In this document: one piece after another, positions 1-64,000 of the stretch
Layout of the letters: the number at the start of each line of letters is the position of its first letter
Position numbering within the stretch: position 1 is the first letter of the stretch
Assembly: GCA_036149055.1 (NCBI GenBank)
Contig: JAYZQJ010000209.1
Span: 1-64,000 of the forward strand
Source of the DNA: Myxococcota bacterium
Lineage (GTDB): Bacteria > Myxococcota_A > Polyangia > Polyangiales > Sandaracinaceae
Reading direction: 5' to 3'
DNA length: 64,000 nucleotides
Made by a program: the position numbers and the translations under genes
Notes under the pieces: generated by a model
Database searches by the model: none
The model's input: only the letters and a program-made list of their open reading frames with translations
What the model was told of the DNA's origin: nothing

Positions 1-261
1 GCTACAACCACACCGAGGCGCCCGGCACCGGAGAGATCCGGCTCGAGCTCTGGCTCCGGTGAGCGCCAAACGAAGCGCGGGCCCCCCGGCCCCGTCCGCC
101 GGGGGCGCGCCGCGCGGCCGCGCGCGGGGGGGGCCGGCCCCCCCTGGCGGCGCGCGCCCGCGCGCGCCGGGCGGGGGCCCCCCCCGCTTCGTTTGGCGCT
201 CACCGGAGCCAGAGCTCGAGCCGGATCTCTCCGGTGCCGGGCGCCTCGGTGTGGTTGTAGC
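1..261. repeat. Exact 77-bp inverted repeat (1-77 vs 185-261) around an almost pure G/C spacer
   Basis: Bases 1-77 are the reverse complement of 185-261. The + strand 3..62 encodes YNHTEAPGTGEIRLELWLR*, the same C-terminus as the minus-strand CDS ending at 200. Confidence 0.95.
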
Positions 262-2542
262 CGAGCACGTCGCCGAACCCGGCCGCGCTCTCGCGGCTCC
301 CTCCGCCGACCGTCTGCGAGTGCACGCCGACGGCGATCCAGGAGTCGAGCCCGCGGGCGCCCTCCGGCTCGCAGAGGCGGGTCTCGGGGCTCGGCCGCTG
401 GTGCGCGAGGAAGACCCCGCAGCCAGCGTCGCGGACCGCGTGCAGCGCGTAGGAGCAGAGGCACGAGGCGTGGGTGCCGTCGCATTCGGCGGCGAACGCG
501 CCCTCGGAGCGGGTGAGCGACGCGACCGCGCACACCCCGTCGGGGCCGTCGCAGGCCGCGTCGTCGTCGAGGCCGGCGAGCCACTCCGCGAAGGTCTTCG
601 TCCCGTCCGAGACGCCCTCGTAGACGAGCCGGTGGACGCGCTCCCCGGTCGAGAGGTTCCGGTGCACGAGCATCAGGTCGCGGAAGGGCACCCGCGCGAG
701 CGCCTCGGAGCCGAAGTCCCGGTCGAGCGCGAAGGCGTCGCCCTCCACGAAGTCGCCCTCGCAGCCGTCGCCGTAGCGGCACGCCCACCCGTTGCAGGTC
801 CAGGTGGGCTCGTTGTCGTCGCTCTGCACGAGGCCGAGCGTCCAGCCGCCCGCGGCCGCGTCCATGTCGCAGCGGACGCGGAAGGGCGACGCGTCGTCGC
901 CCCGCTCCGGGTGATGCCCGTCGGGATCCACCCAGTAGGCGCCGCTCGAGAGCGCCTCGCCCGGCACCATCCGATGCGCCTCGCACGAGACCGGCGGCCG
1001 GCACGGGGCGGCCTCGGCGCTTCCGTCCGGCGCGGCGCAGGCCTCCGGAGGCCGGCACACCGGCGCCTCGAAGAGCGTGCGGATCTCCTGGTCCTCGAGC
1101 GCGCGATAGAAGAACGTCAGCTCGTCGAGCTCGCCCAGGTACATCGGCGCGTCGCCGGCGGCGCGGTTGCCGAGGGCGAGCTGGACCGCGTGGATCTGCT
1201 CGCTCAGGCCGAGCCCGACGGTCACGAGGGACTCGCTCGCGTACTCCACCGGGCCGCCGTCGAACGAGCGCCCGATGCGCCCGCGGCGCCCGTCGACCAC
1301 GATGACCACGAAGCGCCAGCGCTCGGTCGGGTGGATGCCGGTGGTGATGGGCGGCGGGGTCGAGCTGTAGCCGGAGAGGAGCCGCAGCTCATAGCCGCCC
1401 TCCGGCGGCACGTCGTCGCCGCAGCCCTCGGGGCCGTAGGCCAGCTCGAGCAGCGAGAAGCGCGGGTCCTGCCCCGGCAGCGAGTGGTCGACGACGTCGA
1501 TGGCGAGCGGGACCGCGCCGCACGGCTGCCCCCGCTGGTCGAGCATCCAGAAGCCGAGCGTGAACGCGTCGATGCGCCCCTCGGGGAGCGGGACGTCCCC
1601 GGAGACGACCGGGCCCGCGCCCGGGCCGAAGCGCAGCCCGTGCGCCTCCCCCAGCTCGAGCAGCCCGCGCCCGGCGATGCCGCTCCCGGCCGGGACCACC
1701 GGCTCGCCGCTCCGGCGATCGGCGTCGAAGTCCCAGTAGTGATCCGGCCCCAGCCGATCGATCGCGTCGCCGCCGCACGCCACGCAGCGCTCGTAGTCGG
1801 GGCTCGGGGTCTCGCCGGGCTCACAGGCGATCCGCCCGCCGCAGCCGCCGGTCAGCGGATCGCGGAGGCTGCAGACGCACTCGGCCGCGCGGTTGCTGCA
1901 CGTGGTGAACAGCTCCGTGCAGGTGATCGCGTCGGCGCCCGGCACGCACGCGCCGTCTCCGCCGCAGCGCTCGACGCCGTTGCACACGCGGTGGTCGTCG
2001 CAGTCGGCGTCGGTGACGCACGGGTCGCGCGCGACCACCTCGCCGACCCAGAGGCTCTCGGCCGAGAGATCGGCGGCGACGCACTCGCCGGTCCGATCGC
2101 AGGTCTCGAAGCGCAGCGGGCACGCGCAGCCCCGCTCGATGCGGAGGCGCGCGATGCGGCGCTCGCCGGGCACGTACGACGTCAGCAGTCGCGCCATGCC
2201 CAGCGGCGCGCCGTCGGCGTCGCAGGCGCCCTCGAACGCGAGGGCCTCGACCAGGAACGAGCGGTCCGCCTCGTCGATCTCCGGGAGCAGCCCGTAGAGG
2301 AGCGGCATCTGGCTCGCGTCGGTGTCGAAGCGCTCCACGATCGCGTCCTCGTCCCGGAGCTCGCGCAGATCGGAGAAGGCGTCGGCGCCGGTGGTCGCGT
2401 GCACCCGCAGCTCCACGCAGCCCAGGGTCTCGAGCACCGCGCCGGACGCCTCGACCTGCAGCAGCACGCGGCCGCCCTGGTACGGCCCGGGGGACGCGCA
2501 GCCGGCGAGCAGCGCGAGGGCCACGATCGCGCGGCGGCTCAT
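200..2542 (-). CDS. Lipoprotein with Cys-rich repeat, LamG-like domain and fibrinogen-C-like domain
   Basis: Start MSRRAIVALALLAGC (lipobox) with ATGA overlap to the upstream gene. Motifs CVTDADCDD..CNGVERC, HYWDFD...LDELTFFYRAL (LamG-like) and SGAYWVDPDG...VRCDMD...GGWTL (fibrinogen-like). Confidence 0.8.
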   Translation of the reverse strand: MSRRAIVALALLAGCASPGPYQGGRVLLQVEASGAVLETLGCVELRVHATTGADAFSDLRELRDEDAIVERFDTDASQMPLLYGLLPEIDEADRSFLVEALAFEGACDADGAPLGMARLLTSYVPGERRIARLRIERGCACPLRFETCDRTGECVAADLSAESLWVGEVVARDPCVTDADCDDHRVCNGVERCGGDGACVPGADAITCTELFTTCSNRAAECVCSLRDPLTGGCGGRIACEPGETPSPDYERCVACGGDAIDRLGPDHYWDFDADRRSGEPVVPAGSGIAGRGLLELGEAHGLRFGPGAGPVVSGDVPLPEGRIDAFTLGFWMLDQRGQPCGAVPLAIDVVDHSLPGQDPRFSLLELAYGPEGCGDDVPPEGGYELRLLSGYSSTPPPITTGIHPTERWRFVVIVVDGRRGRIGRSFDGGPVEYASESLVTVGLGLSEQIHAVQLALGNRAAGDAPMYLGELDELTFFYRALEDQEIRTLFEAPVCRPPEACAAPDGSAEAAPCRPPVSCEAHRMVPGEALSSGAYWVDPDGHHPERGDDASPFRVRCDMDAAAGGWTLGLVQSDDNEPTWTCNGWACRYGDGCEGDFVEGDAFALDRDFGSEALARVPFRDLMLVHRNLSTGERVHRLVYEGVSDGTKTFAEWLAGLDDDAACDGPDGVCAVASLTRSEGAFAAECDGTHASCLCSYALHAVRDAGCGVFLAHQRPSPETRLCEPEGARGLDSWIAVGVHSQTVGGGSRESAAGFGDVLGYNHTEAPGTGEIRLELWLR

Positions 2543-3327
2543 CGCGCACCTCCGAGGAGGGTCATCGACGTGCCTCGGAGATCCGTCACGTCGTCGAACG
2601 GCCCCTGCGTCCCGGGATCGTAGAGCGCGACGCCGAGCACGACGCCGACGATGGTGGCCACGCCGACGCCGATGCCGGTCCAGAGCCACGGGTTCTCCTC
2701 GACCGGCTCGCCGGCCGCGACCACCGACGGGCTCATCGGCACCGGCGCGAGCGCGAGGGAGAGCTCGGCGCGCTCTCCGCCGTTGACGTCGATGCGGCGC
2801 CGCTGGGTCACGTAGCCCTCGCGCTCGATCATCAGCGTGTGATCGCCCGCGTCGAGCTCGACCACCTCGCCCGGCAGGAGCGGCCGCGCCTCCCCGTCGA
2901 TCCGGAGCTGGGCGTCGCGCGGGACGAGGCGGATGCGGTAGGCGCCGATGAAGCCGCGGGCGTTCTCGACGAGCTCGCGGACCTGCTCCCGCAGCCGCGG
3001 GGTCAGCGGGCGCACCTCGGAGGTCAGCGCCTCCTCGAAGAGCGCGACCGCGCGCACGTAGTGGCCGAGCTCGTACTCCACCAGCCCCAGGCCGCGCAGG
3101 GTGCGGGCGCTCGGCGACAACGCGTGGGCGCGCTGGAAGTGGGCGCGGGCCTCGGCGAGGTGGCCGGCCGACAGCTCGGCGAGCGCGCTCCGGACCGCCT
3201 CGTCGTATTCGCTCGTCGCCTCCTCGGCCGGCGCGTCGTCTCCGCTGGTTTGCCCGGAAGCGAGCGACGGCGTGACCGCCGGTGACAACGAGATGAACCA
3301 CAGGATCGCGCACGAAAGCCGTCTCAA
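2539..3327 (-). CDS. TPR + PEGA domain protein with C-terminal transmembrane segment
   Basis: TTG start after GGAGG. TPR-like helices (EARAHFQRAHALSP..LRGLG..ELGHY), PEGA-like (AQLRIDG...LDAGDHTLMIEREGY) and C-terminal WLWTGIGVGVATIVGVVLGV. Confidence 0.8.
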   Translation of the reverse strand: MRRLSCAILWFISLSPAVTPSLASGQTSGDDAPAEEATSEYDEAVRSALAELSAGHLAEARAHFQRAHALSPSARTLRGLGLVEYELGHYVRAVALFEEALTSEVRPLTPRLREQVRELVENARGFIGAYRIRLVPRDAQLRIDGEARPLLPGEVVELDAGDHTLMIEREGYVTQRRRIDVNGGERAELSLALAPVPMSPSVVAAGEPVEENPWLWTGIGVGVATIVGVVLGVALYDPGTQGPFDDVTDLRGTSMTLLGGAR

Positions 3328-3366
3328 CGGTGCCCTCCACGGCGGAAGGTTGCTAGAGTGCCCCCC

Positions 3367-4959
3367 GTGACGGATCCGGGAGGAGGGCCGGACGACCCGC
3401 GGGTGGGAACGCAGATCGCGTCCGTGTACCGCGTGGATCGACTCCTGGGCCGCGGCGGATTCGGCGCAGTCTACGCGGCGACCCACACGCTGCTGGGCCA
3501 CCGCGTCGCCATCAAGCTGCTGCGCAACGAGTACACCTCCTCGAAGGAGGCGGTGCGCCGATTCCAGCGTGAGGCCCGCGCGGCGAGCTCGATCGGCCAC
3601 CCCCACATCGTCGACGTGAAGGACCTGCTCCGCACCGACGACGGGGACTACTGCATGATCCTCGAGCTGCTCGAGGGGCACGACCTCGAGGAGCGGCTCG
3701 AGCGAGGCGGACCGATGGTGGTCCGGGACGCGGTGCACGTCTTCCTCCAGGTCTGCGACGGCCTCTCCGCGGTCCACGACAAGGGGATCGTCCATCGCGA
3801 CCTCAAGCCGAGCAACATCTTTCTCACCATCGCGCCCGACGGTGAGGATCCGTCTTGGGTGAAGATCCTCGACTTCGGCATCAGCAAGGCGGGGGATCTC
3901 ACGCTCGGCGGCGATCCGCTCACCCAGACCGGCGCGGTGCTCGGGACCCCGCACTACATGTCGCCGGAGCAGGTCCGCGGCGTGCGCGAGCTCGATCACC
4001 GCACCGACATCTACAGCCTCGGGGTCATGCTCTTCGAGGCGCTCACGTGCACGCGCCCCTTCGAGGCGCCCGCCTTCCCGCCGCTCTGCATGAAGATCTG
4101 CATCGACCCGGCCCCGAAGGTCGCTCGGTTCCGGAAGGACGTGCCGCCCGCGCTCTCGGATCTCGTGCATCGAATGATGTCGAAGGAGCCCGAGGCGAGG
4201 CCGCAGACCTGCGCCGAGGTCGCCGACGCGCTGCGGGCCTTCGCGGACGTCTCGGCGGCCCCGACCCTCGACCCCGACGCGCCGTCGACCTCCGACGCGG
4301 TGCGGCTGGGCGAGGCGGCGACCGAGGCGACGAGCGCGCCGCCGATGGAGGCGCCGAAGCGGAGCTCGTGGCTCCTCCGGGGCGGGCTCGCCGCCGCCGG
4401 GCTCCTCCTCCTCGGCGGCCTCGCGCTGAGCGCGGGCCTGCTCGACGGGCCCCGGGAGGCCGCCGCCGATCCCGCGCCCGAGGCCGCCGCGCCGCCTCCC
4501 GCGGTCGTGGCCGACGAGGCGCCGGAGCCCGAAGCCGAGCCGGCCGCGGAGCCGCCCCCGCTCGAGGTGCGCGCCGAAGGCGGCGAGGCGGAGCTCTGGG
4601 TGGACGGCGCCGCGCACGGCACCCTGGAGGAGGGCGCGCCGCGATCGCTGCGCCTCCCGGCCGGCCGCCACGTGCTCGAGGCCCGGCGCGGCGATCGGGT
4701 GCTCGTCCGGGAGACGGCCGAGGTGAGCGCGGAGGGCGCCGAGCCGGTGGTGCTCGCTCTCCCGGCGTCGCCGAGCCCGAGCGCCCCGCGCGCGACCCGT
4801 CGAGGCGTCGCCCGGCGCGCGCCCGATCCGCAGCCCGCCCATCCGCCTGCGTCCGCGGCGCCTGCGTCCGCCGCACCAGCTCCCACGCAGCCGGCCGAGC
4901 CGTCGGTGGTCGAGGTCACGCGGCCCCGGGTCGGCACGGTCCGCGAAGACGAGTTCTGA
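3367..4959 (+). CDS. Membrane Ser/Thr protein kinase with extracytoplasmic PEGA-like domain
   Basis: GRGGFG, VAIK, HRDLKPSN, DFG and GTPHYMSPE motifs, then a TM segment. GTG start 7 nt after TAGAGT (ORF track start 3358). Confidence 0.93.
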   Translation: MTDPGGGPDDPRVGTQIASVYRVDRLLGRGGFGAVYAATHTLLGHRVAIKLLRNEYTSSKEAVRRFQREARAASSIGHPHIVDVKDLLRTDDGDYCMILELLEGHDLEERLERGGPMVVRDAVHVFLQVCDGLSAVHDKGIVHRDLKPSNIFLTIAPDGEDPSWVKILDFGISKAGDLTLGGDPLTQTGAVLGTPHYMSPEQVRGVRELDHRTDIYSLGVMLFEALTCTRPFEAPAFPPLCMKICIDPAPKVARFRKDVPPALSDLVHRMMSKEPEARPQTCAEVADALRAFADVSAAPTLDPDAPSTSDAVRLGEAATEATSAPPMEAPKRSSWLLRGGLAAAGLLLLGGLALSAGLLDGPREAAADPAPEAAAPPPAVVADEAPEPEAEPAAEPPPLEVRAEGGEAELWVDGAAHGTLEEGAPRSLRLPAGRHVLEARRGDRVLVRETAEVSAEGAEPVVLALPASPSPSAPRATRRGVARRAPDPQPAHPPASAAPASAAPAPTQPAEPSVVEVTRPRVGTVREDEF

Positions 4960-4961
4960 GC

Positions 4962-5879
4962 ATGATCCTTCGCCGCGGACAGAGTCAGCGGGAGGTGGTC
5001 GACGCGAGCCTCCTGGTCGGTCGGTCGAGCCGCTGCGCGCTCGTGCTCGACGAGAGCTGGGTCTCGGGGCAGCACGCGCGGCTCTACTGGGACGGCGAGG
5101 CCTGGTGGATCAAGGACCTCGCGAGCCGCAACGGCACGTTCGTGAACGGGGAGCAGCTGTCGGCCGGGTCGCCCCGCCGGCTCTCGCGCGGAGACCGCGT
5201 CGCCTTCGGGCAGCGAGAGGCGGAGTGGCGGGTGGGCGACGTCGACCCGCCCACGCTGCTCGCCGTGCCCGAGGACGGCGGCGCGCCGCTGCCGATGGCC
5301 GAAGGCCTGCTCGCGCTCCCGCACGCCGACGCGCCCGAGGTCACGCTCTTCCTCGATCCGCGCGAGGGCTTCGTGCTCGAGCGCGGCGGTGAGCGCAGGG
5401 GCGTGCGCGACGGGCTCGTGGTGCAGGCCGGGGGCCGCGCCTTCTCCCTCCGGGTGCCCCAGTGGGTCTCGCCGACGGCGACCGCCGATCATCAGCGCGC
5501 CGGCCCCCGCCTCGTCGAGGTCGCGCTCCGCTTCCGCGTCTCGCGCGACGAGGAGCACGTGCAGCTCGTCGCCGCCCTGCGCGGCGAGACCCACGACCTG
5601 CGCTCGCGCGCGCATCACTACCTGCTCCTCACCCTGGCCCGGGAGCGCATCGCCGATCTCGAGCGTGGCCTGCCGCCCGAGGGCTGCGGGTGGATCCACG
5701 TCGAGGAGATCGCGCGGCGGCTCCGCGCCGAGCCCGAGCACGTGAACCTGCACGTCTTCCGGGCGCGCAAGCAGATCGCCTGCGTCGGCGTCGAGGACCC
5801 GGCGGAGCTGGTCGAGCGGCGGCTCGACGCCCATCAGATCCGCATCGGCACCGGGCTGCTCGACATCGAGCTGGTCTGA
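4962..5879 (+). CDS. FHA-domain protein with C-terminal winged-helix-like region
   Basis: FHA motifs VGRS, VSGQHA and DLASRNGTFVNG. ATG 2 nt after the kinase stop. Confidence 0.88.
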   Translation: MILRRGQSQREVVDASLLVGRSSRCALVLDESWVSGQHARLYWDGEAWWIKDLASRNGTFVNGEQLSAGSPRRLSRGDRVAFGQREAEWRVGDVDPPTLLAVPEDGGAPLPMAEGLLALPHADAPEVTLFLDPREGFVLERGGERRGVRDGLVVQAGGRAFSLRVPQWVSPTATADHQRAGPRLVEVALRFRVSRDEEHVQLVAALRGETHDLRSRAHHYLLLTLARERIADLERGLPPEGCGWIHVEEIARRLRAEPEHVNLHVFRARKQIACVGVEDPAELVERRLDAHQIRIGTGLLDIELV

Positions 5880-6002
5880 GGGGGGCACCGGGTGAGCGTG
5901 CGGGAGCCGCCGGCGGCTGACCATTTCAGGCTCTTGCAATCCGGTGAAATGGCGCCGCCCGCGCCCTCGTCGCACCCTCACGCGCGGAGGGGGAGCCGCC
6001 GG

Positions 6003-6377
6003 TCACTCCTCGACGATGCACTCCTCGCGCGTCGGCATGCGCTCGCACACCGTGCGCTGACACGCGCCGTACGCGCCCTGCTCGGCGGCGCACTCCCCGG
6101 CGCTCGAGTCGCACGCGGGGATGGCGGCGCTGCACGCGTAGAGCGCGTCGAACTCCGCCTCGCAGCCGATGTCGAGCGCCGCGTCGCGGTTCACCGCGTA
6201 CTCGGTCTCCACGCCCGCGCAGACCTCGCCGCAGTCCTCCTCGCCCCGGAAGCCGAGGCAGCGGCTCGTGCGCCGCGTCTCGCACCGGCTGTTGCAGTCC
6301 CCGGCGGGGTCGACGCCGCAGGCGGCGAGGAGGCTCAGCAGACAGACGCCCACGAGGGCGACACAGCGCGTCTTCAT
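6003..6377 (-). CDS. Small Cys-rich lipoprotein
   Basis: MKTRCVALVGVCLLSLLAAC lipobox followed by many cysteines. Confidence 0.75.
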   Translation of the reverse strand: MKTRCVALVGVCLLSLLAACGVDPAGDCNSRCETRRTSRCLGFRGEEDCGEVCAGVETEYAVNRDAALDIGCEAEFDALYACSAAIPACDSSAGECAAEQGAYGACQRTVCERMPTREECIVEE

Positions 6378-6424
6378 GCAGCGCGTGTAGCGGAGAACGA
6401 CCCGGTGACGCAACCGCGTCGTGC

Positions 6425-7378
6425 TCACTCGTCCCAGAGGCTCTCGAGCGTGTAGGGGCCGCCCTCCTTCGCCCAGAAGCGGCCGTCGACGTAGCGGCGG
6501 TGGCGATCGAGGGCGCCGATCCGCTCCATGTCCTCGGCGTCGAGCGACAGCTCGGTGGCCGCGAGGTTCTCGCGGATGCGGGTCGGGCTCACCGACTTCG
6601 GGATCACCGAGGTGCCGCGCTCGAGGGCCCACGCGATCAGCACCTGAGCCGGGCTGGCGTCGTGCTTCTTCGCGATGGCGCCGATGGCCTCGTCCTCGAG
6701 CAGCACCGGCTCGTCCTCGGCCTTGAGCGCCGACGCGCGGTCGCGCGAGCCGAGCGGCGAGTAGGCCGTGAGCGCCACGCCGGCCTCGCGGCACCAGTCG
6801 AGCATCTCGCGCTGCTGGAGATAGGGGTGCAGCTCGATCTGGTTGACGGCCGGCTGGATGCGCGCGCCCTCGCTGACCCGGCGCAGCCGGTTCACGCTGA
6901 AGTTCGACACGCCGATCGAGCGGGTGAGCCCCGCGTCCACGAGCTTCTCCATCGCGCCCCAGGTCTCGGCGATGGGCACGTCGTCGAGGCTCACCAGGTC
7001 GCTCGCGCTCTCCGGGAACACCACGCCGTGCTTCAGCGCGACCGGCCAGTGGATCAGGTAGAGGTCGAGTCGGTCGAGCTTCAGGTTGGCGAGCGTCTCG
7101 CGGATGCCGCTCTCGACGTGCTCGGCCCGGTGCCGGTCGTTCCAGAGCTTCGAGGTGATCCAGAGCTCGTCGCGCGTCACCACGCCGCCCTCGAAGAGCT
7201 CGCTCAGCGCGTCGCCCACCTCGCTCTCGTTGCCGTAGATCCAGGCGCAGTCCACGTGCCGGTAGCCGGCCTTCACCGCCTCGATCACCGCGGCCTTCAC
7301 CTCGCCCGGCTTCGACTTCCAGGTCCCGAGCCCGAAGGCCGGCAGCGCGTTGCCATCGTTCAGCGTGATCGTCTTCAT
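6425..7378 (-). CDS. Aldo/keto reductase
   Basis: GLGTW, GYRHVDCAWIYGNE, LDLYLIHWP, IGVSNF and IPKS motifs. Confidence 0.95.
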   Translation of the reverse strand: MKTITLNDGNALPAFGLGTWKSKPGEVKAAVIEAVKAGYRHVDCAWIYGNESEVGDALSELFEGGVVTRDELWITSKLWNDRHRAEHVESGIRETLANLKLDRLDLYLIHWPVALKHGVVFPESASDLVSLDDVPIAETWGAMEKLVDAGLTRSIGVSNFSVNRLRRVSEGARIQPAVNQIELHPYLQQREMLDWCREAGVALTAYSPLGSRDRASALKAEDEPVLLEDEAIGAIAKKHDASPAQVLIAWALERGTSVIPKSVSPTRIRENLAATELSLDAEDMERIGALDRHRRYVDGRFWAKEGGPYTLESLWDE

Positions 7379-8100
7379 CTCTGCTCCTTCACGTCGTGGC
7401 GGAACCGCCCGGCGTTGCCGTCGAGCTCGGTCTCTTCGTCCGCGAGCCCGAAGAACGCGGGCACGGGTCTCGGCTTCTTCACCGCTCGCTGCACCGCGGG
7501 GCGGGCGTCGAGGCGGTCGAGCCACGTCTTCAGCGCGTCGAGCCCGTCGACGTCCACCTTCGCCCACGGGTGAGAGCGCGCGTAGGGATACATGGCCATG
7601 TCGACGATGGAGTAGGCGTCGCCGACCAGCCACTCGCGGCCCTGGAGCCGCCGGTCGACCACCTCGAGCAGCCGCCGCGACTCGTCGACGTACCGACGGA
7701 TCGCGAACTCGTCGACGTGCCCGTTCGGCGCGGCGATGCGCTGGAAGTACATCGCCTGCCCCATCATCGGGCCCACGCCGCTCATCTGGAACATCAGCCA
7801 CTGCAGCGCCTCGGAGCGGGCGAGCGGCCCCTCGGGCAGGAAGCGCCCGGTCTTCTCGGCGAGGTACCAGAGGATCGCGCCCGACTCGAACACCACGAAG
7901 TCGCCGGCCTCGCGATCGACGAGGGTGGGGATGCGCCCGTTCGGGTTGAGGCGCAGGTACCAGTCGGCCTTCTGCTCGCGCGCGCCGAAGTCGATGTGGG
8001 TCAGCTCGTAGTCGAGCCCCGCCTCCTCGAGGAAGAGGAGAGGCTTCCACCCGTTCATCGTCGACGCGGTGTAGAGGTGCAGGGGAGGGCGCTCGCTCAC
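7375..8100 (-). CDS. Glutathione S-transferase (YfcG/YghU-like)
   Basis: TMNGWK, LNPNGRIPTL, VFESGAILWYLAEK and GVGPMMGQ motifs. Confidence 0.92.
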   Translation of the reverse strand: MSERPPLHLYTASTMNGWKPLLFLEEAGLDYELTHIDFGAREQKADWYLRLNPNGRIPTLVDREAGDFVVFESGAILWYLAEKTGRFLPEGPLARSEALQWLMFQMSGVGPMMGQAMYFQRIAAPNGHVDEFAIRRYVDESRRLLEVVDRRLQGREWLVGDAYSIVDMAMYPYARSHPWAKVDVDGLDALKTWLDRLDARPAVQRAVKKPRPVPAFFGLADEETELDGNAGRFRHDVKEQR

Positions 8101-8148
8101 GGCGACCCAGTTGTGGGTACCGCGCGCAGCCTGGCAACCCCCTGCCGA

Positions 8149-8553
8149 TCAGAGTGTCGCCGACGGTCGCGGCGGCGCCTCCGCGCGGGTGTGCGCGGCG
8201 ACGTGGGTGAGGTGGCGGGTGAACCGCGAGGTGACCTCGAGCCGGCCGAGTCGGTTCAGCCGCTCGAGCGGATCCGTCGCCTGCTCTACCTCGGCCTCGA
8301 GCTGGCCGGCGCGCTCCAGCGTCTCGTGCAGCAGCCCGTAGAGATGCTTCGGCGAGAGATCGCCGTCCTCGCGCGGCGTCCACAGCGCCTTCAGCACCCG
8401 GCGGCGCTCCGCCTCGAGCCCGTCCATCCACGCCGACTGCGCGTGCAGGTAGCTCACGCCCTCGGCGTACCTCACGGGCACGGGCACGCTCCAGGGCTCG
8501 TCGTATGCGAGCGCCAGCGTCACGAGCTCACCCATGAGCGTCGGGGAGGACAC
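8149..8553 (-). CDS. Hypothetical protein
   Basis: 134-aa ORF with GC3-biased codons. TATCCT lies 6 nt upstream of the GTG. Confidence 0.65.
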   Translation of the reverse strand: MSSPTLMGELVTLALAYDEPWSVPVPVRYAEGVSYLHAQSAWMDGLEAERRRVLKALWTPREDGDLSPKHLYGLLHETLERAGQLEAEVEQATDPLERLNRLGRLEVTSRFTRHLTHVAAHTRAEAPPRPSATL

Positions 8554-8609
8554 GGTCCCAGGATAGCAGGGGTTTGGCCGCGAAAAAGACCGAGGTGACG
8601 GAACGAGAA

Positions 8610-8636
8610 GAGGGCGGCGCCGAAGCGTCCGCCCTC
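8610..8636 (-). terminator. Stem-loop downstream of 8660..9115
   Basis: GAGGGCGG / CCGCCCTC stem with a weak U-tract on the minus strand. Confidence 0.45.
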
Positions 8637-8659
8637 GTCCGTGTGGAGGTGGATGGAGA

Positions 8660-9115
8660 TCAGGCTGCGCGCGCGGCGGGAGCCATCGCCGGCTGCACCG
8701 CCGGCCGACGCGTCATCACCGAGACGCCGCCGCCGACCTGGTCCTCGACCACGGCCGCGAGCGCCTGCATCGCGTGACGACCCCGGCCGACGCGCTCCCC
8801 GCCGTCCAGGAAGAGGCGTCCCCGGCTGGAGGGCACCATCTGGGACACGATGGCGCGGATCATCAGAGACCGCGCGCTGAGCGTGTCAGGATCCCAACGA
8901 TCGCCACCGACCAGCGCGGCCGCCACGAGCTCGCCCTCGAGCTGGAGCTCACCCACGCGCTCGCGCACCCGGGTGGCCAGCTCGGACGGCGTCTCGCCCG
9001 CGCGCTGCAGGACGATCGCGATGTCGTCCACTTCGTCACGGAGCGGCTCGACCCACTCGCTCCACTCGCCGCCTCGCTCGGCGACCAACACTGCCGTCTT
9101 CTTGGTGCTGCCCAT
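8660..9115 (-). CDS. Hypothetical protein downstream of a sigma54 promoter
   Basis: MGSTKKTAVLVAERGG... with a GGAGG SD at 9121-9125 (minus strand). Confidence 0.75.
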   Translation of the reverse strand: MGSTKKTAVLVAERGGEWSEWVEPLRDEVDDIAIVLQRAGETPSELATRVRERVGELQLEGELVAAALVGGDRWDPDTLSARSLMIRAIVSQMVPSSRGRLFLDGGERVGRGRHAMQALAAVVEDQVGGGVSVMTRRPAVQPAMAPAARAA

Positions 9116-9140
9116 CACGGCCTCCACGGCGTTTCCGCTT

Positions 9141-9156
9141 TGCAATCGAAGTGCCA
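9141..9156 (-). promoter_or_regulatory. Sigma54 (-24/-12) promoter
   Basis: The minus strand reads TGGCAC-TTCGA-TTGCA, an exact match to the TGGCAC-N5-TTGC(A/T) consensus, about 25 nt upstream of the start codon. Confidence 0.8.
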
Positions 9157-9505
9157 CACTCGCTGGTGGCTCTGACGTCCCGATCCGTTGCACCGAGCCT
9201 GGGGGCGAATGCCACGGGCTGCGGGATTGCCCCGCGAAGCCGTGGCACGCAGCACCCCTGATTCGTGGGGTTAATGACGCGCCGCGTCTAAAGAAGTTCT
9301 GCCCACAGTCGTAGAACCTACGGGGCGTTCCGGGAGCCTGTCACCATCAGGTGACGTGACGGCGGTGGCACACCGCTGCGGACGGAGTGGCTGATGCACT
9401 GGCCACCACGACTTCGGTGCCCGGGTGTGTACCGACGGTTACGGTCCCGTGGTCACGCTGCGCCACCGTGCGAGCGGATGGAGCGCGGTGTGCTCCGAGA
9501 GCATC

Positions 9506-9534
9506 TTGACGGGTCGGGGGCCGATTGCTAAACG
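9506..9534 (+). promoter_or_regulatory. Sigma70 promoter of the tRNA pair
   Basis: TTGACG-N17-TAAACG with an extended TG motif, 20 nt before tRNA-Lys. Confidence 0.6.
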
Positions 9535-9554
9535 GCCGAATCTCTTTTCGAGAG

Positions 9555-9627
9555 GGGCCGTTAGCTCAGTTGGCAGAGCAGTGGGCTTTTAACCCATCGG
9601 TCGCAGGTTCGAGCCCTGCACGGCCCA
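9555..9627 (+). tRNA. tRNA-Lys (anticodon TTT), CCA not encoded
   Basis: Acceptor GGGCCGT/ACGGCCC, D arm GCTC/GAGC, anticodon arm GTGGG-CTTTTAA-CCCAT and T arm GCAGG-TTCGAGC-CCTGC. Confidence 0.97.
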
Positions 9628-9651
9628 CTGGCCCCCTGATAACCTTCTCCT

Positions 9652-9724
9652 GTCCCCATCATCTAGAGGCCCAGGATACCGGCCTTTCACGCCGGCGACG
9701 CGGGTTCGAATCCCGCTGGGGACG
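9652..9724 (+). tRNA. tRNA-Glu (anticodon TTC), CCA not encoded
   Basis: Acceptor GTCCCCA/TGGGGAC, anticodon arm CCGGC-CTTTCAC-GCCGG and T arm GCGGG-TTCGAAT-CCCGC. Confidence 0.97.
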
Positions 9725-9742
9725 CTACTCGTTCTGAGCTCG

Positions 9743-9776
9743 AGCGCCTCTGGCACCGCCAGGGGCGCTTGCGTTT
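9743..9776 (+). terminator. Terminator-like hairpin after the tRNA pair
   Basis: AGCGCCTCTGGC-ACC-GCCAGGGGCGCT followed by TGCGTTT. Confidence 0.6.
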
Positions 9777-9804
9777 GATCCCGAAGGCTCGCTCCGGGCC
9801 TCCC

Positions 9805-10434
9805 CTACATCTCGTTGAAGCCGAGCTCCCCCAGGTGCCGGACGAAAGCTTCCCTCGTCCTGGCGGCGGCCGTCAGGAACGGCTGACCGTCGAGCGCGCT
9901 GATGAGCGCGTCACCGCGCCGGTAGATCGTGAGATCCTGGTGATCGACGACTCGCTCCCAGCTGGCTTCGATCCGCGGCATCACGGGCTCGGGGTCCTGT
10001 AGGTCACCGGCGTGTTCGAAGCCGCCCCACGCGGTCTGGAGGTAGAGCAGAATCTCGAGGAACTGGCTGAGCCGGACCTCCTCCGAGTGCCACTCGAGGG
10101 TGTCCTCGCCGAGTACGTTGCCCACCTCGGCATCCGCGCCTTCCTCCGGGCGACAACCCCAGACGCATGCGCCCTGGTTCTCCTCGCAGAAGAGGATGCG
10201 TCCCTCCGAGTACCTGAGCCCGGCCGGACCGTAGAACCGGTTGTGCGCGGCCATGACGCACGGCTCTGCGCCGCAGGCGAGATAGAACGCTCGAAGGGGG
10301 GCTGGAATCGCGACCCCGAGCCGACGCTCGGCGTCGGCCGCCGCGGTCTCCGCCACACCCACGGGCCGCCGTTCGTACAGGCGCTCGAAGAGCTGCACGA
10401 AGTCGGTCTTTCGATCTCGGGGCCACTTGCTCAT
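9805..10434 (-). CDS. SMI1/KNR4 (SUKH)-like protein
   Basis: AERRLGVAIPAPLRAFYL and LFCEENQG..VWG, typical of SUKH-superfamily immunity-like proteins. Confidence 0.7.
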   Translation of the reverse strand: MSKWPRDRKTDFVQLFERLYERRPVGVAETAAADAERRLGVAIPAPLRAFYLACGAEPCVMAAHNRFYGPAGLRYSEGRILFCEENQGACVWGCRPEEGADAEVGNVLGEDTLEWHSEEVRLSQFLEILLYLQTAWGGFEHAGDLQDPEPVMPRIEASWERVVDHQDLTIYRRGDALISALDGQPFLTAAARTREAFVRHLGELGFNEM

Positions 10435-10519
10435 CGAACCGGCTGTACCGGAAGGAGAGCCCGAAGGCTACGCCGCGACCTCCATCTTCGTCTGAGCCAT
10501 CCGTGCTACCACCATCATC

Positions 10520-10756
10520 ATGCTGCGCGCTCTTCTCGGCATGATCGTCGGGCTCACCCTGCTGCTGACCGCTCAGGTGGCAGAGGCTGACATCCTTCCC
10601 CCTGGGCCGGCTCGCCCGTCCTGGGAGGATACGCCGCTGCCCATGCCGGAGGATCCGCCGCCGGCCCGCTCCATGCTGCTGGTCCTGGCGGGTTTGGGGC
10701 TGGTCGGTCTGGGGACCGTCGCGATCCATCGTCGGCGTCGTGCCCTTGCCGAGTAA
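10520..10756 (+). CDS. 78-aa secreted microprotein with C-terminal TM helix and Arg cluster
   Basis: Signal peptide ending AEA|D, Pro-rich linker, hydrophobic helix and HRRRR tail. Confidence 0.65.
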   Translation: MLRALLGMIVGLTLLLTAQVAEADILPPGPARPSWEDTPLPMPEDPPPARSMLLVLAGLGLVGLGTVAIHRRRRALAE

Positions 10757-11888
10757 GGGCGACGTGCTCGTCTCGGGCCGCTTCTTGGTGGTCCGCGCCG
10801 GGTTGGGATCTCCGGTCCTCGCGGAGGATCGCGAGGAGGGGGGGCTCGTCGAGGTCGTCCAGAGCGACGTCGGGCTGCTCGACCGTGTCGCTCTCGAGGA
10901 GATGCTCACGCGCGCCCACGCGCTCGGGGACGCGCGGCTGGTGCTCGCGCTCACCACTCACCCGGTGTGCATCCCGTACGAAGCCGACGACCCGACGCCC
11001 GCGAGCGGCACCGCCGAGCTCGCCGACGCCGCGCTCGACCTGCTCGAAGTCGTCGGCCTCGCGCTGGCGGCACGGGTGGAGGTCGATCCACGCCGCGCCT
11101 GGCTCGGGTCGAGCGGAGTCCGCCTCCCCGCGCCTGCGCCCGCGCTCTACTGGCGCCGCTGGGCGGTCGAGGGCGCAGGTCCCGAGCTGTTCATGGCGGG
11201 GGTCTGGGAGTGGTACCGTCGCCGCCGGGCCGCGATGGAGCCCCGCGTCGAGCTTCCCCGTGAATGGGACGGCTCCCGGGTCGGAGAGCTCGCGGCGCGG
11301 TTCGCCGCCGAGTGCTCGAACCGCGCCCTCGGCGAAGCCCGGGCGCGCGCCCTCGCGGAGTGGCACCGATTCGATCCGCCTCGCCCGGACCTCGATCGCG
11401 TGATCGAGCTGGGTGAGGCGCTGTTCGCCCGTGTCGGGAGCAGTGAGCCGGCCATCGACTACGAGCCGCCGCCGGCGGACTTCGTGCTGGCCGCCGCGTA
11501 CCACCACAGGGCTTGTGTGGCGTGGGCCGAGGGACGAAAGGACGCAGCGCGCTCCGACGTCTCGCGCGCCTGCGCGATCGATCCCTATCCTCGCTACCTG
11601 ACGACCGCCGCGCTCTTCGAGGAGGGCGACGTCGCTGCCGGCCTGCACGACCGGGCCGTCGCCGCGATCCTCGAGGCGCACGAGGACCCGTTCCTGGACG
11701 GTGGGAACCTCCGCGAGCGAGTCGATGCCCGAGACGCCGCGCGAACGCTCCATGCCCGCGGCGTGCATCGGCTGCGCGCCGGAGATCACGAGGCGGGCGT
11801 GCATGACCTCCGCGAGTCGCTTCGACACCTGAGCGATCCTCGCGTGGAGGCCGCGCTCGAGCGCGCGCAGGCTCGTAGCCGCGGGTAG
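10740..11888 (+). CDS. Hypothetical protein with TPR-like C-terminal helices
   Basis: AYHHRA...DAARSDVSRACAIDP and TLHARG..RLRAGD.EAGVHDL. The start is uncertain. Confidence 0.6.
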   Translation: MPLPSKGDVLVSGRFLVVRAGLGSPVLAEDREEGGLVEVVQSDVGLLDRVALEEMLTRAHALGDARLVLALTTHPVCIPYEADDPTPASGTAELADAALDLLEVVGLALAARVEVDPRRAWLGSSGVRLPAPAPALYWRRWAVEGAGPELFMAGVWEWYRRRRAAMEPRVELPREWDGSRVGELAARFAAECSNRALGEARARALAEWHRFDPPRPDLDRVIELGEALFARVGSSEPAIDYEPPPADFVLAAAYHHRACVAWAEGRKDAARSDVSRACAIDPYPRYLTTAALFEEGDVAAGLHDRAVAAILEAHEDPFLDGGNLRERVDARDAARTLHARGVHRLRAGDHEAGVHDLRESLRHLSDPRVEAALERAQARSRG

Positions 11889-11935
11889 TGGCTTTTATTT
11901 CTTGCGATCACGACTCTCGGGCCGGCGAGCGCCAC

Positions 11936-12250
11936 TCACCCGACCGCCCACAGCATCTCCCACTCCCCGCGGTGCACTCCGAAGTAGAGCTGCCCGTCGG
12001 TGCCGAGGTTCAGCCCGAGCAGCTCTCCGTCGAGCTGCATGACGAACTCGCCCACGAAGCCCCCGTCGTCCAGCCAGTGTGGCCACCCGCCGACGTGGGG
12101 GAACAGCCCGGCCCCCACGCGGTCGCCGAGCAGGGCCGAGGCGCTCGGAAGCTCATCGAAGGCTCGCCGGAGCTCCCGGGAGATCAACGCGTGAGCGTCC
12201 TCCCCGGTCGGGTAGGTCGACACTCGGCGGCCGGACGACTCGAGGAGCAC
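11936..12250 (-). pseudogene. Probable 5'-truncated DUF1963/YwqG-like fragment
   Basis: HVGGWPHW...VMQLD...NLGTDGQLYF resembles the YwqG C-terminus. There is no convincing start or RBS. Confidence 0.45.
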
Positions 12251-12360
12251 CAGCTGGTCTGGGTCGACTTCGACGGCGCCTGGGGCTGACGATGGGGTCG
12301 TGCTCCATCGAGGCTCCGAGAGGTTCGTCGTGACGGCGAACTCATCGCGCGCATACTTCC

Positions 12361-13236
12361 ATGATGACCTCGCCGCGCCTCCTCCTCGCCGTCGTGTCGG
12401 TCCTCGCGCCCTGCAGCGCGGCTCTCGCGCACGACTTCATCCTCTGGCCACGGCCGGGACATCTGCCGGCGCCGGGAGAGGTCCGGCTCGAGCTCTGGGT
12501 CGGGGATCATCTCGCCTTCGAAGAGCAGCGTGGCTTCCAGGTCGAGCGCGCGGACCGCTTCGACCGAGTCGACGCTTCGGGCGCCCACGACCTACTCGCG
12601 GGGCGGGTCGATGCAGATCCCCCCTTCGCAACCGTCGCGCTCGATCATCCGGGGGGGCACACCCTCGTCCTCGACCGGCCGGCTGTGAGCATCGAGCTGC
12701 CAGCGGACCGCTTCGAGCACTACCTCGAGCACGAAAGGCTCGCCGGGGTGGTGCGCGAACGCGCGCGTCGAGACGAGTCGCAGCGTCCAGGTCGCGAACG
12801 GTACACGCGGCACATCAAGACGTTCGTACAGGTGGGCGACCGCTTCGACTCCGCGGGATGCCGCGCGATGGGTCAGCCGCTCGAGGTGGTCCCGCTCATC
12901 GACCCGGCGCGCCTCGCCGAGGGACAGGTGATGGAGGTCGAGCTCCGGCGCGATGGCCGCGCGCTCGGAGATCATCCCCTGGAGGCGATGACGCTCGTCG
13001 AGGGCCGGCCGCGCTCCACGCACATGCGGACCGACGCTCGCGGCCGCGCCCGACTTCGCTTGGACAACGAGGGGGAGTGGCTCCTGCGGTCGGTCAACAT
13101 GCGCCGCTGCGAGCAGAACTGCGACGAGGTCGACTGGGAGAGCCGCTGGACGGCCTACACCTTCCACGTCGGCGCCCGGGGCTCGCACGAGCCCACCCGG
13201 TGTTCCGAGAGACGAAGCGCTCGGCCTCGTCGCTGA
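12361..13236 (+). CDS. DUF4198 family periplasmic protein
   Basis: Signal peptide ALA|HDFILWP, FEHYLEHE, RERYTRHIKT, LEVVPLIDP and RTDARG motifs. Confidence 0.85.
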   Translation: MMTSPRLLLAVVSVLAPCSAALAHDFILWPRPGHLPAPGEVRLELWVGDHLAFEEQRGFQVERADRFDRVDASGAHDLLAGRVDADPPFATVALDHPGGHTLVLDRPAVSIELPADRFEHYLEHERLAGVVRERARRDESQRPGRERYTRHIKTFVQVGDRFDSAGCRAMGQPLEVVPLIDPARLAEGQVMEVELRRDGRALGDHPLEAMTLVEGRPRSTHMRTDARGRARLRLDNEGEWLLRSVNMRRCEQNCDEVDWESRWTAYTFHVGARGSHEPTRCSERRSARPRR

Positions 13237-13325
13237 GCGCGGCCCCCACCGGGTCACGCGGGGCGCCCGAGCTCACACGGCCGGAGCGGCAGCAGCTCTT
13301 CGCGGCCCGTGCCGCGTGAGCATCG

Positions 13326-13853
13326 CTAGCGTGCCAGGGCTCGCCAGAGACGCCGGCAGAGGTCGGCGCCGTCGATGGGGACGCCGGCGCGAACACAGTG
13401 AGCGATGGTGCCGAGCGTCATGCAGGAGGCGAGCTCGGGGGTGGCGGTGAGCTCGAGGTCGGCGACGAGCTCGAGGACCTCGCCGTCCTTGGCGTCCTGT
13501 CGACGGCGGTTGGTCGCGTCGAGGTACGCGTGGTGGGGTTGGCCGACGAGGAAGAGGAGCATCTGCGGCTCGTCGTTCGCGAAGTCGATGAACGAGCGCA
13601 CCAGGGCCTCGAAGCGTGACTTGCGGCTCCGGCCGGGGCGGCTCCGCTCGCGGTACTCCGTCGCCCGGTCGAGCACGAGCGTGTAGAGGTCGTTCGCGAG
13701 GGCCGGCTTGTCGGGCCAGCGCCGGTAGAGCGTGCCCACCCCGACGCCGGCCTTGCGGGCGATCTCGTCCACCGTGGCCGCGCCGTAGCCGCGCTCGTTG
13801 AAGAGCTCGAGCGCGGCGGCGTGGATGCGCTCCTCGATGGTCGGTTCGCTCAT
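13326..13853 (-). CDS. TetR family regulator
   Basis: AALELFNERGY..TVDEIARKAGVGVGTLYRRWPDK. Confidence 0.93.
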   Translation of the reverse strand: MSEPTIEERIHAAALELFNERGYGAATVDEIARKAGVGVGTLYRRWPDKPALANDLYTLVLDRATEYRERSRPGRSRKSRFEALVRSFIDFANDEPQMLLFLVGQPHHAYLDATNRRRQDAKDGEVLELVADLELTATPELASCMTLGTIAHCVRAGVPIDGADLCRRLWRALAR

Positions 13854-14377
13854 GGTGCGTGTTCCTCGCTCGGGGCGCCGGCGCCCATCTCTGCCGTGAT
13901 CCTCTCGTAGTAGATGTCGGCTCGCTCCTTCGAGTAGCCGTCGATGACGAAGGTGCCGATCCCGACCAGGCAGAGGACGATGGCGACGGCGCGGGGCAGG
14001 GGAGCGGTCGTCGACCAGAAGAGGATCGACGCGATCGCGAAGAGGATGGGCGCGGCGATCTGCGTTCCCACGTAGAGGGACGCGAAGCCCTCGACGCGCG
14101 CCTTCTCGGCCCGCACGAAGGCGTCGGGGTCCGCGCGGTGGTCGGCCTGGAACTGCTCGACGCGCGCCGTGTTGCTCAAGTAGGCGGACACGCCGCCGGC
14201 GAGGAAGACCAGCCCCGCCAGGACGAGGGGCACCGGGAGCGCCCGGGTGAGCTGCATGTCCCCGAGCTTCCAGCAGAGCAGGCCGCCGACGACCAGCGCC
14301 GCACCGACCGCGCCCATGACGACGCCGTCGAGGAGCTCGCCCCGCGCCCAGGCGACGCTGTGCTCGACGAAGGCCAT
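13850..14377 (-). CDS. Four-TM membrane protein
   Basis: MAFVEHSVAWARGE..., four hydrophobic helices, FVRAEKARV and ERADIYY. Overlaps the TetR start (ATGA). Confidence 0.8.
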   Translation of the reverse strand: MAFVEHSVAWARGELLDGVVMGAVGAALVVGGLLCWKLGDMQLTRALPVPLVLAGLVFLAGGVSAYLSNTARVEQFQADHRADPDAFVRAEKARVEGFASLYVGTQIAAPILFAIASILFWSTTAPLPRAVAIVLCLVGIGTFVIDGYSKERADIYYERITAEMGAGAPSEEHAP

Positions 14378-14517
14378 CAGGAGACGACCTCGGCGGCCTG
14401 CGCGTGAAGCGGGGCCGTCCACGGCGCGAGGGCGGACTCGGTGACCGACATCAGGCGCTGGCGGATCGAGGCGTCGAGGGCCTCGGGGTTCGGCTGGGTG
14501 ATGGTGCCCTCCGACAC
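14377..14517 (-). pseudogene. 46-aa remnant resembling the C-terminus of an SDR dehydrogenase
   Basis: The frame reads VSEGTITQPNPEALDASIRQRLMSVTESALAPWTAPLHAQAAEVVS* with TGATG coupling to the next gene. It is not in the ORF track. Confidence 0.4.
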
Positions 14518-14526
14518 GAACTAGGG

Positions 14527-14571
14527 GCGGAGGAAATCCTCCGCAAGTCACCTGCGGAGGATTTCCTCCGC
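14527..14571. promoter_or_regulatory. Twin palindromic operators GCGGAGGA-N2-TCCTCCGC overlapping a promoter
   Basis: Copies at 14527-14544 and 14554-14571. The minus-strand TTGCGG-N17-TAGTTC spans the first copy. Located upstream of the TetR operon. Confidence 0.75.
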
Positions 14572-14575
14572 GCGG

Positions 14576-15550
14576 CTACTCCCTCGCCAGCTCGGCGCGC
14601 AGGTCCATCAGGATCTGCCCGAGCATGTTCTTCCCGGTGCCGTCGCCGCCGTCGCCCCAGTAGGAGTCGTTCTCCGTGTGCTCGACGAGCTTGGCCGTGC
14701 CGGTCGCGAGCAACATGGCCCCCAGGGCCTCGTGCTGCCGGAACTTCGCGGCGACCGCCTCGCGCATCACGGCGACCTTCGCGGACTCCCAGTCTCGCCG
14801 CAGCTTCCGTCGCCGGTCGCGGCCCAATCGCGCGGCGAGCATCGCCTTCTTTGCGGCGCGCACCGCCTCGCGGTCCTTCGGGTCCTCGAACTTCTGGGCC
14901 TGGAAGTAGTGCTCCACGGTCTTCCATCGCTGCCCCCGGATCACGATCGGGTAGCGCGCGAAGTTCGACAGCTCACCGTACTCGCCGGTCGCCGAGTAGA
15001 AGCGGACCACGTCCGGTCCCACCCGCTCGCCCGCGCCGCCGATCTCGAAGTCACAGGCGCCGGACTCCTCGAGCGACCGCAGCGCCCGGATCGCGAAGTA
15101 GAGGTCCAGCCCTTCGAAGACGGCGGGGAGGCTCGCGAGCCTCTCGCTCAGCTCCGCGGGCGTGGGCCGGCGAAGGATCGCCTTCAAGTGATCCACGGCC
15201 ACGTCGGCGTCTCTGACGGCAGACACGGTGAGGGTGTTCGAGCGGTCCCACTTCGTCGCTCCCGCCAGGTCGACGCCGCGATGGTGCGCCCAGAGGAAGT
15301 CTTCGAGGCCGACGTGGGAGCCGAGCTCGATGAGCTCGGAGCGCGACGGGACGAAGAGAGCTCCGACGCTGCCGATGTAGCCACACGGGAGATAGACCAG
15401 GTCGCCGCCGATCCGTACGTCCGCGTCGTCGAAGTCGGAGTGCCCGACGCCACGCGCCTGCAGGGCGTCCCGGCCGAGCCGGACGAGGCGCCGCTGGTCG
15501 GGGTCGTCGAGATCGACCTTCGCCAGTCTCCAGGGGGGCTGCGTGTCCAC
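14576..15550 (-). CDS. NADAR (YbiA-like) domain fused to an uncharacterised N-terminal domain
   Basis: C-terminal LSNF..YPI, TVEHYFQAQKF, AKFRQH, LVEHTENDSYWGDG and GKNMLG. GTG start after GAGAGGA. Confidence 0.88.
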   Translation of the reverse strand: MDTQPPWRLAKVDLDDPDQRRLVRLGRDALQARGVGHSDFDDADVRIGGDLVYLPCGYIGSVGALFVPSRSELIELGSHVGLEDFLWAHHRGVDLAGATKWDRSNTLTVSAVRDADVAVDHLKAILRRPTPAELSERLASLPAVFEGLDLYFAIRALRSLEESGACDFEIGGAGERVGPDVVRFYSATGEYGELSNFARYPIVIRGQRWKTVEHYFQAQKFEDPKDREAVRAAKKAMLAARLGRDRRRKLRRDWESAKVAVMREAVAAKFRQHEALGAMLLATGTAKLVEHTENDSYWGDGGDGTGKNMLGQILMDLRAELARE

Positions 15551-15584
15551 TGTCGTCCTCTCTGCGAGGGGCCAACCGTCCGCG

Positions 15585-16703
15585 TCACTCTTCGTGGTGC
15601 GAGACGTACCGCCGCTCGGACGGATCGAACCGCCGCACCGCGCGATCGTCCAGGACCTCCTCGCACTCGTGCCCGACCGCGTTGTCCGGCCCGGGAGACC
15701 AGGCCTGGTAGACGAGCCGCTCGCTCGGCGTCTCGGCGAGCGCGCGTTGGAACCGCGCGGGCAGGGACGCCTCGTGCGCGGTGCAGCCCCGGTCGATGAG
15801 CATCCAGTGGGTGAGCACCAGGTCGTCGTGTCCGTCGCCGTCGACATCCTCGAAGAAGGCGCGATACAGCGTCGGCGGGTCCTGGCCGCTGCCCTCCCAG
15901 GGGTTCTCGTCGAGCATCGGCTCGCCGTCCTGGTCGAAGACCAGGAACCTGGCGACCGCCGACTCGACCTCGCGGTATCCCCCGCTCGTCTCCTGTGACT
16001 CGAGCGTCGCTCGGTACAGCACCGAGAACTCCAGGACGCCGTCCTGGTTGAGATCGCGGAGGGCGACCTCCACGTCCTCGATCGGGAGAGGCGCGCCTTC
16101 CAGCTCGCGCTCTTCCAGGATCTCCATCGTCGTGGGGTCGACCCGCGCGCCGCCCGCGATCACCAACCTCGAGTCAGTCCCCTCCGGAAACCCCGTAAAC
16201 GAGCCGCAGTCGGCCGTCTCGGCTTCGGCGCTCTCCACGTCCATCGTGGCCTCCATGACGCGCCGCTCGTTTCGCTCCGAGGGGTCGGCCTCGTATGCCG
16301 CCGACGCCTCTTCGTAGAGCGCATACGCCTCGGCGTTCCGGGCGTCGGCCGCGGTGAAACACCCCTCCTCTTCCTCCGCGGCGAGGGCCTCGGTCTCCTC
16401 CAGCGTACCGGCCGCCTCCTCGCCGGCGCGAGCGACGTCGGCCCGGTCGTGCGCGATGACCATCACCACGCGCACCTCGGAGCCGTACGTCGCCGCCCGC
16501 GCGCCGCGGACCGAGGGACGGACGAGCAGCTGCTCCCCGAGCTCATCGAGCACCGCCGCCACGTACGGCGCGGCGTCCACTTCCTCGTTGGCGGCTTCGA
16601 CCGTCGGCTCGGGCGCCGGCGGTCGGGGCGTCGTCGGTGGCGATGGAGACGACGCTCCGCAACCGACCGTGAGCGCGATCCACGCGGCGAGCTGAGCTCT
16701 CAT
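15585..16703 (-). CDS. Acidic lipoprotein with FG-GAP/VCBS-like DxDxDG motifs
   Basis: LTVGC lipobox, DLNQDGVLE and DVDGDGHDDL. Confidence 0.75.
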   Translation of the reverse strand: MRAQLAAWIALTVGCGASSPSPPTTPRPPAPEPTVEAANEEVDAAPYVAAVLDELGEQLLVRPSVRGARAATYGSEVRVVMVIAHDRADVARAGEEAAGTLEETEALAAEEEEGCFTAADARNAEAYALYEEASAAYEADPSERNERRVMEATMDVESAEAETADCGSFTGFPEGTDSRLVIAGGARVDPTTMEILEERELEGAPLPIEDVEVALRDLNQDGVLEFSVLYRATLESQETSGGYREVESAVARFLVFDQDGEPMLDENPWEGSGQDPPTLYRAFFEDVDGDGHDDLVLTHWMLIDRGCTAHEASLPARFQRALAETPSERLVYQAWSPGPDNAVGHECEEVLDDRAVRRFDPSERRYVSHHEE

Positions 16704-16805
16704 GCGCCGAGCATACTCCGTCGTGGTGCGAACGTGTGCATGCTTAGCTGCGCACGGCGTCGACCGGAGCCATCACGAGAGGTATACGTTACCGGAGAGC
16801 CGCCC

Positions 16806-17123
16806 ATGCCTTCGATCGTCACGCCCGTGCCCATCGCCGACCTGACCGGCTGGCCCACCAAGCGTCTGCTCGCGCTCCGCGACGCGCTGCTCCGGTGCGA
16901 GGACAGCTTCGACTGCTCCGACGCGCACTTCGACGAGATCGACCCCGCGCGCATCCGCTTCAAGGCCGATCCCCGCTGGGCGGAGCTCTATGACGCCACC
17001 CGCGCCGTGCTCCGCGCCCGCGAGCACGTGCCCTCGAGGCGGGAACGGAAGCTCCAACGCACGCGAGACGCCGCTGCGCGCTCGCGTGGCCGTGAGCCGC
17101 GGCCGAAGCGCGGCGCTCGCTGA
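16806..17123 (+). CDS. Hypothetical protein with basic C-terminus
   Basis: MPSIVTPVPIADL..PTKRLLA...LRAREHVP. GGAG lies upstream. Confidence 0.65.
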   Translation: MPSIVTPVPIADLTGWPTKRLLALRDALLRCEDSFDCSDAHFDEIDPARIRFKADPRWAELYDATRAVLRAREHVPSRRERKLQRTRDAAARSRGREPRPKRGAR

Positions 17124-17146
17124 GCTCCCGCCCGCGGGCATCGGAC

Positions 17147-17311
17147 ATGGACTGTCGAGAGTACCGAGCGCTGTATCTCGAGCTCACCGCGTACCCGCTT
17201 CCGAGTGGGACCTGGGAGGAGCTGGAGAGACTCGGGTTCGAACGGCCGCTGGAGCAGGACATCCCGGCGGCGTTCCGTTCCTCCGAGTGGCGACGAGCGC
17301 GATCGTCCTGA
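17147..17311 (+). CDS. 54-aa small ORF, possibly an internally deleted gene remnant
   Basis: MDCREYRALYLELTAYPLPSGTWEELERLGFERPLEQDIPAAFRSSEWRRARSS* fills the intergenic gap exactly. It is below the ORF-track cutoff. Confidence 0.4.
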   Translation: MDCREYRALYLELTAYPLPSGTWEELERLGFERPLEQDIPAAFRSSEWRRARSS

Positions 17312-17313
17312 GC

Positions 17314-17901
17314 TCAGCCGGCGAAGGCCGCGTCCATTCGGGCGCGATCGTGGTCGAGGAGCAGGTGGCTCAGGTCGCGGTAGAGCTGCGCGAGGTGGTC
17401 TCTTGGCGCGAGCACGTCCATGCCGCGGTCGTCGTAGGGGTGGGCCAGCACCCCGTGCTCTGGCGCGGCGAGGAACACTTTGCCGGAGCTGCGGGGGCGG
17501 ACGCCGATCTCGGCGGCGATGGCGGCCCAGAGCGCCATCGGGATCGCGGCGACGGGGATTCGGTCGGCGACGAACCTCTGGCGCTGGTCGTCTGGCTCAC
17601 TGCGGCTCCACGTCTCGGCGGCGTCGCCGAGGCGTACGCCGCAGTCGGCGAGCTCGCCGCGCAGGGGAGCCAGGTCGCGGTAGGTCGAGACGACGAGCAC
17701 GACCTCGTCTCGACCGGCGAAGAGAGAGGTCAGGATCTCTCGCCCCCGGTCGAACGAACGAACGAAGCCCTCGACGCCGAGGGCGCCGCCGAGTTCGAAG
17801 CGGAGCGCGAAGCGGCGACGGTGGAAGAGCGCCGGCTCGAAGACGTCGTCCCCGAACGCGGCGGTCATCGAGGAGATGAGGGGCGGCGGGGCGGGGTTCA
17901 T
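17314..17901 (-). CDS. DUF3885-like protein
   Basis: ALRFELG and HPYDDRGMDV..LY..LLDHDRARMD. Confidence 0.75.
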   Translation of the reverse strand: MNPAPPPLISSMTAAFGDDVFEPALFHRRRFALRFELGGALGVEGFVRSFDRGREILTSLFAGRDEVVLVVSTYRDLAPLRGELADCGVRLGDAAETWSRSEPDDQRQRFVADRIPVAAIPMALWAAIAAEIGVRPRSSGKVFLAAPEHGVLAHPYDDRGMDVLAPRDHLAQLYRDLSHLLLDHDRARMDAAFAG

Positions 17902-18557
17902 GCGTGCATTCGCGCGGCGACCTGGTTGATCTGCTTCGAGTCGAGAATGTCGCCATCCAGACCCTCGCGCGCGGCCACGATCATCGCCTGGCCGATCTCG
18001 GCGTTGGAGGTCGCGCCCCCGAGGACGCGCAGGGCCGGGGAGAGCGCGGTGCCGACTACGTAGGCCGTGCGGTAGAGCGCGCCTCGCACCTTGGCGCCGT
18101 GGCGGTCGCGGATGTAGGCGGGGCGGAACACGGTGACGCCGCCGAGCCCGAGCGCGCGGAGGTCGTCCTCGGTGCGCTTCTTCACCCGGGCCCACATCGC
18201 GCTCCCGTCGGCGCCCGAGCCCGAGACGAAGCAGAAGCGCACGCCCGGGCTCCGCTCCGCGAGCAAGGTCGCCGCGTGCAGGGTGTAGGCGTGCGTGATC
18301 CGGGTGTAGGTGGCCTCGTCCATCCCGGTGGACGAGACCCCGACGCACCAGAAGCACGCGTCGATGCCGGTGAGCCGATCGGCGACCGACGAGAGGTCGC
18401 CCATGTCCTCCACGACGAGCTCGGTCAGCTTGGGGTGCTGCGCGCCGGTGGGGGCGCGGCCGAGCACGGTCACGGCGTGCACCTCGGGAGAGCGCAGCGA
18501 CTCCGCCAGGACGCCCGTGCCGACGAAGCCGGTAGCTCCGGTGATGAGTACGTGCAT
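17898..18557 (-). CDS. NAD(P)-binding epimerase/semialdehyde dehydrogenase-like protein
   Basis: ITGATGFVG, DACFWCVG, VSGSGAD and FRPAYI motifs. Confidence 0.88.
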   Translation of the reverse strand: MHVLITGATGFVGTGVLAESLRSPEVHAVTVLGRAPTGAQHPKLTELVVEDMGDLSSVADRLTGIDACFWCVGVSSTGMDEATYTRITHAYTLHAATLLAERSPGVRFCFVSGSGADGSAMWARVKKRTEDDLRALGLGGVTVFRPAYIRDRHGAKVRGALYRTAYVVGTALSPALRVLGGATSNAEIGQAMIVAAREGLDGDILDSKQINQVAARMHA

Positions 18558-18684
18558 GGGTCGACTCCTCGGTGGAACGGGGTTGGTGAGAGGTCCATCC
18601 AGCCGCGCCCGCCTCCATCACATACCGTCCCTTCGGGGACGGCGCGAGGGAAGGGGAGCGTGCGCTCCGTGGTATCTGAGCGGC

Positions 18685-19635
18685 ATGGGAAGAGGACTTT
18701 GCGTGCTGCTCGGCGCGCTGGCCGTCTGGGGCTGCGGCGCGAGCGAGCCCGCGCCTTGCCCGATGCCGACCGCGGAGCAGGAGCGCGCGGCGTTTCGAGC
18801 GCGGGCCGCCGAGCTCCGGGAGCGTGGGCCGGACGTGACGCGCGACGAGGCGGCGGCGGGGCTGCCTCGGCCCGAGGGCGGGCTCGGGGTCCGCGTGACC
18901 CGCGCGGGGATCGGCGTCGGCGCGCAGGGGGGCGTCGCGTCCTGGTCGGACGAGGAGCTCGAGCGACGCCTCGCCGAGACCGACCCGATGCAGCTCGGCG
19001 CGCTGCTGTCGCGGCCGGACCCGGAGGTGATCGTCCCGCTCGGCGAGGGCGGCAGCGTGCCGGAGGACGAGGCGCCCGCGGGCGGCTTCCTGCTCCCGGG
19101 CCTGCTGTCGGCCCTGCAAGCGGAGCCCGCCCTCGACGGCGGCGAGGCGGTGACCCTGGCCATCGCGCCGCGCACGCCGTTCCGCACGGTCGCCGCGGTC
19201 GTCTACACGCTCGGTCAGGCCGGGGCGATGGACCTCGACTTCATGGTCCGGAGCGACGACGCGCTCCACGTGCGCCGCTTCGCGCTGCCTTCCCTGGAGC
19301 GCGCGCTCGCCGCGGGAGGCGCCGAGCTGCGTCCGCCGCTCGCGGTGACGCTGCTGGGACGGGGCGCGGTCGTGTCGGGGCCGGACGGCGCGCTCGCGCC
19401 CGGATGCGAGGGGCCGCGGAGCGAGCCGCGCCAGCTCACCTTCGCCGCCGGCTCTCCGGCCGTCGAGCGTGAGGCGCTGCAGCGTTGCCTCCGGCGGGCG
19501 GTGGAGGACGGCGCGAACCCGGCCACCGTGATCCTCTCGGCCGACCCCGACGTCCCCTTCGAGCACGTCCTCCGCGCCGCGGTCGCGGCGGGCGAGATCT
19601 TCGAGAGCCTCCAGCTGAGCGCAGGTGTGATGTGA
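18685..19635 (+). CDS. Lipoprotein with two ExbD/TolR-like periplasmic domains
   Basis: VWGC lipobox, LAIAPRTPFRTVAAVVYTLGQAG and VILSADPDVPFEHV. Confidence 0.65.
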   Translation: MGRGLCVLLGALAVWGCGASEPAPCPMPTAEQERAAFRARAAELRERGPDVTRDEAAAGLPRPEGGLGVRVTRAGIGVGAQGGVASWSDEELERRLAETDPMQLGALLSRPDPEVIVPLGEGGSVPEDEAPAGGFLLPGLLSALQAEPALDGGEAVTLAIAPRTPFRTVAAVVYTLGQAGAMDLDFMVRSDDALHVRRFALPSLERALAAGGAELRPPLAVTLLGRGAVVSGPDGALAPGCEGPRSEPRQLTFAAGSPAVEREALQRCLRRAVEDGANPATVILSADPDVPFEHVLRAAVAAGEIFESLQLSAGVM

Positions 19636-21059
19636 GGACGGGCTGTCTGGTGTTGTGGCTGCTGGTCGGCTGCGGGCAGGCCGAGGCCTCGCGGTGTCTG
19701 CCGACCCTCGAGCACGTCCGGGTCTGGCCGGGCACCGTCGACGGGCCGGCGCGGCTGGCGGAGACCCTGGGCGACGAGCGCCACCCGCTCGAGCTCCGGC
19801 GGGCCGCCGCGATCGCGCTGCTGGACCTGGAGCGCGGAGACGTGTCGCCGCTGGAGCTGCTCGCCGACGCGCTCGAGCCGGACGCGGACGGCGCCCTCTC
19901 GGCCACCCTGGTCGAGCCGGTGGTGGAGCGCCTGGCGGTGGACGGGGACACGAGCGGCGGCTTGCGGGTGCGGGCGAAGGAGCTCGCGCTGCGCCTCCAC
20001 CCGCGGGTCGACGCCGACGCGCGTGCGCGCCTGAGCGAGGCGGTGATGGGGTGGTACGCGGAGGATCTCGCGGCCCGTCAGCGCGCGGGCGGGACCTCGT
20101 TCGGCGAGGCGGTCGAGATCCTGGGAGCGCCCGCGGAGGGCGCGCTGCTGGATCTGCTGGCTCCGCGACGGGGCGCTCCGGCGATGACGCTCGCCGCCGA
20201 AGCGCTGGCCGCTCGCGAGGACGAGGGCCTCGCCGTCCGCGCCGCGGAGCGCCTGCGCGCCGCCGAAGACGAGCTTCGGTCGCCGGCGTTCCTCACCTGG
20301 CTGGAGGGCCGCGTTCGCGAGTCGCTGCGCGCGCGGGGAGAGGTCGACGAGGCCCGGATCCAGACCGCGGCCCGGCTGAACCGGGAGACGATCGTGCGCG
20401 AGGGCTTGCTCGTGTCGATGCACCACCTCTGCGCGGTCCCGTCGGTCGCGGACCGGCTCGTCGAGCTCGCGCGCGCCGCGCCGGCCGGGACCTCGATCAC
20501 CGACGCGGCCGACCGCCGGGCCTACGCGCTGCGGGCGCTCGAGGGCTGTGTCGAGCCGCGGCACGCCGAGACGGTGGTGGGGCTGGCGCTCGACGACGCG
20601 GAGCCGCTCGGCGTCCGCGACCACGCCCTCGACCGGGCCGCGGAGCTCGGCGGCCCGGTGGTGAGCGAGCGCCTCTGGGCCGCGCTCGAGGGCGAGCCCC
20701 TCGGGTGGCGCCTCCACTGGCGCGTCGGCGCGATCGTCCTCGGCTCGATGGACGCGAGCGAGCTCCCGCGCTTCCTCGCCGCGCTGCGGGACGGCGAGTA
20801 CGCGCCCGAGCAGCTCGCTGGCTTCGCCGAGGCGATCGCGGCGCTGCAGCCGCCCCCGGGAGACGAGGCCACGAGCGCCATGATCGAGGATCGACGGTGG
20901 TTCGTTCGTGTCCTCGGCCTCCACGTCCTCCGCGCGCTGGACGCCGAAGCCGCCAGCGCCGCCGCGGCCCGCCTCTCGTCCGATCGCGCGGCGCTCGTCG
21001 GGCCCCGCTGGTCGCCGAGGACCACGGTCGCCGACGTCGCCCGCTCCGGCGCCGAATGA
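19632..21059 (+). CDS. HEAT-repeat-like helical lipoprotein
   Basis: GTG start overlapping the previous stop, LVGC lipobox, Ala/Leu-rich helical repeats. Confidence 0.7.
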   Translation: MRTGCLVLWLLVGCGQAEASRCLPTLEHVRVWPGTVDGPARLAETLGDERHPLELRRAAAIALLDLERGDVSPLELLADALEPDADGALSATLVEPVVERLAVDGDTSGGLRVRAKELALRLHPRVDADARARLSEAVMGWYAEDLAARQRAGGTSFGEAVEILGAPAEGALLDLLAPRRGAPAMTLAAEALAAREDEGLAVRAAERLRAAEDELRSPAFLTWLEGRVRESLRARGEVDEARIQTAARLNRETIVREGLLVSMHHLCAVPSVADRLVELARAAPAGTSITDAADRRAYALRALEGCVEPRHAETVVGLALDDAEPLGVRDHALDRAAELGGPVVSERLWAALEGEPLGWRLHWRVGAIVLGSMDASELPRFLAALRDGEYAPEQLAGFAEAIAALQPPPGDEATSAMIEDRRWFVRVLGLHVLRALDAEAASAAAARLSSDRAALVGPRWSPRTTVADVARSGAE

Positions 21060-21604
21060 GCGTCGTCGAGGCGCTGCTCGACCAGCTCTGCGTCGAGCTC
21101 GGGTTCTGTCTCCCGCCGGAGGCGCGGCGGGCCATCGCGCTCGCGCCGCCTCCGGGCGTGGAGGCCTTCGCGCGCCGCGTCTGGGAGGCCGAAGGCATGG
21201 GCTCGCCTGCTCCGAGCGACCCGCTCTTCGTGCGGCTCTGCGAGGCGGTGGTTGGGTCTCCCCGCACCGGTCCGCTACGGGTCGTCTGGCCGGACGGAGC
21301 GCTGATCGCGCGCGTCGTCGTGGACCCGAAGTGCCTTCCGCTGGAGACGAGCCACGTGGTCGGTACCTTCGAGGCCGGCCCCGGATTCGAGCGCCTCGCC
21401 CCCGGGCTGGAGGCGGTCCAGCGCGCCAGGGCGTCCGGCCAGGAGGCGGCGGCGTTCGAGGCCTCGCGCGATCTCGATGACCTCGGCGTCACCGCGACCG
21501 ACGCGATCGGCCGAGGCTACGCCGTGTTCGACCTCGTCTTCGACGAAGGCGGTCTGCTCTTCTGCATCGCCCCCCTGTGGACGCCGCCTCGCTCCGCCCG
21601 GTGA
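21056..21604 (+). CDS. Hypothetical protein
   Basis: MSVVEALLDQLCVELGFCLPP..., ATGA overlap with the previous gene. Confidence 0.65.
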   Translation: MSVVEALLDQLCVELGFCLPPEARRAIALAPPPGVEAFARRVWEAEGMGSPAPSDPLFVRLCEAVVGSPRTGPLRVVWPDGALIARVVVDPKCLPLETSHVVGTFEAGPGFERLAPGLEAVQRARASGQEAAAFEASRDLDDLGVTATDAIGRGYAVFDLVFDEGGLLFCIAPLWTPPRSAR

Positions 21605-21770
21605 GCCGCGCTCCGGACGTCGTCGACCGCCAGCCCCCGTGGCGGCCTACGACGCGGCGCACGTCGTGTCTGCGATGTTGCTGATGTCGTACACGTGGCC
21701 GGAGCCGCTCGCGGTACGGTGACCGATTCGAGGGATGGCTCCGCGCCGGCGCGAGCGGCACCCTGGGGCG

Positions 21771-23228
21771 ATGCACGCTCGAATCGCGATCGCGGTGCTC
21801 CTCCTCGCGGCTTGTGGAGGGGACGACGGAGGGGTCGACGGAGGCGCCAGGATGGACGCCGCGCCCGGAGACGCGGCCCTCGGAGCCGACGCGTCCGACG
21901 GCGTCGACGCGGGGGACACGGCGGACGCGGGCCCGGCCGACTGCTCGGCGGCCAGCGAGCGCGAGGGCTGGGAGCTGTGTCAGAGCACCGCGAGCCGATG
22001 CGAGATCGTGTTCACCGACTCGAGCGGGTGCGCGGCGGTGTGCGCCGCGGTCGGCCTGGGCTGCGCGGCGGCGTACGAGGACGTCGACGGCGCGTGCGCG
22101 CCGAACACCGATCTGCCGGCCCTCTCCTGCGAGGGCACCGGGCACATCTCCGACTACTGCGTGTGCGGCGAGCCGGCGCGCTGCGGCGATGGCGCGTGCG
22201 ACCCGGGCGAGACCTGCGGCGGCTGCGCCGACGACTGCGGCGCGTGCCCCGCGTCGGACTATCGCGACCTGCTCGACGAGGCCGTCGGGTTCGCCCGCCC
22301 GACCGGCGGTCGCGACGGCTCGCGCGTCTTCGTGACCACCACCGCCGCCGACGGCCCCGGCAGCCTGACGGAGGCGCTCGCCATCGCCGGGCCCAAGTGG
22401 ATCTCCTTCGAGGCCGGGCTGACCGGCACGATCACGCCGTCGCGGCCTTGGTCCGTTCCCGCCGACACGACGATCGACGGACGAGGCGCCGAGATCACCC
22501 TGGGCGCGGGCCTCCGCGTCGTCGGCACCGACGCCACCAACATCGTGATCCACGGGCTCGTGTTCGAGGTCGCCGAGGACGACGCCGTCCAGATCCGCAA
22601 CGGGGCCACCGACGTGTGGGTCGACCACTGCTCGTTCCTGCGCTGGGGCGACGGAGGGGTGGACGTCACCAACGGCGTGGACGGAGTGAGGACGCGCGTG
22701 ACCGTGTCGTGGTCCCGCTTCATCGGAGGCTCCAAGGCCATGCTGATCAGCGCCACCTCGGATCCCGCCGCCGGCTACGCCGACGAGAACCTCTACGTGA
22801 CCCTGCACCACAACTTCTACTCGGGTGTGCAGGAGCGGACCCCGCGCGTGCGGTTCGCGAAGGTCCACTCGTTCAACGTCGTCGCCGAGGACTGGGAGGG
22901 ATACGCGGTCGGCGCCAGCACGCTCGCCGAGGTCCTGGTCGAGAACAGCGTGTTCGACGCGGGCTCGAACACCCGGGCGTGTCGCACCGTGTGCCTCGGC
23001 TCCGACTGCGATCACCACGGCGGCGTGGGCGGGGCGCTGCGCGCGAGCGGTAACCTCCTGGACGAGGGCGCCCGGCTTGCGGTCTGCGAGACGAGCGCGC
23101 CCGACACGGTCTTCGACGAGTTCAGCGGCGGGGCGCCACCCTACGCGTACTCGCTCGACGCTGCCGACGCCGCGCTCCGGACCCGCGTGCGCGCGACCGC
23201 CGGCTGGCGAGCCGTCCCGCTGCCCTGA
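21771..23228 (+). CDS. Pectate lyase (PL1-like beta-helix) lipoprotein with Cys-rich N-terminus
   Basis: LAAC lipobox, GPGSL, TIDGRG, DAVQI, VWVDHCSF, VTLHHN and ERTPRVRF. Confidence 0.88.
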   Translation: MHARIAIAVLLLAACGGDDGGVDGGARMDAAPGDAALGADASDGVDAGDTADAGPADCSAASEREGWELCQSTASRCEIVFTDSSGCAAVCAAVGLGCAAAYEDVDGACAPNTDLPALSCEGTGHISDYCVCGEPARCGDGACDPGETCGGCADDCGACPASDYRDLLDEAVGFARPTGGRDGSRVFVTTTAADGPGSLTEALAIAGPKWISFEAGLTGTITPSRPWSVPADTTIDGRGAEITLGAGLRVVGTDATNIVIHGLVFEVAEDDAVQIRNGATDVWVDHCSFLRWGDGGVDVTNGVDGVRTRVTVSWSRFIGGSKAMLISATSDPAAGYADENLYVTLHHNFYSGVQERTPRVRFAKVHSFNVVAEDWEGYAVGASTLAEVLVENSVFDAGSNTRACRTVCLGSDCDHHGGVGGALRASGNLLDEGARLAVCETSAPDTVFDEFSGGAPPYAYSLDAADAALRTRVRATAGWRAVPLP

Positions 23229-23327
23229 AGGGTCAGCGCGGCTGGCCTTCGCGTCGACGCTCGGCCGATGAACTGCTCCGGCGGGCAGCTGCCTCCCGAG
23301 GAGCTCGATCATATCGAGCGTGAGAGC

Positions 23328-23654
23328 TCAGGCCGCGCGCGCTCGCTCGAGGTGGGCGGCGACGCCGGACGAGTCCATGAAGAACGCCTCGCCCGACGTC
23401 GCCCGCCTGCGCTGCGCCTTCAGAGGCGCGTACTCCGCCGAATCGTACCAGGCGCGCGCCGAGGCCATGGACGGGAAGCGGATCAGCACCGGGTAGCCGG
23501 GGGCCCCGTCGCCCTCGACGAGGTCGAGCGGGCCACCGACGACGACGTACTCGCCGCCGTGCTCGGCGACGGTCGAGGTCACCCGGGTCACGTAGTCGGC
23601 CATGGCGACGGGGTCGTGCACCGCGCGGACGTTCCAGAAGCAGTAGGCGGTCAT
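23328..23654 (-). CDS. DUF1330 family protein
   Basis: HGGEYVVVGG...VEG and FPSMASARAWYDSAEY. Confidence 0.88.
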   Translation of the reverse strand: MTAYCFWNVRAVHDPVAMADYVTRVTSTVAEHGGEYVVVGGPLDLVEGDGAPGYPVLIRFPSMASARAWYDSAEYAPLKAQRRRATSGEAFFMDSSGVAAHLERARAA

Positions 23655-23800
23655 CTCTTCGTTCTCCTCGTTCGGGCCGCGACACCGCGGTCTCCATGTC
23701 CGGCACTCTGCGGTCGCCGAGCGGCGCGGAGAACGCCGCGGAGGGTGGCCGGTGTGTTCACGGCGCGTGAACGGCGAGGCTCGATTGGCTAATGAGGGGC

Positions 23801-24742
23801 ATGACCCTGCGCTGCGCTCTCCCCCTCGTGATGATACTGGCCGGCTGCGGCACGCCCGCGGCGGACGAGGACGGCGGACCTCCGATTGGCCCGGACGCGG
23901 GCGACGGGCGCGCCGACATCACCGACGCGGTGTTCGAGGGCCGCAGCGGGGACTGCGCCGACCACACGCGCAGCGCCGAGGCGTTCGTCACCGACGTGAA
24001 CGAGATGCGCGACTTCGAGGCCCGGGTCGATCTCGTCGCGGGCGAGGCCGCGTGCATGCTCACCTCCAACGCGATCCCGAACCACGACTTCGACGACGCG
24101 GCCGGCGCCTTCGTCACGAGCGTCGCCGAGCGCGAGACGACCTTCGTGATCCCTCGCCGTCCGACGATGGCCAGCGCCCCGACCGAGCTCGAGCTCCGGA
24201 GCTACGACGGCGTCTTCCTCAACGGCGTGGTGCTGGACCTGCTCGCGGCCGGTTGCTTCGGCGTCGGCGACGGGCGCATCGGCTGCTTCGACCGCTCCAC
24301 GCCGTGGCGCTACGACCCGATGGCGCCCGGCGCTGGCTTCGGGACCGACTCGCACAACGCCCACACCCAGCCCGACGGTCGCTACCACTATCACGGCGAT
24401 CCGCTCGCGATGTACGGCGAGCCGGAGCGAGGGCCTTCGCCGGTGACCGGCTTCGCGGCCGATGGCTTCCCGATCTACGGCCCGTACTTCGACGACGGCG
24501 TCGAGGTCCGCGCGGCGCGCTCGGGCTTCACGCTGCGCGAGGGCACGCGCCCCGACGGGCCGGGTGGCGCGTACGACGGCACCTACGTCGACGACTGGGA
24601 GTTCACCGGCGCGGGCGACCTCGACGAGTGCAACGGCATGACCGTCGACGGTCAGTACGGGTACTACGTCACCGCCACTTTCCCCTGGATCCTCCGCTGC
24701 TTGCGCGGCGCCCCGGACCCGTCCTTCGACAAGATGATGTAG
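23801..24742 (+). CDS. YHYH-domain lipoprotein
   Basis: LAGC lipobox, SNAIPNH, AHTQPDGRYHYH, GFAADGFPIYG and DLDECNG. The ORF track starts at 23792. Confidence 0.9.
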   Translation: MTLRCALPLVMILAGCGTPAADEDGGPPIGPDAGDGRADITDAVFEGRSGDCADHTRSAEAFVTDVNEMRDFEARVDLVAGEAACMLTSNAIPNHDFDDAAGAFVTSVAERETTFVIPRRPTMASAPTELELRSYDGVFLNGVVLDLLAAGCFGVGDGRIGCFDRSTPWRYDPMAPGAGFGTDSHNAHTQPDGRYHYHGDPLAMYGEPERGPSPVTGFAADGFPIYGPYFDDGVEVRAARSGFTLREGTRPDGPGGAYDGTYVDDWEFTGAGDLDECNGMTVDGQYGYYVTATFPWILRCLRGAPDPSFDKMM

Positions 24743-24754
24743 CGTCGCAACGGA

Positions 24755-25471
24755 CTACCCGTCGAGCAGGGCCGGGAGGATGTCCTCGGCTGGGCCGAGG
24801 TGGGTCTCCTGGAAGTAGGGGTTCGGCGGGTCCATCGGCTCGAGGTTCACGTAGATCGTGCGGGCCTCGTTGTAGGCGGCGCTGCGCGCGTAGCTCGAGG
24901 CGGGGCTCACCGTCCCGCTGGTCCCCACCGCGAGGAACAGGTCGACCTCTCTCAGCGCGCGTTTGACGGCCCACTCCTCGTCGACCGGGAGAGCCTCCCC
25001 GAAGAAGACGACGTCGGGGCGCAGCGCGCCGCCGCAGCGAGGACACCGGGGCACCACGCCCTCGTAGGCGTCGTCGTCCACGACGGGCTGCGTGCAGGCG
25101 GCGTCGGCGCACCGGGAGCGGAAGACGCTCCCGTGGATCTCGATGACGTCGGAGCTCCCGGCGCGCTGGTGCAGACCGTCGACGTTCTGGGTGACGACGG
25201 TCACGCGGCCTTCGCAGCGGCGCTCGAGCGCGGCGAGGGCCTCGTGGGCGGGGTTCGGAGACGCGTCGCGCGCCGCCCGACGGAGCGGCCCGAAGAGGGC
25301 CCAGCTCGCGTCGGGATCCGCGTGGAAGCCGTCGAGCGTGGCGAGCGTCGCGTCGCCGCCCTCGGTCCAGAGCCCGCCGGGGCCCCGGTAGGGCTTCAGG
25401 CCCGAGGCGACGGAGATCCCCGCGCCCGTCAGCACGACGATCCGCTGGTACCGCTCGAGGTCGAGGTGCAC
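24755..25471 (-). CDS. cobB: Sirtuin NAD-dependent deacylase (CobB-like)
   Basis: TGAGIS..SG, PNPAH, TQNVDGLHQRAG, HGS, CxxC pairs, RPDVVFFGE and GTS motifs. Confidence 0.9.
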   Translation of the reverse strand: MHLDLERYQRIVVLTGAGISVASGLKPYRGPGGLWTEGGDATLATLDGFHADPDASWALFGPLRRAARDASPNPAHEALAALERRCEGRVTVVTQNVDGLHQRAGSSDVIEIHGSVFRSRCADAACTQPVVDDDAYEGVVPRCPRCGGALRPDVVFFGEALPVDEEWAVKRALREVDLFLAVGTSGTVSPASSYARSAAYNEARTIYVNLEPMDPPNPYFQETHLGPAEDILPALLDG

Positions 25472-25531
25472 GTCGAAGCCACTCTACCGGGGTTCCGCTT
25501 CCGGCGTCGCGTCCATGGTGTAGCGTCGGGC

Positions 25532-25924
25532 ATGCGGATCAAGCTCTCCAGCATCCACGTGGACGACCAGGCGAAGGCGCACCGCTTCTACACCGAGGTG
25601 CTCGGCTTCCAGACCAAGCACGACATCCCGGTCGGTGAGGGCCTGCGGTGGATCACCCTCGTCTCGCCCACCGGGCACGATGACGTCGAGCTCGTGCTCG
25701 AGCCGAACGACAACCCCGCTGCGAAGGCGTATCAGTCGGCGCTGCTCGCGCAGGGCATCCCGGCGACCGCCTTCGAGGTGGACGACGTCTCGGCCGAGCA
25801 CCGTCGGCTCGTCGACGCGGGCGTCGAGTTCACGATGGATCCGACGCCGCAGGGCCCGGTGACCCTCGCCGTGTTCGCTGACACCTGCGGCAACCTCATC
25901 CAGATCTACCAGCCGACCGGCTGA
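25532..25924 (+). CDS. VOC/glyoxalase family protein
   Basis: VDDQAKAHRFYTEVLGF and FADTCGNLIQI. Confidence 0.92.
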   Translation: MRIKLSSIHVDDQAKAHRFYTEVLGFQTKHDIPVGEGLRWITLVSPTGHDDVELVLEPNDNPAAKAYQSALLAQGIPATAFEVDDVSAEHRRLVDAGVEFTMDPTPQGPVTLAVFADTCGNLIQIYQPTG

Positions 25925-25995
25925 CCGAAAATCTCGCCGATCGGGTCGAAACCGCCGCTCTTCTCGGGGCCGTAGGCGGGCCGCACGATGAGCGC

Positions 25996-26904
25996 ATGAC
26001 ACAGGAGCTCTTCGACGCCGTCCTCGTGGGCGGCGGCCCCGCCAACCTCTCCGCCGCGCTCGCGCTCGGCCGCGCGCGTCGCCGCGTGCTGCTCGTCGAC
26101 GCCGGGCCGCGGCGCAACGCGGCCGCCACGCACGTGAACAACTTCCTCACCCGCGACGGCACGCCGCCCGACGAGATGCGGCGGATCGGGCGCGAGCAGC
26201 TCGGGCGCTATCCGTCGGTGACGCTGCGCGACGAGGCGGTCCACGCCATCACCGGGGAGCGCGGCGCGTTCCGGGTGAGCCTGGAGGGCGGAGACGTGAC
26301 GGCCAAGCGGCTGCTCCTCGGCACCGGCATGATCGACGAGGAGATCGCCATCGAGGGCTTCGCCGAGCGCTGGGGCCACGCGATCTATCAGTGCCCCTAC
26401 TGCCACGGCTGGGAGGTGCGGGAGCGCCCCTGGGGGTTCCTGATGACGCCGCACTCCGCGGGGCATGCGCTCATGTTCGGGCTGCTCCTCACGCAGTGGA
26501 CCGACACGCTGACGGTCTTCACGCAGGGCATCCCGCTCGCCGACGAGGACGCGGAGCGGCTCCGCGCGCGCGGCGTCCGGGTCGAGGCGTCCCCGGTCCG
26601 CCGGCTGACCGGCCCCGAGGGAGCGCTGCGGCGGGTCGAGCTCGAGGACGGCGCGTCGATCGAGTGCGAGGCGCTCTTCGCGCACCCGCCCCAGCGCCAC
26701 GTTCCCCTGGTGGCCGCGCTGGGCCTCGAGCTCGACGAGGCCGGCTACGTGAAGGTGGACGGGATGCGGCGCGAGACCTCGACGCCGGGCATCTTCGCGG
26801 CCGGCGACCTGACCACGCCGGTGCAGGGCGCGTTGCTCGGGGCCGCGCAGGGCACCCAGGCCGCGGCGGTGATCAACGTCGACCTGGCGATGGATCCGCG
26901 ATGA
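25996..26904 (+). CDS. FAD/NAD(P)-dependent oxidoreductase (thioredoxin reductase-like, CPYC)
   Basis: GGGPANLSAA, CPYCHGWE and TSTPGIFAAGD. Confidence 0.9.
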   Translation: MTQELFDAVLVGGGPANLSAALALGRARRRVLLVDAGPRRNAAATHVNNFLTRDGTPPDEMRRIGREQLGRYPSVTLRDEAVHAITGERGAFRVSLEGGDVTAKRLLLGTGMIDEEIAIEGFAERWGHAIYQCPYCHGWEVRERPWGFLMTPHSAGHALMFGLLLTQWTDTLTVFTQGIPLADEDAERLRARGVRVEASPVRRLTGPEGALRRVELEDGASIECEALFAHPPQRHVPLVAALGLELDEAGYVKVDGMRRETSTPGIFAAGDLTTPVQGALLGAAQGTQAAAVINVDLAMDPR

Positions 26905-27784
26905 CGGGGCGGGGGCCGACGCGGTGGGCGGCTCGCCAGGCGGCGGGGGTCTGACCGTGCTCGCGGCGGAAGAGGCGGATGAAGTGCGTCGGGTCCGCGT
27001 AGCCCACGCGCTCGGCGATCACGTCGACGCGCTCGTCGGAGCGCAGCAGCAGCCGGCGCGCCTCGGCCATCCGGCCGGCGATGATCCACTTCACGGCGCT
27101 CCGCCCGGTGGCGCGGCTGATCGCTCCGGTGACGTACGCGGGGCTGCGACCGACCGCGTCGGCCACCTCCCGGAGCGTCAGCGGGCCGAGGCAGTGGCGC
27201 TCGATGTGCCGGATGGCCTCGACGACCACGCCCCCGCCCGGCCCGGGGCGCGCCTCGGAGGCGGTCGCGCGGCCCACCTCGGCGAGGATGAGCGTCAGCA
27301 GGCTGCGGCGCTCGACCGGCGCGAGGTGCCCCGCGTGCCGGGACGTGCGCTCGAGCTCGGCGAAGAGGCTCTGGAGGTAGGGGCGCCGCGCCTCGGGGAT
27401 GGTCAGCACCGCCGAGCCGCCGTCGCGCACCCGCTCGAAGGGCTCGAGCAGCTCGTGGACGCCCTCCGCGGCCATGCAAGGCACGCAGACGCCCAGGCAC
27501 CAGGATTCCGTCGCCCCGGACTCTGCCGCCCCGGACTCGGCGGCCCCGGCGTCGAATCGTCGGTGCGGCGCGCCGGCCGGGACGAGGTGCACGTCGCCCT
27601 CGCGCACCGTCCACAGGCCTCCTTGCTCGACCCGGGTCTCGCCGCGGAGCTGGAAGGAGAGGGCGGCGTAGCCGTGGGTCACCGGCCCGTGCGGCGCGCT
27701 CGCTCCGCCGGTGAGGCGCCGCGCGGCCACGAGGGCGCCCGCGTCGAGGAAGGCGTCGTCACGCACGGTCGGTCGAGGCGGCAT
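26873..27784 (-). CDS. AraC family regulator
   Basis: Cupin-like N-terminus, LTLREVA..VGRSPAY and IAERVGYADPTHFIRLFRR..GQTP. Confidence 0.9.
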   Translation of the reverse strand: MPPRPTVRDDAFLDAGALVAARRLTGGASAPHGPVTHGYAALSFQLRGETRVEQGGLWTVREGDVHLVPAGAPHRRFDAGAAESGAAESGATESWCLGVCVPCMAAEGVHELLEPFERVRDGGSAVLTIPEARRPYLQSLFAELERTSRHAGHLAPVERRSLLTLILAEVGRATASEARPGPGGGVVVEAIRHIERHCLGPLTLREVADAVGRSPAYVTGAISRATGRSAVKWIIAGRMAEARRLLLRSDERVDVIAERVGYADPTHFIRLFRREHGQTPAAWRAAHRVGPRPVIADPSPGRR

Positions 27785-27831
27785 GCCGAAGGTTGGCACG
27801 TCACGTGGGCGCGCGCGACGCGGAGGCGAGC

Positions 27832-28470
27832 ATGAGCGACTACGACGAGGACTTCTGGGAGAGCCTCTGGGCGCGGACGCTGCGCGAGCACGCCGACGTG
27901 CTGGCGCGGCGGCCGCCGAACGCGCACCTGCTGACGGAGGTCGGCGGGCTCGCTCCCGGGCGCGCGCTCGACGCGGGCTGCGGCCACGGCACCGAGTCGC
28001 TCTGGCTCGCGGCGCGCGGCTGGCAGGTGACCGCGGTGGACTTCTCCGAGACCGCGCTCGCCCACGCGCGGCGCCGGGCGGAGGCCGTCGGCCCGGAGCT
28101 CGCCGCCCGCATCGAGTGGACGCCGGGCGACCTCGGGATCTGGACGCCGCCCGCGGCCCGCTACGACCTGGTCGTCTGCCTCTACGTGCACGTCGCGGGC
28201 GCGGTGGAGGGCATGGTCCGGCGGCTCGCGAGCGGCGTCGCGCCGGGCGGAACCCTGCTGCTCGTCGGGCACCGACCCATCGACCCGGCGACCGGCGCGC
28301 CGACCCCAGCCGCCGGCCAGAACCAGATCTCGGTCGAGGCGGCCGCCGCCGCGCTCGGGGAGGGCTGGGAGCTGCCCGTCGCCGAAGAGCGCCCCCGCGC
28401 CGCCGCCGGGAGCGGCGTGGACGCGGTGATCCGCGCCGTCCGCGGGGGTCCTCCGCCCGGGGCGAGGTAG
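27832..28470 (+). CDS. Class I SAM-dependent methyltransferase
   Basis: ALDAGCGHG, VTAVDFS and YDLV. GGAGG SD upstream. Confidence 0.9.
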   Translation: MSDYDEDFWESLWARTLREHADVLARRPPNAHLLTEVGGLAPGRALDAGCGHGTESLWLAARGWQVTAVDFSETALAHARRRAEAVGPELAARIEWTPGDLGIWTPPAARYDLVVCLYVHVAGAVEGMVRRLASGVAPGGTLLLVGHRPIDPATGAPTPAAGQNQISVEAAAAALGEGWELPVAEERPRAAAGSGVDAVIRAVRGGPPPGAR

Positions 28471-28482
28471 TCGTCGAGGCGG

Positions 28483-29058
28483 TCAGCGGTCGCGAAGGCC
28501 CTTGCCGGCGAGGATCTTCGGGACGTGCTGGGCGACGCGGCGGGCGCGGGTGCTGGACTGCTTGGCCCCGGCGACGTGCAGGTTGTAGGCGCGCTGCCGG
28601 CCCGGGGTGAGCGCCTCGAACGCTGCCTTCAGGGCGGGGTCGGCGTCGAGGCGCTCCTGCAGCTCGGGCGCGAGGACCGCGGCCGGGCGCTCGGGGAGCT
28701 GCAGGCCCTCCGCCTCGACCTGGATCGCCGAGCGGACGAGGGCGCGCACGACGGCCTCTCGCTCCTCCACCTGCGCGACGCTGGTGAAGCAGAGGCGGCG
28801 CGCCGAGCGGCTGTTCTCGCCCTGCGACTCGAGCGCGCCCTCCGGATCGTCGAGCAGCGCGCCCTTGAAGAACATCAGGGCGAGGAAGCGCTTCATGCGC
28901 TGGAGGATGGCGATGTTCTCGCCGTCGTGCGTGTAGCAGGGCTTGCGCCACTTGAGCGCCTCCTCGAGCCCCTCGCTCCGGAGGATGGCGCGGAGCCGCA
29001 GGGCCTCGTCCCGCCAGCGATCGGCGTCGGCGAAGCGGGCGTCGAGCTCGTCGGTCAT
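28483..29058 (-). CDS. YdeI/OmpD-associated family protein
   Basis: LKWRKPCY, FFKGALL, FEALTPGRQRAY, AKQSSTR and GKGL motifs. Confidence 0.88.
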   Translation of the reverse strand: MTDELDARFADADRWRDEALRLRAILRSEGLEEALKWRKPCYTHDGENIAILQRMKRFLALMFFKGALLDDPEGALESQGENSRSARRLCFTSVAQVEEREAVVRALVRSAIQVEAEGLQLPERPAAVLAPELQERLDADPALKAAFEALTPGRQRAYNLHVAGAKQSSTRARRVAQHVPKILAGKGLRDR

Positions 29059-29076
29059 GGCGAGCAGCCTAGCAGC

Positions 29077-29370
29077 TCAGGCCTCCGCGAAGCGACGCTC
29101 GAGGCAGACGTAGTGGGCGTCCCAGAGCGCCGCGAAGGCCTCCCGGCGGGCCCGGCCGAAGAGGGCCTCGGGGGCCTCGAGGTCGTGCAGCGCGGCCAGG
29201 CGCTCGCGGATCCCGGGGTCGGTCTCCAGCAGGCTGCGAGCCTCGTGCTCGTCCTCCTTGCTCTTGGCGCGCAGCCAGAGGAGCTCGCGGCGCGTCTCCC
29301 CCACGCCGAGGATGCGGAGGAACACGCGCATGTAGGGATCGGCGGTGTTCGGGTCGTGCAGGTGGGTCAT
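29077..29370 (-). CDS. Hypothetical protein
   Basis: 97-aa ORF with GC3-biased codons. Confidence 0.55.
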   Translation of the reverse strand: MTHLHDPNTADPYMRVFLRILGVGETRRELLWLRAKSKEDEHEARSLLETDPGIRERLAALHDLEAPEALFGRARREAFAALWDAHYVCLERRFAEA

Positions 29371-29527
29371 GGCGCCACGGACGCGGACGCCTCACCCGGA
29401 CTGACGGAAACGACGAGATCGTGAACGCGCCCCCGCCCGATCTGTGAACGCGGGTTGGGGGACGGGGCGTTTGGGCCTGGCCAGAGGGCTCGGCATGGTT
29501 CCTGCGCCAACCGTGGTCGTGGACTTC

Positions 29528-30280
29528 GTGCGCATCCTCGGTCTCGCGGGCTTCTTCGGAGCGGGCCTCGTCGGCGCGCTCTACGCCGGCGCGCACGACC
29601 TCGGCTCGGAGCCGGTGGCGAGGGTGTCGATCGTGTCGGTGCGCCCGCCCGAGCCCCCGGCGTCCGCGCCCCTGCCCGACGCGCCCGTCCCCGAGGGCCA
29701 CGAGGTCTCGGACGAGATGGCGGAGCTGCTCGACGCGCACGCGGAGGTCGTGGACCCGGAGACCGGCGTCCGCCTCGGCGCGCTGTCGTTCGTGCCCCGG
29801 GCCGAGGAGCCCGAGCCGGAGCCCGCCGCCCGGCCTCGCCCTCGCCGGCGGACGCCCCCCGCGCCCCCCGTCCCGCGGCTCCACCCCGATCCGGGCATGC
29901 ACGTGATCCTGACCGCGCGTCGCATGATGCAGCGCGGCGAGGCCGTCCGCGGCTCTTGCTATCGCTACCTCGCCGAGGTGTTCACTCGCGCCGGTCACTC
30001 GAGCTGGCGCACGCGGAGCGTCGTCTACCAGGGCGACCGCGACGGCCCCTACGCGAACCTGGGCCTGATCCGCCCCGGCGACTGGCTCTACATCGTCAAT
30101 CACCCGGACCGCACCCCGGTCGGCACCCACAGCGTGCTCTTCGTCTCGTGGAGCGACCGGTCCCGCGGCTACGCGAACGTCATCGAGCACCCGGGCGGCG
30201 GCTCGGCGACCGCGGGCCGCAACCGCACCTACGACGTCTCCCGCACCTACCGCATCGTCCGGCCGATCGTCTCGCGCTGA
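29528..30280 (+). CDS. Exported protein with NlpC/P60-like Cys/His catalytic domain
   Basis: N-terminal hydrophobic helix, Pro-rich linker, GSCYRYLAEVFTRAG, PGDWLY and THSVLF. The start is uncertain (track 29444). Confidence 0.6.
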   Translation: MRILGLAGFFGAGLVGALYAGAHDLGSEPVARVSIVSVRPPEPPASAPLPDAPVPEGHEVSDEMAELLDAHAEVVDPETGVRLGALSFVPRAEEPEPEPAARPRPRRRTPPAPPVPRLHPDPGMHVILTARRMMQRGEAVRGSCYRYLAEVFTRAGHSSWRTRSVVYQGDRDGPYANLGLIRPGDWLYIVNHPDRTPVGTHSVLFVSWSDRSRGYANVIEHPGGGSATAGRNRTYDVSRTYRIVRPIVSR

Positions 30281-31059
30281 CCGGCGGGCTCGCCGGTGCC
30301 CATGAGGTGATCCCAGACCACGAGCGCCTCGCCGAAGTTGATCGACGCGTCGGCGTGGTGGCGGTTGTGGAAGGCGGAGGTGTTGAGCCCGAGCCGGGGG
30401 AGGGTGGCCTCGACGAGCCTCGAGGCGACGCCGCAGTGGAGGTAGAGGTTCAAGGTCACGAACCCGCCGACGAGCCCGAAGTAGACCGGCGCGTAGTGCG
30501 GCGCCCAGGGGAACGAGAGCAGCACGATCGGCCAGAATGTGAGCACCGACTCGACCGCGCCGACCGCGAACGAGGAGAACGACGTCGGGTCCTTGTAGCC
30601 GTGGTGCGCCCGGTGGAAGCGGAAGAGCCAGCGGGTGTGGAGCAGCCGGTGCTTCCAGTACAGCCAGGCGTCGAGCGCGACGATGCCGAGCAGGTTGCCC
30701 AGGAGCAGCGGCCCGAGCCCTCCCGCCTCCTCGAGCGTCCACACCAGCCCCGTCGCCCGGCCGGCCCAGAGCGACGACAGCGGCCACGCGAGGAAGCACG
30801 CCGCCACGAACGCCGCGCCCATGGTGTCCCGCGCGCCGCGCCAGGCGAAGCGAGGGAGACGCCGCGGGCCCTGCAGCCGCTCCTCGCGCCGCTCGGCCAG
30901 CCAGGTGACGAGCGCGGCGCCCGACAGCACGACGCTCACGATCCCGACGAAGCCGACGGCCAGCGCCGCGTAGAAGAGCGCCGGGCCGGCCGGGCTCGCG
31001 AGGCCGGAGGCCAGGAGCGCGGCCAGGACCGCGCGCTCGATCAGACGAGTCGCTTTCAT
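30247..31059 (-). CDS. Sterol desaturase / fatty acid hydroxylase family protein
   Basis: His boxes YWKHRLLH, FHRAHH, LYLHCG and FHNRHH..NFG..WDHLMGT. Confidence 0.9.
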   Translation of the reverse strand: MKATRLIERAVLAALLASGLASPAGPALFYAALAVGFVGIVSVVLSGAALVTWLAERREERLQGPRRLPRFAWRGARDTMGAAFVAACFLAWPLSSLWAGRATGLVWTLEEAGGLGPLLLGNLLGIVALDAWLYWKHRLLHTRWLFRFHRAHHGYKDPTSFSSFAVGAVESVLTFWPIVLLSFPWAPHYAPVYFGLVGGFVTLNLYLHCGVASRLVEATLPRLGLNTSAFHNRHHADASINFGEALVVWDHLMGTGEPAGQRETIGRTMR

Positions 31060-31076
31060 GTCTCCCCCCTTGCGAT

Positions 31077-31093
31077 CGTTACACCGTGTAACG
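31077..31093. promoter_or_regulatory. Perfect palindrome CGTTACAC-C-GTGTAACG, candidate TetR operator
   Basis: Lies between the divergent desaturase and TetR genes. Confidence 0.7.
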
Positions 31094-31148
31094 GAGTGCA
31101 TGACACATCGATTCTTCGGTGGGAAGGGGGATGCGGTAGCCTCGACGC

Positions 31149-31760
31149 ATGGCGCGCCGGCAGAGGAGGGCCCGGGTCCCGGCCGCGGAGCGCCGCCGCC
31201 AGCTGATCGGGGAGGCGTCGCGCATCCTCACCGAGGAGGGGCTCGAGCGGCTGCAGATCAGCGCCCTGGCCGAGCGGGCCGGGGTCTCGCGCCCGCTCGT
31301 GTACCGGCAGTTCCCGACGCGGCACGCGCTGATCCGCGCCGTGCTCGAGCACTTCACCGCCGCGATCGACGCCCGCTTTCACCAGGCGCTCCTGCGCGCC
31401 CTGCCCGACGCGACCCTCGAGAGCGTCACGACGGCGTTCATCGACGCCTGCTGCGACGTCATCGAGGACGAGGGCGCCGGCCCGTGGCTGCTCCTCGACG
31501 CGCGCGGCAGTGACCCCGAGGTCGCCCGGGTGGGGCGCGAGGCGTTCAGCGGCCTGCTCGGGCCCTGGCAGGAGCAGCTGCGCGCGTTCACCGGCACCGA
31601 CGCCAAGCGCGCCGCGAACCACCTCTGGATCATCGTCGCGGCCGGCCGCGCGGCCCTCGGCGGCTGGATCGACGGCGCGCTCGAGCGCCCCGACGCGGTC
31701 GCGGACGCCACCCGCGCCGTCACCGCGCTCCTCGCCGCCTTTCGAAGCCGCGCCGATTGA
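31149..31760 (+). CDS. TetR family regulator
   Basis: LQISALAERAGVSRPLVYRQFPTR. Confidence 0.9.
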   Translation: MARRQRRARVPAAERRRQLIGEASRILTEEGLERLQISALAERAGVSRPLVYRQFPTRHALIRAVLEHFTAAIDARFHQALLRALPDATLESVTTAFIDACCDVIEDEGAGPWLLLDARGSDPEVARVGREAFSGLLGPWQEQLRAFTGTDAKRAANHLWIIVAAGRAALGGWIDGALERPDAVADATRAVTALLAAFRSRAD

Positions 31761-31822
31761 ACGCAAGCCCTCTGGCGGCCCCGGCCTTGGCGTAGCGGGC
31801 GCGTCGCGATACGACGGGGGCA

Positions 31823-33802
31823 GTGGCCTCCCCTCGCGCGACGCCTGCGCTCCTCCTGGCTCTGATGCTCGTCGCCTGCGGCGCCACGCCGGCGGCGGAG
31901 CGCCCCCGGCCCGCGCGCGTCGCGCCCGCGTTCGACGACGTCCCGGTGGCGCCGCTGGAGCGACAGCTGGGTCAGCTCGTCGCGGACCTCCAGCGCTGCG
32001 GCGAGGTCGACCTGTCGGGCTTCGAGGGGCTGTACCGGTCGCCCGATCCGGGGCTGGCGGCGCTGCAGGTGGAGGGCAACCGCGTGCGCTTCGGCGTCGG
32101 CGCGTCCTACCGGGACGGCGCCCCGCCCTACGGGCGCCACGAGATCTGTCCGGCCGAGGTCCTCGGAAGGGACGACGACGAGCTGCTCGCGCGCGCGGTG
32201 AGCCACACGCTCGAGGACGACGAGGCGCACGTGACCTACGTCTACCTCCGGCGCGAAGGCGACACCCTGGTGCTCGCGATCGGCGACGACCGCGAGGCGC
32301 TGCGAGAGACGACGCGGTCGACGCGGATCGACGCGCCGCTCCCGGGGTTGGACTTCCGCCCGGGGGCGCTGCCGGAGCTCGACGCCTTGCTGCCGAGCCA
32401 TCCGCTCGAGCGCGAGCCCGGCGAGTGCCCGGAGGGCTCCAGTACGCTGGAGGGAGAGTTCGCGCTGCAGCTCGGCGAGAGCCGCTTGCCGGAGGCGCCG
32501 ACCCCGCTCCTCCGGGAGGTCCAGCGCGCCGCCGTCGCGCGTCGATTCGGCGTGCTGCGGATGACGCCGCGGCGCCTCGAGGGAGGCGGCCGGGTGGCGA
32601 TGTGCCTCGGCGACAGCCGCACCGTGGAGGGGGAGACGCTCGTCCGCGGCCACGCGGGAGAGCGAGGCTGGACGGTGCGCGCCCGGCAGGAGGGCGACCG
32701 CCTGATCGTGCACTTCGTCCCCGACGGAGGGGCAGCGGGGCCGAGCCGGCTCGTCTACCGGCGCACCGCGGAGCGCGCCTTCAGCCTGCTCCACGAAGAG
32801 CAGGAGTGGTTTCCGCTCGAGATCCTGGGGCTCGACGCCGGCGTCGCGGTGGCGCATCGCGGCTCGCTCGGCCCGCCACTGCTCACCCGGGACGGAGGGC
32901 GGACCTGGGCGCCGTTCGACCCCGGCGTGGAGGGTCAGCTCGGAGACGTGATCGCGCACGGCGGCGCCTGGTACGCGACGGTCGGCGGGGCGGTGCTCCG
33001 GAGCGAGGACCGGGGCGCGCGCTTCGAGCCGGTCGCGGAGCTGTCGCCCGAGGTCGGCACCTTCCGCGTCGCCGTGCCTGGAGGGGAGGCCATCTACCAC
33101 GGGCTGCGCGAGGCTCACCTCGTCAGCGCGGGCGACGCGAGCCTGTGGATCGTCCGGGCCGCCGAGGTCCTCGAGCTGAGCGCGGGCGGTCTCCGGACGC
33201 TGTGGAGCCTGGAGCGAGGCACCTTCGTGATGCCGTGGTCCCCGCCGTACGTCCGAGCGACGCCCTCGCCGGGGGGGATCTGGCAGGCGGCGTCCGACGG
33301 CCGGCGGATACACCTCGTCGAGCTCGCGTTCGGCGCGTCCGCCTTCGAGCGGGTCCCCGACGTCCCGCCCGACGTCGCCGGCTTCGCCTGGCTCGGTCGC
33401 GACCTCGTGGTGGTGCGCCGAGGCGGCTGCGAGGCGATGATCCGCGCCCACGGGACAGCGGAGTGGACGCCCTTCGCGCCAGCCACGCCGGGGCAGGAGG
33501 CGACCGGCGTGGTCGCCTCGCCGACGGATCCGCGCGGCCTGATCGTCGCGTGCGAGGAGGCCGTGCCCGGCCCGCCCGCCAGCTCGCAGATCCTCCGGCT
33601 CACGCCGGGTGTGCGCGAGGTCCTCTTCGACTTCTCCTCGCTGGGAGAGCGCCTGGACCATCGGCCGCCGCTCGGCCCCCCGGAGGTCGTGGGAGACGAG
33701 GTGTGGTTCCCTCAGCTCCACGCGACGCCGACCCTCTCGGGCGTCGCCATCGGCGCGGACGGCGCCGCGCGGATCTTCACCGTGCCGGCGCCTGGACGGT
33801 GA
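31823..33802 (+). CDS. Lipoprotein with BNR/Asp-box beta-propeller repeats
   Basis: LVAC lipobox, TRDGGRTW and RSEDRGARF. Confidence 0.7.
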   Translation: MASPRATPALLLALMLVACGATPAAERPRPARVAPAFDDVPVAPLERQLGQLVADLQRCGEVDLSGFEGLYRSPDPGLAALQVEGNRVRFGVGASYRDGAPPYGRHEICPAEVLGRDDDELLARAVSHTLEDDEAHVTYVYLRREGDTLVLAIGDDREALRETTRSTRIDAPLPGLDFRPGALPELDALLPSHPLEREPGECPEGSSTLEGEFALQLGESRLPEAPTPLLREVQRAAVARRFGVLRMTPRRLEGGGRVAMCLGDSRTVEGETLVRGHAGERGWTVRARQEGDRLIVHFVPDGGAAGPSRLVYRRTAERAFSLLHEEQEWFPLEILGLDAGVAVAHRGSLGPPLLTRDGGRTWAPFDPGVEGQLGDVIAHGGAWYATVGGAVLRSEDRGARFEPVAELSPEVGTFRVAVPGGEAIYHGLREAHLVSAGDASLWIVRAAEVLELSAGGLRTLWSLERGTFVMPWSPPYVRATPSPGGIWQAASDGRRIHLVELAFGASAFERVPDVPPDVAGFAWLGRDLVVVRRGGCEAMIRAHGTAEWTPFAPATPGQEATGVVASPTDPRGLIVACEEAVPGPPASSQILRLTPGVREVLFDFSSLGERLDHRPPLGPPEVVGDEVWFPQLHATPTLSGVAIGADGAARIFTVPAPGR

Positions 33803-34778
33803 GCACCACGTTGCCGACCTTCCGGCCCGTCTCGACGTAGCGGTGGGCTTCGGCTGCCTGCTCGAGCGGGTAGCGGCGGTCGATCACCGTGCGGAGGACG
33901 CCGGACTCGAGCAGCGCGCCGACGCGGGCGAGGTCCTCGGAGGTCCAGAGGAAGTTCGACGCCGCGCCGAGCACGCGCACGTCGCCGAGCCAGCGGCTCC
34001 AGAGCATCGCGAGCATGGCCGCGGGGCCGAAGTCGGTGAGCAGGTAGCGGCCGCCCGGGGCGATGACCCGGCGGGTGGCGCCCAGCGCGGTGGCCCCGAC
34101 GGTGTCGAAGACCACGTCCCAGCGCTCGCCGCGCGCGGTGAAGTCCTCGGCCCGATAGTCGATGACCGCGTCGGCGCCGAGCGCGCGCACGAGGCCGGCG
34201 TTCTTGGCGCTGCAGACGCCGGTGACGTGGGCGCCGAGGTGCCGGGCGAGCTGGACGGCGGCGGTCCCGACCGAGCCCGACGCGCCGACCACGAGCACTC
34301 GCTCGCCGACGCGCAGCCGCGCGAGCTTGGTGAGGTAGGCGTAGGCGGTGAGCGCGCCGTTCGGGGTCGCCGCGGCCTCGTCGAAGGGCAGGGCGTCGGG
34401 CTTTCGCGCGAGCACGCCGTCTTGCGGGACGCAGCAGTGCTCCGCGCAGGCGCCGAACCGGAGCCCCGTGTAGCCGAACACCGCGTCCCCCACCGCGAAG
34501 CGCGTCACCGCCGCGCCCACCGCGTCGATCACGCCGGCGACCTCGAAGCCGAGGATCCGCTTTCGCGGCCGCGGCCAGCCCATGAGCACGGCCAGCGCCG
34601 GGCGCATGAGCCACGGCCAGGAGAAGCTCCGCTGCCGCGGATCCTCGGCGGTGACGGTGGTCGCGTGCACCCGGATCCGGACCTCGCGCGCGGCGGGCTC
34701 GGGCTTCGGGACCGCCGCCTCCCGCAGCACGTCTGGAGGGCCATAGCGATCGAACACCAGCGCGCGCATCGTCTCCAT
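33777..34778 (-). CDS. MDR family NAD(P)-dependent oxidoreductase (quinone reductase-like)
   Basis: YGPPDVL, GASGSVGTAAVQLA, VIDY and AHRYVETG motifs. Confidence 0.92.
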   Translation of the reverse strand: METMRALVFDRYGPPDVLREAAVPKPEPAAREVRIRVHATTVTAEDPRQRSFSWPWLMRPALAVLMGWPRPRKRILGFEVAGVIDAVGAAVTRFAVGDAVFGYTGLRFGACAEHCCVPQDGVLARKPDALPFDEAAATPNGALTAYAYLTKLARLRVGERVLVVGASGSVGTAAVQLARHLGAHVTGVCSAKNAGLVRALGADAVIDYRAEDFTARGERWDVVFDTVGATALGATRRVIAPGGRYLLTDFGPAAMLAMLWSRWLGDVRVLGAASNFLWTSEDLARVGALLESGVLRTVIDRRYPLEQAAEAHRYVETGRKVGNVVLTVQAPAR

Positions 34779-34823
34779 GCCCGGCCCTACGCGCGAGCGT
34801 CGGCGCGTATGTCGGGCGGGGGA

Positions 34824-35612
34824 TCAGAAGGCGCCGCGGAGGCTCGCGCCGCAGAGGGTGGGGGTGCAGGCGGCGCCGACGGTCGGAGCGTCGTCGCCCC
34901 CGGGGGTGAGCAGCCACCAGAGCGCGCCGGCGGCGGCGAAGAGGGCCGAGGCGCCGAAGAGGAGGTCGGAGGTCAGGGTCAGGGCGACGCCGGTGTCGAT
35001 GTCGGCGCGGGCGTCGGGAGGGCAGCGGCCGCTCGCGTCGCAGCGCTGGGACACCGAGCCGTGCAGGTCGAGGGCGACGACGCCGGTGACGATGGCGGCG
35101 ACGAGCGAGGCCCCGGCGACCCCGAGGAGGATGGCCGGGCCGACCGGCGTGGGCGCCGACCTGACGGGCTCCGGCAGTATCGGCTCCGGCGGGGCGGGCT
35201 CCGACGGGGCGGGCTCCGGCGCTGCGGGCGGGGGCGGCTCCGCGACCGACTCCGGGTCGGCCTCGCTCGCGGCGACGCGCTCGCGCAGGTTGCGGACCCG
35301 CACCCTCAGCGTGGCGGCGTCGGGCGCGTCGGGCTCGGCCTGGAGATAGGCCTCGAGGCTGTCGGCGGCCGCGGCGAGCTGTCCGGCGAGCTCCTGGGCG
35401 CGGGCCACGTTGAGCAGGAGGTGCGCGCGGCCGGAGAGCGCGTGCGCGCGCTGGAACTCGGCCGCGGCCTCCTCGTAGCGGCCGAGCTCGAACAGCTCGA
35501 CGCCGGCGTCGTGATGGGCGCGCGCGTCCTGGGCGTGGCCGACGGTAGGCGCGAGCAGGAGCGTGGCCACCAGGAGTCCGAGTCCGGCGCGGCGGGGCTT
35601 CATCGGCCGCAT
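34824..35612 (-). CDS. Secreted TPR protein with C-terminal TM hairpin and beta-strand end
   Basis: Signal peptide ending GHA|Q, GVELFELGRYEEAAAEFQRA, and ends GASLRGAF. Confidence 0.8.
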   Translation of the reverse strand: MRPMKPRRAGLGLLVATLLLAPTVGHAQDARAHHDAGVELFELGRYEEAAAEFQRAHALSGRAHLLLNVARAQELAGQLAAAADSLEAYLQAEPDAPDAATLRVRVRNLRERVAASEADPESVAEPPPPAAPEPAPSEPAPPEPILPEPVRSAPTPVGPAILLGVAGASLVAAIVTGVVALDLHGSVSQRCDASGRCPPDARADIDTGVALTLTSDLLFGASALFAAAGALWWLLTPGGDDAPTVGAACTPTLCGASLRGAF

Positions 35613-35635
35613 CGTCTCCGCGCCGCCGCTCGCGA

Positions 35636-37132
35636 TCAAGGATCGAAGGGCACCAGCACCTCCGGCTCGCGGGCCGGGCGCCAGTCCTCTTCCTCCCCGG
35701 TCGGCGCGGGCGCGCTCGCACCGGAGCGCGGTCGGGGACGCCGCGCGGCGCGGCGGCGCCTCGGGGGAGCCTCGGTCGGCGCGTCGGCTTCGTCCACCGC
35801 GTCGACGGTGTCGTCCACGGTCTCGTCCGCGGCCACGTCGGCGGCGACGGCTGCAGGCGCCTCCGGCGAAGGCTCGGGGCCGGGCGCGCTCGGCGACGCC
35901 GCGGGCGGCGGCGACGGAGCGGTGGGAGCGGCCGCGTCGCGCTTCCACTCCAGCGCGAGCCACCCTCCGGCCCCGAGGGACACCGCCGCCGCGAGCCCGA
36001 GCCCCAGCGCGATCCCGGCGCGAGAACGCCGCCCGACCTCGGGGGGCGTCACGATGGGAGGCTCGGAGGCCGCGCGGGTGGGCGCGTCGACGAAGCTCGG
36101 CGTGGCGACGCGGGGGGGAGTCGGGGCGACCGGGAGCGCCTCGGGATCCTCCTCGAAGCCGTCGAGCACGACCGCGAGCCCCTGTCGCATCGCGGCCGCG
36201 CTCTCGATCCGCGCCGCCGGATCGATCGCCAGCCCCTCGGCGAGCGCCGCGCCGAGCGCGTCGGTCAGGTCGGGCCGCAGCGTCGTCAGCGGCCGGGCCG
36301 GGCGGGTGCAGACGCGCACCACGAACTCTTCGTAGGAGCAGGCGTCCTCGTGGGGCAGCTCGCCGGTGAGCATGTGGAAGAGGACGGCCGAGGCCGCGTA
36401 GACGTCGGCGCGCTCGTCGGCGGTGCCGGCCGAGAGGAACTGCTCGGGCGAGCCGTAGCCAGGGGTGCCCATGCCGGCGCCGGTGCGCGTGAGCGGGGCC
36501 TGCTCACCGCGGGGGATCTTGCTGATGCCGAAGTCGACCAGCCGCACGAAGTCGCGGGACCGCGAGCCGTCGGCGGAGGTGCCCTCGAGCATGATGTTGG
36601 CGGGCTTGATGTCGCGATGGACGATGCCGGCCGCGTGCGCCGCCTCGAGCGCCTCGAGCACCTGGTCGATGATGCGCGCTGCCCGGCGCACCGGGAGGCG
36701 GCGGCGCGCCTGGAGCAGGTCGTGGAGCGAGCAGCCGTCGATCAGCTCGATGGCCAGGAAGCACACGTCGCCCTCGGTGCCGCCGTCGTAGACCTCGACG
36801 ATGTGCGGGCTCCCGATGGCGGCGGCGGCGCGCGCCTCGCCGAAGAAACGCTCGATGGAGGTGCGCGTGTGTCGCCGATCGCGGTGCAGGATCTTGAGCG
36901 CCACCCGGCGGCCGACGACCTGGTGCTCGGCCTCGTAGACGGCCCCGAAGCCGCCGCCCCCGAGCCAGCGGACGAGGCGATAGCGGTCGACCGTCGTCCC
37001 GAGCAGCCCCGGCGCGTCCATCGGCTGGAAGGTGTTCGGGCAGAGCTCGGGGTCTCCGCGGTGGCCGTCGTCGGCGGGGTCGGCGCCGCAGTGCGGGCAG
37101 CGCGGCGGCGGGCTCGGCTCGGGGGACGGCAT
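35636..37132 (-). CDS. Membrane Ser/Thr protein kinase
   Basis: GGGGFG, VALK, HRDIKPAN, DFG and GTPGYGSPE. N-terminal CPHC and a TM segment. Confidence 0.93.
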   Translation of the reverse strand: MPSPEPSPPPRCPHCGADPADDGHRGDPELCPNTFQPMDAPGLLGTTVDRYRLVRWLGGGGFGAVYEAEHQVVGRRVALKILHRDRRHTRTSIERFFGEARAAAAIGSPHIVEVYDGGTEGDVCFLAIELIDGCSLHDLLQARRRLPVRRAARIIDQVLEALEAAHAAGIVHRDIKPANIMLEGTSADGSRSRDFVRLVDFGISKIPRGEQAPLTRTGAGMGTPGYGSPEQFLSAGTADERADVYAASAVLFHMLTGELPHEDACSYEEFVVRVCTRPARPLTTLRPDLTDALGAALAEGLAIDPAARIESAAAMRQGLAVVLDGFEEDPEALPVAPTPPRVATPSFVDAPTRAASEPPIVTPPEVGRRSRAGIALGLGLAAAVSLGAGGWLALEWKRDAAAPTAPSPPPAASPSAPGPEPSPEAPAAVAADVAADETVDDTVDAVDEADAPTEAPPRRRRAARRPRPRSGASAPAPTGEEEDWRPAREPEVLVPFDP

Positions 37133-37203
37133 CCGAACGGTTCACCATAGCACCGTCGTCGCTGACGCGAGGCCGCCGGTGCGGTAGCGTCGCTCGCTGC
37201 TTC

Positions 37204-38439
37204 ATGGAGAGGGTCGTACAGAAGCTCGCCGGCGCCGCCGCGCTCGCGCTGATCGCCACCGGCTGCTCGTGTGTCGCCGACTTCCGCTCGTTCGAGGTCG
37301 AGGTCGAAGGCGACGGCGGCGCACCCGTCGACGCCGAGGCGGACGGAGGCGGGGGGCTGGCGTACGACGCCATCGTGGCCGGCGACGAGCACTTCTGCGT
37401 GCTCTCGGCCGGCGAGGTCGCGTGCTGGGGCGACAACCGCCGCGCGCAGGTGAGCCCGTCCGAGGCGCTCTTCTTCGACGCGCCGGTCCCGGTCTCGCTC
37501 GGGGGCCTGGCCATCGCGCTCGCGGCCGACGGAGACCGCAGCTGCGCGGTGCTGAGCGACCGCCGCGTCTGGTGCTGGGGCGCCGGAGTCGGGCTCGTCG
37601 TCGGCGGAGACATCCTCCCGACGCCGACCGACATCGGGCTCTTCGACGTGAGGGCGCTGACGATCGGCGGCGCCCACGTCTGCGCGCTCCACACCGACGG
37701 GAGCGTCTCGTGCCGCGGCGACAACGGCGAGGGGCAGCTCGGTCGCGGGGATCGCGAGGGCTCGGACGCGCCGGTGACCGTGGCCGGGCTCGAGGCCTCG
37801 CAGATCGCCGCCGGCGGGAGCCACAGCTGCGCGCTGCTCACCGATCGCACGGTCCGCTGCTGGGGCGACAACGTCCGCTTCGCGGCGGGCGGCGAGAGTC
37901 AGGGCGACTTCCTCGAGCCGGGGCCGCGGCTGGCGCCGAGCGAGGGGACGCCGCTCGACGACGTCACCGCGATCCGCTGCGGCGAGGGCGCCTGCTGCGC
38001 CGCCTCGTCCACCGTGTCGTCGCGCGGCGTGTACTGCTGGGGCGACAACGAGTGGTCGGTGCTCGGCCCGTCGGTGCCGCGCTCCGAGGGCTCGAGCCGC
38101 AACGACAGCGGGCGGCCCCTGCTCGCGCTGGCCGGGGAGACCGAGGCGCTCGACCTGCACGACGCGGTCTGCGCGGTGCAGGGCGGAGAGGTCTTCTGCT
38201 GGGGCTCCACCACCTTCGGGCAGCTCGGCGACGGCATCCGCCTCGACCTCGCCGTCCGGGCGGCGCCGGCGGCGGTCTCCGGGCTCCCGCCCGTCCAGGA
38301 CGTCGCGGTGGGGCTCTCCCGGGCGTGCGCCGTCGCCGGCGACGCGATCTGGTGCTGGGGCACCGTGCGACGGCTCGGCGACGCGGGCACCTTCGAGGAG
38401 GTCCGCTTCGACGCCGAGCCGGCGCGCCTGCCGCGCTGA
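37204..38439 (+). CDS. RCC1/BLIP-II repeat lipoprotein
   Basis: Repeated AG..H.C.L..G.V.CWG.N..GQLG motifs and an ATGC lipobox. Confidence 0.9.
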   Translation: MERVVQKLAGAAALALIATGCSCVADFRSFEVEVEGDGGAPVDAEADGGGGLAYDAIVAGDEHFCVLSAGEVACWGDNRRAQVSPSEALFFDAPVPVSLGGLAIALAADGDRSCAVLSDRRVWCWGAGVGLVVGGDILPTPTDIGLFDVRALTIGGAHVCALHTDGSVSCRGDNGEGQLGRGDREGSDAPVTVAGLEASQIAAGGSHSCALLTDRTVRCWGDNVRFAAGGESQGDFLEPGPRLAPSEGTPLDDVTAIRCGEGACCAASSTVSSRGVYCWGDNEWSVLGPSVPRSEGSSRNDSGRPLLALAGETEALDLHDAVCAVQGGEVFCWGSTTFGQLGDGIRLDLAVRAAPAAVSGLPPVQDVAVGLSRACAVAGDAIWCWGTVRRLGDAGTFEEVRFDAEPARLPR

Positions 38440-38456
38440 CGCGCTACCCTTCGCGG

Positions 38457-38714
38457 GTGCGCCGCCTGCTCGCCCTCGCGCTGCTGCTGCTCCCGGGATG
38501 CCTCGCGCCCGGGTGCCCGTGCGGATCGTCGACCTCGGACCCGCTCAGCGAGCACGACGTGAGCTTCCCGGGGCTGCACGCCCTCGACGACGCGTGCGCG
38601 TGTCGATGCGGGGACGACCCGCCGACCAGCGCGCCGCGCGACCGCGACTGCGCCGAGTACGAGGGGCGCTGCGAGGACGAGGCGGGCGTCCGGCGCGATC
38701 GCTACTGTCAATGA
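38457..38714 (+). CDS. Small Cys-rich lipoprotein
   Basis: VRRLLALALLLLPGC. TACCCT lies 6 nt before the GTG. Confidence 0.7.
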   Translation: MRRLLALALLLLPGCLAPGCPCGSSTSDPLSEHDVSFPGLHALDDACACRCGDDPPTSAPRDRDCAEYEGRCEDEAGVRRDRYCQ

Positions 38715-38734
38715 AGCGGTGATACGCTGTCCGG

Positions 38735-40696
38735 ATGCTCCGTGCTGTACCGGCGCTCGTCCTCGTCCTCTCGGCCTGCACCGCCCCCGAGCCGACACCG
38801 GGCGCTCACACCGAGCCGCTGCGCTCCGCGCGGGACAGCTTCGGTATCCGGCAGATCTACCCCACGTCGGGAGACACCTGGACGGCGGACTTCACGCGGG
38901 CGCGCACCCTGGGCCCCGGCGACTCGGTCGGCGACCTCTGGAACCGCGGCAACGGCACCCTGCGCATCGTGGGCGACGGGACGGCCATCGCGAGCGGCAG
39001 CACCCAGCGCCACTACATCGGCGACCGGTCGGAGCGGCGCCAGTGGGGCAGCCTCGAGCTCACCTACTACGCGCGCCGGCTCGACGACCTGACCCGGGAC
39101 GAGCTGCTCGCCGGTCCGTCCAACGCGGGCATCACCGCAGAGGTGCGCACCGGGGACGGACACTCGAGCGGCGCCTCCGCCTCGCGTCGCTGCGAGGGGC
39201 GCGCCTACGGCGGCTCGTTCCGCTTCTACGGGCACGCCTCGTTCGCCAAGGAGCTGCAGCACCCGAACTACGCGCCGAGCTCGGCCGCCGACTCCGCGGG
39301 GGGCGACGTGCGGCGCAACGTGTGGCCCTCCGGCGTGCCCCGGAACACCTGGATCGGCTTCAAGCTCGTGGTCTACGACCGGCCGGGGCAGGCGGTGCTC
39401 GAGCTCTACCGAGACCTGTCCGGCGGCGCGGGCGGCGGCACCTGGGAGCTGCTGATCCGCTACGTCGACGAGCCCGGGCGCTGGGGCATCCCCGGCACGT
39501 CGAGCCTGTGCGGCATGCCGACCGACCGCGTGATCTCCGAGCCCGGCCCCTACGTCATCGTGCGCAACGAGACGACCCGCGTGCAGTACCGCGATCTCAC
39601 CATCCGGGAGATCGAGGCGGCGCCGGTCGCGGGCAGCGCCTACGTCGACATCGGCGACTCCATCTTCGTCGACGCCATCCGCTGGCTCGAGCGGCGCGGC
39701 GACCTGGTGCCCTGCAACCCGCCCTGGAACACCTGGTTCTGTCCGGACGACGCCCTGCAGCGCGGAGAGGTCGCCGCCTTCTTCGCGCGCGCGCTCGACC
39801 TCAGCCCGCCCGGCGGCGACCGCTTCCGGGACGACGACACCAGCCCCTTCGAGGACGACATCGAGGCGATCGCCGAGTGCGGCATCTCGCGCGGCTGCAA
39901 CCCGCCGACCAACGACCGCTTCTGCCCCGACTCGCCGGTCACGCGCGGGCAGATGGCGGCGTTCTTCGACCGCGCCTTCGACCTGCCGTCCACCGGACGC
40001 GACTACTTCACCGACGACGACGGCTCGATCTTCGAGCCCGCGATCAACCGGCTCGCGGCGGCCGGCATCACCCTGGGCTGCAACCCGCCGACCAACGATC
40101 GCTTCTGCCCCGACGACTCGGTCACCCGCGGGCAGCTCGCCGCGTTCCTCAAGCGCGCGCTCGAGTCGGTGCCGCCCACCTCGGCGTGCGTGTGTCGGGC
40201 GAGCGCCGAGGTCTGCAACGCCCTCGACGACGACTGCGACGGCGCGGTCGACGAGAACGCGAGCGCCGAGGTGTGCGGCGGCGGAGACGACGACTGCGAC
40301 GGCGCGGTCGACGAGAACGCGCGCCCCGAGACCTGCGACGGGACCGACGAGGACTGCGACGGCGCGGTCGACGAGGACGACCACGCCGAGAGCTGCAACG
40401 GGATCGACGACGACTGCGACGGCGTCGTCGACGAGGTGTCGTGCGCGGCGGACGGCGGCGCCCCCGCGGTCGACGGCGGCGGCCTCACCTCCGACGGGGG
40501 CGGGAGCGAGCCTCGCGACGGCGGCCCGATCCCGCCCCGCCGCGACGCGGGCCGCGGGACGGACGCCGGCGACGACCCCGACACGCTCTCCGGGGGCTGC
40601 GGCTGTCGCGCCGCCGGGGGAGGCCGCGCCCCGCTCCTCGGGTTGCTCGCGCTCGTGATCCCGCTCCTCTCGAGGCGCAGGTCCTCGACGGCGTGA
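38735..40696 (+). CDS. Multidomain surface protein: lipobox, beta-rich domain, three SLH-like repeats, four Cys/Asp-rich repeats, MYXO-CTERM-like tail
   Basis: LSAC lipobox, three CNPP.N..FCPD....RG..AAF repeats, four E.C...D.DCDG.VDE repeats, and GGCGC..TM..RRR tail. Confidence 0.85.
   Translation: MLRAVPALVLVLSACTAPEPTPGAHTEPLRSARDSFGIRQIYPTSGDTWTADFTRARTLGPGDSVGDLWNRGNGTLRIVGDGTAIASGSTQRHYIGDRSERRQWGSLELTYYARRLDDLTRDELLAGPSNAGITAEVRTGDGHSSGASASRRCEGRAYGGSFRFYGHASFAKELQHPNYAPSSAADSAGGDVRRNVWPSGVPRNTWIGFKLVVYDRPGQAVLELYRDLSGGAGGGTWELLIRYVDEPGRWGIPGTSSLCGMPTDRVISEPGPYVIVRNETTRVQYRDLTIREIEAAPVAGSAYVDIGDSIFVDAIRWLERRGDLVPCNPPWNTWFCPDDALQRGEVAAFFARALDLSPPGGDRFRDDDTSPFEDDIEAIAECGISRGCNPPTNDRFCPDSPVTRGQMAAFFDRAFDLPSTGRDYFTDDDGSIFEPAINRLAAAGITLGCNPPTNDRFCPDDSVTRGQLAAFLKRALESVPPTSACVCRASAEVCNALDDDCDGAVDENASAEVCGGGDDDCDGAVDENARPETCDGTDEDCDGAVDEDDHAESCNGIDDDCDGVVDEVSCAADGGAPAVDGGGLTSDGGGSEPRDGGPIPPRRDAGRGTDAGDDPDTLSGGCGCRAAGGGRAPLLGLLALVIPLLSRRRSSTA
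40201..40436 (+). repeat. Four tandem 60-bp coding repeats
   Basis: Period-60 repeat with core GACTGCGACGGCG(C/T)(G/C)GTCGACGAG. Confidence 0.9.
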
Positions 40697-40726
40697 GGTC
40701 CGGCCACGGGTGTGGTACGGCCTCGC

Positions 40727-41629
40727 ATGCGTCGACCCCTCAGCGCCGCCGCCGCGCTCCTCGTGCTCGCCTGCGGCGCGAGCGCCCCAGCCCCCTCCAG
40801 CGCCCCGTCGGCCGAGCCGGTCGCCACCGTGCCCCTGCGTCAGGCGAGCGGACAGTTCCACACCCTGCCGGTGACGGTGAGCGGCGAGCAGACCACCGCC
40901 ATCCTCGACACCGGCATCGGCCTCGCGCTGGTCTCGGGCGCGCTCTGCGCTCGCGTCGGCTGCGAGATCGACGGCGAGTTCGTCGGCCAGCGCATGTCGG
41001 GCCAGGAGGTGCGCGTGCCCCTGACGCGCCTCGCGAGCCTCGAGGTCGGCGGCGTCGTCCAGCGTGACGTGACCGCGGCGGTGATCGAGATCGAGGGCTT
41101 CTTCCCGGAGCCCCACATCGAGGCGTTCGTCGGCCTGCCCTTCTTCCGCGACCAGCCGTTCACCATCGACGGCCCCGGGAGCGCCCTGGTCCTCGAGTCC
41201 GAGGCCAGCCTGGCGGCTCGCGCGCGGGAGGGGCGCTCGCTCCCGATCCGGCTGCACCAGCAGGGGCCTGCGCTCGACACCTTCGTGCGCCTCTCTTTGG
41301 GCGACGGCCAGGCGTCTGCCGAGGTCCTCATGGACACCGGGAGCCGGACCCTGATCCTGCACCCTCGGTACGTCGAGCTGCTCGGCGTCGACCTGGAGGA
41401 CGCTCGACGTCGCGAGGGCGAGGACGAGACCGGCAACCCCTACGAGCGCGCTTACGTCACGCTCGACGGCCCGGTGGCCTTCGAGGGCGCGCCCGAGCTC
41501 CGGCGCACGGGGGCGGAGGTGATGTTCCAGGAGATCATCTACGACGGGCTCATCGGCACCGCGCTGCTCTCGGAGTTCGCGGTGACCTGGGATCTCGGCC
41601 GCGAGCGCATCTTGGTCGCCGAGCGTTGA
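40727..41629 (+). CDS. Bilobal retropepsin-like aspartyl protease lipoprotein
   Basis: VLAC lipobox, ILDTG and LMDTGS catalytic motifs, and DGLIG. Confidence 0.88.
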   Translation: MRRPLSAAAALLVLACGASAPAPSSAPSAEPVATVPLRQASGQFHTLPVTVSGEQTTAILDTGIGLALVSGALCARVGCEIDGEFVGQRMSGQEVRVPLTRLASLEVGGVVQRDVTAAVIEIEGFFPEPHIEAFVGLPFFRDQPFTIDGPGSALVLESEASLAARAREGRSLPIRLHQQGPALDTFVRLSLGDGQASAEVLMDTGSRTLILHPRYVELLGVDLEDARRREGEDETGNPYERAYVTLDGPVAFEGAPELRRTGAEVMFQEIIYDGLIGTALLSEFAVTWDLGRERILVAER

Positions 41630-41660
41630 CGCCGGCTCGGCGCGCCCTCATCACCCCGTC

Positions 41661-42338
41661 GTGACGGAGCTCGACAGCGTGGTGCCCGGTCGCGTCTGGC
41701 GGGTCGCGCGCCTGGTGTGGTTCAGCGGGGTGAAGCTCCGCACGCACGCGACGGTGGTGAAGCTCGACGACGGCGGGCTCTGGGTGCACGGGCCGCCGCC
41801 GCCGACCGAGCCCATCCGCGCCGCGCTCGACGCGCTCGGGCCGGTGCGCTGGGCGGTCGTGCCGAACCTCTTCCACCACGTGGCCGCGCCCGCGTTCGCC
41901 GCGGCGTACCCGGAGGCGACCCTGATCGGCCCGGACGCGATCCGCGCGAAGAACCCCGCCGTGCAGCCGGCGGTGAGCGCGGCCGAGAGGGTGGTGAAGG
42001 AGCTCGAGCCGCACCCGCTCGACGGCGTGCCGCTGCTGGACGAGACGCTCTTCTTCCATCACCCGACGCGCACGCTCATCGGCACCGACGTGGTCATGAC
42101 CGCGTGCGCCGCCGATCACTGGACCTGGCGCGCGGCCGGGCGGATCACGGGCTGCTGGAACCGCGTGCGCCCGCCGCCCGACGTGCGCTGGAAGACCCCG
42201 CGGAGCGAGGCCGCCGCCCGATCGATCGAGCGCCTCGCCGCGCTCCCGATGGACCGCCTCCTCGTCGCGCACGCCGACCCGATCGAGGAGCGCCCCGCCG
42301 ACCAGCTCCGCGACGCCTGGGCCTATCAGCGCCGATAG
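41661..42338 (+). CDS. DUF4336 family protein (MBL-like fold)
   Basis: TVVKL..GGLWVH, VVPNLFHH, FFHHPTRTLI.TD and VAH motifs. Confidence 0.85.
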   Translation: MTELDSVVPGRVWRVARLVWFSGVKLRTHATVVKLDDGGLWVHGPPPPTEPIRAALDALGPVRWAVVPNLFHHVAAPAFAAAYPEATLIGPDAIRAKNPAVQPAVSAAERVVKELEPHPLDGVPLLDETLFFHHPTRTLIGTDVVMTACAADHWTWRAAGRITGCWNRVRPPPDVRWKTPRSEAAARSIERLAALPMDRLLVAHADPIEERPADQLRDAWAYQRR

Positions 42339-42409
42339 AAGCGACCGCGTCTGCGGGCGCCGACCCTCTGTGAATTGCGCGCCCCGCCCTCAGCTCCCAC
42401 TCTCGCCCG

Positions 42410-43057
42410 GTGACCAGCCGCCCGATCCCGGTCGTTCCTCTCGGTGCGGGGCGGCTCATGCCGGCGCTCTTGCTCGGCTACGAGACCCATCGGAACCCGC
42501 CGTGGGGGGAGACCGAGCCGCCGCGATGGCTGGTGCACGTGGAGCAGCAGGCGGGGGGCGGCGTGATGTCGTACCCCTCGGCCCACGGCGTCCTCCTACG
42601 ACTCGAGGCGAACGCCGACCTCGCGCTCCGTGACCCGGCGCCGCTCATCGCGGCCTTTCACGCGATGGCCGAGGACCCCCGGCCGGGTGAGGTCGCGCGG
42701 CTCGAGCCGAGGCTGCTCGCCGCCTGCGACACCCGGGGAGAGCCTCTCCCTCCCTCCACCCTGGACGGGCTCTCGGACGCCCTGACCCGCTACTTCGACC
42801 TGCCGCGCTGTCTCGGCGGGCTGGAGGCGTTCGTGCGCCTCGACGACGCACCGACCTGCGTGCTCGGGTGGCGCCGCGTGGTGCCGGCGCGGGGCGTCGC
42901 GGGCATCGGCGAGGAGTGGCCCGGAGGCTCGTCGCAGTGGGCCGACGGCTCGCCGCTGGAGCCGCACGACCTCGAGACGCTGGAGCGCGCGTGTCGCGCC
43001 GCGCTGCGGGTCGCGTCGCCGCCTTCGCTCTTCCTGCTCTGGGAGAACAGCGATTGA
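42410..43057 (+). CDS. Hypothetical protein (possibly DUF6210-like)
   Basis: QQAGG..YPS, LEAFV and C-terminal LLWENSD. The family assignment is from recall only. Confidence 0.6.
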   Translation: MTSRPIPVVPLGAGRLMPALLLGYETHRNPPWGETEPPRWLVHVEQQAGGGVMSYPSAHGVLLRLEANADLALRDPAPLIAAFHAMAEDPRPGEVARLEPRLLAACDTRGEPLPPSTLDGLSDALTRYFDLPRCLGGLEAFVRLDDAPTCVLGWRRVVPARGVAGIGEEWPGGSSQWADGSPLEPHDLETLERACRAALRVASPPSLFLLWENSD

Positions 43058-43062
43058 GGGCG

Positions 43063-43158
43063 ATGAGGTGCAGGTCGGTCGGGGCGAGCGGCTGCGCGTG
43101 GGCGATCGCGGCGGCGCTCGTCGTGGCCGGCTGCGCTCCGCGGGCGATCTCCGCGTGA
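43063..43158 (+). pseudogene. Orphan lipoprotein signal peptide (truncated gene)
   Basis: GAGG then ATG. MRCRSVGASGCAWAIAAALVVAGCAPRAISA* stops 7 residues after the lipobox Cys. Confidence 0.45.
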
Positions 43159-43176
43159 TTCGCTCCCGATAGATAG

Positions 43177-43809
43177 TCAGAAGACGGAGTCTCGGTCCAA
43201 GCTCGACACCAGGGGGGCAGCGGTCTTCGCGAGGCGCTCGGAGAGCTCGTCGCGCGCCCGCTCGCCGCCCTCCACGATGTGTTTCAACTCGGGCAGGGTC
43301 AGGAGCTTCAGGCTGGCGAGACGAATCGGCGACAGTGGCCCTTGCACCGAACTGGGCACCGGCGGCGCCTCCAGACCCACCAGGACGCCGACCCGACCTT
43401 CGCCGTTGACGAAGCGCGGGCGCGCGGCCTCGGGGATCGGGATGTCGTAGAGCTCGGTCGAGATGCAGCCCAGCTCGTCGAGCAGCGCATGGATCTGTCC
43501 GTGGCCTGCCACCTGGGCCGCGAAGCCGGCGACGACCTGGAAGATCCAGCTCTCTTTCAGCGGCTGCTCGACCTCGGTGACGCCGAACACCTCCACCGCG
43601 AAGCCGTTCTGCTTCGGCGGATCGCGCCACGAGTCGTCGAACGGATCGGAGAGCCCATCCGTGGCGAGGATGATCCCCGCCGGCCCCCGCACCGTCTTGT
43701 AAGCCTGGCGCAGGTTGGGCCAGGCCGGGGCGCCCGTGAAGGCCGGGTTGATGAGCGGAGCCAGCAGGTACGGATCCACCTCCCCGCACTCGGTCTCCGG
43801 AGGGGGCAT
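43177..43809 (-). CDS. Suppressor-of-fused (SUFU)-like protein, possibly 5'-truncated
   Basis: INPAF.G.PAWP, ILATDGLSDPF, GF.VE, W.FQVV and LKLLT..EL..G...R.EL..RL. Confidence 0.6.
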   Translation of the reverse strand: MPPPETECGEVDPYLLAPLINPAFTGAPAWPNLRQAYKTVRGPAGIILATDGLSDPFDDSWRDPPKQNGFAVEVFGVTEVEQPLKESWIFQVVAGFAAQVAGHGQIHALLDELGCISTELYDIPIPEAARPRFVNGEGRVGVLVGLEAPPVPSSVQGPLSPIRLASLKLLTLPELKHIVEGGERARDELSERLAKTAAPLVSSLDRDSVF

Positions 43810-43878
43810 GCGCCCCCTCCCGCCCGACCGGCAAAGCCGGCTCGGGCTCCCACCCCATCTCACGCGCTCACGCGCGTG

Positions 43879-43907
43879 GAAGGTGCGGCAATATTTGCCG
43901 CACCTTC
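43879..43907. repeat. Perfect 13-bp-arm palindrome GAAGGTGCGGCAA-TAT-TTGCCGCACCTTC
   Basis: Read directly from the sequence. Intergenic between the PLC-like and SUFU-like genes. Confidence 0.85.
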
Positions 43908-44022
43908 ACTCCACGCCGCGTCTCGGGCCCGGAAGGTCTCTTCACAGAGCCGCTCGTGCTCGGTCTCGTCGAACATGCCGGCATCTTACGCCCGCCGCGC
44001 GCCGATCTACTCGGCGTCTTCT

Positions 44023-46959
44023 TCACGGGGCGCCCGCGCGCTCCCAGGCGAGGGTGTAGCGCCAGCGGCGGGGCGGGCGCGGGCCGGGGGGCATGCCGGT
44101 GAGCTCCATGCGCCAGACGAGGCCGTACTCGATCGGGAGCCCGTCGGGGCACGGCTCGCCGAAGGGCAGCGCGCTGCACCGGCCGGCCGCGGTCACCGCG
44201 TACTGGTGGCTCGGGTAGGGGCCGGGCGTGAAGCCCGACGGCGTGGGGCCGGTCCAGAGCCGGGTGCCCACCGCCAGGGGGCCGTCCGCGCCGCAGAGAT
44301 CCTCGGCCCCGTCGAAGACGTCGGTGCAGTCGTCGATCGTGTGCCGGATCACCGTCCCCCCCTCGCAGAACGGGTGGATGGCCCGGAAGTCCTGCCCGGT
44401 CTCCGAGCCCGAGAAGGGCGGTCGAAGGGTCTCGAGGCCGGTGTAGACCGCGCGGCGGACGTCGAGCCGGAAGCGCCCGACGCTGCGCACGCGGCTCTCG
44501 TCGGGGCCGCGGTCGTCCCGGATGATCTCGACGCGGTAGATGTCTGGCGGGAAGCGCGCGGCGTCCAGCTCGAACGCGATCTCCTCCGGCGTCCAGGACG
44601 CGACCTCGGCGAGCTGGCTCGTCCGGTCCGGATCGTTGCAGCCGGTCTCGCCGACCAGCTTGATGCGGCCCGCCGCCACGCCGAAGTTCCGGCCGTGGAG
44701 CGTCACCCACGGCGTCAGCTCCTCGAACGACACGCGGCCCATCTCGTCGAAGCCGGGGGTGATCACCTGCCGGGCGCCGCTCGCGTCGACCACGAAGTCC
44801 TCGTCGTCCACGTGCACGACCGGCACCGCGCGGCACCACGCGTCGAGGCTCTCGTACCGCGGGCCGCCCGAGATCGGGACCCGCGCGTAGGGGCCGCTCT
44901 CCGCGCTGACGTAGCCGGGGTGGAGCTCGACCGGGTTGTCGTCCCAGTAGCTCGCCGCGCTCGATCGGGCCTCCTCCGGCGTGGCGCCGAGCACCTGGCA
45001 CATCGGCGCCGCGGCCGGGGCGGCCGAGTCTCCGCTGCCGCCGAAGAGCGACTCCCGCCGCTGCTCCCGCTGCCGGCCCTCGTAGGGCGCCGGGGTCGGC
45101 CGATACCAGGCGTAGGTCTCCTCGAAGAGGCGGTCGGCGAGGAGCACGCACGCGTGCCGGCGCCGCTCGAGATCCTCCGCGAGCGCGCCTTCCGGGATCG
45201 GCGCCGGCCAACGCAGCCCCTGCCGCGGCGAGTCGGCGGGGAGCTCGGGATCGAACCGGAGGTCGACGGGCGCGCGCTCGCAGAGCTCCGGCGCGAGGGC
45301 GCGGTTGAAGAAGCCCATCAAGGTGCGCTGATCCCGACCTGGGCGCTCCATGCCGGCGGGGTCCGGCTCGCCCTCGCGCGCCAGCAGCGGCAGCGCCGAC
45401 AGCGACACCGGCTCGGCGTACGCCGGCGCCGCCGCGCTCACGTAAGCCTGTCCGGGCTGGACGCCGTAGAGCGCGGGCAGCGTCTCGCCGCGCGCGAGGT
45501 CGGTGCGCTCGGGCGCTCGCAGGGCGCGCTCGTGCACCTTCAGCGCCATGCGCGCGAAGTCCTGGGTCAGCAGGTCGACCGCGCCCTCGCTCTCCACGCC
45601 CACCACGAGCACCAGCGCGCCGACCTGCAGGCCGGCCGCGAGGAACTGACCCAGCCGGCCCTGGCCCAGCGTGTTGAGCCCGGTGTCGAGCGCCTCGTTG
45701 GTCGCCCAGTGATCGAAGCAGTAGGTCTCACCGCCGGCGTCCGACGCGATCGACACCTCTCGGTCGAAGGTCGGTGCGCCTCCGATGGCGAGGGAGAACG
45801 CTCCGCGCGAGCCGTCGGGGTTGGGGTGGAAGCGTCGGGCCACGTCGGCGTAGCCCGCCTTCGCGCAGCGCATCATGTCGTCGAGCTGCCCCGAGACGTC
45901 CATCGGCGCGCCGAGGAAGCGCCCGCGCAGGCCGTCGGCGAAGCGGTAGTCGCCGACCACCGGGAGCGGGACCGACGTGCTCGGGCCGTGCACGCCGATC
46001 GGGGTCACCGCGCCGTCGGTCACCTCCGGCGAGCAGAGCGGGTCGGGGCTCGAGCCCGGCGGGAGGATGGAGCTCAGGACGGCCTCCGCCCCGTGCACGA
46101 CGCCGGTGATGCCGCCCAGCGCCATGTTCACGACGTAGTCGTTCGGCCGCGGGAGGCCTTCGTAGGAGCCGGCGTTCCAGCGGTTCCAGGTGTGCCCGCT
46201 CGACCAGCGGTCCTGCAGGAAGTGCTGCGCGTAGGCCTCGTAGGCGAGCGCCATCACCTCGGCCTCTCGCTGGTAGCGCGCGGCCTCGGCCTCCTCGAAC
46301 GCGGTGCCGCCGGCGCGCGCCGCCTCGATCGCCGCGCCGATCTGGTTGGCCGCCTCGGCGCGGGCGAGGGCGACGGCGTGGAAGTGCCGGTAGAACGCGG
46401 TGGCCTGGTCGCCGAAGTGGCTGCTGTTGAGCACCGCCCCGAGCCAGCCCGCGAACGCGTGGCACCGACTCTGGTGGGGCGCGGCCGAGGGGAGCGAGGG
46501 GCAGAAGCGGTTTCGGTTGATCCAGTCCGAGATCGTGTAGCTGTAGTCCGGCATCCCGGTGAACCGCGCGGGGTGCGGGATGCGCCGCTCGAGCAGCGGG
46601 GTCTCCGCGTCGTCGCCCTCGTCTTGCCCCGCCGGCACGCCGACCTGCGCGACCTCCGGGTGCCAGATGGCGGCGTTCAGATCGACCGCGTCGGCGACGG
46701 GCGTGGTGTAGAGGGACTCCCAGCCGAGCTGGGTGAAGGCGTAGTGGGAGATCTCGGTGTGCTCGTTGCCCGGGAGGCTGTCGAACGACGAGGTGCGGAA
46801 GGCGGCGTAGGCGGCGGCGTCGGCGGGCGCGGCGTGGATCGAGTACCAGTCGTTGTCGGCGCCGTTGGGGACCGTCCGGGTGTCCCAGCCGGTCAGGAGT
46901 GAGAGCAACGTCGCGGCGAGCGCCGCGCGGCGCGAGAACCTGGTCACAGTCACCTCCAT
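44023..46959 (-). CDS. Large secreted zinc-dependent phospholipase C/P1-nuclease-fold protein with IPT/TIG-like C-terminal domain (978 aa)
   Basis: Signal ..SRRAAL..LTG|W, then EH, GMPD, SSHF, HFLQDRWSSGH and HGAE. VTLHGRNFG..SWT marks the TIG-like domain. TGATG coupling to the upstream gene. Confidence 0.75.
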   Translation of the reverse strand: MEVTVTRFSRRAALAATLLSLLTGWDTRTVPNGADNDWYSIHAAPADAAAYAAFRTSSFDSLPGNEHTEISHYAFTQLGWESLYTTPVADAVDLNAAIWHPEVAQVGVPAGQDEGDDAETPLLERRIPHPARFTGMPDYSYTISDWINRNRFCPSLPSAAPHQSRCHAFAGWLGAVLNSSHFGDQATAFYRHFHAVALARAEAANQIGAAIEAARAGGTAFEEAEAARYQREAEVMALAYEAYAQHFLQDRWSSGHTWNRWNAGSYEGLPRPNDYVVNMALGGITGVVHGAEAVLSSILPPGSSPDPLCSPEVTDGAVTPIGVHGPSTSVPLPVVGDYRFADGLRGRFLGAPMDVSGQLDDMMRCAKAGYADVARRFHPNPDGSRGAFSLAIGGAPTFDREVSIASDAGGETYCFDHWATNEALDTGLNTLGQGRLGQFLAAGLQVGALVLVVGVESEGAVDLLTQDFARMALKVHERALRAPERTDLARGETLPALYGVQPGQAYVSAAAPAYAEPVSLSALPLLAREGEPDPAGMERPGRDQRTLMGFFNRALAPELCERAPVDLRFDPELPADSPRQGLRWPAPIPEGALAEDLERRRHACVLLADRLFEETYAWYRPTPAPYEGRQREQRRESLFGGSGDSAAPAAAPMCQVLGATPEEARSSAASYWDDNPVELHPGYVSAESGPYARVPISGGPRYESLDAWCRAVPVVHVDDEDFVVDASGARQVITPGFDEMGRVSFEELTPWVTLHGRNFGVAAGRIKLVGETGCNDPDRTSQLAEVASWTPEEIAFELDAARFPPDIYRVEIIRDDRGPDESRVRSVGRFRLDVRRAVYTGLETLRPPFSGSETGQDFRAIHPFCEGGTVIRHTIDDCTDVFDGAEDLCGADGPLAVGTRLWTGPTPSGFTPGPYPSHQYAVTAAGRCSALPFGEPCPDGLPIEYGLVWRMELTGMPPGPRPPRRWRYTLAWERAGAP

Positions 46960-47393
46960 CACAGCGGCAGCCCCTCCGGCGGGCCCGGATCGCCGCAGGG
47001 CGCGCCGGTGTCGACGAAGACGGCGCGGTAGGCGGCCAGCTGCGACTCCAGATCCGCGGCGCCCTCGGCCCGCGCGGCGAAGTCGTCGCGACACTCCGCC
47101 GGGCACGTGGCCGCGTCGACGCACGCCGGGACCTCGCCGCCTCCGTCCCAGCACGCGTAGAACGTCGCGAAGCACAGCTGCCACTGCCGCCGAGGGCCGT
47201 CGCGGCGCGGATCGGCGAGGAGGGTCACGTCGCCGCCATGTCCGCCGGACAGGGTCGCGAGCTCGACGCAGCGGTCGTCGCACTCGGGGCTGGCGGGCTG
47301 GGACGCGGGCTGCCAGGGCCCGACGCTCTCGGGCGCGCAGGCGGTGGCCGCGCAGAGGAGGAGCGCGGGCCAGGGTCTCGAGATCGGCGTCAT
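46959..47393 (-). CDS. Cys-rich lipoprotein
   Basis: MTPISRPWPALLLCAATAC lipobox, eight further cysteines. Confidence 0.75.
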   Translation of the reverse strand: MTPISRPWPALLLCAATACAPESVGPWQPASQPASPECDDRCVELATLSGGHGGDVTLLADPRRDGPRRQWQLCFATFYACWDGGGEVPACVDAATCPAECRDDFAARAEGAADLESQLAAYRAVFVDTGAPCGDPGPPEGLPL

Positions 47394-47400
47394 GACCCCG

Positions 47401-47428
47401 GAGTGCCCGCGGCGGCGAATTCGATCGC
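47401..47428 (-). promoter_or_regulatory. Candidate ECF promoter, copy 1
   Basis: The minus strand reads GCGATCGAAT-TCGCCGCCGC-GGGCACTC, 7 nt before the ATG at 47393. Confidence 0.75.
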
Positions 47429-47430
47429 CG

Positions 47431-47458
47431 GTGATCGAATTCTCCGCCCCGGGCACTC
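47431..47458 (+). promoter_or_regulatory. Candidate ECF promoter, copy 2
   Basis: GTGATCGAAT-TCTCCGCCCC-GGGCACTC, then GGAGG and the ATG at 47479. Confidence 0.75.
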
Positions 47459-47478
47459 CAGCGTCGGAGGTGAAGCGG

Positions 47479-47943
47479 ATGAGGCTCGTCTGGCTGGTGA
47501 TGGTGCTCTCGATGGTCGGCTGCGGAGACGGAGGCACGCCCGACGGCCCGGACGGCGGCCGCGAGGACGGCGGCGTCGAGGACGCGGGGGAGGGCATGTT
47601 CTGCCAGCTCGGCGCCAACGGCTGCGGCTGCTTCACGGGGCGCACGCCGGTGTGCGACGACCCCGGCGCGATGTGCGTCGAGGGCGAGTGCGTCGACTGC
47701 GAGGCCGAGCCCGCGCGCTGCATGACCCCGCCGACCTGCGGCGGGGCGGAGCTCTGCGCCCGCACAATCGACGAGTGCGGCACCGACATCACCCAGGAGG
47801 CGTGCGAGGGGTTCTACGACGAGTCGACCACCACCTGCGGCGACCTCGACGGCTACACCCGGTGTAACTGCCGGTGCATCGAGGAGCCCACCTGCGATGA
47901 CTACTTCTCGTGTGGCATGACCTGCTTCGAGGACTGGTGTTGA
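47479..47943 (+). CDS. Cys-rich lipoprotein
   Basis: MRLVWLVMVLSMVGC lipobox and about 20 cysteines. Confidence 0.8.
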   Translation: MRLVWLVMVLSMVGCGDGGTPDGPDGGREDGGVEDAGEGMFCQLGANGCGCFTGRTPVCDDPGAMCVEGECVDCEAEPARCMTPPTCGGAELCARTIDECGTDITQEACEGFYDESTTTCGDLDGYTRCNCRCIEEPTCDDYFSCGMTCFEDWC

Positions 47944-47970
47944 GGCTCGCGTGGTATCCTCGTCTCCGGC

Positions 47971-48543
47971 ATGGAGCGAGACGACGAGTCGCTCCTGATC
48001 GCGTGGCGTGAGGGGGATCGGGCCAGCGGCGAAGAGCTCTTCGCGCGCTACTTCGACCGCCTCTACGCGTTCTTCAGCGCCAAGGCGGACGCCGCCGAGG
48101 TCGCCGACCTCGTGCAGAAGGTCTTCGTCGGGTGCGTGGAGGGCGCGGGCCGGTTCCGCGGCGAGAGCACGGTGCGCGCCTACTTCTACGGCGTCGCCCG
48201 GAACGTGCTCTACCGCCACTACCGGACCCGGCGCCGGGCCCCCGAGGTCGACTTCGGGGTCTCCTCGCTCTTCGACCTCGCGCCCAGCCCCTCGTCGATC
48301 GTGCACCGCGCGGCGCGGGAGCGACGGCTCGCCGAGGCGCTCGAGCGGCTCCCTCTCGAGCTGCAGCTCCTGATCGAGCTGCGCTTCGACGAGGGGCTGA
48401 GCGGGCCGGAGCTGGCCGACGCGCTCGGGCTGAAGGAGGGCACGGTGCGCAGCCGGCTCCGGCGCGCGCTCGGGCTGCTGCGCGAGGCGCTGGCGGAGGC
48501 GCCCCCGGCGGAGCTCGAGCGGTGGGATCGCCTCGCCGAGTGA
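47971..48543 (+). CDS. ECF sigma-70 factor
   Basis: Region 2 (LFARY..RLY.FF, DLVQKVF, FRGES, YFYGVARN) and region 4 (LERLP...EGLS..ELA..LGL.EGTVRSRL.RA). Confidence 0.93.
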   Translation: MERDDESLLIAWREGDRASGEELFARYFDRLYAFFSAKADAAEVADLVQKVFVGCVEGAGRFRGESTVRAYFYGVARNVLYRHYRTRRRAPEVDFGVSSLFDLAPSPSSIVHRAARERRLAEALERLPLELQLLIELRFDEGLSGPELADALGLKEGTVRSRLRRALGLLREALAEAPPAELERWDRLAE

Positions 48544-51500
48544 ACGCCCGCCGCTTCACGCCCCTGGCCGTGCTCGGGCGCGGAGGGGGCGGCACGGTGG
48601 AGCGGGTGCACGACGCGCGGCGCGGGGCCGAGGTCGCGCTCAAGCGGCTGCGCGGCGCCGACCGCGCGCTCGAGGCCGCGCTGCGTCGGGAGCACCGGCT
48701 GCTGACCGGGCTGCGTCACCCGAGCCTGGTGATCCCGCTCGAGCTCGGCCGCGACGAGGAGGGCCTCTACCTGGTCAGCCCGCTCGCCGAGGGCGACGAC
48801 TTCGTGACCCACTGCCGCGGCTCCTGGCTGCGCATCGCGAGCGCGGTGCCCCAGCTGCTCTCGGCGCTGCGTTACCTGCACGAGCGCGGCCTCACCCACG
48901 GCGATCTCTCGCCGGCGAACGTGCGCGTCGCGCCGAGCGGGCGGCTCCGGCTGATCGACTTCGGCCTCGCCGGCCTCGAGGGCGAGCGGCTCGCCCCGCG
49001 CGGCGGCACCCCCGGGTACGCCGCGCCCGAGCGGCTCGCCGGCGGGGGGCCGTCTGCGGCCTCGGACCTGCACGCGTTCGGCGCGCTGCTCGACGCGGTG
49101 GCGCCCCGGCCGAGGCCGGTGGCGGTGGAGGCCTGTCTCGCGGCGCTGCGGGGAGCCCCCTCCACGCGCCCCTCGGCGGCGTCGCTCGAGGAGTCGCTGC
49201 TGCCGGCCCTCGGCGCGGCCTCTCCCGCGCCGCCGCTGGAGCGCGGCGGGGGGCTGGTCGGGCGGGCCGCGCTGATCGGGCAGGTGACCGGCGCGCTGCT
49301 CGGCGAGCGCTCGGTCTTGCTGACCGGGCCCTCGGGCGTCGGGAAGACGGCCCTGCTCGACGCGATCGCCGAGCGGCTGTCCGGCGCTCGCCTGGTGATG
49401 CGGGCGCGCGCGCGACCCGGATCGCGGGCCCCGTTCGAGGCGCTCGACCAGCTCTTCGAGGGGGCGACCTCGGCGCTCGGGCCTCCGTCCCCGGAGCTCC
49501 GCGAGGTCGCGGCGCGCCTCGGACGCCACTCGGTCGCGCTCGCCGGCTGGATCGACCAGAGCCCGCACGCGCTCCGGACGAAGGCCGAGCTGCGCGCGAA
49601 GCTCTTCGGTGGGCGCGTCGAGCCGGACGTGGCGCGGGACGTGGCCGCCTTGCTCGCCGCCTTGCCGGCGCCGCTCCTGATCCTCGACGACCTCCACTGG
49701 TTCGACCCCGACTCGCGGACCTGCCTCCGGACGCTCGTCGAGCGAGGTGAGGCGCTCGTGCTCGCGGCGGCTCGCTCGGCCGTCGCCGCCGACTTCCCCT
49801 GCGCGCGGGTGGATGTCGCGCCGCTCGACGACGAGGCGATGCGCCGGCTGCTCGCGGCCACCGGGGTCGACGGGACCCACGCGCGCCGCGTCGCGGAGGG
49901 CGCGCACGGGCTGCCGGGCCTGGCGCTGCTCGCTGCGAGGTTCGCGCGTGGTGAGCGGCCGCTGGAGCGGGCGCTGAGCGAGCGGGTGCGGGAGCTGGCC
50001 GACCGCGAGCGCCGGGCCCTGGCCGCGCTCTGGGTGGCGGGTGGCCCCCTGGAGAGCGGAGAGCTGGGCGACGACGTGTGCGCGACGCTCGACGCGGCCG
50101 GCCTGATCTCGCGCTCGGGCTCGCGCGTAGACCTCGTGCACGACGCGTTGCGCGCTCCGCTCGCGGTCGCGCTCGGCGAGGACTGGCTGCGGACGGCCCG
50201 GCTCGAGCGCGCGACCGAGCCCGAGGTGCCCGCGGCGGCGCGGGTCGAGGCGTTCCTGGCGCTGGGGGACGAGCGCCGGGCGGCGGAGCTCGCGCGCGTC
50301 GCGATCGTGGAGGCGACCGAGGCGGGGGCGCCGCGTCGCGCGGCCGAGCTCTGGGAGATCGTCGCCCGCGTGGACCCGTCGGCGCGCCTGGAGCACGCGC
50401 GCGCGCTCGCGCTCGCCGGAGAGCACGACGCCGCCGCGGAGCGATTCCGGGCGCTCGCGGACGAGACGGAGGGCGTGGAGCGACGGGCCCACACCCTCGC
50501 GCGGGCCCACGCCCTGCTCGCGGCGCGGCGCGTCGCCGAGGGGAAGGCGGCGCTCGGCGCGGCGCTCGGGGCTCCGGCGCCTCCGCGGCGCACGCTGCTG
50601 CGGTTCCTCCGAGGGCCACGACCGGAGCCCGCGCGGCTGGACCTCGACGGCGCCGAGCTGGCGCTGCGTGACGCCGCGCTCGCCGCGTACTTCGATCTGC
50701 TCGAGGGCGTGCGGCTGGCGCTCGACGCCCGGAGCGGCTTCGTGGGCCGCGATCCGGCGCTCGGCGCCTGGGCCGACTCGCTGCTCGCGTTCTTCGCGCG
50801 CTTCGCCGGCGCGACCTGGCTCTCCGAGCGCTACCGCCGCGCCGCGGCCCGCTGGGGGGCCGACCACGCGAGGCCGATCGTGGCCCAGTTCCCGACGTTC
50901 CTCGACGCCTACGACGAGCTCCGGAGCGGGAGCGCCGCCCGCGCGGTGGAGCTGCTCGACCACGCGCTCGCGGAGCTCGAGGGCACGCCCGACGCGCGCT
51001 CGTTCGAGGCCCAGCTCGTCCTCAGCCTCCGCACCAGCGCGGTGATCAAGACGCAGCGCCTCCCCGCGCTGCAGGCCGCGGTGGCGCGGTTCGAGGCGAA
51101 CACCCGCCTTCAGGCCGACGTCGCGCTGCACGTGCACGTCGAGACGGCGCGCGCGGTGGCGCGGGTGTGGGAGGGGCGCTTCGAGGACGCGGTCCGAGGG
51201 CTCGAGCGGGCCGAGGCGGCCTGGCCCGCGCGTCCGCGGCTGCTCCAGCACCTCCTGCTCGAGGCCTACGCCGCCTGGCCGCGCGCGCTGCTGGGGGACG
51301 CGCCGGCCGCGCACGAGGCGCTCGCCGCCGCCCTCCGCGGTCACCGCGCGATGCTGCTCTCGGCCTACGGACCCATCCTGCTGGCCTTCTCGGCCGCGAC
51401 CGAGCTCGCCGCCCACCGGGCCGGGCACGCGAGCGCCTCCCCGCGCCGCGCGCTGTCTCACGCGCTGCTCTCGGCCGGGCGACCCTCGTTCGCGAGCGGC

Positions 51501-51716
51501 CTCGCCCGCCGGGTGATCGCCCACGTGACCGGGCGGGGCTGGGCGCGGGTCGAGCGCGCCGCGCGCCGAGACGACCAGCCGATCGACCTCGCGCTCGCGA
51601 TCCACGCGCGCGGCGTCGCCACGCGGGACGCCCGGCTCCGGGGCCGCGCGCGAGAGATCCTGGCCGACGCCGGCGCCAGCCCGCGCCTGCTCGAGGAGCG
51701 CGAGCGCCTCGCGTGA
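48540..51716 (+). CDS. Cytoplasmic Ser/Thr kinase + P-loop ATPase + TPR-like helical protein
   Basis: GRGGGG, ALK, HGDLSPAN, DFG and GTPGYAAPE. Walker A GPSGVGKT, Walker B LLILDDLHW. GTGA overlap with the sigma gene. Confidence 0.88.
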   Translation: MNARRFTPLAVLGRGGGGTVERVHDARRGAEVALKRLRGADRALEAALRREHRLLTGLRHPSLVIPLELGRDEEGLYLVSPLAEGDDFVTHCRGSWLRIASAVPQLLSALRYLHERGLTHGDLSPANVRVAPSGRLRLIDFGLAGLEGERLAPRGGTPGYAAPERLAGGGPSAASDLHAFGALLDAVAPRPRPVAVEACLAALRGAPSTRPSAASLEESLLPALGAASPAPPLERGGGLVGRAALIGQVTGALLGERSVLLTGPSGVGKTALLDAIAERLSGARLVMRARARPGSRAPFEALDQLFEGATSALGPPSPELREVAARLGRHSVALAGWIDQSPHALRTKAELRAKLFGGRVEPDVARDVAALLAALPAPLLILDDLHWFDPDSRTCLRTLVERGEALVLAAARSAVAADFPCARVDVAPLDDEAMRRLLAATGVDGTHARRVAEGAHGLPGLALLAARFARGERPLERALSERVRELADRERRALAALWVAGGPLESGELGDDVCATLDAAGLISRSGSRVDLVHDALRAPLAVALGEDWLRTARLERATEPEVPAAARVEAFLALGDERRAAELARVAIVEATEAGAPRRAAELWEIVARVDPSARLEHARALALAGEHDAAAERFRALADETEGVERRAHTLARAHALLAARRVAEGKAALGAALGAPAPPRRTLLRFLRGPRPEPARLDLDGAELALRDAALAAYFDLLEGVRLALDARSGFVGRDPALGAWADSLLAFFARFAGATWLSERYRRAAARWGADHARPIVAQFPTFLDAYDELRSGSAARAVELLDHALAELEGTPDARSFEAQLVLSLRTSAVIKTQRLPALQAAVARFEANTRLQADVALHVHVETARAVARVWEGRFEDAVRGLERAEAAWPARPRLLQHLLLEAYAAWPRALLGDAPAAHEALAAALRGHRAMLLSAYGPILLAFSAATELAAHRAGHASASPRRALSHALLSAGRPSFASGLARRVIAHVTGRGWARVERAARRDDQPIDLALAIHARGVATRDARLRGRAREILADAGASPRLLEERERLA

Positions 51717-51740
51717 TCGAATCCGCTCCGCCGGGCACTC
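51713..51740 (+). promoter_or_regulatory. Candidate ECF promoter, copy 3
   Basis: GTGATCGAAT-CCGCTCCGCC-GGGCACTC overlapping the kinase stop, then GGAGG and the ATG at 51758. Confidence 0.75.
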
Positions 51741-51757
51741 CCGGGGCGGAGGTGAGA

Positions 51758-51979
51758 ATGAGAAGAGCGATGTGCGCGGCGATCCTGGCCCTCGGCCTGG
51801 CGTCGTTCGGCTGCAGCGACGACGGCGGCGATGGCGGAGGCTTCTGCTCCGCGGGCACCCTGGACTGCACCTGCCACCCCGGCTTCGGCTGCGAAGAGGG
51901 CCTGAGCTGCGTCGAGCGGGTCTGCGTGGACTGCGAAGCGACGCCCGGCGCGTGCGCCAGCCCGGACGGCGGCATGTAG
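51758..51979 (+). CDS. 73-aa Cys-rich lipoprotein, paralogous to the N-terminal domain of 47479..47943
   Basis: SFGC lipobox and FCSAGTLDCTC...CVERVCVDCEATPGAC. Confidence 0.8.
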   Translation: MRRAMCAAILALGLASFGCSDDGGDGGGFCSAGTLDCTCHPGFGCEEGLSCVERVCVDCEATPGACASPDGGM

Positions 51980-51985
51980 GCGGGA

Positions 51986-52065
51986 TGGGGATGGGGAAGG
52001 TCGTCCCCGTAGCTCGGAGACTGCGTCTCCGAGGGGGGGCGCGGGGGCGATCTTCCCCATCCCCA
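51986..52065. repeat. REP/MITE-like nested inverted repeat
   Basis: 24-bp arms TGGGGATGGGGAAGGTCGTCCCCG / CGGGGGCGATCTTCCCCATCCCCA (two G-T pairs) enclosing the hairpin CTCGGAGAC-TGC-GTCTCCGAG. Confidence 0.8.
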
Positions 52066-52070
52066 GACCT

Positions 52071-52508
52071 TCAGGGCCGACACGCCTCGTGGTGCATCCG
52101 GGTCCGCGCGATCAGCGCGTCGAGCGATCCGCGTCTTGGCGGGAGCCGGCGCCCGCCTTCGGTCTCGAGGAGCCGCCCGAGCGCGTCGAGGTCCCCCGCC
52201 CCCGCGGGGTCGCAGGTGAGCAGGCTCGCGCGGATCCGCTCCACGTGCTGCAGGGCGCGGGTCCACGCGCGATGACGCTCGCGCACCTCGTCCCAGGCCC
52301 GCCGGTCGGCGCCTGTCAGGTGCAGGGCCGCGAGCGCGTCCCGCTCGTTCTCCGCGTTCATCGCGATCTCGGCCCACGCGTCGCGCAGCGCATCCGCTCC
52401 ATCCAGGCAGGCCGGGCGCGCCGGGCAGCGGGGAGGCGGCGGCGCCTGCGCTCCGCAGCCCACGGCGAGCGCCAGCCCCAGCACGCGCGCGGCCGTCCCG
52501 ATCGTCAT
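52071..52508 (-). CDS. Lipoprotein, hypothetical
   Basis: MTIGTAARVLGLALAVGC lipobox, ATGA overlap. Confidence 0.65.
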   Translation of the reverse strand: MTIGTAARVLGLALAVGCGAQAPPPPRCPARPACLDGADALRDAWAEIAMNAENERDALAALHLTGADRRAWDEVRERHRAWTRALQHVERIRASLLTCDPAGAGDLDALGRLLETEGGRRLPPRRGSLDALIARTRMHHEACRP

Positions 52509-53035
52509 GCGGCCTGGTTCATCTGCTCGCGGAGCCCTCGCTCGTCGATCACGAAGTAATGATACGACTCGAACAGGGTGAGCAGCAGGCCGACGCGGCA
52601 GGGGGGCGCGTCGGCGAAGACGCGCTCGTACTCCGCCTCGATGCGCTCGCGGCTCGGGTCGGTCTCCCGGATGCGCAGCGCGCCGACGAAGTCTCGGTCG
52701 CCCAGGCGATTGGCGGCGCGCACGACGCACTTCGGGGCGCCCTGCACGCCCTCCAGCACGTGCCCGAACCACTCGGTCATCTCCTTCTCGACGTCCCAGT
52801 CGGCGTGCGCCTGGACGAGCGCGAGCCAGCCGCGGCGCCCGTCGGTGACGAGGGTGAGCTCGACGGAGATCGACGTGTACGGATCGCCCGCGCCGGGGAG
52901 CCCGTCGGGGACCCCGGAGAGCACCTCGGCCGCGCAGACGTGGAGCGAGCTGTGCTCCATGTAGCGGACGACGCGCTCGGCGAGCTGGTAGTCGAGGTAG
53001 GGGTCGGATTCGATCGGCAGGTCGGGCTTCTCCAT
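52505..53035 (-). CDS. Hypothetical protein
   Basis: MEKPDLPIESD... after GGAGG. Confidence 0.7.
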   Translation of the reverse strand: MEKPDLPIESDPYLDYQLAERVVRYMEHSSLHVCAAEVLSGVPDGLPGAGDPYTSISVELTLVTDGRRGWLALVQAHADWDVEKEMTEWFGHVLEGVQGAPKCVVRAANRLGDRDFVGALRIRETDPSRERIEAEYERVFADAPPCRVGLLLTLFESYHYFVIDERGLREQMNQAA

Positions 53036-53140
53036 GCGGTCCTCCAGGTGATGGCGGCCTATCGGAGTCACGAGAGGGCGGTTGCGTCTGACTTCGAGAA
53101 CCCCGAGCACCGCGCATGGGCGGTGCTATGCCATCCCTCG

Positions 53141-54124
53141 ATGGCTCAGCTCGACGTGACGCGTGGGAGGATGCGGCTGCCGGTGATCGGCGCGCCGCTC
53201 TTCATCATCTCCAACCCCAAGCTCGTGATCGCCCAGTGCAAGGCGGGGATCGTGGGCTCGTTCCCGGCGCTGAACGCGCGGCCGCAGAGCCAGCTCGACG
53301 AGTGGCTCGACGAGATCACCTCGGCGCTCCGGGCGCACGACGAGGCGCACCCGGAGGCGCCGTCGGCGCCCTTCGCGGTCAACCAGATCGTGCACCGCTC
53401 GAACGACCGCCTCGAGGCGGACATGGCGGTCTGCGAGAAGTACCGCGTGCCCATCGTGATCACGTCGCTCGGGGCGCGGGTCGAGGTGAACGACGCCGTG
53501 CACGGCTGGGGCGGCAAGACGCTCCACGACATCATCAACCTCCGCTTCGCGAACAAGGCGCTCGAGAAGGGCGCGGACGGCCTCATCCCGGTCTGCGCCG
53601 GCGCGGGCGGCCACGCGGGCACGCTCTCACCGTTCGCGCTCGTGCCCGAGATCCGGAAGTTCTTCGACGGCCCCATCGCGCTCTCCGGCGCGATCGCGAC
53701 CGGCGGCGCGGTGCTCGCGGCGGAGGCGGTCGGCGCGGACTACGCGTACATCGGCTCCGCCTTCATCGCGACCGAGGAGGCGAGGGCGTCCGAGGACTAC
53801 AAGCGCGCCATCGTCGCGGGCGGCGCCGAGGACATCGTCTACACGAACCTCTTCACCGGCGTGCACGGCAACTACCTGCGCGGCTCGATCGAGAAGGCGG
53901 GCCTCGACCCGGACGCGCTCCCGGAGGCCGACCCGAGCAAGATGGACTTCGGCTCCGGCGGCAACACCGACGCCAAGGCCTGGAAGGACATCTGGGGCTC
54001 GGGGCAGGGGATCGGCGCCGTCGAGGCGGTGCAGGGCGCGGGCGACTTCGTCGCGAAGCTGGCCGAGGAGTACGAGGCCGCCCGCGCGCGGATCAGCCTC
54101 GCTTCAGGCCGCGCTCCTCGATGA
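53141..54124 (+). CDS. Nitronate monooxygenase (2-nitropropane dioxygenase) family
   Basis: LPVIGAPLFIIS, GAGGHAG, LSGAIATG, YIGSAFIATEE and WKDIWGSGQG. Confidence 0.93.
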   Translation: MAQLDVTRGRMRLPVIGAPLFIISNPKLVIAQCKAGIVGSFPALNARPQSQLDEWLDEITSALRAHDEAHPEAPSAPFAVNQIVHRSNDRLEADMAVCEKYRVPIVITSLGARVEVNDAVHGWGGKTLHDIINLRFANKALEKGADGLIPVCAGAGGHAGTLSPFALVPEIRKFFDGPIALSGAIATGGAVLAAEAVGADYAYIGSAFIATEEARASEDYKRAIVAGGAEDIVYTNLFTGVHGNYLRGSIEKAGLDPDALPEADPSKMDFGSGGNTDAKAWKDIWGSGQGIGAVEAVQGAGDFVAKLAEEYEAARARISLASGRAPR

Positions 54125-54719
54125 TGCGGTCGTTGATCTCCTGCGAGCGCACGTAGGCCGGACGCTCCTGGAGGCGCTCGACGTACGCCATGTACTCGGG
54201 GCGCTTGTCGAGCATGCCGAACATCGTCATCCAGCGGAGCGTGCCGCCGAAGACGACGTCGGCCATCGTGAACTGCTCGCCGAGCAGCCAGGGGCCTTCC
54301 CCCACGGCCTCGCTGATGGTGTCGAGCATCTCCTCGTAGCTACCCCAGCCCGCCTGACCGGGCTTGAACTCCCAGCTCGCCGCCTTCGCCAGGCAGCCCG
54401 GCTCGATCACGGACGGCGCGTAGAAGGACCAGCGCAGGTAGGTCCCCCGCTCCGGCGCGTCGGGCTTCGGCGCGAGCCGCCCGAGCGCGTAGCGATCGCC
54501 GAGGTAGAGGGCGATCGCCGCCGCCTCGGTCACCACCACGTCGTCGTCGACGAGGGTGGGGATCTTGCCCATGGGGTTCAGCTTCTTGAAGGCGGGTTGC
54601 TTCTGTACGCCCTTCATGATGTCGAGGTGCTCGAGCGCATACTCGCAGCCGACCTCCTCGAGCATCCAGAGGACACCGGCGGCGCGCGTGAAGGGGTGGT
54701 GATGGAGGGTCAGTGTCAT
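54093..54719 (-). CDS. Glutathione S-transferase family protein
   Basis: WMLEE, LNPMGKIPTL, TEAAAIALYL and FTMADV motifs. Confidence 0.92.
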   Translation of the reverse strand: MTLTLHHHPFTRAAGVLWMLEEVGCEYALEHLDIMKGVQKQPAFKKLNPMGKIPTLVDDDVVVTEAAAIALYLGDRYALGRLAPKPDAPERGTYLRWSFYAPSVIEPGCLAKAASWEFKPGQAGWGSYEEMLDTISEAVGEGPWLLGEQFTMADVVFGGTLRWMTMFGMLDKRPEYMAYVERLQERPAYVRSQEINDRIIEERGLKRG

Positions 54720-54757
54720 GGGCCGGAGCCTACCTCAGCGTGTAGAACGAGGGACCG

Positions 54758-56299
54758 ATGCCCTCGATGACCACGCCCTACGAGGTCGAGCAAGTGCAGG
54801 AGCGAGTGCTGCTGTACCTCCAGGTGGTCCTCGCCATCGACTTCGCGGCCCACGTCAGCGACCTCGTGATGCCGCCGCTGGTGGGGTGGGGCTCGGAGGG
54901 GCTGATGGGCACCTACACCCAGCTCCGCTGGATCGTGAGCAGCCTGCTGGTCGCGGGCTGGGCGCTGGCGCGCTTCACCCGGCCGCGCCGGTGGCTGCTC
55001 GAGTCGCTGGAGAGCGTGCTGACGGTGGGGCTCGCGATCGTCTACGGCTACCTCTCCCTCGAGCTGACGCGGGTGGGGCCCGAGGTCTCGGGGGTGGCGT
55101 TCACCGTGATCGGCGTGGTCTTGCTGCTCGTCTTGCGCGCGGCGCTGGTGCCCAGCAACGTCGTGCGCACGGTCGTCGTCGGCGCGGCGTCGTTCGGCTG
55201 CGCCTTCGTGGTGGCGCGCGAGTCGCTGATGCGGGTGGACGCGGTGTCCCGCGAGGGCATGGTCTTCATGAGCGGCGCGTTCGTGGTCGCGACCGCGGTG
55301 ACCTCGCGCGTGATCTACGGCCTGCGCAGGGAGGTGCGGACCGCGATGCGGCTCGGGCAGTATCAGCTCGGGCGCAAGCTGGGGGAGGGCGGCATGGGCA
55401 TCGTGCACGAGGCGACGCATCTCATGCTGCGGCGCCCGACCGCGGTGAAGCTCCTGCCGGTGGAGAAGGTGGGGGAGCGCACGGTGGCGCGCTTCGAGCG
55501 CGAGGTGCAGCAGACCAGCCGGCTCGAGCACCCCAACAGCGTGCGCATCTACGACTACGGCCGGACGCCGGAGGGGCAGTTCTACTACGCGATGGAGTAC
55601 CTCGACGGGGTGACGCTGGAGCAGCTCGTGGCGCGCGAGGGGCCGCTGCCCGAGGCGCGCGCGGCGCACATCCTGGCGCAGGCGGCGCACGCCCTCGCGG
55701 AGGCTCACGCCCTCGGCCTCGTGCACCGCGACGTGAAGCCGGCGAACCTGATGATCTGCGACCGCGGGCGCATCCCCGATACGGTCAAGGTGCTCGACTT
55801 CGGGCTGGTGAAGGTGACCGACGAGCCGGAGGCGGGGCTCGACATCACGCACGCCAACGCCATCGTGGGCACGCCGCAGTACCTCGCGCCCGAGGCCATC
55901 ACCGACGCGAGCGCGGTCGGCCCCGCGTCGGACGTCTACGCGCTGGGCGGGGTGGCGTTCTTCCTCGTCACGGGGCGGCACGTGTTCACCGGAAGGTCCG
56001 TGGTCGAGGTCTGCGCGCAGCACCTCAACGCGCCCGCGCCGCGCCCGTCCGAGGTGCTCGGGCGCCGGGTCGATCCCGACTACGAGGCCCTGGTCGCGCA
56101 CTGCCTGGAGAAGGACCCCGGGGCGCGCCCTCGGGACGGCGCGGAGCTCGCGGACGCGATCGAGCGGCTGCAGCTCGCGGGCTGGACGACGGCCGATGCG
56201 CGCGCGTGGTGGGACGACTTCTCGACCGACGAGGGTGGAGACGAGGAGGCCGCGACGGCGCCCACGCAGCTCGCCGTCGACTTCGAGACCCGGGCCTGA
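54758..56299 (+). CDS. Ser/Thr kinase with multi-TM N-terminal sensor
   Basis: About six TM helices, then LGQY.L..KLGEGGMG, HRDVKPAN, DFG and GTPQYLAPE. Confidence 0.93.
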   Translation: MPSMTTPYEVEQVQERVLLYLQVVLAIDFAAHVSDLVMPPLVGWGSEGLMGTYTQLRWIVSSLLVAGWALARFTRPRRWLLESLESVLTVGLAIVYGYLSLELTRVGPEVSGVAFTVIGVVLLLVLRAALVPSNVVRTVVVGAASFGCAFVVARESLMRVDAVSREGMVFMSGAFVVATAVTSRVIYGLRREVRTAMRLGQYQLGRKLGEGGMGIVHEATHLMLRRPTAVKLLPVEKVGERTVARFEREVQQTSRLEHPNSVRIYDYGRTPEGQFYYAMEYLDGVTLEQLVAREGPLPEARAAHILAQAAHALAEAHALGLVHRDVKPANLMICDRGRIPDTVKVLDFGLVKVTDEPEAGLDITHANAIVGTPQYLAPEAITDASAVGPASDVYALGGVAFFLVTGRHVFTGRSVVEVCAQHLNAPAPRPSEVLGRRVDPDYEALVAHCLEKDPGARPRDGAELADAIERLQLAGWTTADARAWWDDFSTDEGGDEEAATAPTQLAVDFETRA

Positions 56300-56302
56300 T
56301 CT

Positions 56303-57187
56303 TCACCGGGCGAGGCACTCGACGAGCAGGTCGAAGACCACGCGGATCCGGCGGCTCGTCCGGACCTCACGGTGGGCGGTGACCCAGAGCGGCACCGGGA
56401 ACGCGACGTCGGGGGCGACGCGCACGACGGCGGGCTCGGCGTCGCCGACCTCCTCCATCACCATGCACAGCGCCACCCCTCGCTTGCAGAGCTCCCACTG
56501 CACGAGGTGGTTCTCGGTGACGACCGGGAAGTGCGCGCGGGTCAGCTCCACGCCGAGGCGGCGGAGGCCGTCGATCATGAGGGTGGAGCGGTCGAAGGCG
56601 AACAGCTCGGCGCGCTCGAGGTCCTCCGGTGCCTCGAGCGGGCCGACGCGCTCGAGGTAGCTCGGGGCGGCGTAGACGCGCGCCATGGACTCGCCGACCT
56701 TTCGGGCGATGAGGTCCGGCTCCTTCGGCTGGAAGTTCCGGATGGCGATGTCCGCCTCGCGCCGGCGCAGGTCGCGCGCGCTGTTGGACGCGACGATCTC
56801 GAGCTCGATCGCGGGGTGGGCCTCGCGGACGCGGAGCACGGCGGGGCCGAGCAGGTGCGCGGCGACGAGCTCGCTCGCGGTGACGCAGACGGGGCCCTCG
56901 ACCGACAGCGCCTGTCCGGTCGCCGACAGCGAGACCCGGGTCGCCGCCTCGCCCATCTCGCGCACGTGCTCGACGAGGTCGCCCCCCGCGGTGGTCAGCT
57001 CCAGCGCGTTGCCGATGCGCTCGAAGAGCGTCACGCCGAGCTCCTCCTCCAGCTGCGCGACCTGGCGCCCGATGGTCGGCTGCGAGACGCCGAGCGCGCG
57101 GGCGGCCGCCGAGAAGGACCCCTCCTCGGCGCTCACGAGGAACGCCTTCGCCCGGTTCCAGTCGAAGCGCACCGACCGCCAGTCCAT
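56303..57187 (-). CDS. LysR family regulator
   Basis: EEGSFSAAARALGVSQPTIGRQV..LEEELGVTLFER. Confidence 0.95.
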   Translation of the reverse strand: MDWRSVRFDWNRAKAFLVSAEEGSFSAAARALGVSQPTIGRQVAQLEEELGVTLFERIGNALELTTAGGDLVEHVREMGEAATRVSLSATGQALSVEGPVCVTASELVAAHLLGPAVLRVREAHPAIELEIVASNSARDLRRREADIAIRNFQPKEPDLIARKVGESMARVYAAPSYLERVGPLEAPEDLERAELFAFDRSTLMIDGLRRLGVELTRAHFPVVTENHLVQWELCKRGVALCMVMEEVGDAEPAVVRVAPDVAFPVPLWVTAHREVRTSRRIRVVFDLLVECLAR

Positions 57188-57275
57188 GCAATAACGCATA
57201 ACATGGATTCGGAACTGGGGGTCGCCTCAATGGAAGTGCATGGATAGAACGGGAGGGCACTCGAAAGGAGCCCTC

Positions 57276-57983
57276 GTGACCCACCCCATCCACAGAGTCT
57301 GCATCGTCGGCGCGTCCGGAAAGCTCGGTCAGTACATGGTCGAGCACTGCCTCGAGCGCGGCTACGAGGTGGTCGGCGTCTGCCGGGAGGAGAGCGTCGG
57401 CAAGCTCGCGCGGTTCGCCGACCGCATGACCGTCGTCCCGGGCTACACCAACGATCCGGCGGTGATCGCGCGGGCCGTGCGGGGATGTGACGGCGTCCTG
57501 ACCGTGCTCGCGCCGTGGGGCGTGCAGCAGTACTCGTCCGGGACCGCGCAGGCGGTGCTCGACCACGCGGAGCCGCATGCCCGGCTGGTGTTCTCCTGCG
57601 GCTGGCACATCACCCGCGACGGCGAGGACGTCTACTCGCCGCTGTTCCTCTGGATCCTGGCCATCGCCGCGTGGATCGCGAAGCTCGTGCGTTTCGCGGA
57701 GATCGACGACCAGGTGGAGGCGTGCCGCCGCATCTTCGAGAGCGACCGCGCGTGGACGGTGGTCCGGGGCAGCGACCTCGAGGAGGGCGAGAGCCAGGGC
57801 CTCCCCGTGTGGAGCGAGCACGTCGGCGACCCGATCCTCGAGAGCAACAAGACGCGCCGTATCGACTTCGCCCTCTTCATGGTCCACGCGCTGACCGACC
57901 CGGCGCTCGTCCGGCAAGTCCCCGCCATCAACGGCTGCCAGACGCCCTCCGCCCTCGCCCACACCGAGCTCGCCGCCGCGTGA
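57276..57983 (+). CDS. NAD(P)-binding Rossmann protein (flavin reductase/NmrA-like)
   Basis: IVGASGKLG, WTVVR and TRRIDFA. GTG after AAGGAG, divergent from the LysR gene. Confidence 0.88.
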   Translation: MTHPIHRVCIVGASGKLGQYMVEHCLERGYEVVGVCREESVGKLARFADRMTVVPGYTNDPAVIARAVRGCDGVLTVLAPWGVQQYSSGTAQAVLDHAEPHARLVFSCGWHITRDGEDVYSPLFLWILAIAAWIAKLVRFAEIDDQVEACRRIFESDRAWTVVRGSDLEEGESQGLPVWSEHVGDPILESNKTRRIDFALFMVHALTDPALVRQVPAINGCQTPSALAHTELAAA

Positions 57984-57998
57984 TCCGAGGCAGAAGCT

Positions 57999-58070
57999 TC
58001 GGGGACGATCCTATTCAATCATCGAACTCGGGGACGATCCTATTCAAACCATCGAACTCGCAGGGGGACG
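57999..58070 (+). repeat. About 2.3 tandem copies of a 29-30 bp unit
   Basis: TCGGGGACGATCCTATTCAATCATCGAAC / TCGGGGACGATCCTATTCAAACCATCGAAC / TCGCAGGGGGACG. Confidence 0.9.
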
Positions 58071-58105
58071 GCGCAACCGATGGAGTGACGGGCCGAGTAC
58101 CGGTC

Positions 58106-58999
58106 ATGCCTCGACGACGAAGGAGCTGGGTGCCGGGCGCAGGTGCACATTCGATCTCACGGTTCGTGGACCGCGGGTTCCGGGTGGTCGACCGAGCAGA
58201 CTTCGATTCCTTGATGGACGCCATCGGCCGTGCGACCGAACGCTGGGACTGGACGTGGCTTTCCTTCGCCGCGATGTCGAGTCACCTGCACTACGGTCAC
58301 TTGGCTGGGCAGATGGACCCGGACCCCTTCTTTCGGTCGGTCCACACTCGCTTTGCCGTTCGGTATCATCGGCGCCCGGGGCGAGAGACCCTCGGGCCGG
58401 TGTTCGCGGGACGCCCGGAGATCCATCCCATTCGCGAGGGGACGCTCGCGCAATTGGTCGCGTACCACCACCGCAACCCGTCGGAGGCGAACATGGTGAG
58501 GTTGCCGCGCGATTCGCACCGGACCAGCCACCGCTTCTACCTCCGGCTGGACGAGCCTCCGCCGTGGCTCGACGTGGAACGATGTCTGGAGCTGCTCGGC
58601 TTCCGAGACACCGCTGCCGGCCGAGAGCGCTTCGATCAGTTCGTGAACGAGGTGGACCTGTCCGACCGGCCCTGGGACCGAAGGGAGGCTGCCGCGTTGC
58701 GGGAGAAGGCCGTCCGGAGCGGCGGGGAGAACGTGGACTGGGCGCGAATCATCGGAGTGGCGCGGGCGGTCGCGCGCGTGCCGCAGGGGGTTCCGCTCAC
58801 GAGTCGATGTCCGGCGGCGGTCGAGGCGCGGCTCCTCGTCGCGATGGTCGCCACGAGAGCGCTGGGCCAGACCTGCTCCGCGGTCGCCTTGGCGCTGGGG
58901 ATGACGGCGGGCGGCGTTTCGAACCTGCTCACACGAAAGGCTTCGCAGAGCACGGGGGCTTACCATCGGATGGTCGAGGCCCTGGAGATCGATGAATGA
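58106..58999 (+). CDS. REP-associated tyrosine transposase-like (Y1 HUH) with C-terminal HTH
   Basis: MPRRRR..PG..H..SR, AMSSHLH (HUH), GPVFAGR and YHHRNP (catalytic Tyr). C-terminal SAVALALGMTAGGVSNL HTH. Codon usage appears less GC3-biased than neighbours. Confidence 0.85.
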   Translation: MPRRRRSWVPGAGAHSISRFVDRGFRVVDRADFDSLMDAIGRATERWDWTWLSFAAMSSHLHYGHLAGQMDPDPFFRSVHTRFAVRYHRRPGRETLGPVFAGRPEIHPIREGTLAQLVAYHHRNPSEANMVRLPRDSHRTSHRFYLRLDEPPPWLDVERCLELLGFRDTAAGRERFDQFVNEVDLSDRPWDRREAAALREKAVRSGGENVDWARIIGVARAVARVPQGVPLTSRCPAAVEARLLVAMVATRALGQTCSAVALALGMTAGGVSNLLTRKASQSTGAYHRMVEALEIDE

Positions 59000-59322
59000 A
59001 TAGGATCGTCCCCGGGTCCCTAAATGGTGTCGAGTGGCTCGAGCCGTGGAGGCCGGTCGACGCCAAGCTCCGAGAGACTGCCGAGCGGGAGCTGGGGCGT
59101 GAGCTCGTGCGAGGACATCCGCTCCATGGACGCGAGTGCCGTTGCGTGGCGGCGGGCGACGTCGACGATGTGCTGTTCATCGTCGACGGTGAGGCGCTGG
59201 CGATCGTGCACCTCACCTGGAGCCGTGAGCGCGATCCTCGGTGGCCCTCGACGCGTCTCCTGCCGGACGTTCAGGCGTTCGTGGCGGAGATGCGCAGGGA
59301 CCACGCCGAGCTCGATGAATGA
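58996..59322 (+). CDS. Small hypothetical protein (EL.RE..GHPL, DDVLF, VHLTW motifs) between direct repeats
   Basis: The start ATG and stop TGA both lie inside the 26-bp repeat copies. Confidence 0.7.
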   Translation: MNRIVPGSLNGVEWLEPWRPVDAKLRETAERELGRELVRGHPLHGRECRCVAAGDVDDVLFIVDGEALAIVHLTWSRERDPRWPSTRLLPDVQAFVAEMRRDHAELDE

Positions 59323-59337
59323 ATAGGATCGTCCCCG

Positions 59338-62964
<3,627 letters not shown>

Positions 62965-63177
62965 GGGGGAAGGCGTGATGGTGAACGAGCGAGCAGGTCC
63001 CGGCAATGGACGCCGTGAGGGAGCCCGGGCGCCGACTGGACGCGCGCTCGAAATCATGCAGGTTTCGCGACGGCGGCCGGTCGGTCCTCACGATCGGCGC
63101 CGCACCTTGCGCGCCCCGCGGCGCGCGTGCTAGGTAGCCCGGCCCGGCGCAAGACGAGCGCCCTCAGGAGTAGAACG

Positions 63178-63510
63178 ATGAAGGCTTCCCCCCTCGCGCA
63201 GGTCAAGGACCAGTTCGGTTCCAAGGAGGACCTGGTGAAGGCCGTCAAGGACCTCGCCACGGACGACCTCTTCCTCGACCGCGTCAACGACGACAAGGGC
63301 CTCGAGCGGGTCTCGAACAAGAAGCTGCTCCACCTCCACGCGGTGCTGACCGAGGTGAAGGAGATGGGCGGCCGCGACAAGCTGATCGGCGAGATCTGCG
63401 ACGTCGAGAACCGGAAGGACGAGGGCTACAAGGAGCGCCTCGGCCGCTGGCCCACGCCCCGCCTGCTCGACTGGTACAAGTCGGCCAAGAAGCGCGCGGC
63501 CAAGGCCTGA
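63178..63510 (+). CDS. Small Lys-rich hypothetical protein
   Basis: AGGAG SD, MKASPLAQVKDQFGSKEDLV..., strong codon bias and own terminator. Confidence 0.8.
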   Translation: MKASPLAQVKDQFGSKEDLVKAVKDLATDDLFLDRVNDDKGLERVSNKKLLHLHAVLTEVKEMGGRDKLIGEICDVENRKDEGYKERLGRWPTPRLLDWYKSAKKRAAKA

Positions 63511-63529
63511 GCCCCCGAACGTCGACGAG

Positions 63530-63561
63530 AAGCCTCGGCCTCGCGTAGGTCGGGGCTTTTT
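63530..63561 (+). terminator. Rho-independent terminator
   Basis: AAGCCTCGGCCT-CGCGT-AGGTCGGGGCTT followed by a T run. Confidence 0.8.
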
Positions 63562-63638
63562 GCGTTGGATCTCGTGCCTTTGTCGGCGCTACCCTTCGTC
63601 GGCCCGAACATCCGGGCGCGCCCAGTGTCCGAGGAGAC

Positions 63639-64000
63639 GTGACCGAGGCTCACATGCAGGACGAGACGGTGGACCCGGAGCTGTTGATGCTCCCGGAGCC
63701 CCCGCGCGGTCGGCGGGTGCTGACCCTGGTGATGATGGCCCTGGTGGTCGTCCTGGCGGCCACGCTCGCGCTCTCGCTCCGGCACGAGATCTCGTTCTTC
63801 TTCTCGGACCCGCAGACGATCGAGCTGGGCGACGTGACCGAGCTCGATCCGGCCGATCTCCGCTCGAACTCCATGGTCCGGGTCGAGGGCACGCCGATGC
63901 TCAGCCGGGCGATCCGCTACCGGCGCGTCCTGACCGGCGCCGAGCACGTGCTCTTCCCGCTCGCCGGCCAGCGCACGGTGTACGTGCAGGTCGACGCGCA
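63639..64000 (+). CDS. Membrane-anchored hypothetical protein (partial, runs off the window)
   Basis: GAGGAG SD then GTG. DPELLMLPEPPRGRR followed by a TM helix. The frame is open to the end. Confidence 0.7.
   Translation, partial: MTEAHMQDETVDPELLMLPEPPRGRRVLTLVMMALVVVLAATLALSLRHEISFFFSDPQTIELGDVTELDPADLRSNSMVRVEGTPMLSRAIRYRRVLTGAEHVLFPLAGQRTVYVQVDA

Follow-up and report, generated by a model that had tools for sequence, protein, structure and literature searches.

The locus was analyzed in a 64,000-nt stretch of DNA (hereafter, the window) from a marine myxobacterium, whose genome of 9,885,391 bases (approximately 9.9 Mb) was also searched. As listed in Table 1, the gene for an ECF sigma factor and that for a kinase–NTPase are flanked by genes for Cys-rich lipoproteins and a secreted hydrolase-like protein. 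The sigma and kinase genes share a 4-nt overlap at the kinase start, the kinase stop codon falls within the -35 box of motif copy 3, and the hydrolase-like gene starts at the ATG at 46959, overlapping the lipC stop. No anti-sigma gene was found at the sigma–kinase locus. The rightward transcript likely ends at the strong hairpin downstream of lipB. The stretch to the left of the unit is a repeated element with 49 matches in the genome.

Table 1. Features of the sigma–kinase locus, in window coordinates.
Feature	Position	Strand	Remark
Secreted hydrolase-like gene, 978 aa	44023..46959	-	second gene of the predicted P1 transcript
lipC, Cys-rich lipoprotein, 144 aa	46959..47393	-	ATG 7 nt past copy 1
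Motif copy 1 (P1), predicted ECF promoter	47401..47428	-	position kept in relatives
Motif copy 2 (P2)	47431..47458	+	back to back with P1; predicted +1 at ~47466
lipA, Cys-rich lipoprotein, 154 aa	47479..47943	+	
TGGTATCCT, candidate housekeeping extended -10 box	47952..47960	+	inferred
ECF sigma factor, 190 aa	47971..48543	+	
Soluble non-RD Hanks kinase, AAA_16/STAND-type P-loop NTPase and helical C-terminal region, 1058 aa	48540..51716	+	
Motif copy 3 (P3), predicted promoter	51713..51740	+	predicted +1 at ~51748; kept in G139
lipB, Cys-rich lipoprotein, 73 aa	51758..51979	+	
Hairpin downstream of lipB	51986..52065	+	-74.6 kcal/mol, z -8.2

The initial annotation, made from the window alone, had described three motif copies of identical spacing, each just upstream of a Cys-rich lipoprotein gene. 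All three were recovered at those positions with the same 10-nt spacing, and lipC, lipA, and lipB encode proteins with a lipoprotein-type N-terminus and 10, 21, and 10 Cys, respectively. No fourth copy was found in the window with 3 mismatches permitted, and 100 shuffled windows gave a mean of 0.21 matches, none reaching three. Scattering across the genome was likewise not observed, as both the strict pattern and the shorter form GATCGAAT-N13-CACTC matched only these three places in 9,885,391 bases. The spacers had been described as variable; those of copies 1 and 2 are identical at 8 of 10 bases. Since copies 1 and 2 are near-duplicates, together forming one long inverted repeat (z -6.7), the window yields two independent sites rather than three. 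A sigma-70 consensus scan gave no match. A candidate fourth target on contig C14 (score 22.2, ATG at 7 nt) was rejected; it lies antisense over another gene's start, and its score is at background level (0–4 matches per control spacer). Three RNA runs and one DNA run over the locus consist of contigs only, so transcript start, strand, and level are unreadable from the RNA runs. Two runs of one sample covered only pieces of the sigma and kinase genes and a repeat, and were not counted as evidence.

The motif was then sought in relatives. Among 401 genomes of the order, it occurred with zero mismatches in two, namely, this genome and G139, a one-contig chromosome from another family; the same two were the only genomes in this sample with a sigma factor >60% identical to the present one (80% in G139). 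G139 contained exactly two matches, one divergent upstream of the sigma gene and one directly downstream of the kinase gene, both preceding lipoprotein genes and differing in their spacers. One-mismatch matches were present in 53 further genomes, but were not taken as support because GATCGA is common in coding sequence; a single one, in G106, adjoins a clade sigma gene. A matrix trained on five sites (three from this locus and two from G139) was applied to 53 other loci of the sigma clade, where the form GTGATCGAW-N14-(C/G/A)ACT was found at the same spacing. At score 18, the matrix gave 10 matches at spacer 10; 13 other spacers had 0–2 each, and 40 unrelated ECF loci yielded a single match. 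The main counts were drawn from this matrix because an iterated one had an element of circularity and gave higher counts in the controls. At score 15, 5 of 16 matches had an ATG 7–8 nt downstream of the -10 box, compared with 0 of 43 shifted-spacer matches, and an exported or kinase gene lay within 90 nt of 14 of the 16, compared with 18 of the 43. The majority of clade matches precede lipoprotein or secreted-protein genes. The motif co-occurs with an orthologous sigma–kinase pair in G139 and with clade sigma genes at part of the other loci. The description of a self-contained regulon holds here and in some genomes, but targets are dispersed in some relatives.

The 190-aa protein has sigma2 and sigma4 domains and no sigma3, as in ECF (group 4 sigma-70) factors. 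Its R160, S161, and R164 align to positions 171, 172, and 175 of E. coli RpoE, and in the ECF code, as given in the available text of PMC7776599, Arg at position 175 pairs with T at -32. The motif tracks the residues that this code ties to a G-A-T-C -35 box, being present in 21 of 26 clade loci with R-S-x-x-R and in 5 of 24 without, an association whose Fisher values are overstated by the non-independence of related genomes. Of the five R-S-x-x-R loci in which it was not found, four are of 11–18 kb and the fifth, L052, is a contig of 5.9 kb that has hardly any flank. A deviant sigma (L048) was accompanied by GTGAAC, with the -10 box and leaderless geometry unchanged.

As the motif travels with the sigma family, nearly always upstream of exported-protein genes, it was considered very likely to be the promoter of this sigma. 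Footprinting and the spacing controls strongly support the proposal that it forms the -35 and -10 elements of the adjacent factor, as do the geometry of start codons, co-variation with the DNA-reading residues, and the lack of a rival ECF11/ChrR system. It is therefore very likely that the motif is a promoter read by the adjacent ECF sigma. The assignment of TGATC as the -35 and CACT(C/A) as the -10 box, with +1 at 7–8 nt and a leaderless lipC transcript, is predicted with high confidence.

Reading of the motif by another factor, namely, a distant ECF11-type sigma, a dimeric regulator on the P1/P2 palindrome, or a repeated hairpin element, is very improbable. The ECF11 (RpoE/ChrR) promoter is GTGATC ... 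CGTA in the portion of PMC7826278 consulted, so the -35 half is identical and the spacing comparable; P1 and P2 do form the strong inverted repeat noted above, and repeated elements (the 49 matches) lie nearby. However, the -10 half here is (C/G/A)ACT (CACT at this locus) rather than CGTA, the gene context differs and includes no ChrR anti-sigma, no ChrR above the cut-off was found in this genome, and counts of GTGATC-N-CGTA showed codon periodicity only, with no peak at 17–18 nt; the ECF11 reading was rejected. The palindrome reading was also rejected; the copies in relatives are single and unpaired. Moreover, five genomes that lack this sigma clade held six pattern matches, none of them upstream of an exported gene.

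Copy 2 had also been proposed to read through into the sigma gene as positive feedback. This is possible, as no hairpin was found in the 27-nt gap between lipA and the sigma gene, but it is not conserved. Copy 2 was not found in the nearest relatives, and one search gave no lipA homologue outside its own cluster; thus, a P2 feedback loop would be local to this lineage. Autoregulation is absent from the majority of clade loci. TAnnnT boxes like TGGTATCCT occur at the same place in two clade loci (L051 and L052), and basal sigma–kinase expression from this box is inferred.

The 1058-aa partner matched the Pfam families Pkinase and AAA_16, the latter above the cut-off. The catalytic Lys, HxD..N loop, DFG, and APE of a Hanks-type kinase are present, and the kinase is non-RD because its catalytic loop reads HGD. 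Walker A and B are intact, as in STAND-type P-loop NTPases, and were kept together with Lys35, Asp122, Asn127, DFG, and APE in 7/7 aligned partners. No membrane segment was detected; the 19-residue hydropathy peaked at 1.86, in a charged helix that precedes Walker B. These domains and the 4-nt overlap agree with the initial annotation, in which an ECF sigma without an anti-sigma was translationally coupled to a soluble kinase–ATPase. The TPR part of that description was not confirmed: searches of Pfam and NCBIfam, with E values of up to 0.1 accepted, gave no TPR family for the kinase; the C-terminal region is conserved and Ala/Leu-rich. A kinase gene is present in 44 of 53 clade loci, and clade partners share only the kinase domain, being membrane-bound or soluble and upstream, downstream, or convergent; a membrane kinase gene at -1 recurs in several or many other loci. 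This genome gave 217 tblastn kinase pieces, and because myxobacterial genomes are kinase-dense, sigma–kinase adjacency alone is weak outside translationally coupled cases.

Region 2.2 of the sigma is EVADLVQK, region 4.2 is EGTVRSRLRR, and the linker is DFGVSSLFDLAPSPSS. Region 2.2 lacks the Glu of DxxDxxQE (a Glu after LVQ occurs in 1 of 53 clade loci) and retains two acidic residues, E43 and D46. In the clade loci, linker Ser/Thr was kept at position 99 in 50 of 53, at 106 in 46, and at 108 in 42, and Pro107 in 48. The available parts of PMC13147305 and PMC8999054 describe EcfK/PknS of Xanthomonas citri, EcfP/PknT of Vibrio parahaemolyticus, and ECF43, which likewise have no anti-sigma and a kinase gene at +1. 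However, ECF43 factors, as far as described there, carry an uncharged DAED replacement with a phospho-acceptor Thr, and their kinase at +1 has a single membrane helix and an extracytoplasmic TPR part. Here, EVAD stands in place of DAED, without Ser/Thr and without Thr at the T51/T63 position; the sigma2 and sigma4 Pfam domains are ordinary, the kinase has a P-loop NTPase instead of a membrane segment or periplasmic sensor, and the predicted regulon comprises lipoprotein genes together with a hydrolase-like one. Judged from its sequence, the sigma is not a member of ECF43. The suggestion that its regulation may differ from that of EcfP was accordingly supported, with the conserved Ser/Thr-Pro linker offering other candidate sites.

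A likeness is found to ECF283, compared by description only; the Ser/Thr-rich late part of its linker has been suggested to be phosphorylated (Casas-Pastor et al. 2021, PMC7826278, in the text available). The late linker here is also Ser/Thr-rich, and many clade members have a membrane kinase directly upstream; at this locus, however, the kinase–NTPase is soluble and at +1 rather than transmembrane at -1 or +2, and the motif differs from the predicted CCTT (-35) and AG (-10), a prediction that assumed the autoregulation most clade loci here lack. Apart from the soluble kinase, the sigma resembles the ECF283 description through its conserved Ser/Thr-Pro linker. It also recalls the small-regulon local ECFs in the portion of Todor et al. 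2020 (PMC7776599) consulted, with sparse distribution, few targets, and a promoter predictable from sigma residues, but the present clade is kinase-linked, for the most part lacks autoregulation, and has exported cargo that can be exchanged.

In the best explanation of the whole, which was held with reasonable confidence, the sigma reads three promoters and is activated by its partner kinase through the linker. The sigma would probably be kept weak until the translationally coupled, soluble kinase–NTPase, on sensing a signal in the cytoplasm, phosphorylates the conserved Ser/Thr-Pro linker, which would offset the loss of the DxxDxxQE Glu; the activated sigma would then transcribe three exported-protein units from P1, P2, and P3. 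Basal sigma–kinase expression would come from the candidate housekeeping -10 box, and P2 read-through would add to it solely in this lineage. In the available text of PMC13147305, phosphorylation of the EcfK linker at Thr106 activates the sigma. EcfK carries a phosphorylatable Ser/Thr cluster (T104-S110) in the sigma2–sigma4 linker, and the present linker has a comparable Ser/Thr cluster. By this analogy, activation through predicted phosphorylation of Ser98/99/106/108/109 is fairly probable.

Alternatively, the promoters may belong to the sigma while the kinase–NTPase serves as a scaffold or soluble anti-sigma, which holds the sigma, perhaps via the conserved C-terminal Trp helix, and lets it go on a nucleotide-driven change; or phosphorylation may switch the sigma off. 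Short gene overlaps are the stoichiometric layout typical of sigma/anti-sigma pairs, and the coupled pairs overlap by 4 nt in five cases and by 1 or 7 nt in the rest; E43 and D46 are kept, Trp185 does not vary among 27 close homologues, and the kinase orthologue of G139 looks broken, being frameshifted in an assembly whose sigma and promoters are intact (which may reflect faulty assembly or mean that the complete partner is not needed). However, only the kinase domain is common to clade partners, its catalytic residues are conserved, what stays constant is the kinase together with the Ser/Thr-Pro linker, and phosphorylation activates in the tested sigma–kinase pairs; this alternative was thus considered unlikely. 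Control of the sigma by its own synthesis only, through the basal promoter and P2 read-through, with the kinase–NTPase co-regulated but acting on other substrates, as an effector or in defence, was considered quite unlikely. With its acidic region 2.2, the sigma could be active unmodified, P2 could drive sigma and kinase jointly, the motif lies directly upstream of the kinase gene in four loci and by position in a fifth, and STAND NTPase–kinase fusions are known in predicted conflict systems (PMC8195603, in the part available). Against this, an unchecked sigma with positive feedback would lock on, no anti-sigma gene is present, and serines have been kept in the linker although such a region normally varies.

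Linker phosphorylation by the partner kinase was retained as the preferred mechanism. To our knowledge, kinase switching has been shown solely for ECF43 sigma factors, via membrane receptors. At this locus, a second kinase route could be tested in compact form, since the sigma clade and the predicted phospho-site are different ones and the STAND-type sensor is cytoplasmic; a likely job is also assigned to one of the many orphan myxobacterial kinase–ATPase proteins. As the promoter is now readable, regulons become predictable across uncultured myxobacteria.

The predicted output is a pair of small surface lipoproteins rich in disulfides, plus a metallo-phosphodiesterase-like protein that is secreted and has a dedicated lipoprotein partner. 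lipC is the conserved partner of the hydrolase-like gene, lipA shows weak likeness to lipB, and the lipB orthologue in G139 sits downstream of the kinase gene. The 978-aa protein has a signal peptide, a mature N-terminal Trp, EH, NxxHF, and HFLQDxxSxGH motifs, and a variable C-terminal part. These features agree with the zinc phospholipase C/P1 nuclease/Het-C/VWA7_N superfamily, which combines a Trp after the signal peptide, invariant His/Asp/Asn, and HFLQDxxSxGH. The N-terminal domain shares the Trp, the His/Asp/Asn set, and the metal-ligand motifs, but the protein differs from that superfamily in having no Pfam, NCBIfam, or PDB sequence match, family lengths of 800–1800 aa, and a lipoprotein gene in front. 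Atlas leads to phospholipase-named clusters (0.76–0.80 by features, TM 0.46–0.47) were all below thresholds, and a domain model folded from three sequences had a pLDDT of 33.5. The phospholipase-like character given in the initial annotation is tentative, being drawn from the motifs and from look-alikes below threshold. The left target would be a conserved lipoprotein paired with a secreted phospholipase C/P1-nuclease-like protein. For the output, which the initial annotation had linked to possible predation or contact response, a role as a contact-range antagonism or prey-lysis kit is tentative. It is doubtful, if conceivable, that the locus represents a Myxococcota-wide unclassified ECF clade, in which NLR-like kinase–STAND receptors phosphorylate the sigma linker, sensors and exported cargo are swappable, the hydrolase has an immunity-like lipoprotein, and one code, GTGATCGAW-N14-(C/G/A)ACT, serves many leaderless transcripts. 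The search also brought to light an unannotated secreted hydrolase-like family of 423 representative homologues with variable C-termini, whose genes regularly follow one for a dedicated Cys-rich lipoprotein.

The initial annotation had read this locus as a sigma/kinase unit with its own promoters, and the feature is real and was correctly read. In the window, a pattern scan with up to three mismatches found three motif copies, each ahead of a lipoprotein gene as annotated, while shuffled windows held 0.21 copies on average and none of 100 reached three. In the whole genome (9,885,391 bases), the strict pattern matched only three places, all at the locus, and the shorter GATCGAAT-N13-CACTC matched the same three. 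Copies 1 and 2 lie back to back with identical bases at 8 of 10 spacer positions, and together they form one long inverted repeat when folded. As these near-duplicates probably arose by duplication, they were counted as one independent site. Behind copy 1, the stop of the lipoprotein gene overlaps the ATG of the hydrolase-like gene.

Coordinates of the features discussed
Feature	Sequence	Position	Strand	Remarks
Motif copy 1 (P1)	window	47428-47401	minus	ends 7 nt ahead of ATG of 144-aa lipoprotein gene (lipC)
Motif copy 2 (P2)	window	47431-47458	plus	ends 7 nt ahead of GGAGG, then 154-aa lipoprotein gene (lipA)
Motif copy 3 (P3)	window	51713-51740	plus	ends 7 nt ahead of GGAGG, then 73-aa lipoprotein gene (lipB)
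Variable stretch	window	40697-53118		12.4 kb; replaced by 2.7 kb with other genes in G018 (genome of the same genus)
Repeated element	window	43780-43930		~120-140 bp; 49 blast matches in genome; between hydrolase-like gene and next gene
Exported-protein gene	window	38735-40696		S-layer homology, MopE-like repeats, C-terminal sorting-signal-like tail; flank conserved in G018
Two-gene unit	window	44023-47393		Cys-rich lipoprotein, then large secreted protein
Candidate promoter	locus L048	8624	minus	GTGAAC...CACTA, ATG at 7 nt
Frameshifted kinase gene	locus L051 (genome G139)	near 9870-9910		orthologous to partner gene
Second, divergent ECF sigma	contig C14 (window genome)	105968-107823		directly behind Ser/Thr kinase gene

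The expected co-occurrence of the motif with orthologous sigma-kinase pairs was confirmed in relatives. G139, a genome of another family whose sigma is 80% identical to that of the window, has exactly two motif matches in its one-contig chromosome, with spacers unlike those of the window; one is divergent ahead of the sigma gene, the other lies directly behind the kinase gene, and each is followed by a lipoprotein gene. Among 401 genomes of the order, zero-mismatch matches occurred only in the window genome and G139, and one-mismatch matches in 53 others, mostly as background; one of the latter adjoins the related sigma of G106. A weight matrix built from the five sites (three of the window, two of G139) was run on 53 other loci with relatives of the sigma (the clade; 669 kb). 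At a score of 18, 10 matches were found at a spacer of 10, compared with 0–2 at each of 13 other spacers, and one match was found in 40 control loci of unrelated ECFs. At a score of 15, an ATG lay 7–8 nt downstream in 5/16 matches and 0/43 shifted-spacer matches, and an exported or kinase gene followed in 14/16 and 18/43, respectively; as the clade genomes are related rather than independent, p-values overstate the evidence. Matrix iteration gave the consensus GTGATCGAW-N14-(C/G/A)ACT(A/G/C). By eye, the genes downstream of the 29 iterated sites scoring at least 18 were classed as 15 lipoprotein, five other signal-peptide and four kinase genes (a fifth by position); three sites had no downstream gene, and one gene, cut by the locus edge, was later recognised as a lipoprotein gene. 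In one sub-clade (L179, L180, L183, L184), the membrane kinase is convergent, the -10 is a variant of the GGAAC type, and a single small exported protein is conserved as the target.

Sigma residues R160, S161 and R164 align gap-free to 171, 172 and 175 of E. coli RpoE, numbered via 1OR7 with a 3-residue tag that we assume from an RpoE length of 191 aa. The RpoE element GGAAC was the frame for placing the -35 positions. According to an excerpt of Todor et al., residue 171 reads -31, residue 172 reads -34, and T at -32 accompanies Arg at 175 (PMC7776599). In this frame, the published code predicts G-A-T-C at -34 to -31, and the motif agrees. Moreover, the motif occurred at 21 of 26 loci whose sigmas carry R-S-x-x-R and at 5 of 24 without it (L158, L160 and L154 were left out as duplicates; L051 had served in training the matrix). 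The L048 sigma, with a deviant region 4.2 (K-R-x-x-Q), and its GTGAAC site, with the clade -10 box unchanged, are a candidate natural specificity switch. The ECF11 -35 consensus, in the part of PMC7826278 consulted, is also GTGATC, but its -10 is CGTA; the window genome showed neither a ChrR over the cut-off nor a spacing peak of the ECF11 type, and an ECF11 system was rejected as the motif reader on these grounds. The relatives, spacing controls, ATG geometry and covariation with DNA-reading residues support the annotated -35/-10, and the motif is very probably the promoter of the adjacent sigma.

The 190-aa sigma protein carries sigma2 and sigma4 domains, and its gene overlaps by 4 nt that of the 1058-aa partner, in which Pkinase and AAA_16 domains exceeded the cut-off. 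The TPR part annotated in the partner was not recovered in domain profile searches, and no convincing membrane segment was found. The kinase is non-RD (HGD), and catalytic and Walker residues were kept in 7/7 aligned partners. The window genome holds a single clade sigma. In a quick tree, sigmas coupled to such a partner (window, L051, L155, L052, L031, L168) cluster with an SH-aLRT of 98; three more distant sigmas (L177, L182, L185), which fall outside this group, are coupled to a partner of this type too. A kinase gene is present at 44/53 clade loci, where its position and architecture vary; of the nine loci without one, most are short or cut close to the sigma gene. At L051, the sigma and both promoters are intact beside the frameshifted kinase gene. 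The C14 sigma has a Ser-rich linker and differs from the window sigma in region 4.2.

The unit would work much as ECF43 sigma-kinase pairs do, but the window sigma is not an ECF43 member. It has EVAD in place of the ECF43 phospho-acceptor Thr; therefore, the EcfP route is closed, which supports the suggestion that regulation differs from EcfP. The Glu of DxxDxxQE is lost in the clade (present in 1/53). The clade linker has Ser/Thr at positions 99 (50/53), 106 (46/53) and 108 (42/53), amid which Pro107 is kept in 48/53. EcfK is activated by linker phosphorylation at Thr106, according to an extract of PMC13147305, and the Ser/Thr-rich late linker of ECF283 is a proposed phosphorylation site in the consulted part of PMC7826278. 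Because of the conserved linker residues, both precedents and the frequent kinase gene, activation via linker phosphorylation is proposed: the cytoplasmic NTPase sensor of the partner would trigger the kinase step, and the kinase would phosphorylate the linker and render the sigma active. The G139 kinase frameshift in its assembly and the two acidic residues kept in EVAD speak against this route; overall, kinase activation of the sigma is considered fairly likely. Compared by description only, the sigma agrees with part of the ECF283 group description and departs from two features as written. In the literature searched, which included few subscription papers, no paper was found that describes this promoter or a soluble kinase-NTPase with an ECF as its target; excerpts of PMC8195603, PMC11032199 and PMC10149971 gave background only.

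The reading as a self-contained regulon holds in the window genome, where sites that the refined matrix scored above background were confined to the locus, but not in all relatives, as targets can be dispersed there. Five relatives' genomes had 14 pattern matches off the sigma locus, four ahead of exported genes. In G226, 4/7 matches stand ahead of genes for lipoproteins or signal-peptide proteins, and an ATG lies 8 nt from a fifth. The same strict pattern was missing from two other genomes that carry the clade. In five genomes without the clade, 0/6 matches lay ahead of an exported gene. In G212 and G226 (L204-L207, L224-L231), Cys-rich lipoproteins and secreted proteins make up a dispersed regulon, and the kinase-sigma operon itself lies under the motif (autoregulation). 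As for the suggested copy 2 feedback, no hairpin was found between lipA and the sigma gene, so P2 read-through into the latter is possible; the arrangement is not conserved, as G139, L155 and G106 lack both copy 2 and lipA and have the sigma gene directly behind the divergent promoter. Copy 2 with lipA, hence any P2 feedback, is taken to be a local addition. A separate basal promoter is suggested by TGGTATCCT, a box that lies 10 nt ahead of the sigma start codon and resembles boxes in L051 and L052. The different distances between the flanking genes in the window and G018 place the unit in a variable stretch, several genes of which have homologues elsewhere in G018. Data sets from seawater, an estuarine setting and the gut of marine invertebrates contained the near-identical locus.

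Targets vary among relatives, and only lipB is common to the window and G139. The 978-aa hydrolase-like protein is, judged by homology, a member of an unannotated family (423 representative homologues, E up to 0.001; 16/300 other genomes of the phylum), with no match by sequence in Pfam, NCBIfam or PDB. In this family, a signal peptide is followed mostly by Trp, and Asp, Asn and His are invariant, including HFLQDxxSxGH, which we take to be the pattern of phospholipase C/P1 nuclease enzymes. Atlas look-alikes (VWA7_N, Het-C, Zn_dep_PLPC and phospholipase-named clusters) agree with this motif reading, at levels below the tool's bars. A script found a Cys-rich gene (9–10 Cys) directly upstream at 12/17 homologue loci, and lipC was matched at four homologous loci (E below 1e-11), two of them outside the 12. 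This points to lipC and the hydrolase-like gene as one conserved unit, presumably recruited under P1, and the pair may possibly be an effector with its immunity protein or chaperone. The short upstream stretches examined at the homologues held no motif. The two-gene unit (window and L233-L249) is Myxococcota-wide, and its phospholipase C/P1-nuclease-like proteins have a variable C-terminus and no Pfam family.

Follow-up and report, generated by a model that had tools for sequence, protein, structure and literature searches.

The closest described counterparts of the locus presented here are the TIRtrons, whose transposases (TIRYT; Di Nocera et al. 2013, PMC3733652) correspond to subclass 2.1 of the TnpA-Y1 proteins (Quentin et al. 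2018, PMC6006769) and to RAYT group 1 (Bertels et al., 10.1101/119735), according to the parts of these reports that were available to us. The accessible text of the first report describes dispersed TIR families, dimers, clusters and repeats lying over the 3' end of the transposase ('3'ov'), with a GGGGWSAS tag that is common to some TIRs only, and the accessible text of the second finds subclass 2.1 proteins in about 15 % of the surveyed strains. In the literature, part of which was accessible in excerpt, we found no biochemical study of subclass 2.1 proteins and no reported TIRYT activity. A TnpA-REP of subclass 2.1, the same subclass as the enzyme described here, has been linked to prochlorosin genes and was proposed to act on neighbouring genes, a causal claim that was later withdrawn; unlike at our locus, the prochlorosin genes are oriented towards the transposase, and inverted repeats were not found there (10.1101/2020.03.09.984088).

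The locus lies in the window, which is the whole 64,000-nt stretch of DNA analysed, on contig C209 of a genome of 9.9 Mb and 73 % GC that we call G000. The element is bounded on the left by two tandem copies of a repeat that we define as family A (58000..58029 and 58029..58059, + strand) and on the right by two copies in inverted orientation (58985..59014 and 59308..59337, − strand), an arrangement that was reported in an earlier note on this DNA and that we reproduce; the left copies were delimited by repeat comparison and a PWM scan. The outer end of the repeat is GGGGACG-tagged, and the tag here, GGGGACGA, matches the TIRtron GGGGWSAS at 6 of 8 positions. The repeats enclose a Y1/HUH tyrosine transposase of 297 aa with the motifs H60-L61-H62 and Y120-H-H-R-N-P and a C-terminal HTH (58106..58999, + strand), followed by a passenger gene of 108 aa (58996..59322, + strand). 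We also confirm the further details of that note. The two right copies are 323 nt apart, identical over 26 nt and alike at 29 of 30 positions, and each holds the D-E-stop of the open reading frame before it (transposase ..IDE*, passenger ..LDE*). The inner right copy contains both the transposase stop and the passenger ATG at 58996, which overlap as ATGA, and this ATG is the sole ATG, GTG or TTG before codon 38, other near-start codons being ATC at codon 4 and CTG at codon 33. A Shine-Dalgarno-like GGAG (58984..58987, + strand) is positioned 8 nt 5' of the ATG and may serve the passenger. The outer right copy contains the passenger stop and adjoins, with zero gap, the TAA (59338-59340) of a dnaE-like host gene, putatively for a DNA polymerase III alpha subunit (59338..62964, − strand), which forms the right boundary of the element.

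No terminator was found at the locus, a single weak promoter-like site falls within the transposase, and Rfam gave no match. Directly to the left of the element are a divergent LysR regulator and an NAD(P)-binding gene (56303-57983), which are missing at the corresponding locus of a second genome of the same genus (G001); no repeat bounds this pair on its left side.

Like a TIRtron, the element combines a Y1/HUH core with Y---NP, a C-terminal HTH and low copy number with flanking inverted non-REP repeats that carry a GGGG tag, that are dispersed as singles, dimers and clusters, and that overlap the 3' end of the transposase. It departs from the TIRtrons described in the accessible text of PMC3733652 by having a passenger that takes its start as well as its stop from repeats, and its tag agrees with GGGGWSAS only in part. 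The TIRtron itself has been known since 2013 (PMC3733652, available in part); new here is a real gene framed by two copies on the right side, which have taken the place of its original start and stop. With the REPtron or RAYT-REPIN system (E. coli TnpA-REP, PDB 4ER8; PMC8266576, likewise available in part) the locus shares the fold, a single-copy enzyme, flanking and dispersed repeats and inverted dimers, but unlike in REPtrons (RAYT groups 2 and 3) there is no GTAG/GTGG-footed palindromic REP or hairpin and the enzyme has an extra HTH domain.

The enzyme had been assigned from its sequence to RAYT-like Y1 proteins with a C-terminal HTH, and this assignment holds. The residues H60, H62, Y120 and N124 of the HuH and Y---NP motifs are invariant in an alignment of 34 out of 34 homologs, and the predicted model (pLDDT 87.6) has TnpA-REP 4ER8 as its top Foldseek match (E 8.7e-7), followed by the IS608 and ISDra2 transposases. 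Support for the HTH comes at the level of the family, whose profile matches the DnaA C-terminal domain at positions 211-278 (E 8.5e-4); HTH_23 is matched by 12 and Bac_DnaA_C by 3 of the 34 members, and neither by this protein alone. NF047646 matches the transposase weakly, at E 0.008, short of its cut-off. The enzyme is a TIRYT, subclass 2.1 of TnpA-Y1, and the element is a TIRtron. An IS200/IS605 element was considered and is ruled out by the length of 297 aa, the Y---NP motif in place of Y---Q, the single copy and the lack of a hairpin. G000 has two TIRYT genes, about 30 % identical. The second TIRtron (344 aa enzyme, contig C63, 7855-9100) is flanked by its own family C repeats (64 copies) and is orthologous to one on contig C138 of G001, whose repeat tail differs.

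A genome-wide search for the repeat, which the earlier note had called for, showed it to be real but to belong to a dispersed family rather than to be a purely local site. Family A has 73 copies on 40 contigs of G000 compared to 0 in the reversed genome, and is thus not due to chance. The copies are arranged as singles, tandem runs and inverted dimers, and one of the 73 falls within a called gene. As 40 of them are situated within 700 nt of a contig end, the copy number may be undercounted. The exact 15-mer of the repeat is found 57 times in G000 and 57 times in G001, and 0 times in the remaining 30 of the 32 family genomes. The folding energy of one copy is only -1.2 kcal/mol, with no hairpin. 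The exact text encoding D-E-stop and MNRIVP is present in 13 of the 73 copies, and 18 of the 73, the locus variant included, have stops in all three frames; since that variant is common and stops every frame, a stop codon inside the repeat comes cheaply. Three further GGGACG-tagged repeat families of 55-64 copies each occur in G000.

Some further observations concern these repeats. A-type copies are frequent neighbours of long tandem arrays of hexamers close to contig ends (C11, C59 and C97). Neither of the two TIRYTs found in G000 is cognate to family B (60 copies) or family E (55 copies), and the 57 A-type copies of G001 differ from the TIRs flanking the three TIRYTs of that genome, which suggests enzyme loss or replacement. 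Other abundant palindromic families of G000, of which the two largest have about 80 copies apiece, are unrelated to the TIRs. In viral contigs neither the repeat nor a TIRYT was found. One unpublished genome (G042) is counted in the genome tallies only.

Related genomes had been proposed as the place to look for an empty site, and G001 provides one: the order there is kinase, TIR, transposase, TIR and dnaE, with no passenger. The orthologous element has one repeat per side with a different repeat tail, and its transposase is 70 % identical compared to 87-91 % for the neighbouring genes. The passenger family, present in 17 of 301 genomes of the order, was not found in G001. Cassette variation at the locus, which the earlier note had also anticipated, was not found, and no second cassette was seen: all five further records of the species carry the same passenger, namely L022, which is 99.5 % identical, and the contigs of four out of four runs, taken from 4 studies. 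No 323-nt skip was seen among 15 of 43 joints in the same-species contigs, which drop rare variants. The element was beside none of the 11 dnaE 3' ends of other genera (0/11), so that the exact pre-insertion site and a target duplication cannot be defined.

The passenger is a real gene. Its family is widespread, with 2878 representatives at E ≤ 0.001 and homologs across many phyla, and in the predicted model the whole domain folds confidently (pLDDT 88). Searches of Pfam, NCBIfam and PADLOC gave no match, all matches of the Atlas search were under 0.9, and the model retrieved nothing at E ≤ 0.001 in Foldseek. A cystatin-like fold (VIA best Z 6.5) and immunity proteins (Z 4.3-5.0) were rejected on scores that are too weak, and one of 30 longer homologs carries a CdiI_3 fusion, which we note as a lead only. 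Codon usage is atypical, as it is in the transposase.

Comparison with homologs bears on the claim that the repeats supply the start and stop of this gene. Close homologs free of the repeat start M-I-x-P-x-D-L-(D/E)-G-V, and C-termini in the family mostly lie 7-9 residues past a conserved D (21 of 36). These native starts and ends match the repeat junctions, and we therefore conclude that the first and last codons have been replaced in frame by the repeat. The MNRIVP start was found in 2 of 277 family proteins, P0003 and P0171. The latter, 83 % identical to the passenger, also ends ELDE and so keeps both repeat-encoded ends. P0171 and the protein P0182 are each encoded on a 2196-nt contig, likely, by rough estimate, one and the same. 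P0182 is a TIRYT, 59 % identical to the locus transposase and 69 % to another TIRYT of G001. If the contig is shared, P0171 would sit beside a different TIRYT and the unit would have moved more than once.

We extended the comparison to the order, where TIRYT relatives are present in 57 of 401 genomes, and examined 61 of the 98 matches, namely the stronger ones with flanks. Inverted repeats, often in 2-4 tandem copies, were found at 54 of these 61 loci and none at the other 7, and a tagged repeat pair at 47 of 53 re-examined loci. The transposase stop falls inside the first right copy at 16 of the 47 loci with a tagged pair. A small gene exactly framed by two copies was found at 1 of the 54 repeat-flanked loci, which is the locus described here. 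The seven other gaps of at least 200 nt at the 54 loci contain either genes that have ends of their own or no gene at all. The other right-hand outward frames examined, including outward ORFs at five other TIRtrons, are not gene-like, the exception being L262, which is gene-like but has its own internal ATG.

We favor, at a probability of about 0.55, the reading that the locus is a TIRtron with a foreign gene that was joined to the repeat at the right end by its TIRYT in a one-off capture. The C-terminal HTH would recognize the sequence of the repeat, in keeping with the lack of a hairpin, and the HUH/Tyr120 core, by analogy to TnpA-REP (PMC8266576, as far as available), would nick and rejoin single strands at the repeat ends. 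Such nicking and rejoining could spread the repeat in single, tandem or inverted form and occasionally carry adjoining DNA, and the 323-nt unit, consisting of the gene body and one repeat, may in this way have been added behind the original right end. As the TCAT boxes in the repeats of this clade are ATGA on the opposite strand, start and stop may have arisen as a by-product, and translatability, with coupling to the transposase stop, is the probable reason why the in-frame product was retained. Against a one-off capture, no excised or empty form was found in the same-species contigs, in which rare variants are dropped, P0171 may lie beside a different TIRYT, and the exact in-frame fit at both ends, better than a blind insertion would normally produce, points to selection or a targeted mechanism. 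Alternatively the gene may have come by another route, for example as an integron cassette or through microhomology recombination, with the repeats later hopping or recombining onto its ends and the TIRYT not being the carrier. We consider this history unlikely although not far-fetched. Repeats do land on gene ends elsewhere, as at an orthologous junction with a B-type copy in G000 (C80 ~11776-11800, L284) and an A-type copy in G001 (L087:7795-7853), where the stop of the upstream gene is inside the repeat in both genomes; the repeat junctions of the passenger resemble native codons; and a strict scan found attC-like sites at 6 of 80 passenger homolog loci compared to 0 of 240 control positions, with one further locus added by manual look. 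But the same scan found no attC remnant beside the passenger in the TIRtron, two well-placed events would be needed, and both right copies are of the same variant, common to only 13 of the 73 family members. It is very improbable that the passenger is a decaying fragment, untranslated from the repeat ATG and in frame by accident. A database call (P0167) puts the start of the passenger at residue 51, P0003 has an altered and shorter C-terminus and the codon score of the passenger is low, but 4 sequences of the same species, as well as P0171, keep an unbroken frame, the domain folds as a whole, and the Shine-Dalgarno-like GGAG and the ATGA overlap are both present.

The earlier note had interpreted the locus as an integron-like gene capture system. 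Integrons consist of IntI, attI and attC cassettes. As in an integron, the unit here is a gene plus one downstream site, the stop codon is within the site, and some members of the passenger family do have attC-like flanks; unlike in an integron, the enzyme is of the HUH type and not a tyrosine recombinase, there is one unit and no array, the attC hairpin is lacking, and the enzyme too lies between copies of the site, which are inverted relative to each other. All four PF00589 matches are on other contigs, so that there is no IntI at the locus. Of this interpretation, the empty state in G001, the replaced native ends and their recurrence in P0171 are supported. The notion of a dedicated system is not: we found neither an array nor cassette variation, the repeat is an inverted end with no attC-like hairpin, such a gene occurs at one of 54 loci, and outward ATGs show no enrichment in frame with genes. 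We doubt strongly that the TIRYT inserts and shuffles gene-plus-repeat cassettes with the ATGA selected for coupling, and we are just as skeptical of a hairpin-free cassette system run by the TIRYTs of this Sandaracinaceae/myxobacterial clade, whose units would be excised and inserted at repeats with conserved ATGA boxes providing start and stop codons, so building the shuffled repeat-dense islands of both genomes. Besides the gene with its one downstream site, the empty state and P0171, possibly beside another TIRYT, such a system would account for the outward ATG, whose register is shared by 7 of 12 repeats from the close clade compared to 0 of 35 others (these repeats being kin and not independent). 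It would also account for repeat-dense islands in which about one small accessory gene lies between successive TIR copies of several families (L086, L087 and L091 in G001; L281, L282, L283 and L284 in G000), one of which differs in gene order between the two genomes. At the C80 junction, the B-type ATG of G000 opens a 20-residue N-terminus and thus supplies a full lipoprotein-signal-like start. Against a dedicated system, neither TIR nor TIRYT was found at any of the 80 loci of passenger homologs (a set in which two loci are probably one and the same contig), the passenger is identical in L022 and all four runs, and island genes face both directions. Of the 135 copies of type A or B in which an ATG faces outward, 5 open into a coding frame compared to 3 and 3 for the other frames, a count from which the passenger is excluded because it scored under the cut-off. 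Strain-specificity is not clearly higher for genes that have a repeat on either side, 5 of 12 being shared with G000 compared to 115 of 217 unflanked genes, themselves drawn from repeat-chosen stretches (P 0.56), and there is no more than a hint that synteny is lost across repeats, where 7 of 12 neighbour pairs are still neighbours compared to 215 of 263 pairs without a repeat (P 0.06). Both of these tests, made on small numbers with a home-made gene caller, covered 849 kb of G001, of which 400 kb were repeat-blind and 449 kb repeat-chosen.

The locus offers a compact test substrate, in which the enzyme and its cognate repeat come together with a candidate unit of 323 nt and an empty state that exists in nature. 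Should the unit move, it would represent a new route of gene capture; should it be immobile, the locus would still show a gene that mobile repeats have remade at either end.

A few other genes beside repeats deserve mention. In G000, the ATG of an A-type repeat on C178 shares its frame with the gene of a 197-aa membrane protein (57343-57936, L279), whose closest match in G001 is 35 % identical and which has an alternative start, TTG, three codons beyond the repeat; it is a possible third case of a repeat-supplied start. A gene apparently ending in a repeat on C143 of G000 was rejected, its frame being antisense to a real gene. On L241 (genome G139), two right-hand TIR copies at a distance of 2.35 kb enclose a 748-aa gene on the opposite strand, which may be cargo. 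On contig C35 of G000 (22438-23294), a 107-aa gene is located between two A-type copies of the same direction, and its product may resemble the four-helix-bundle IVP/bAvd proteins.
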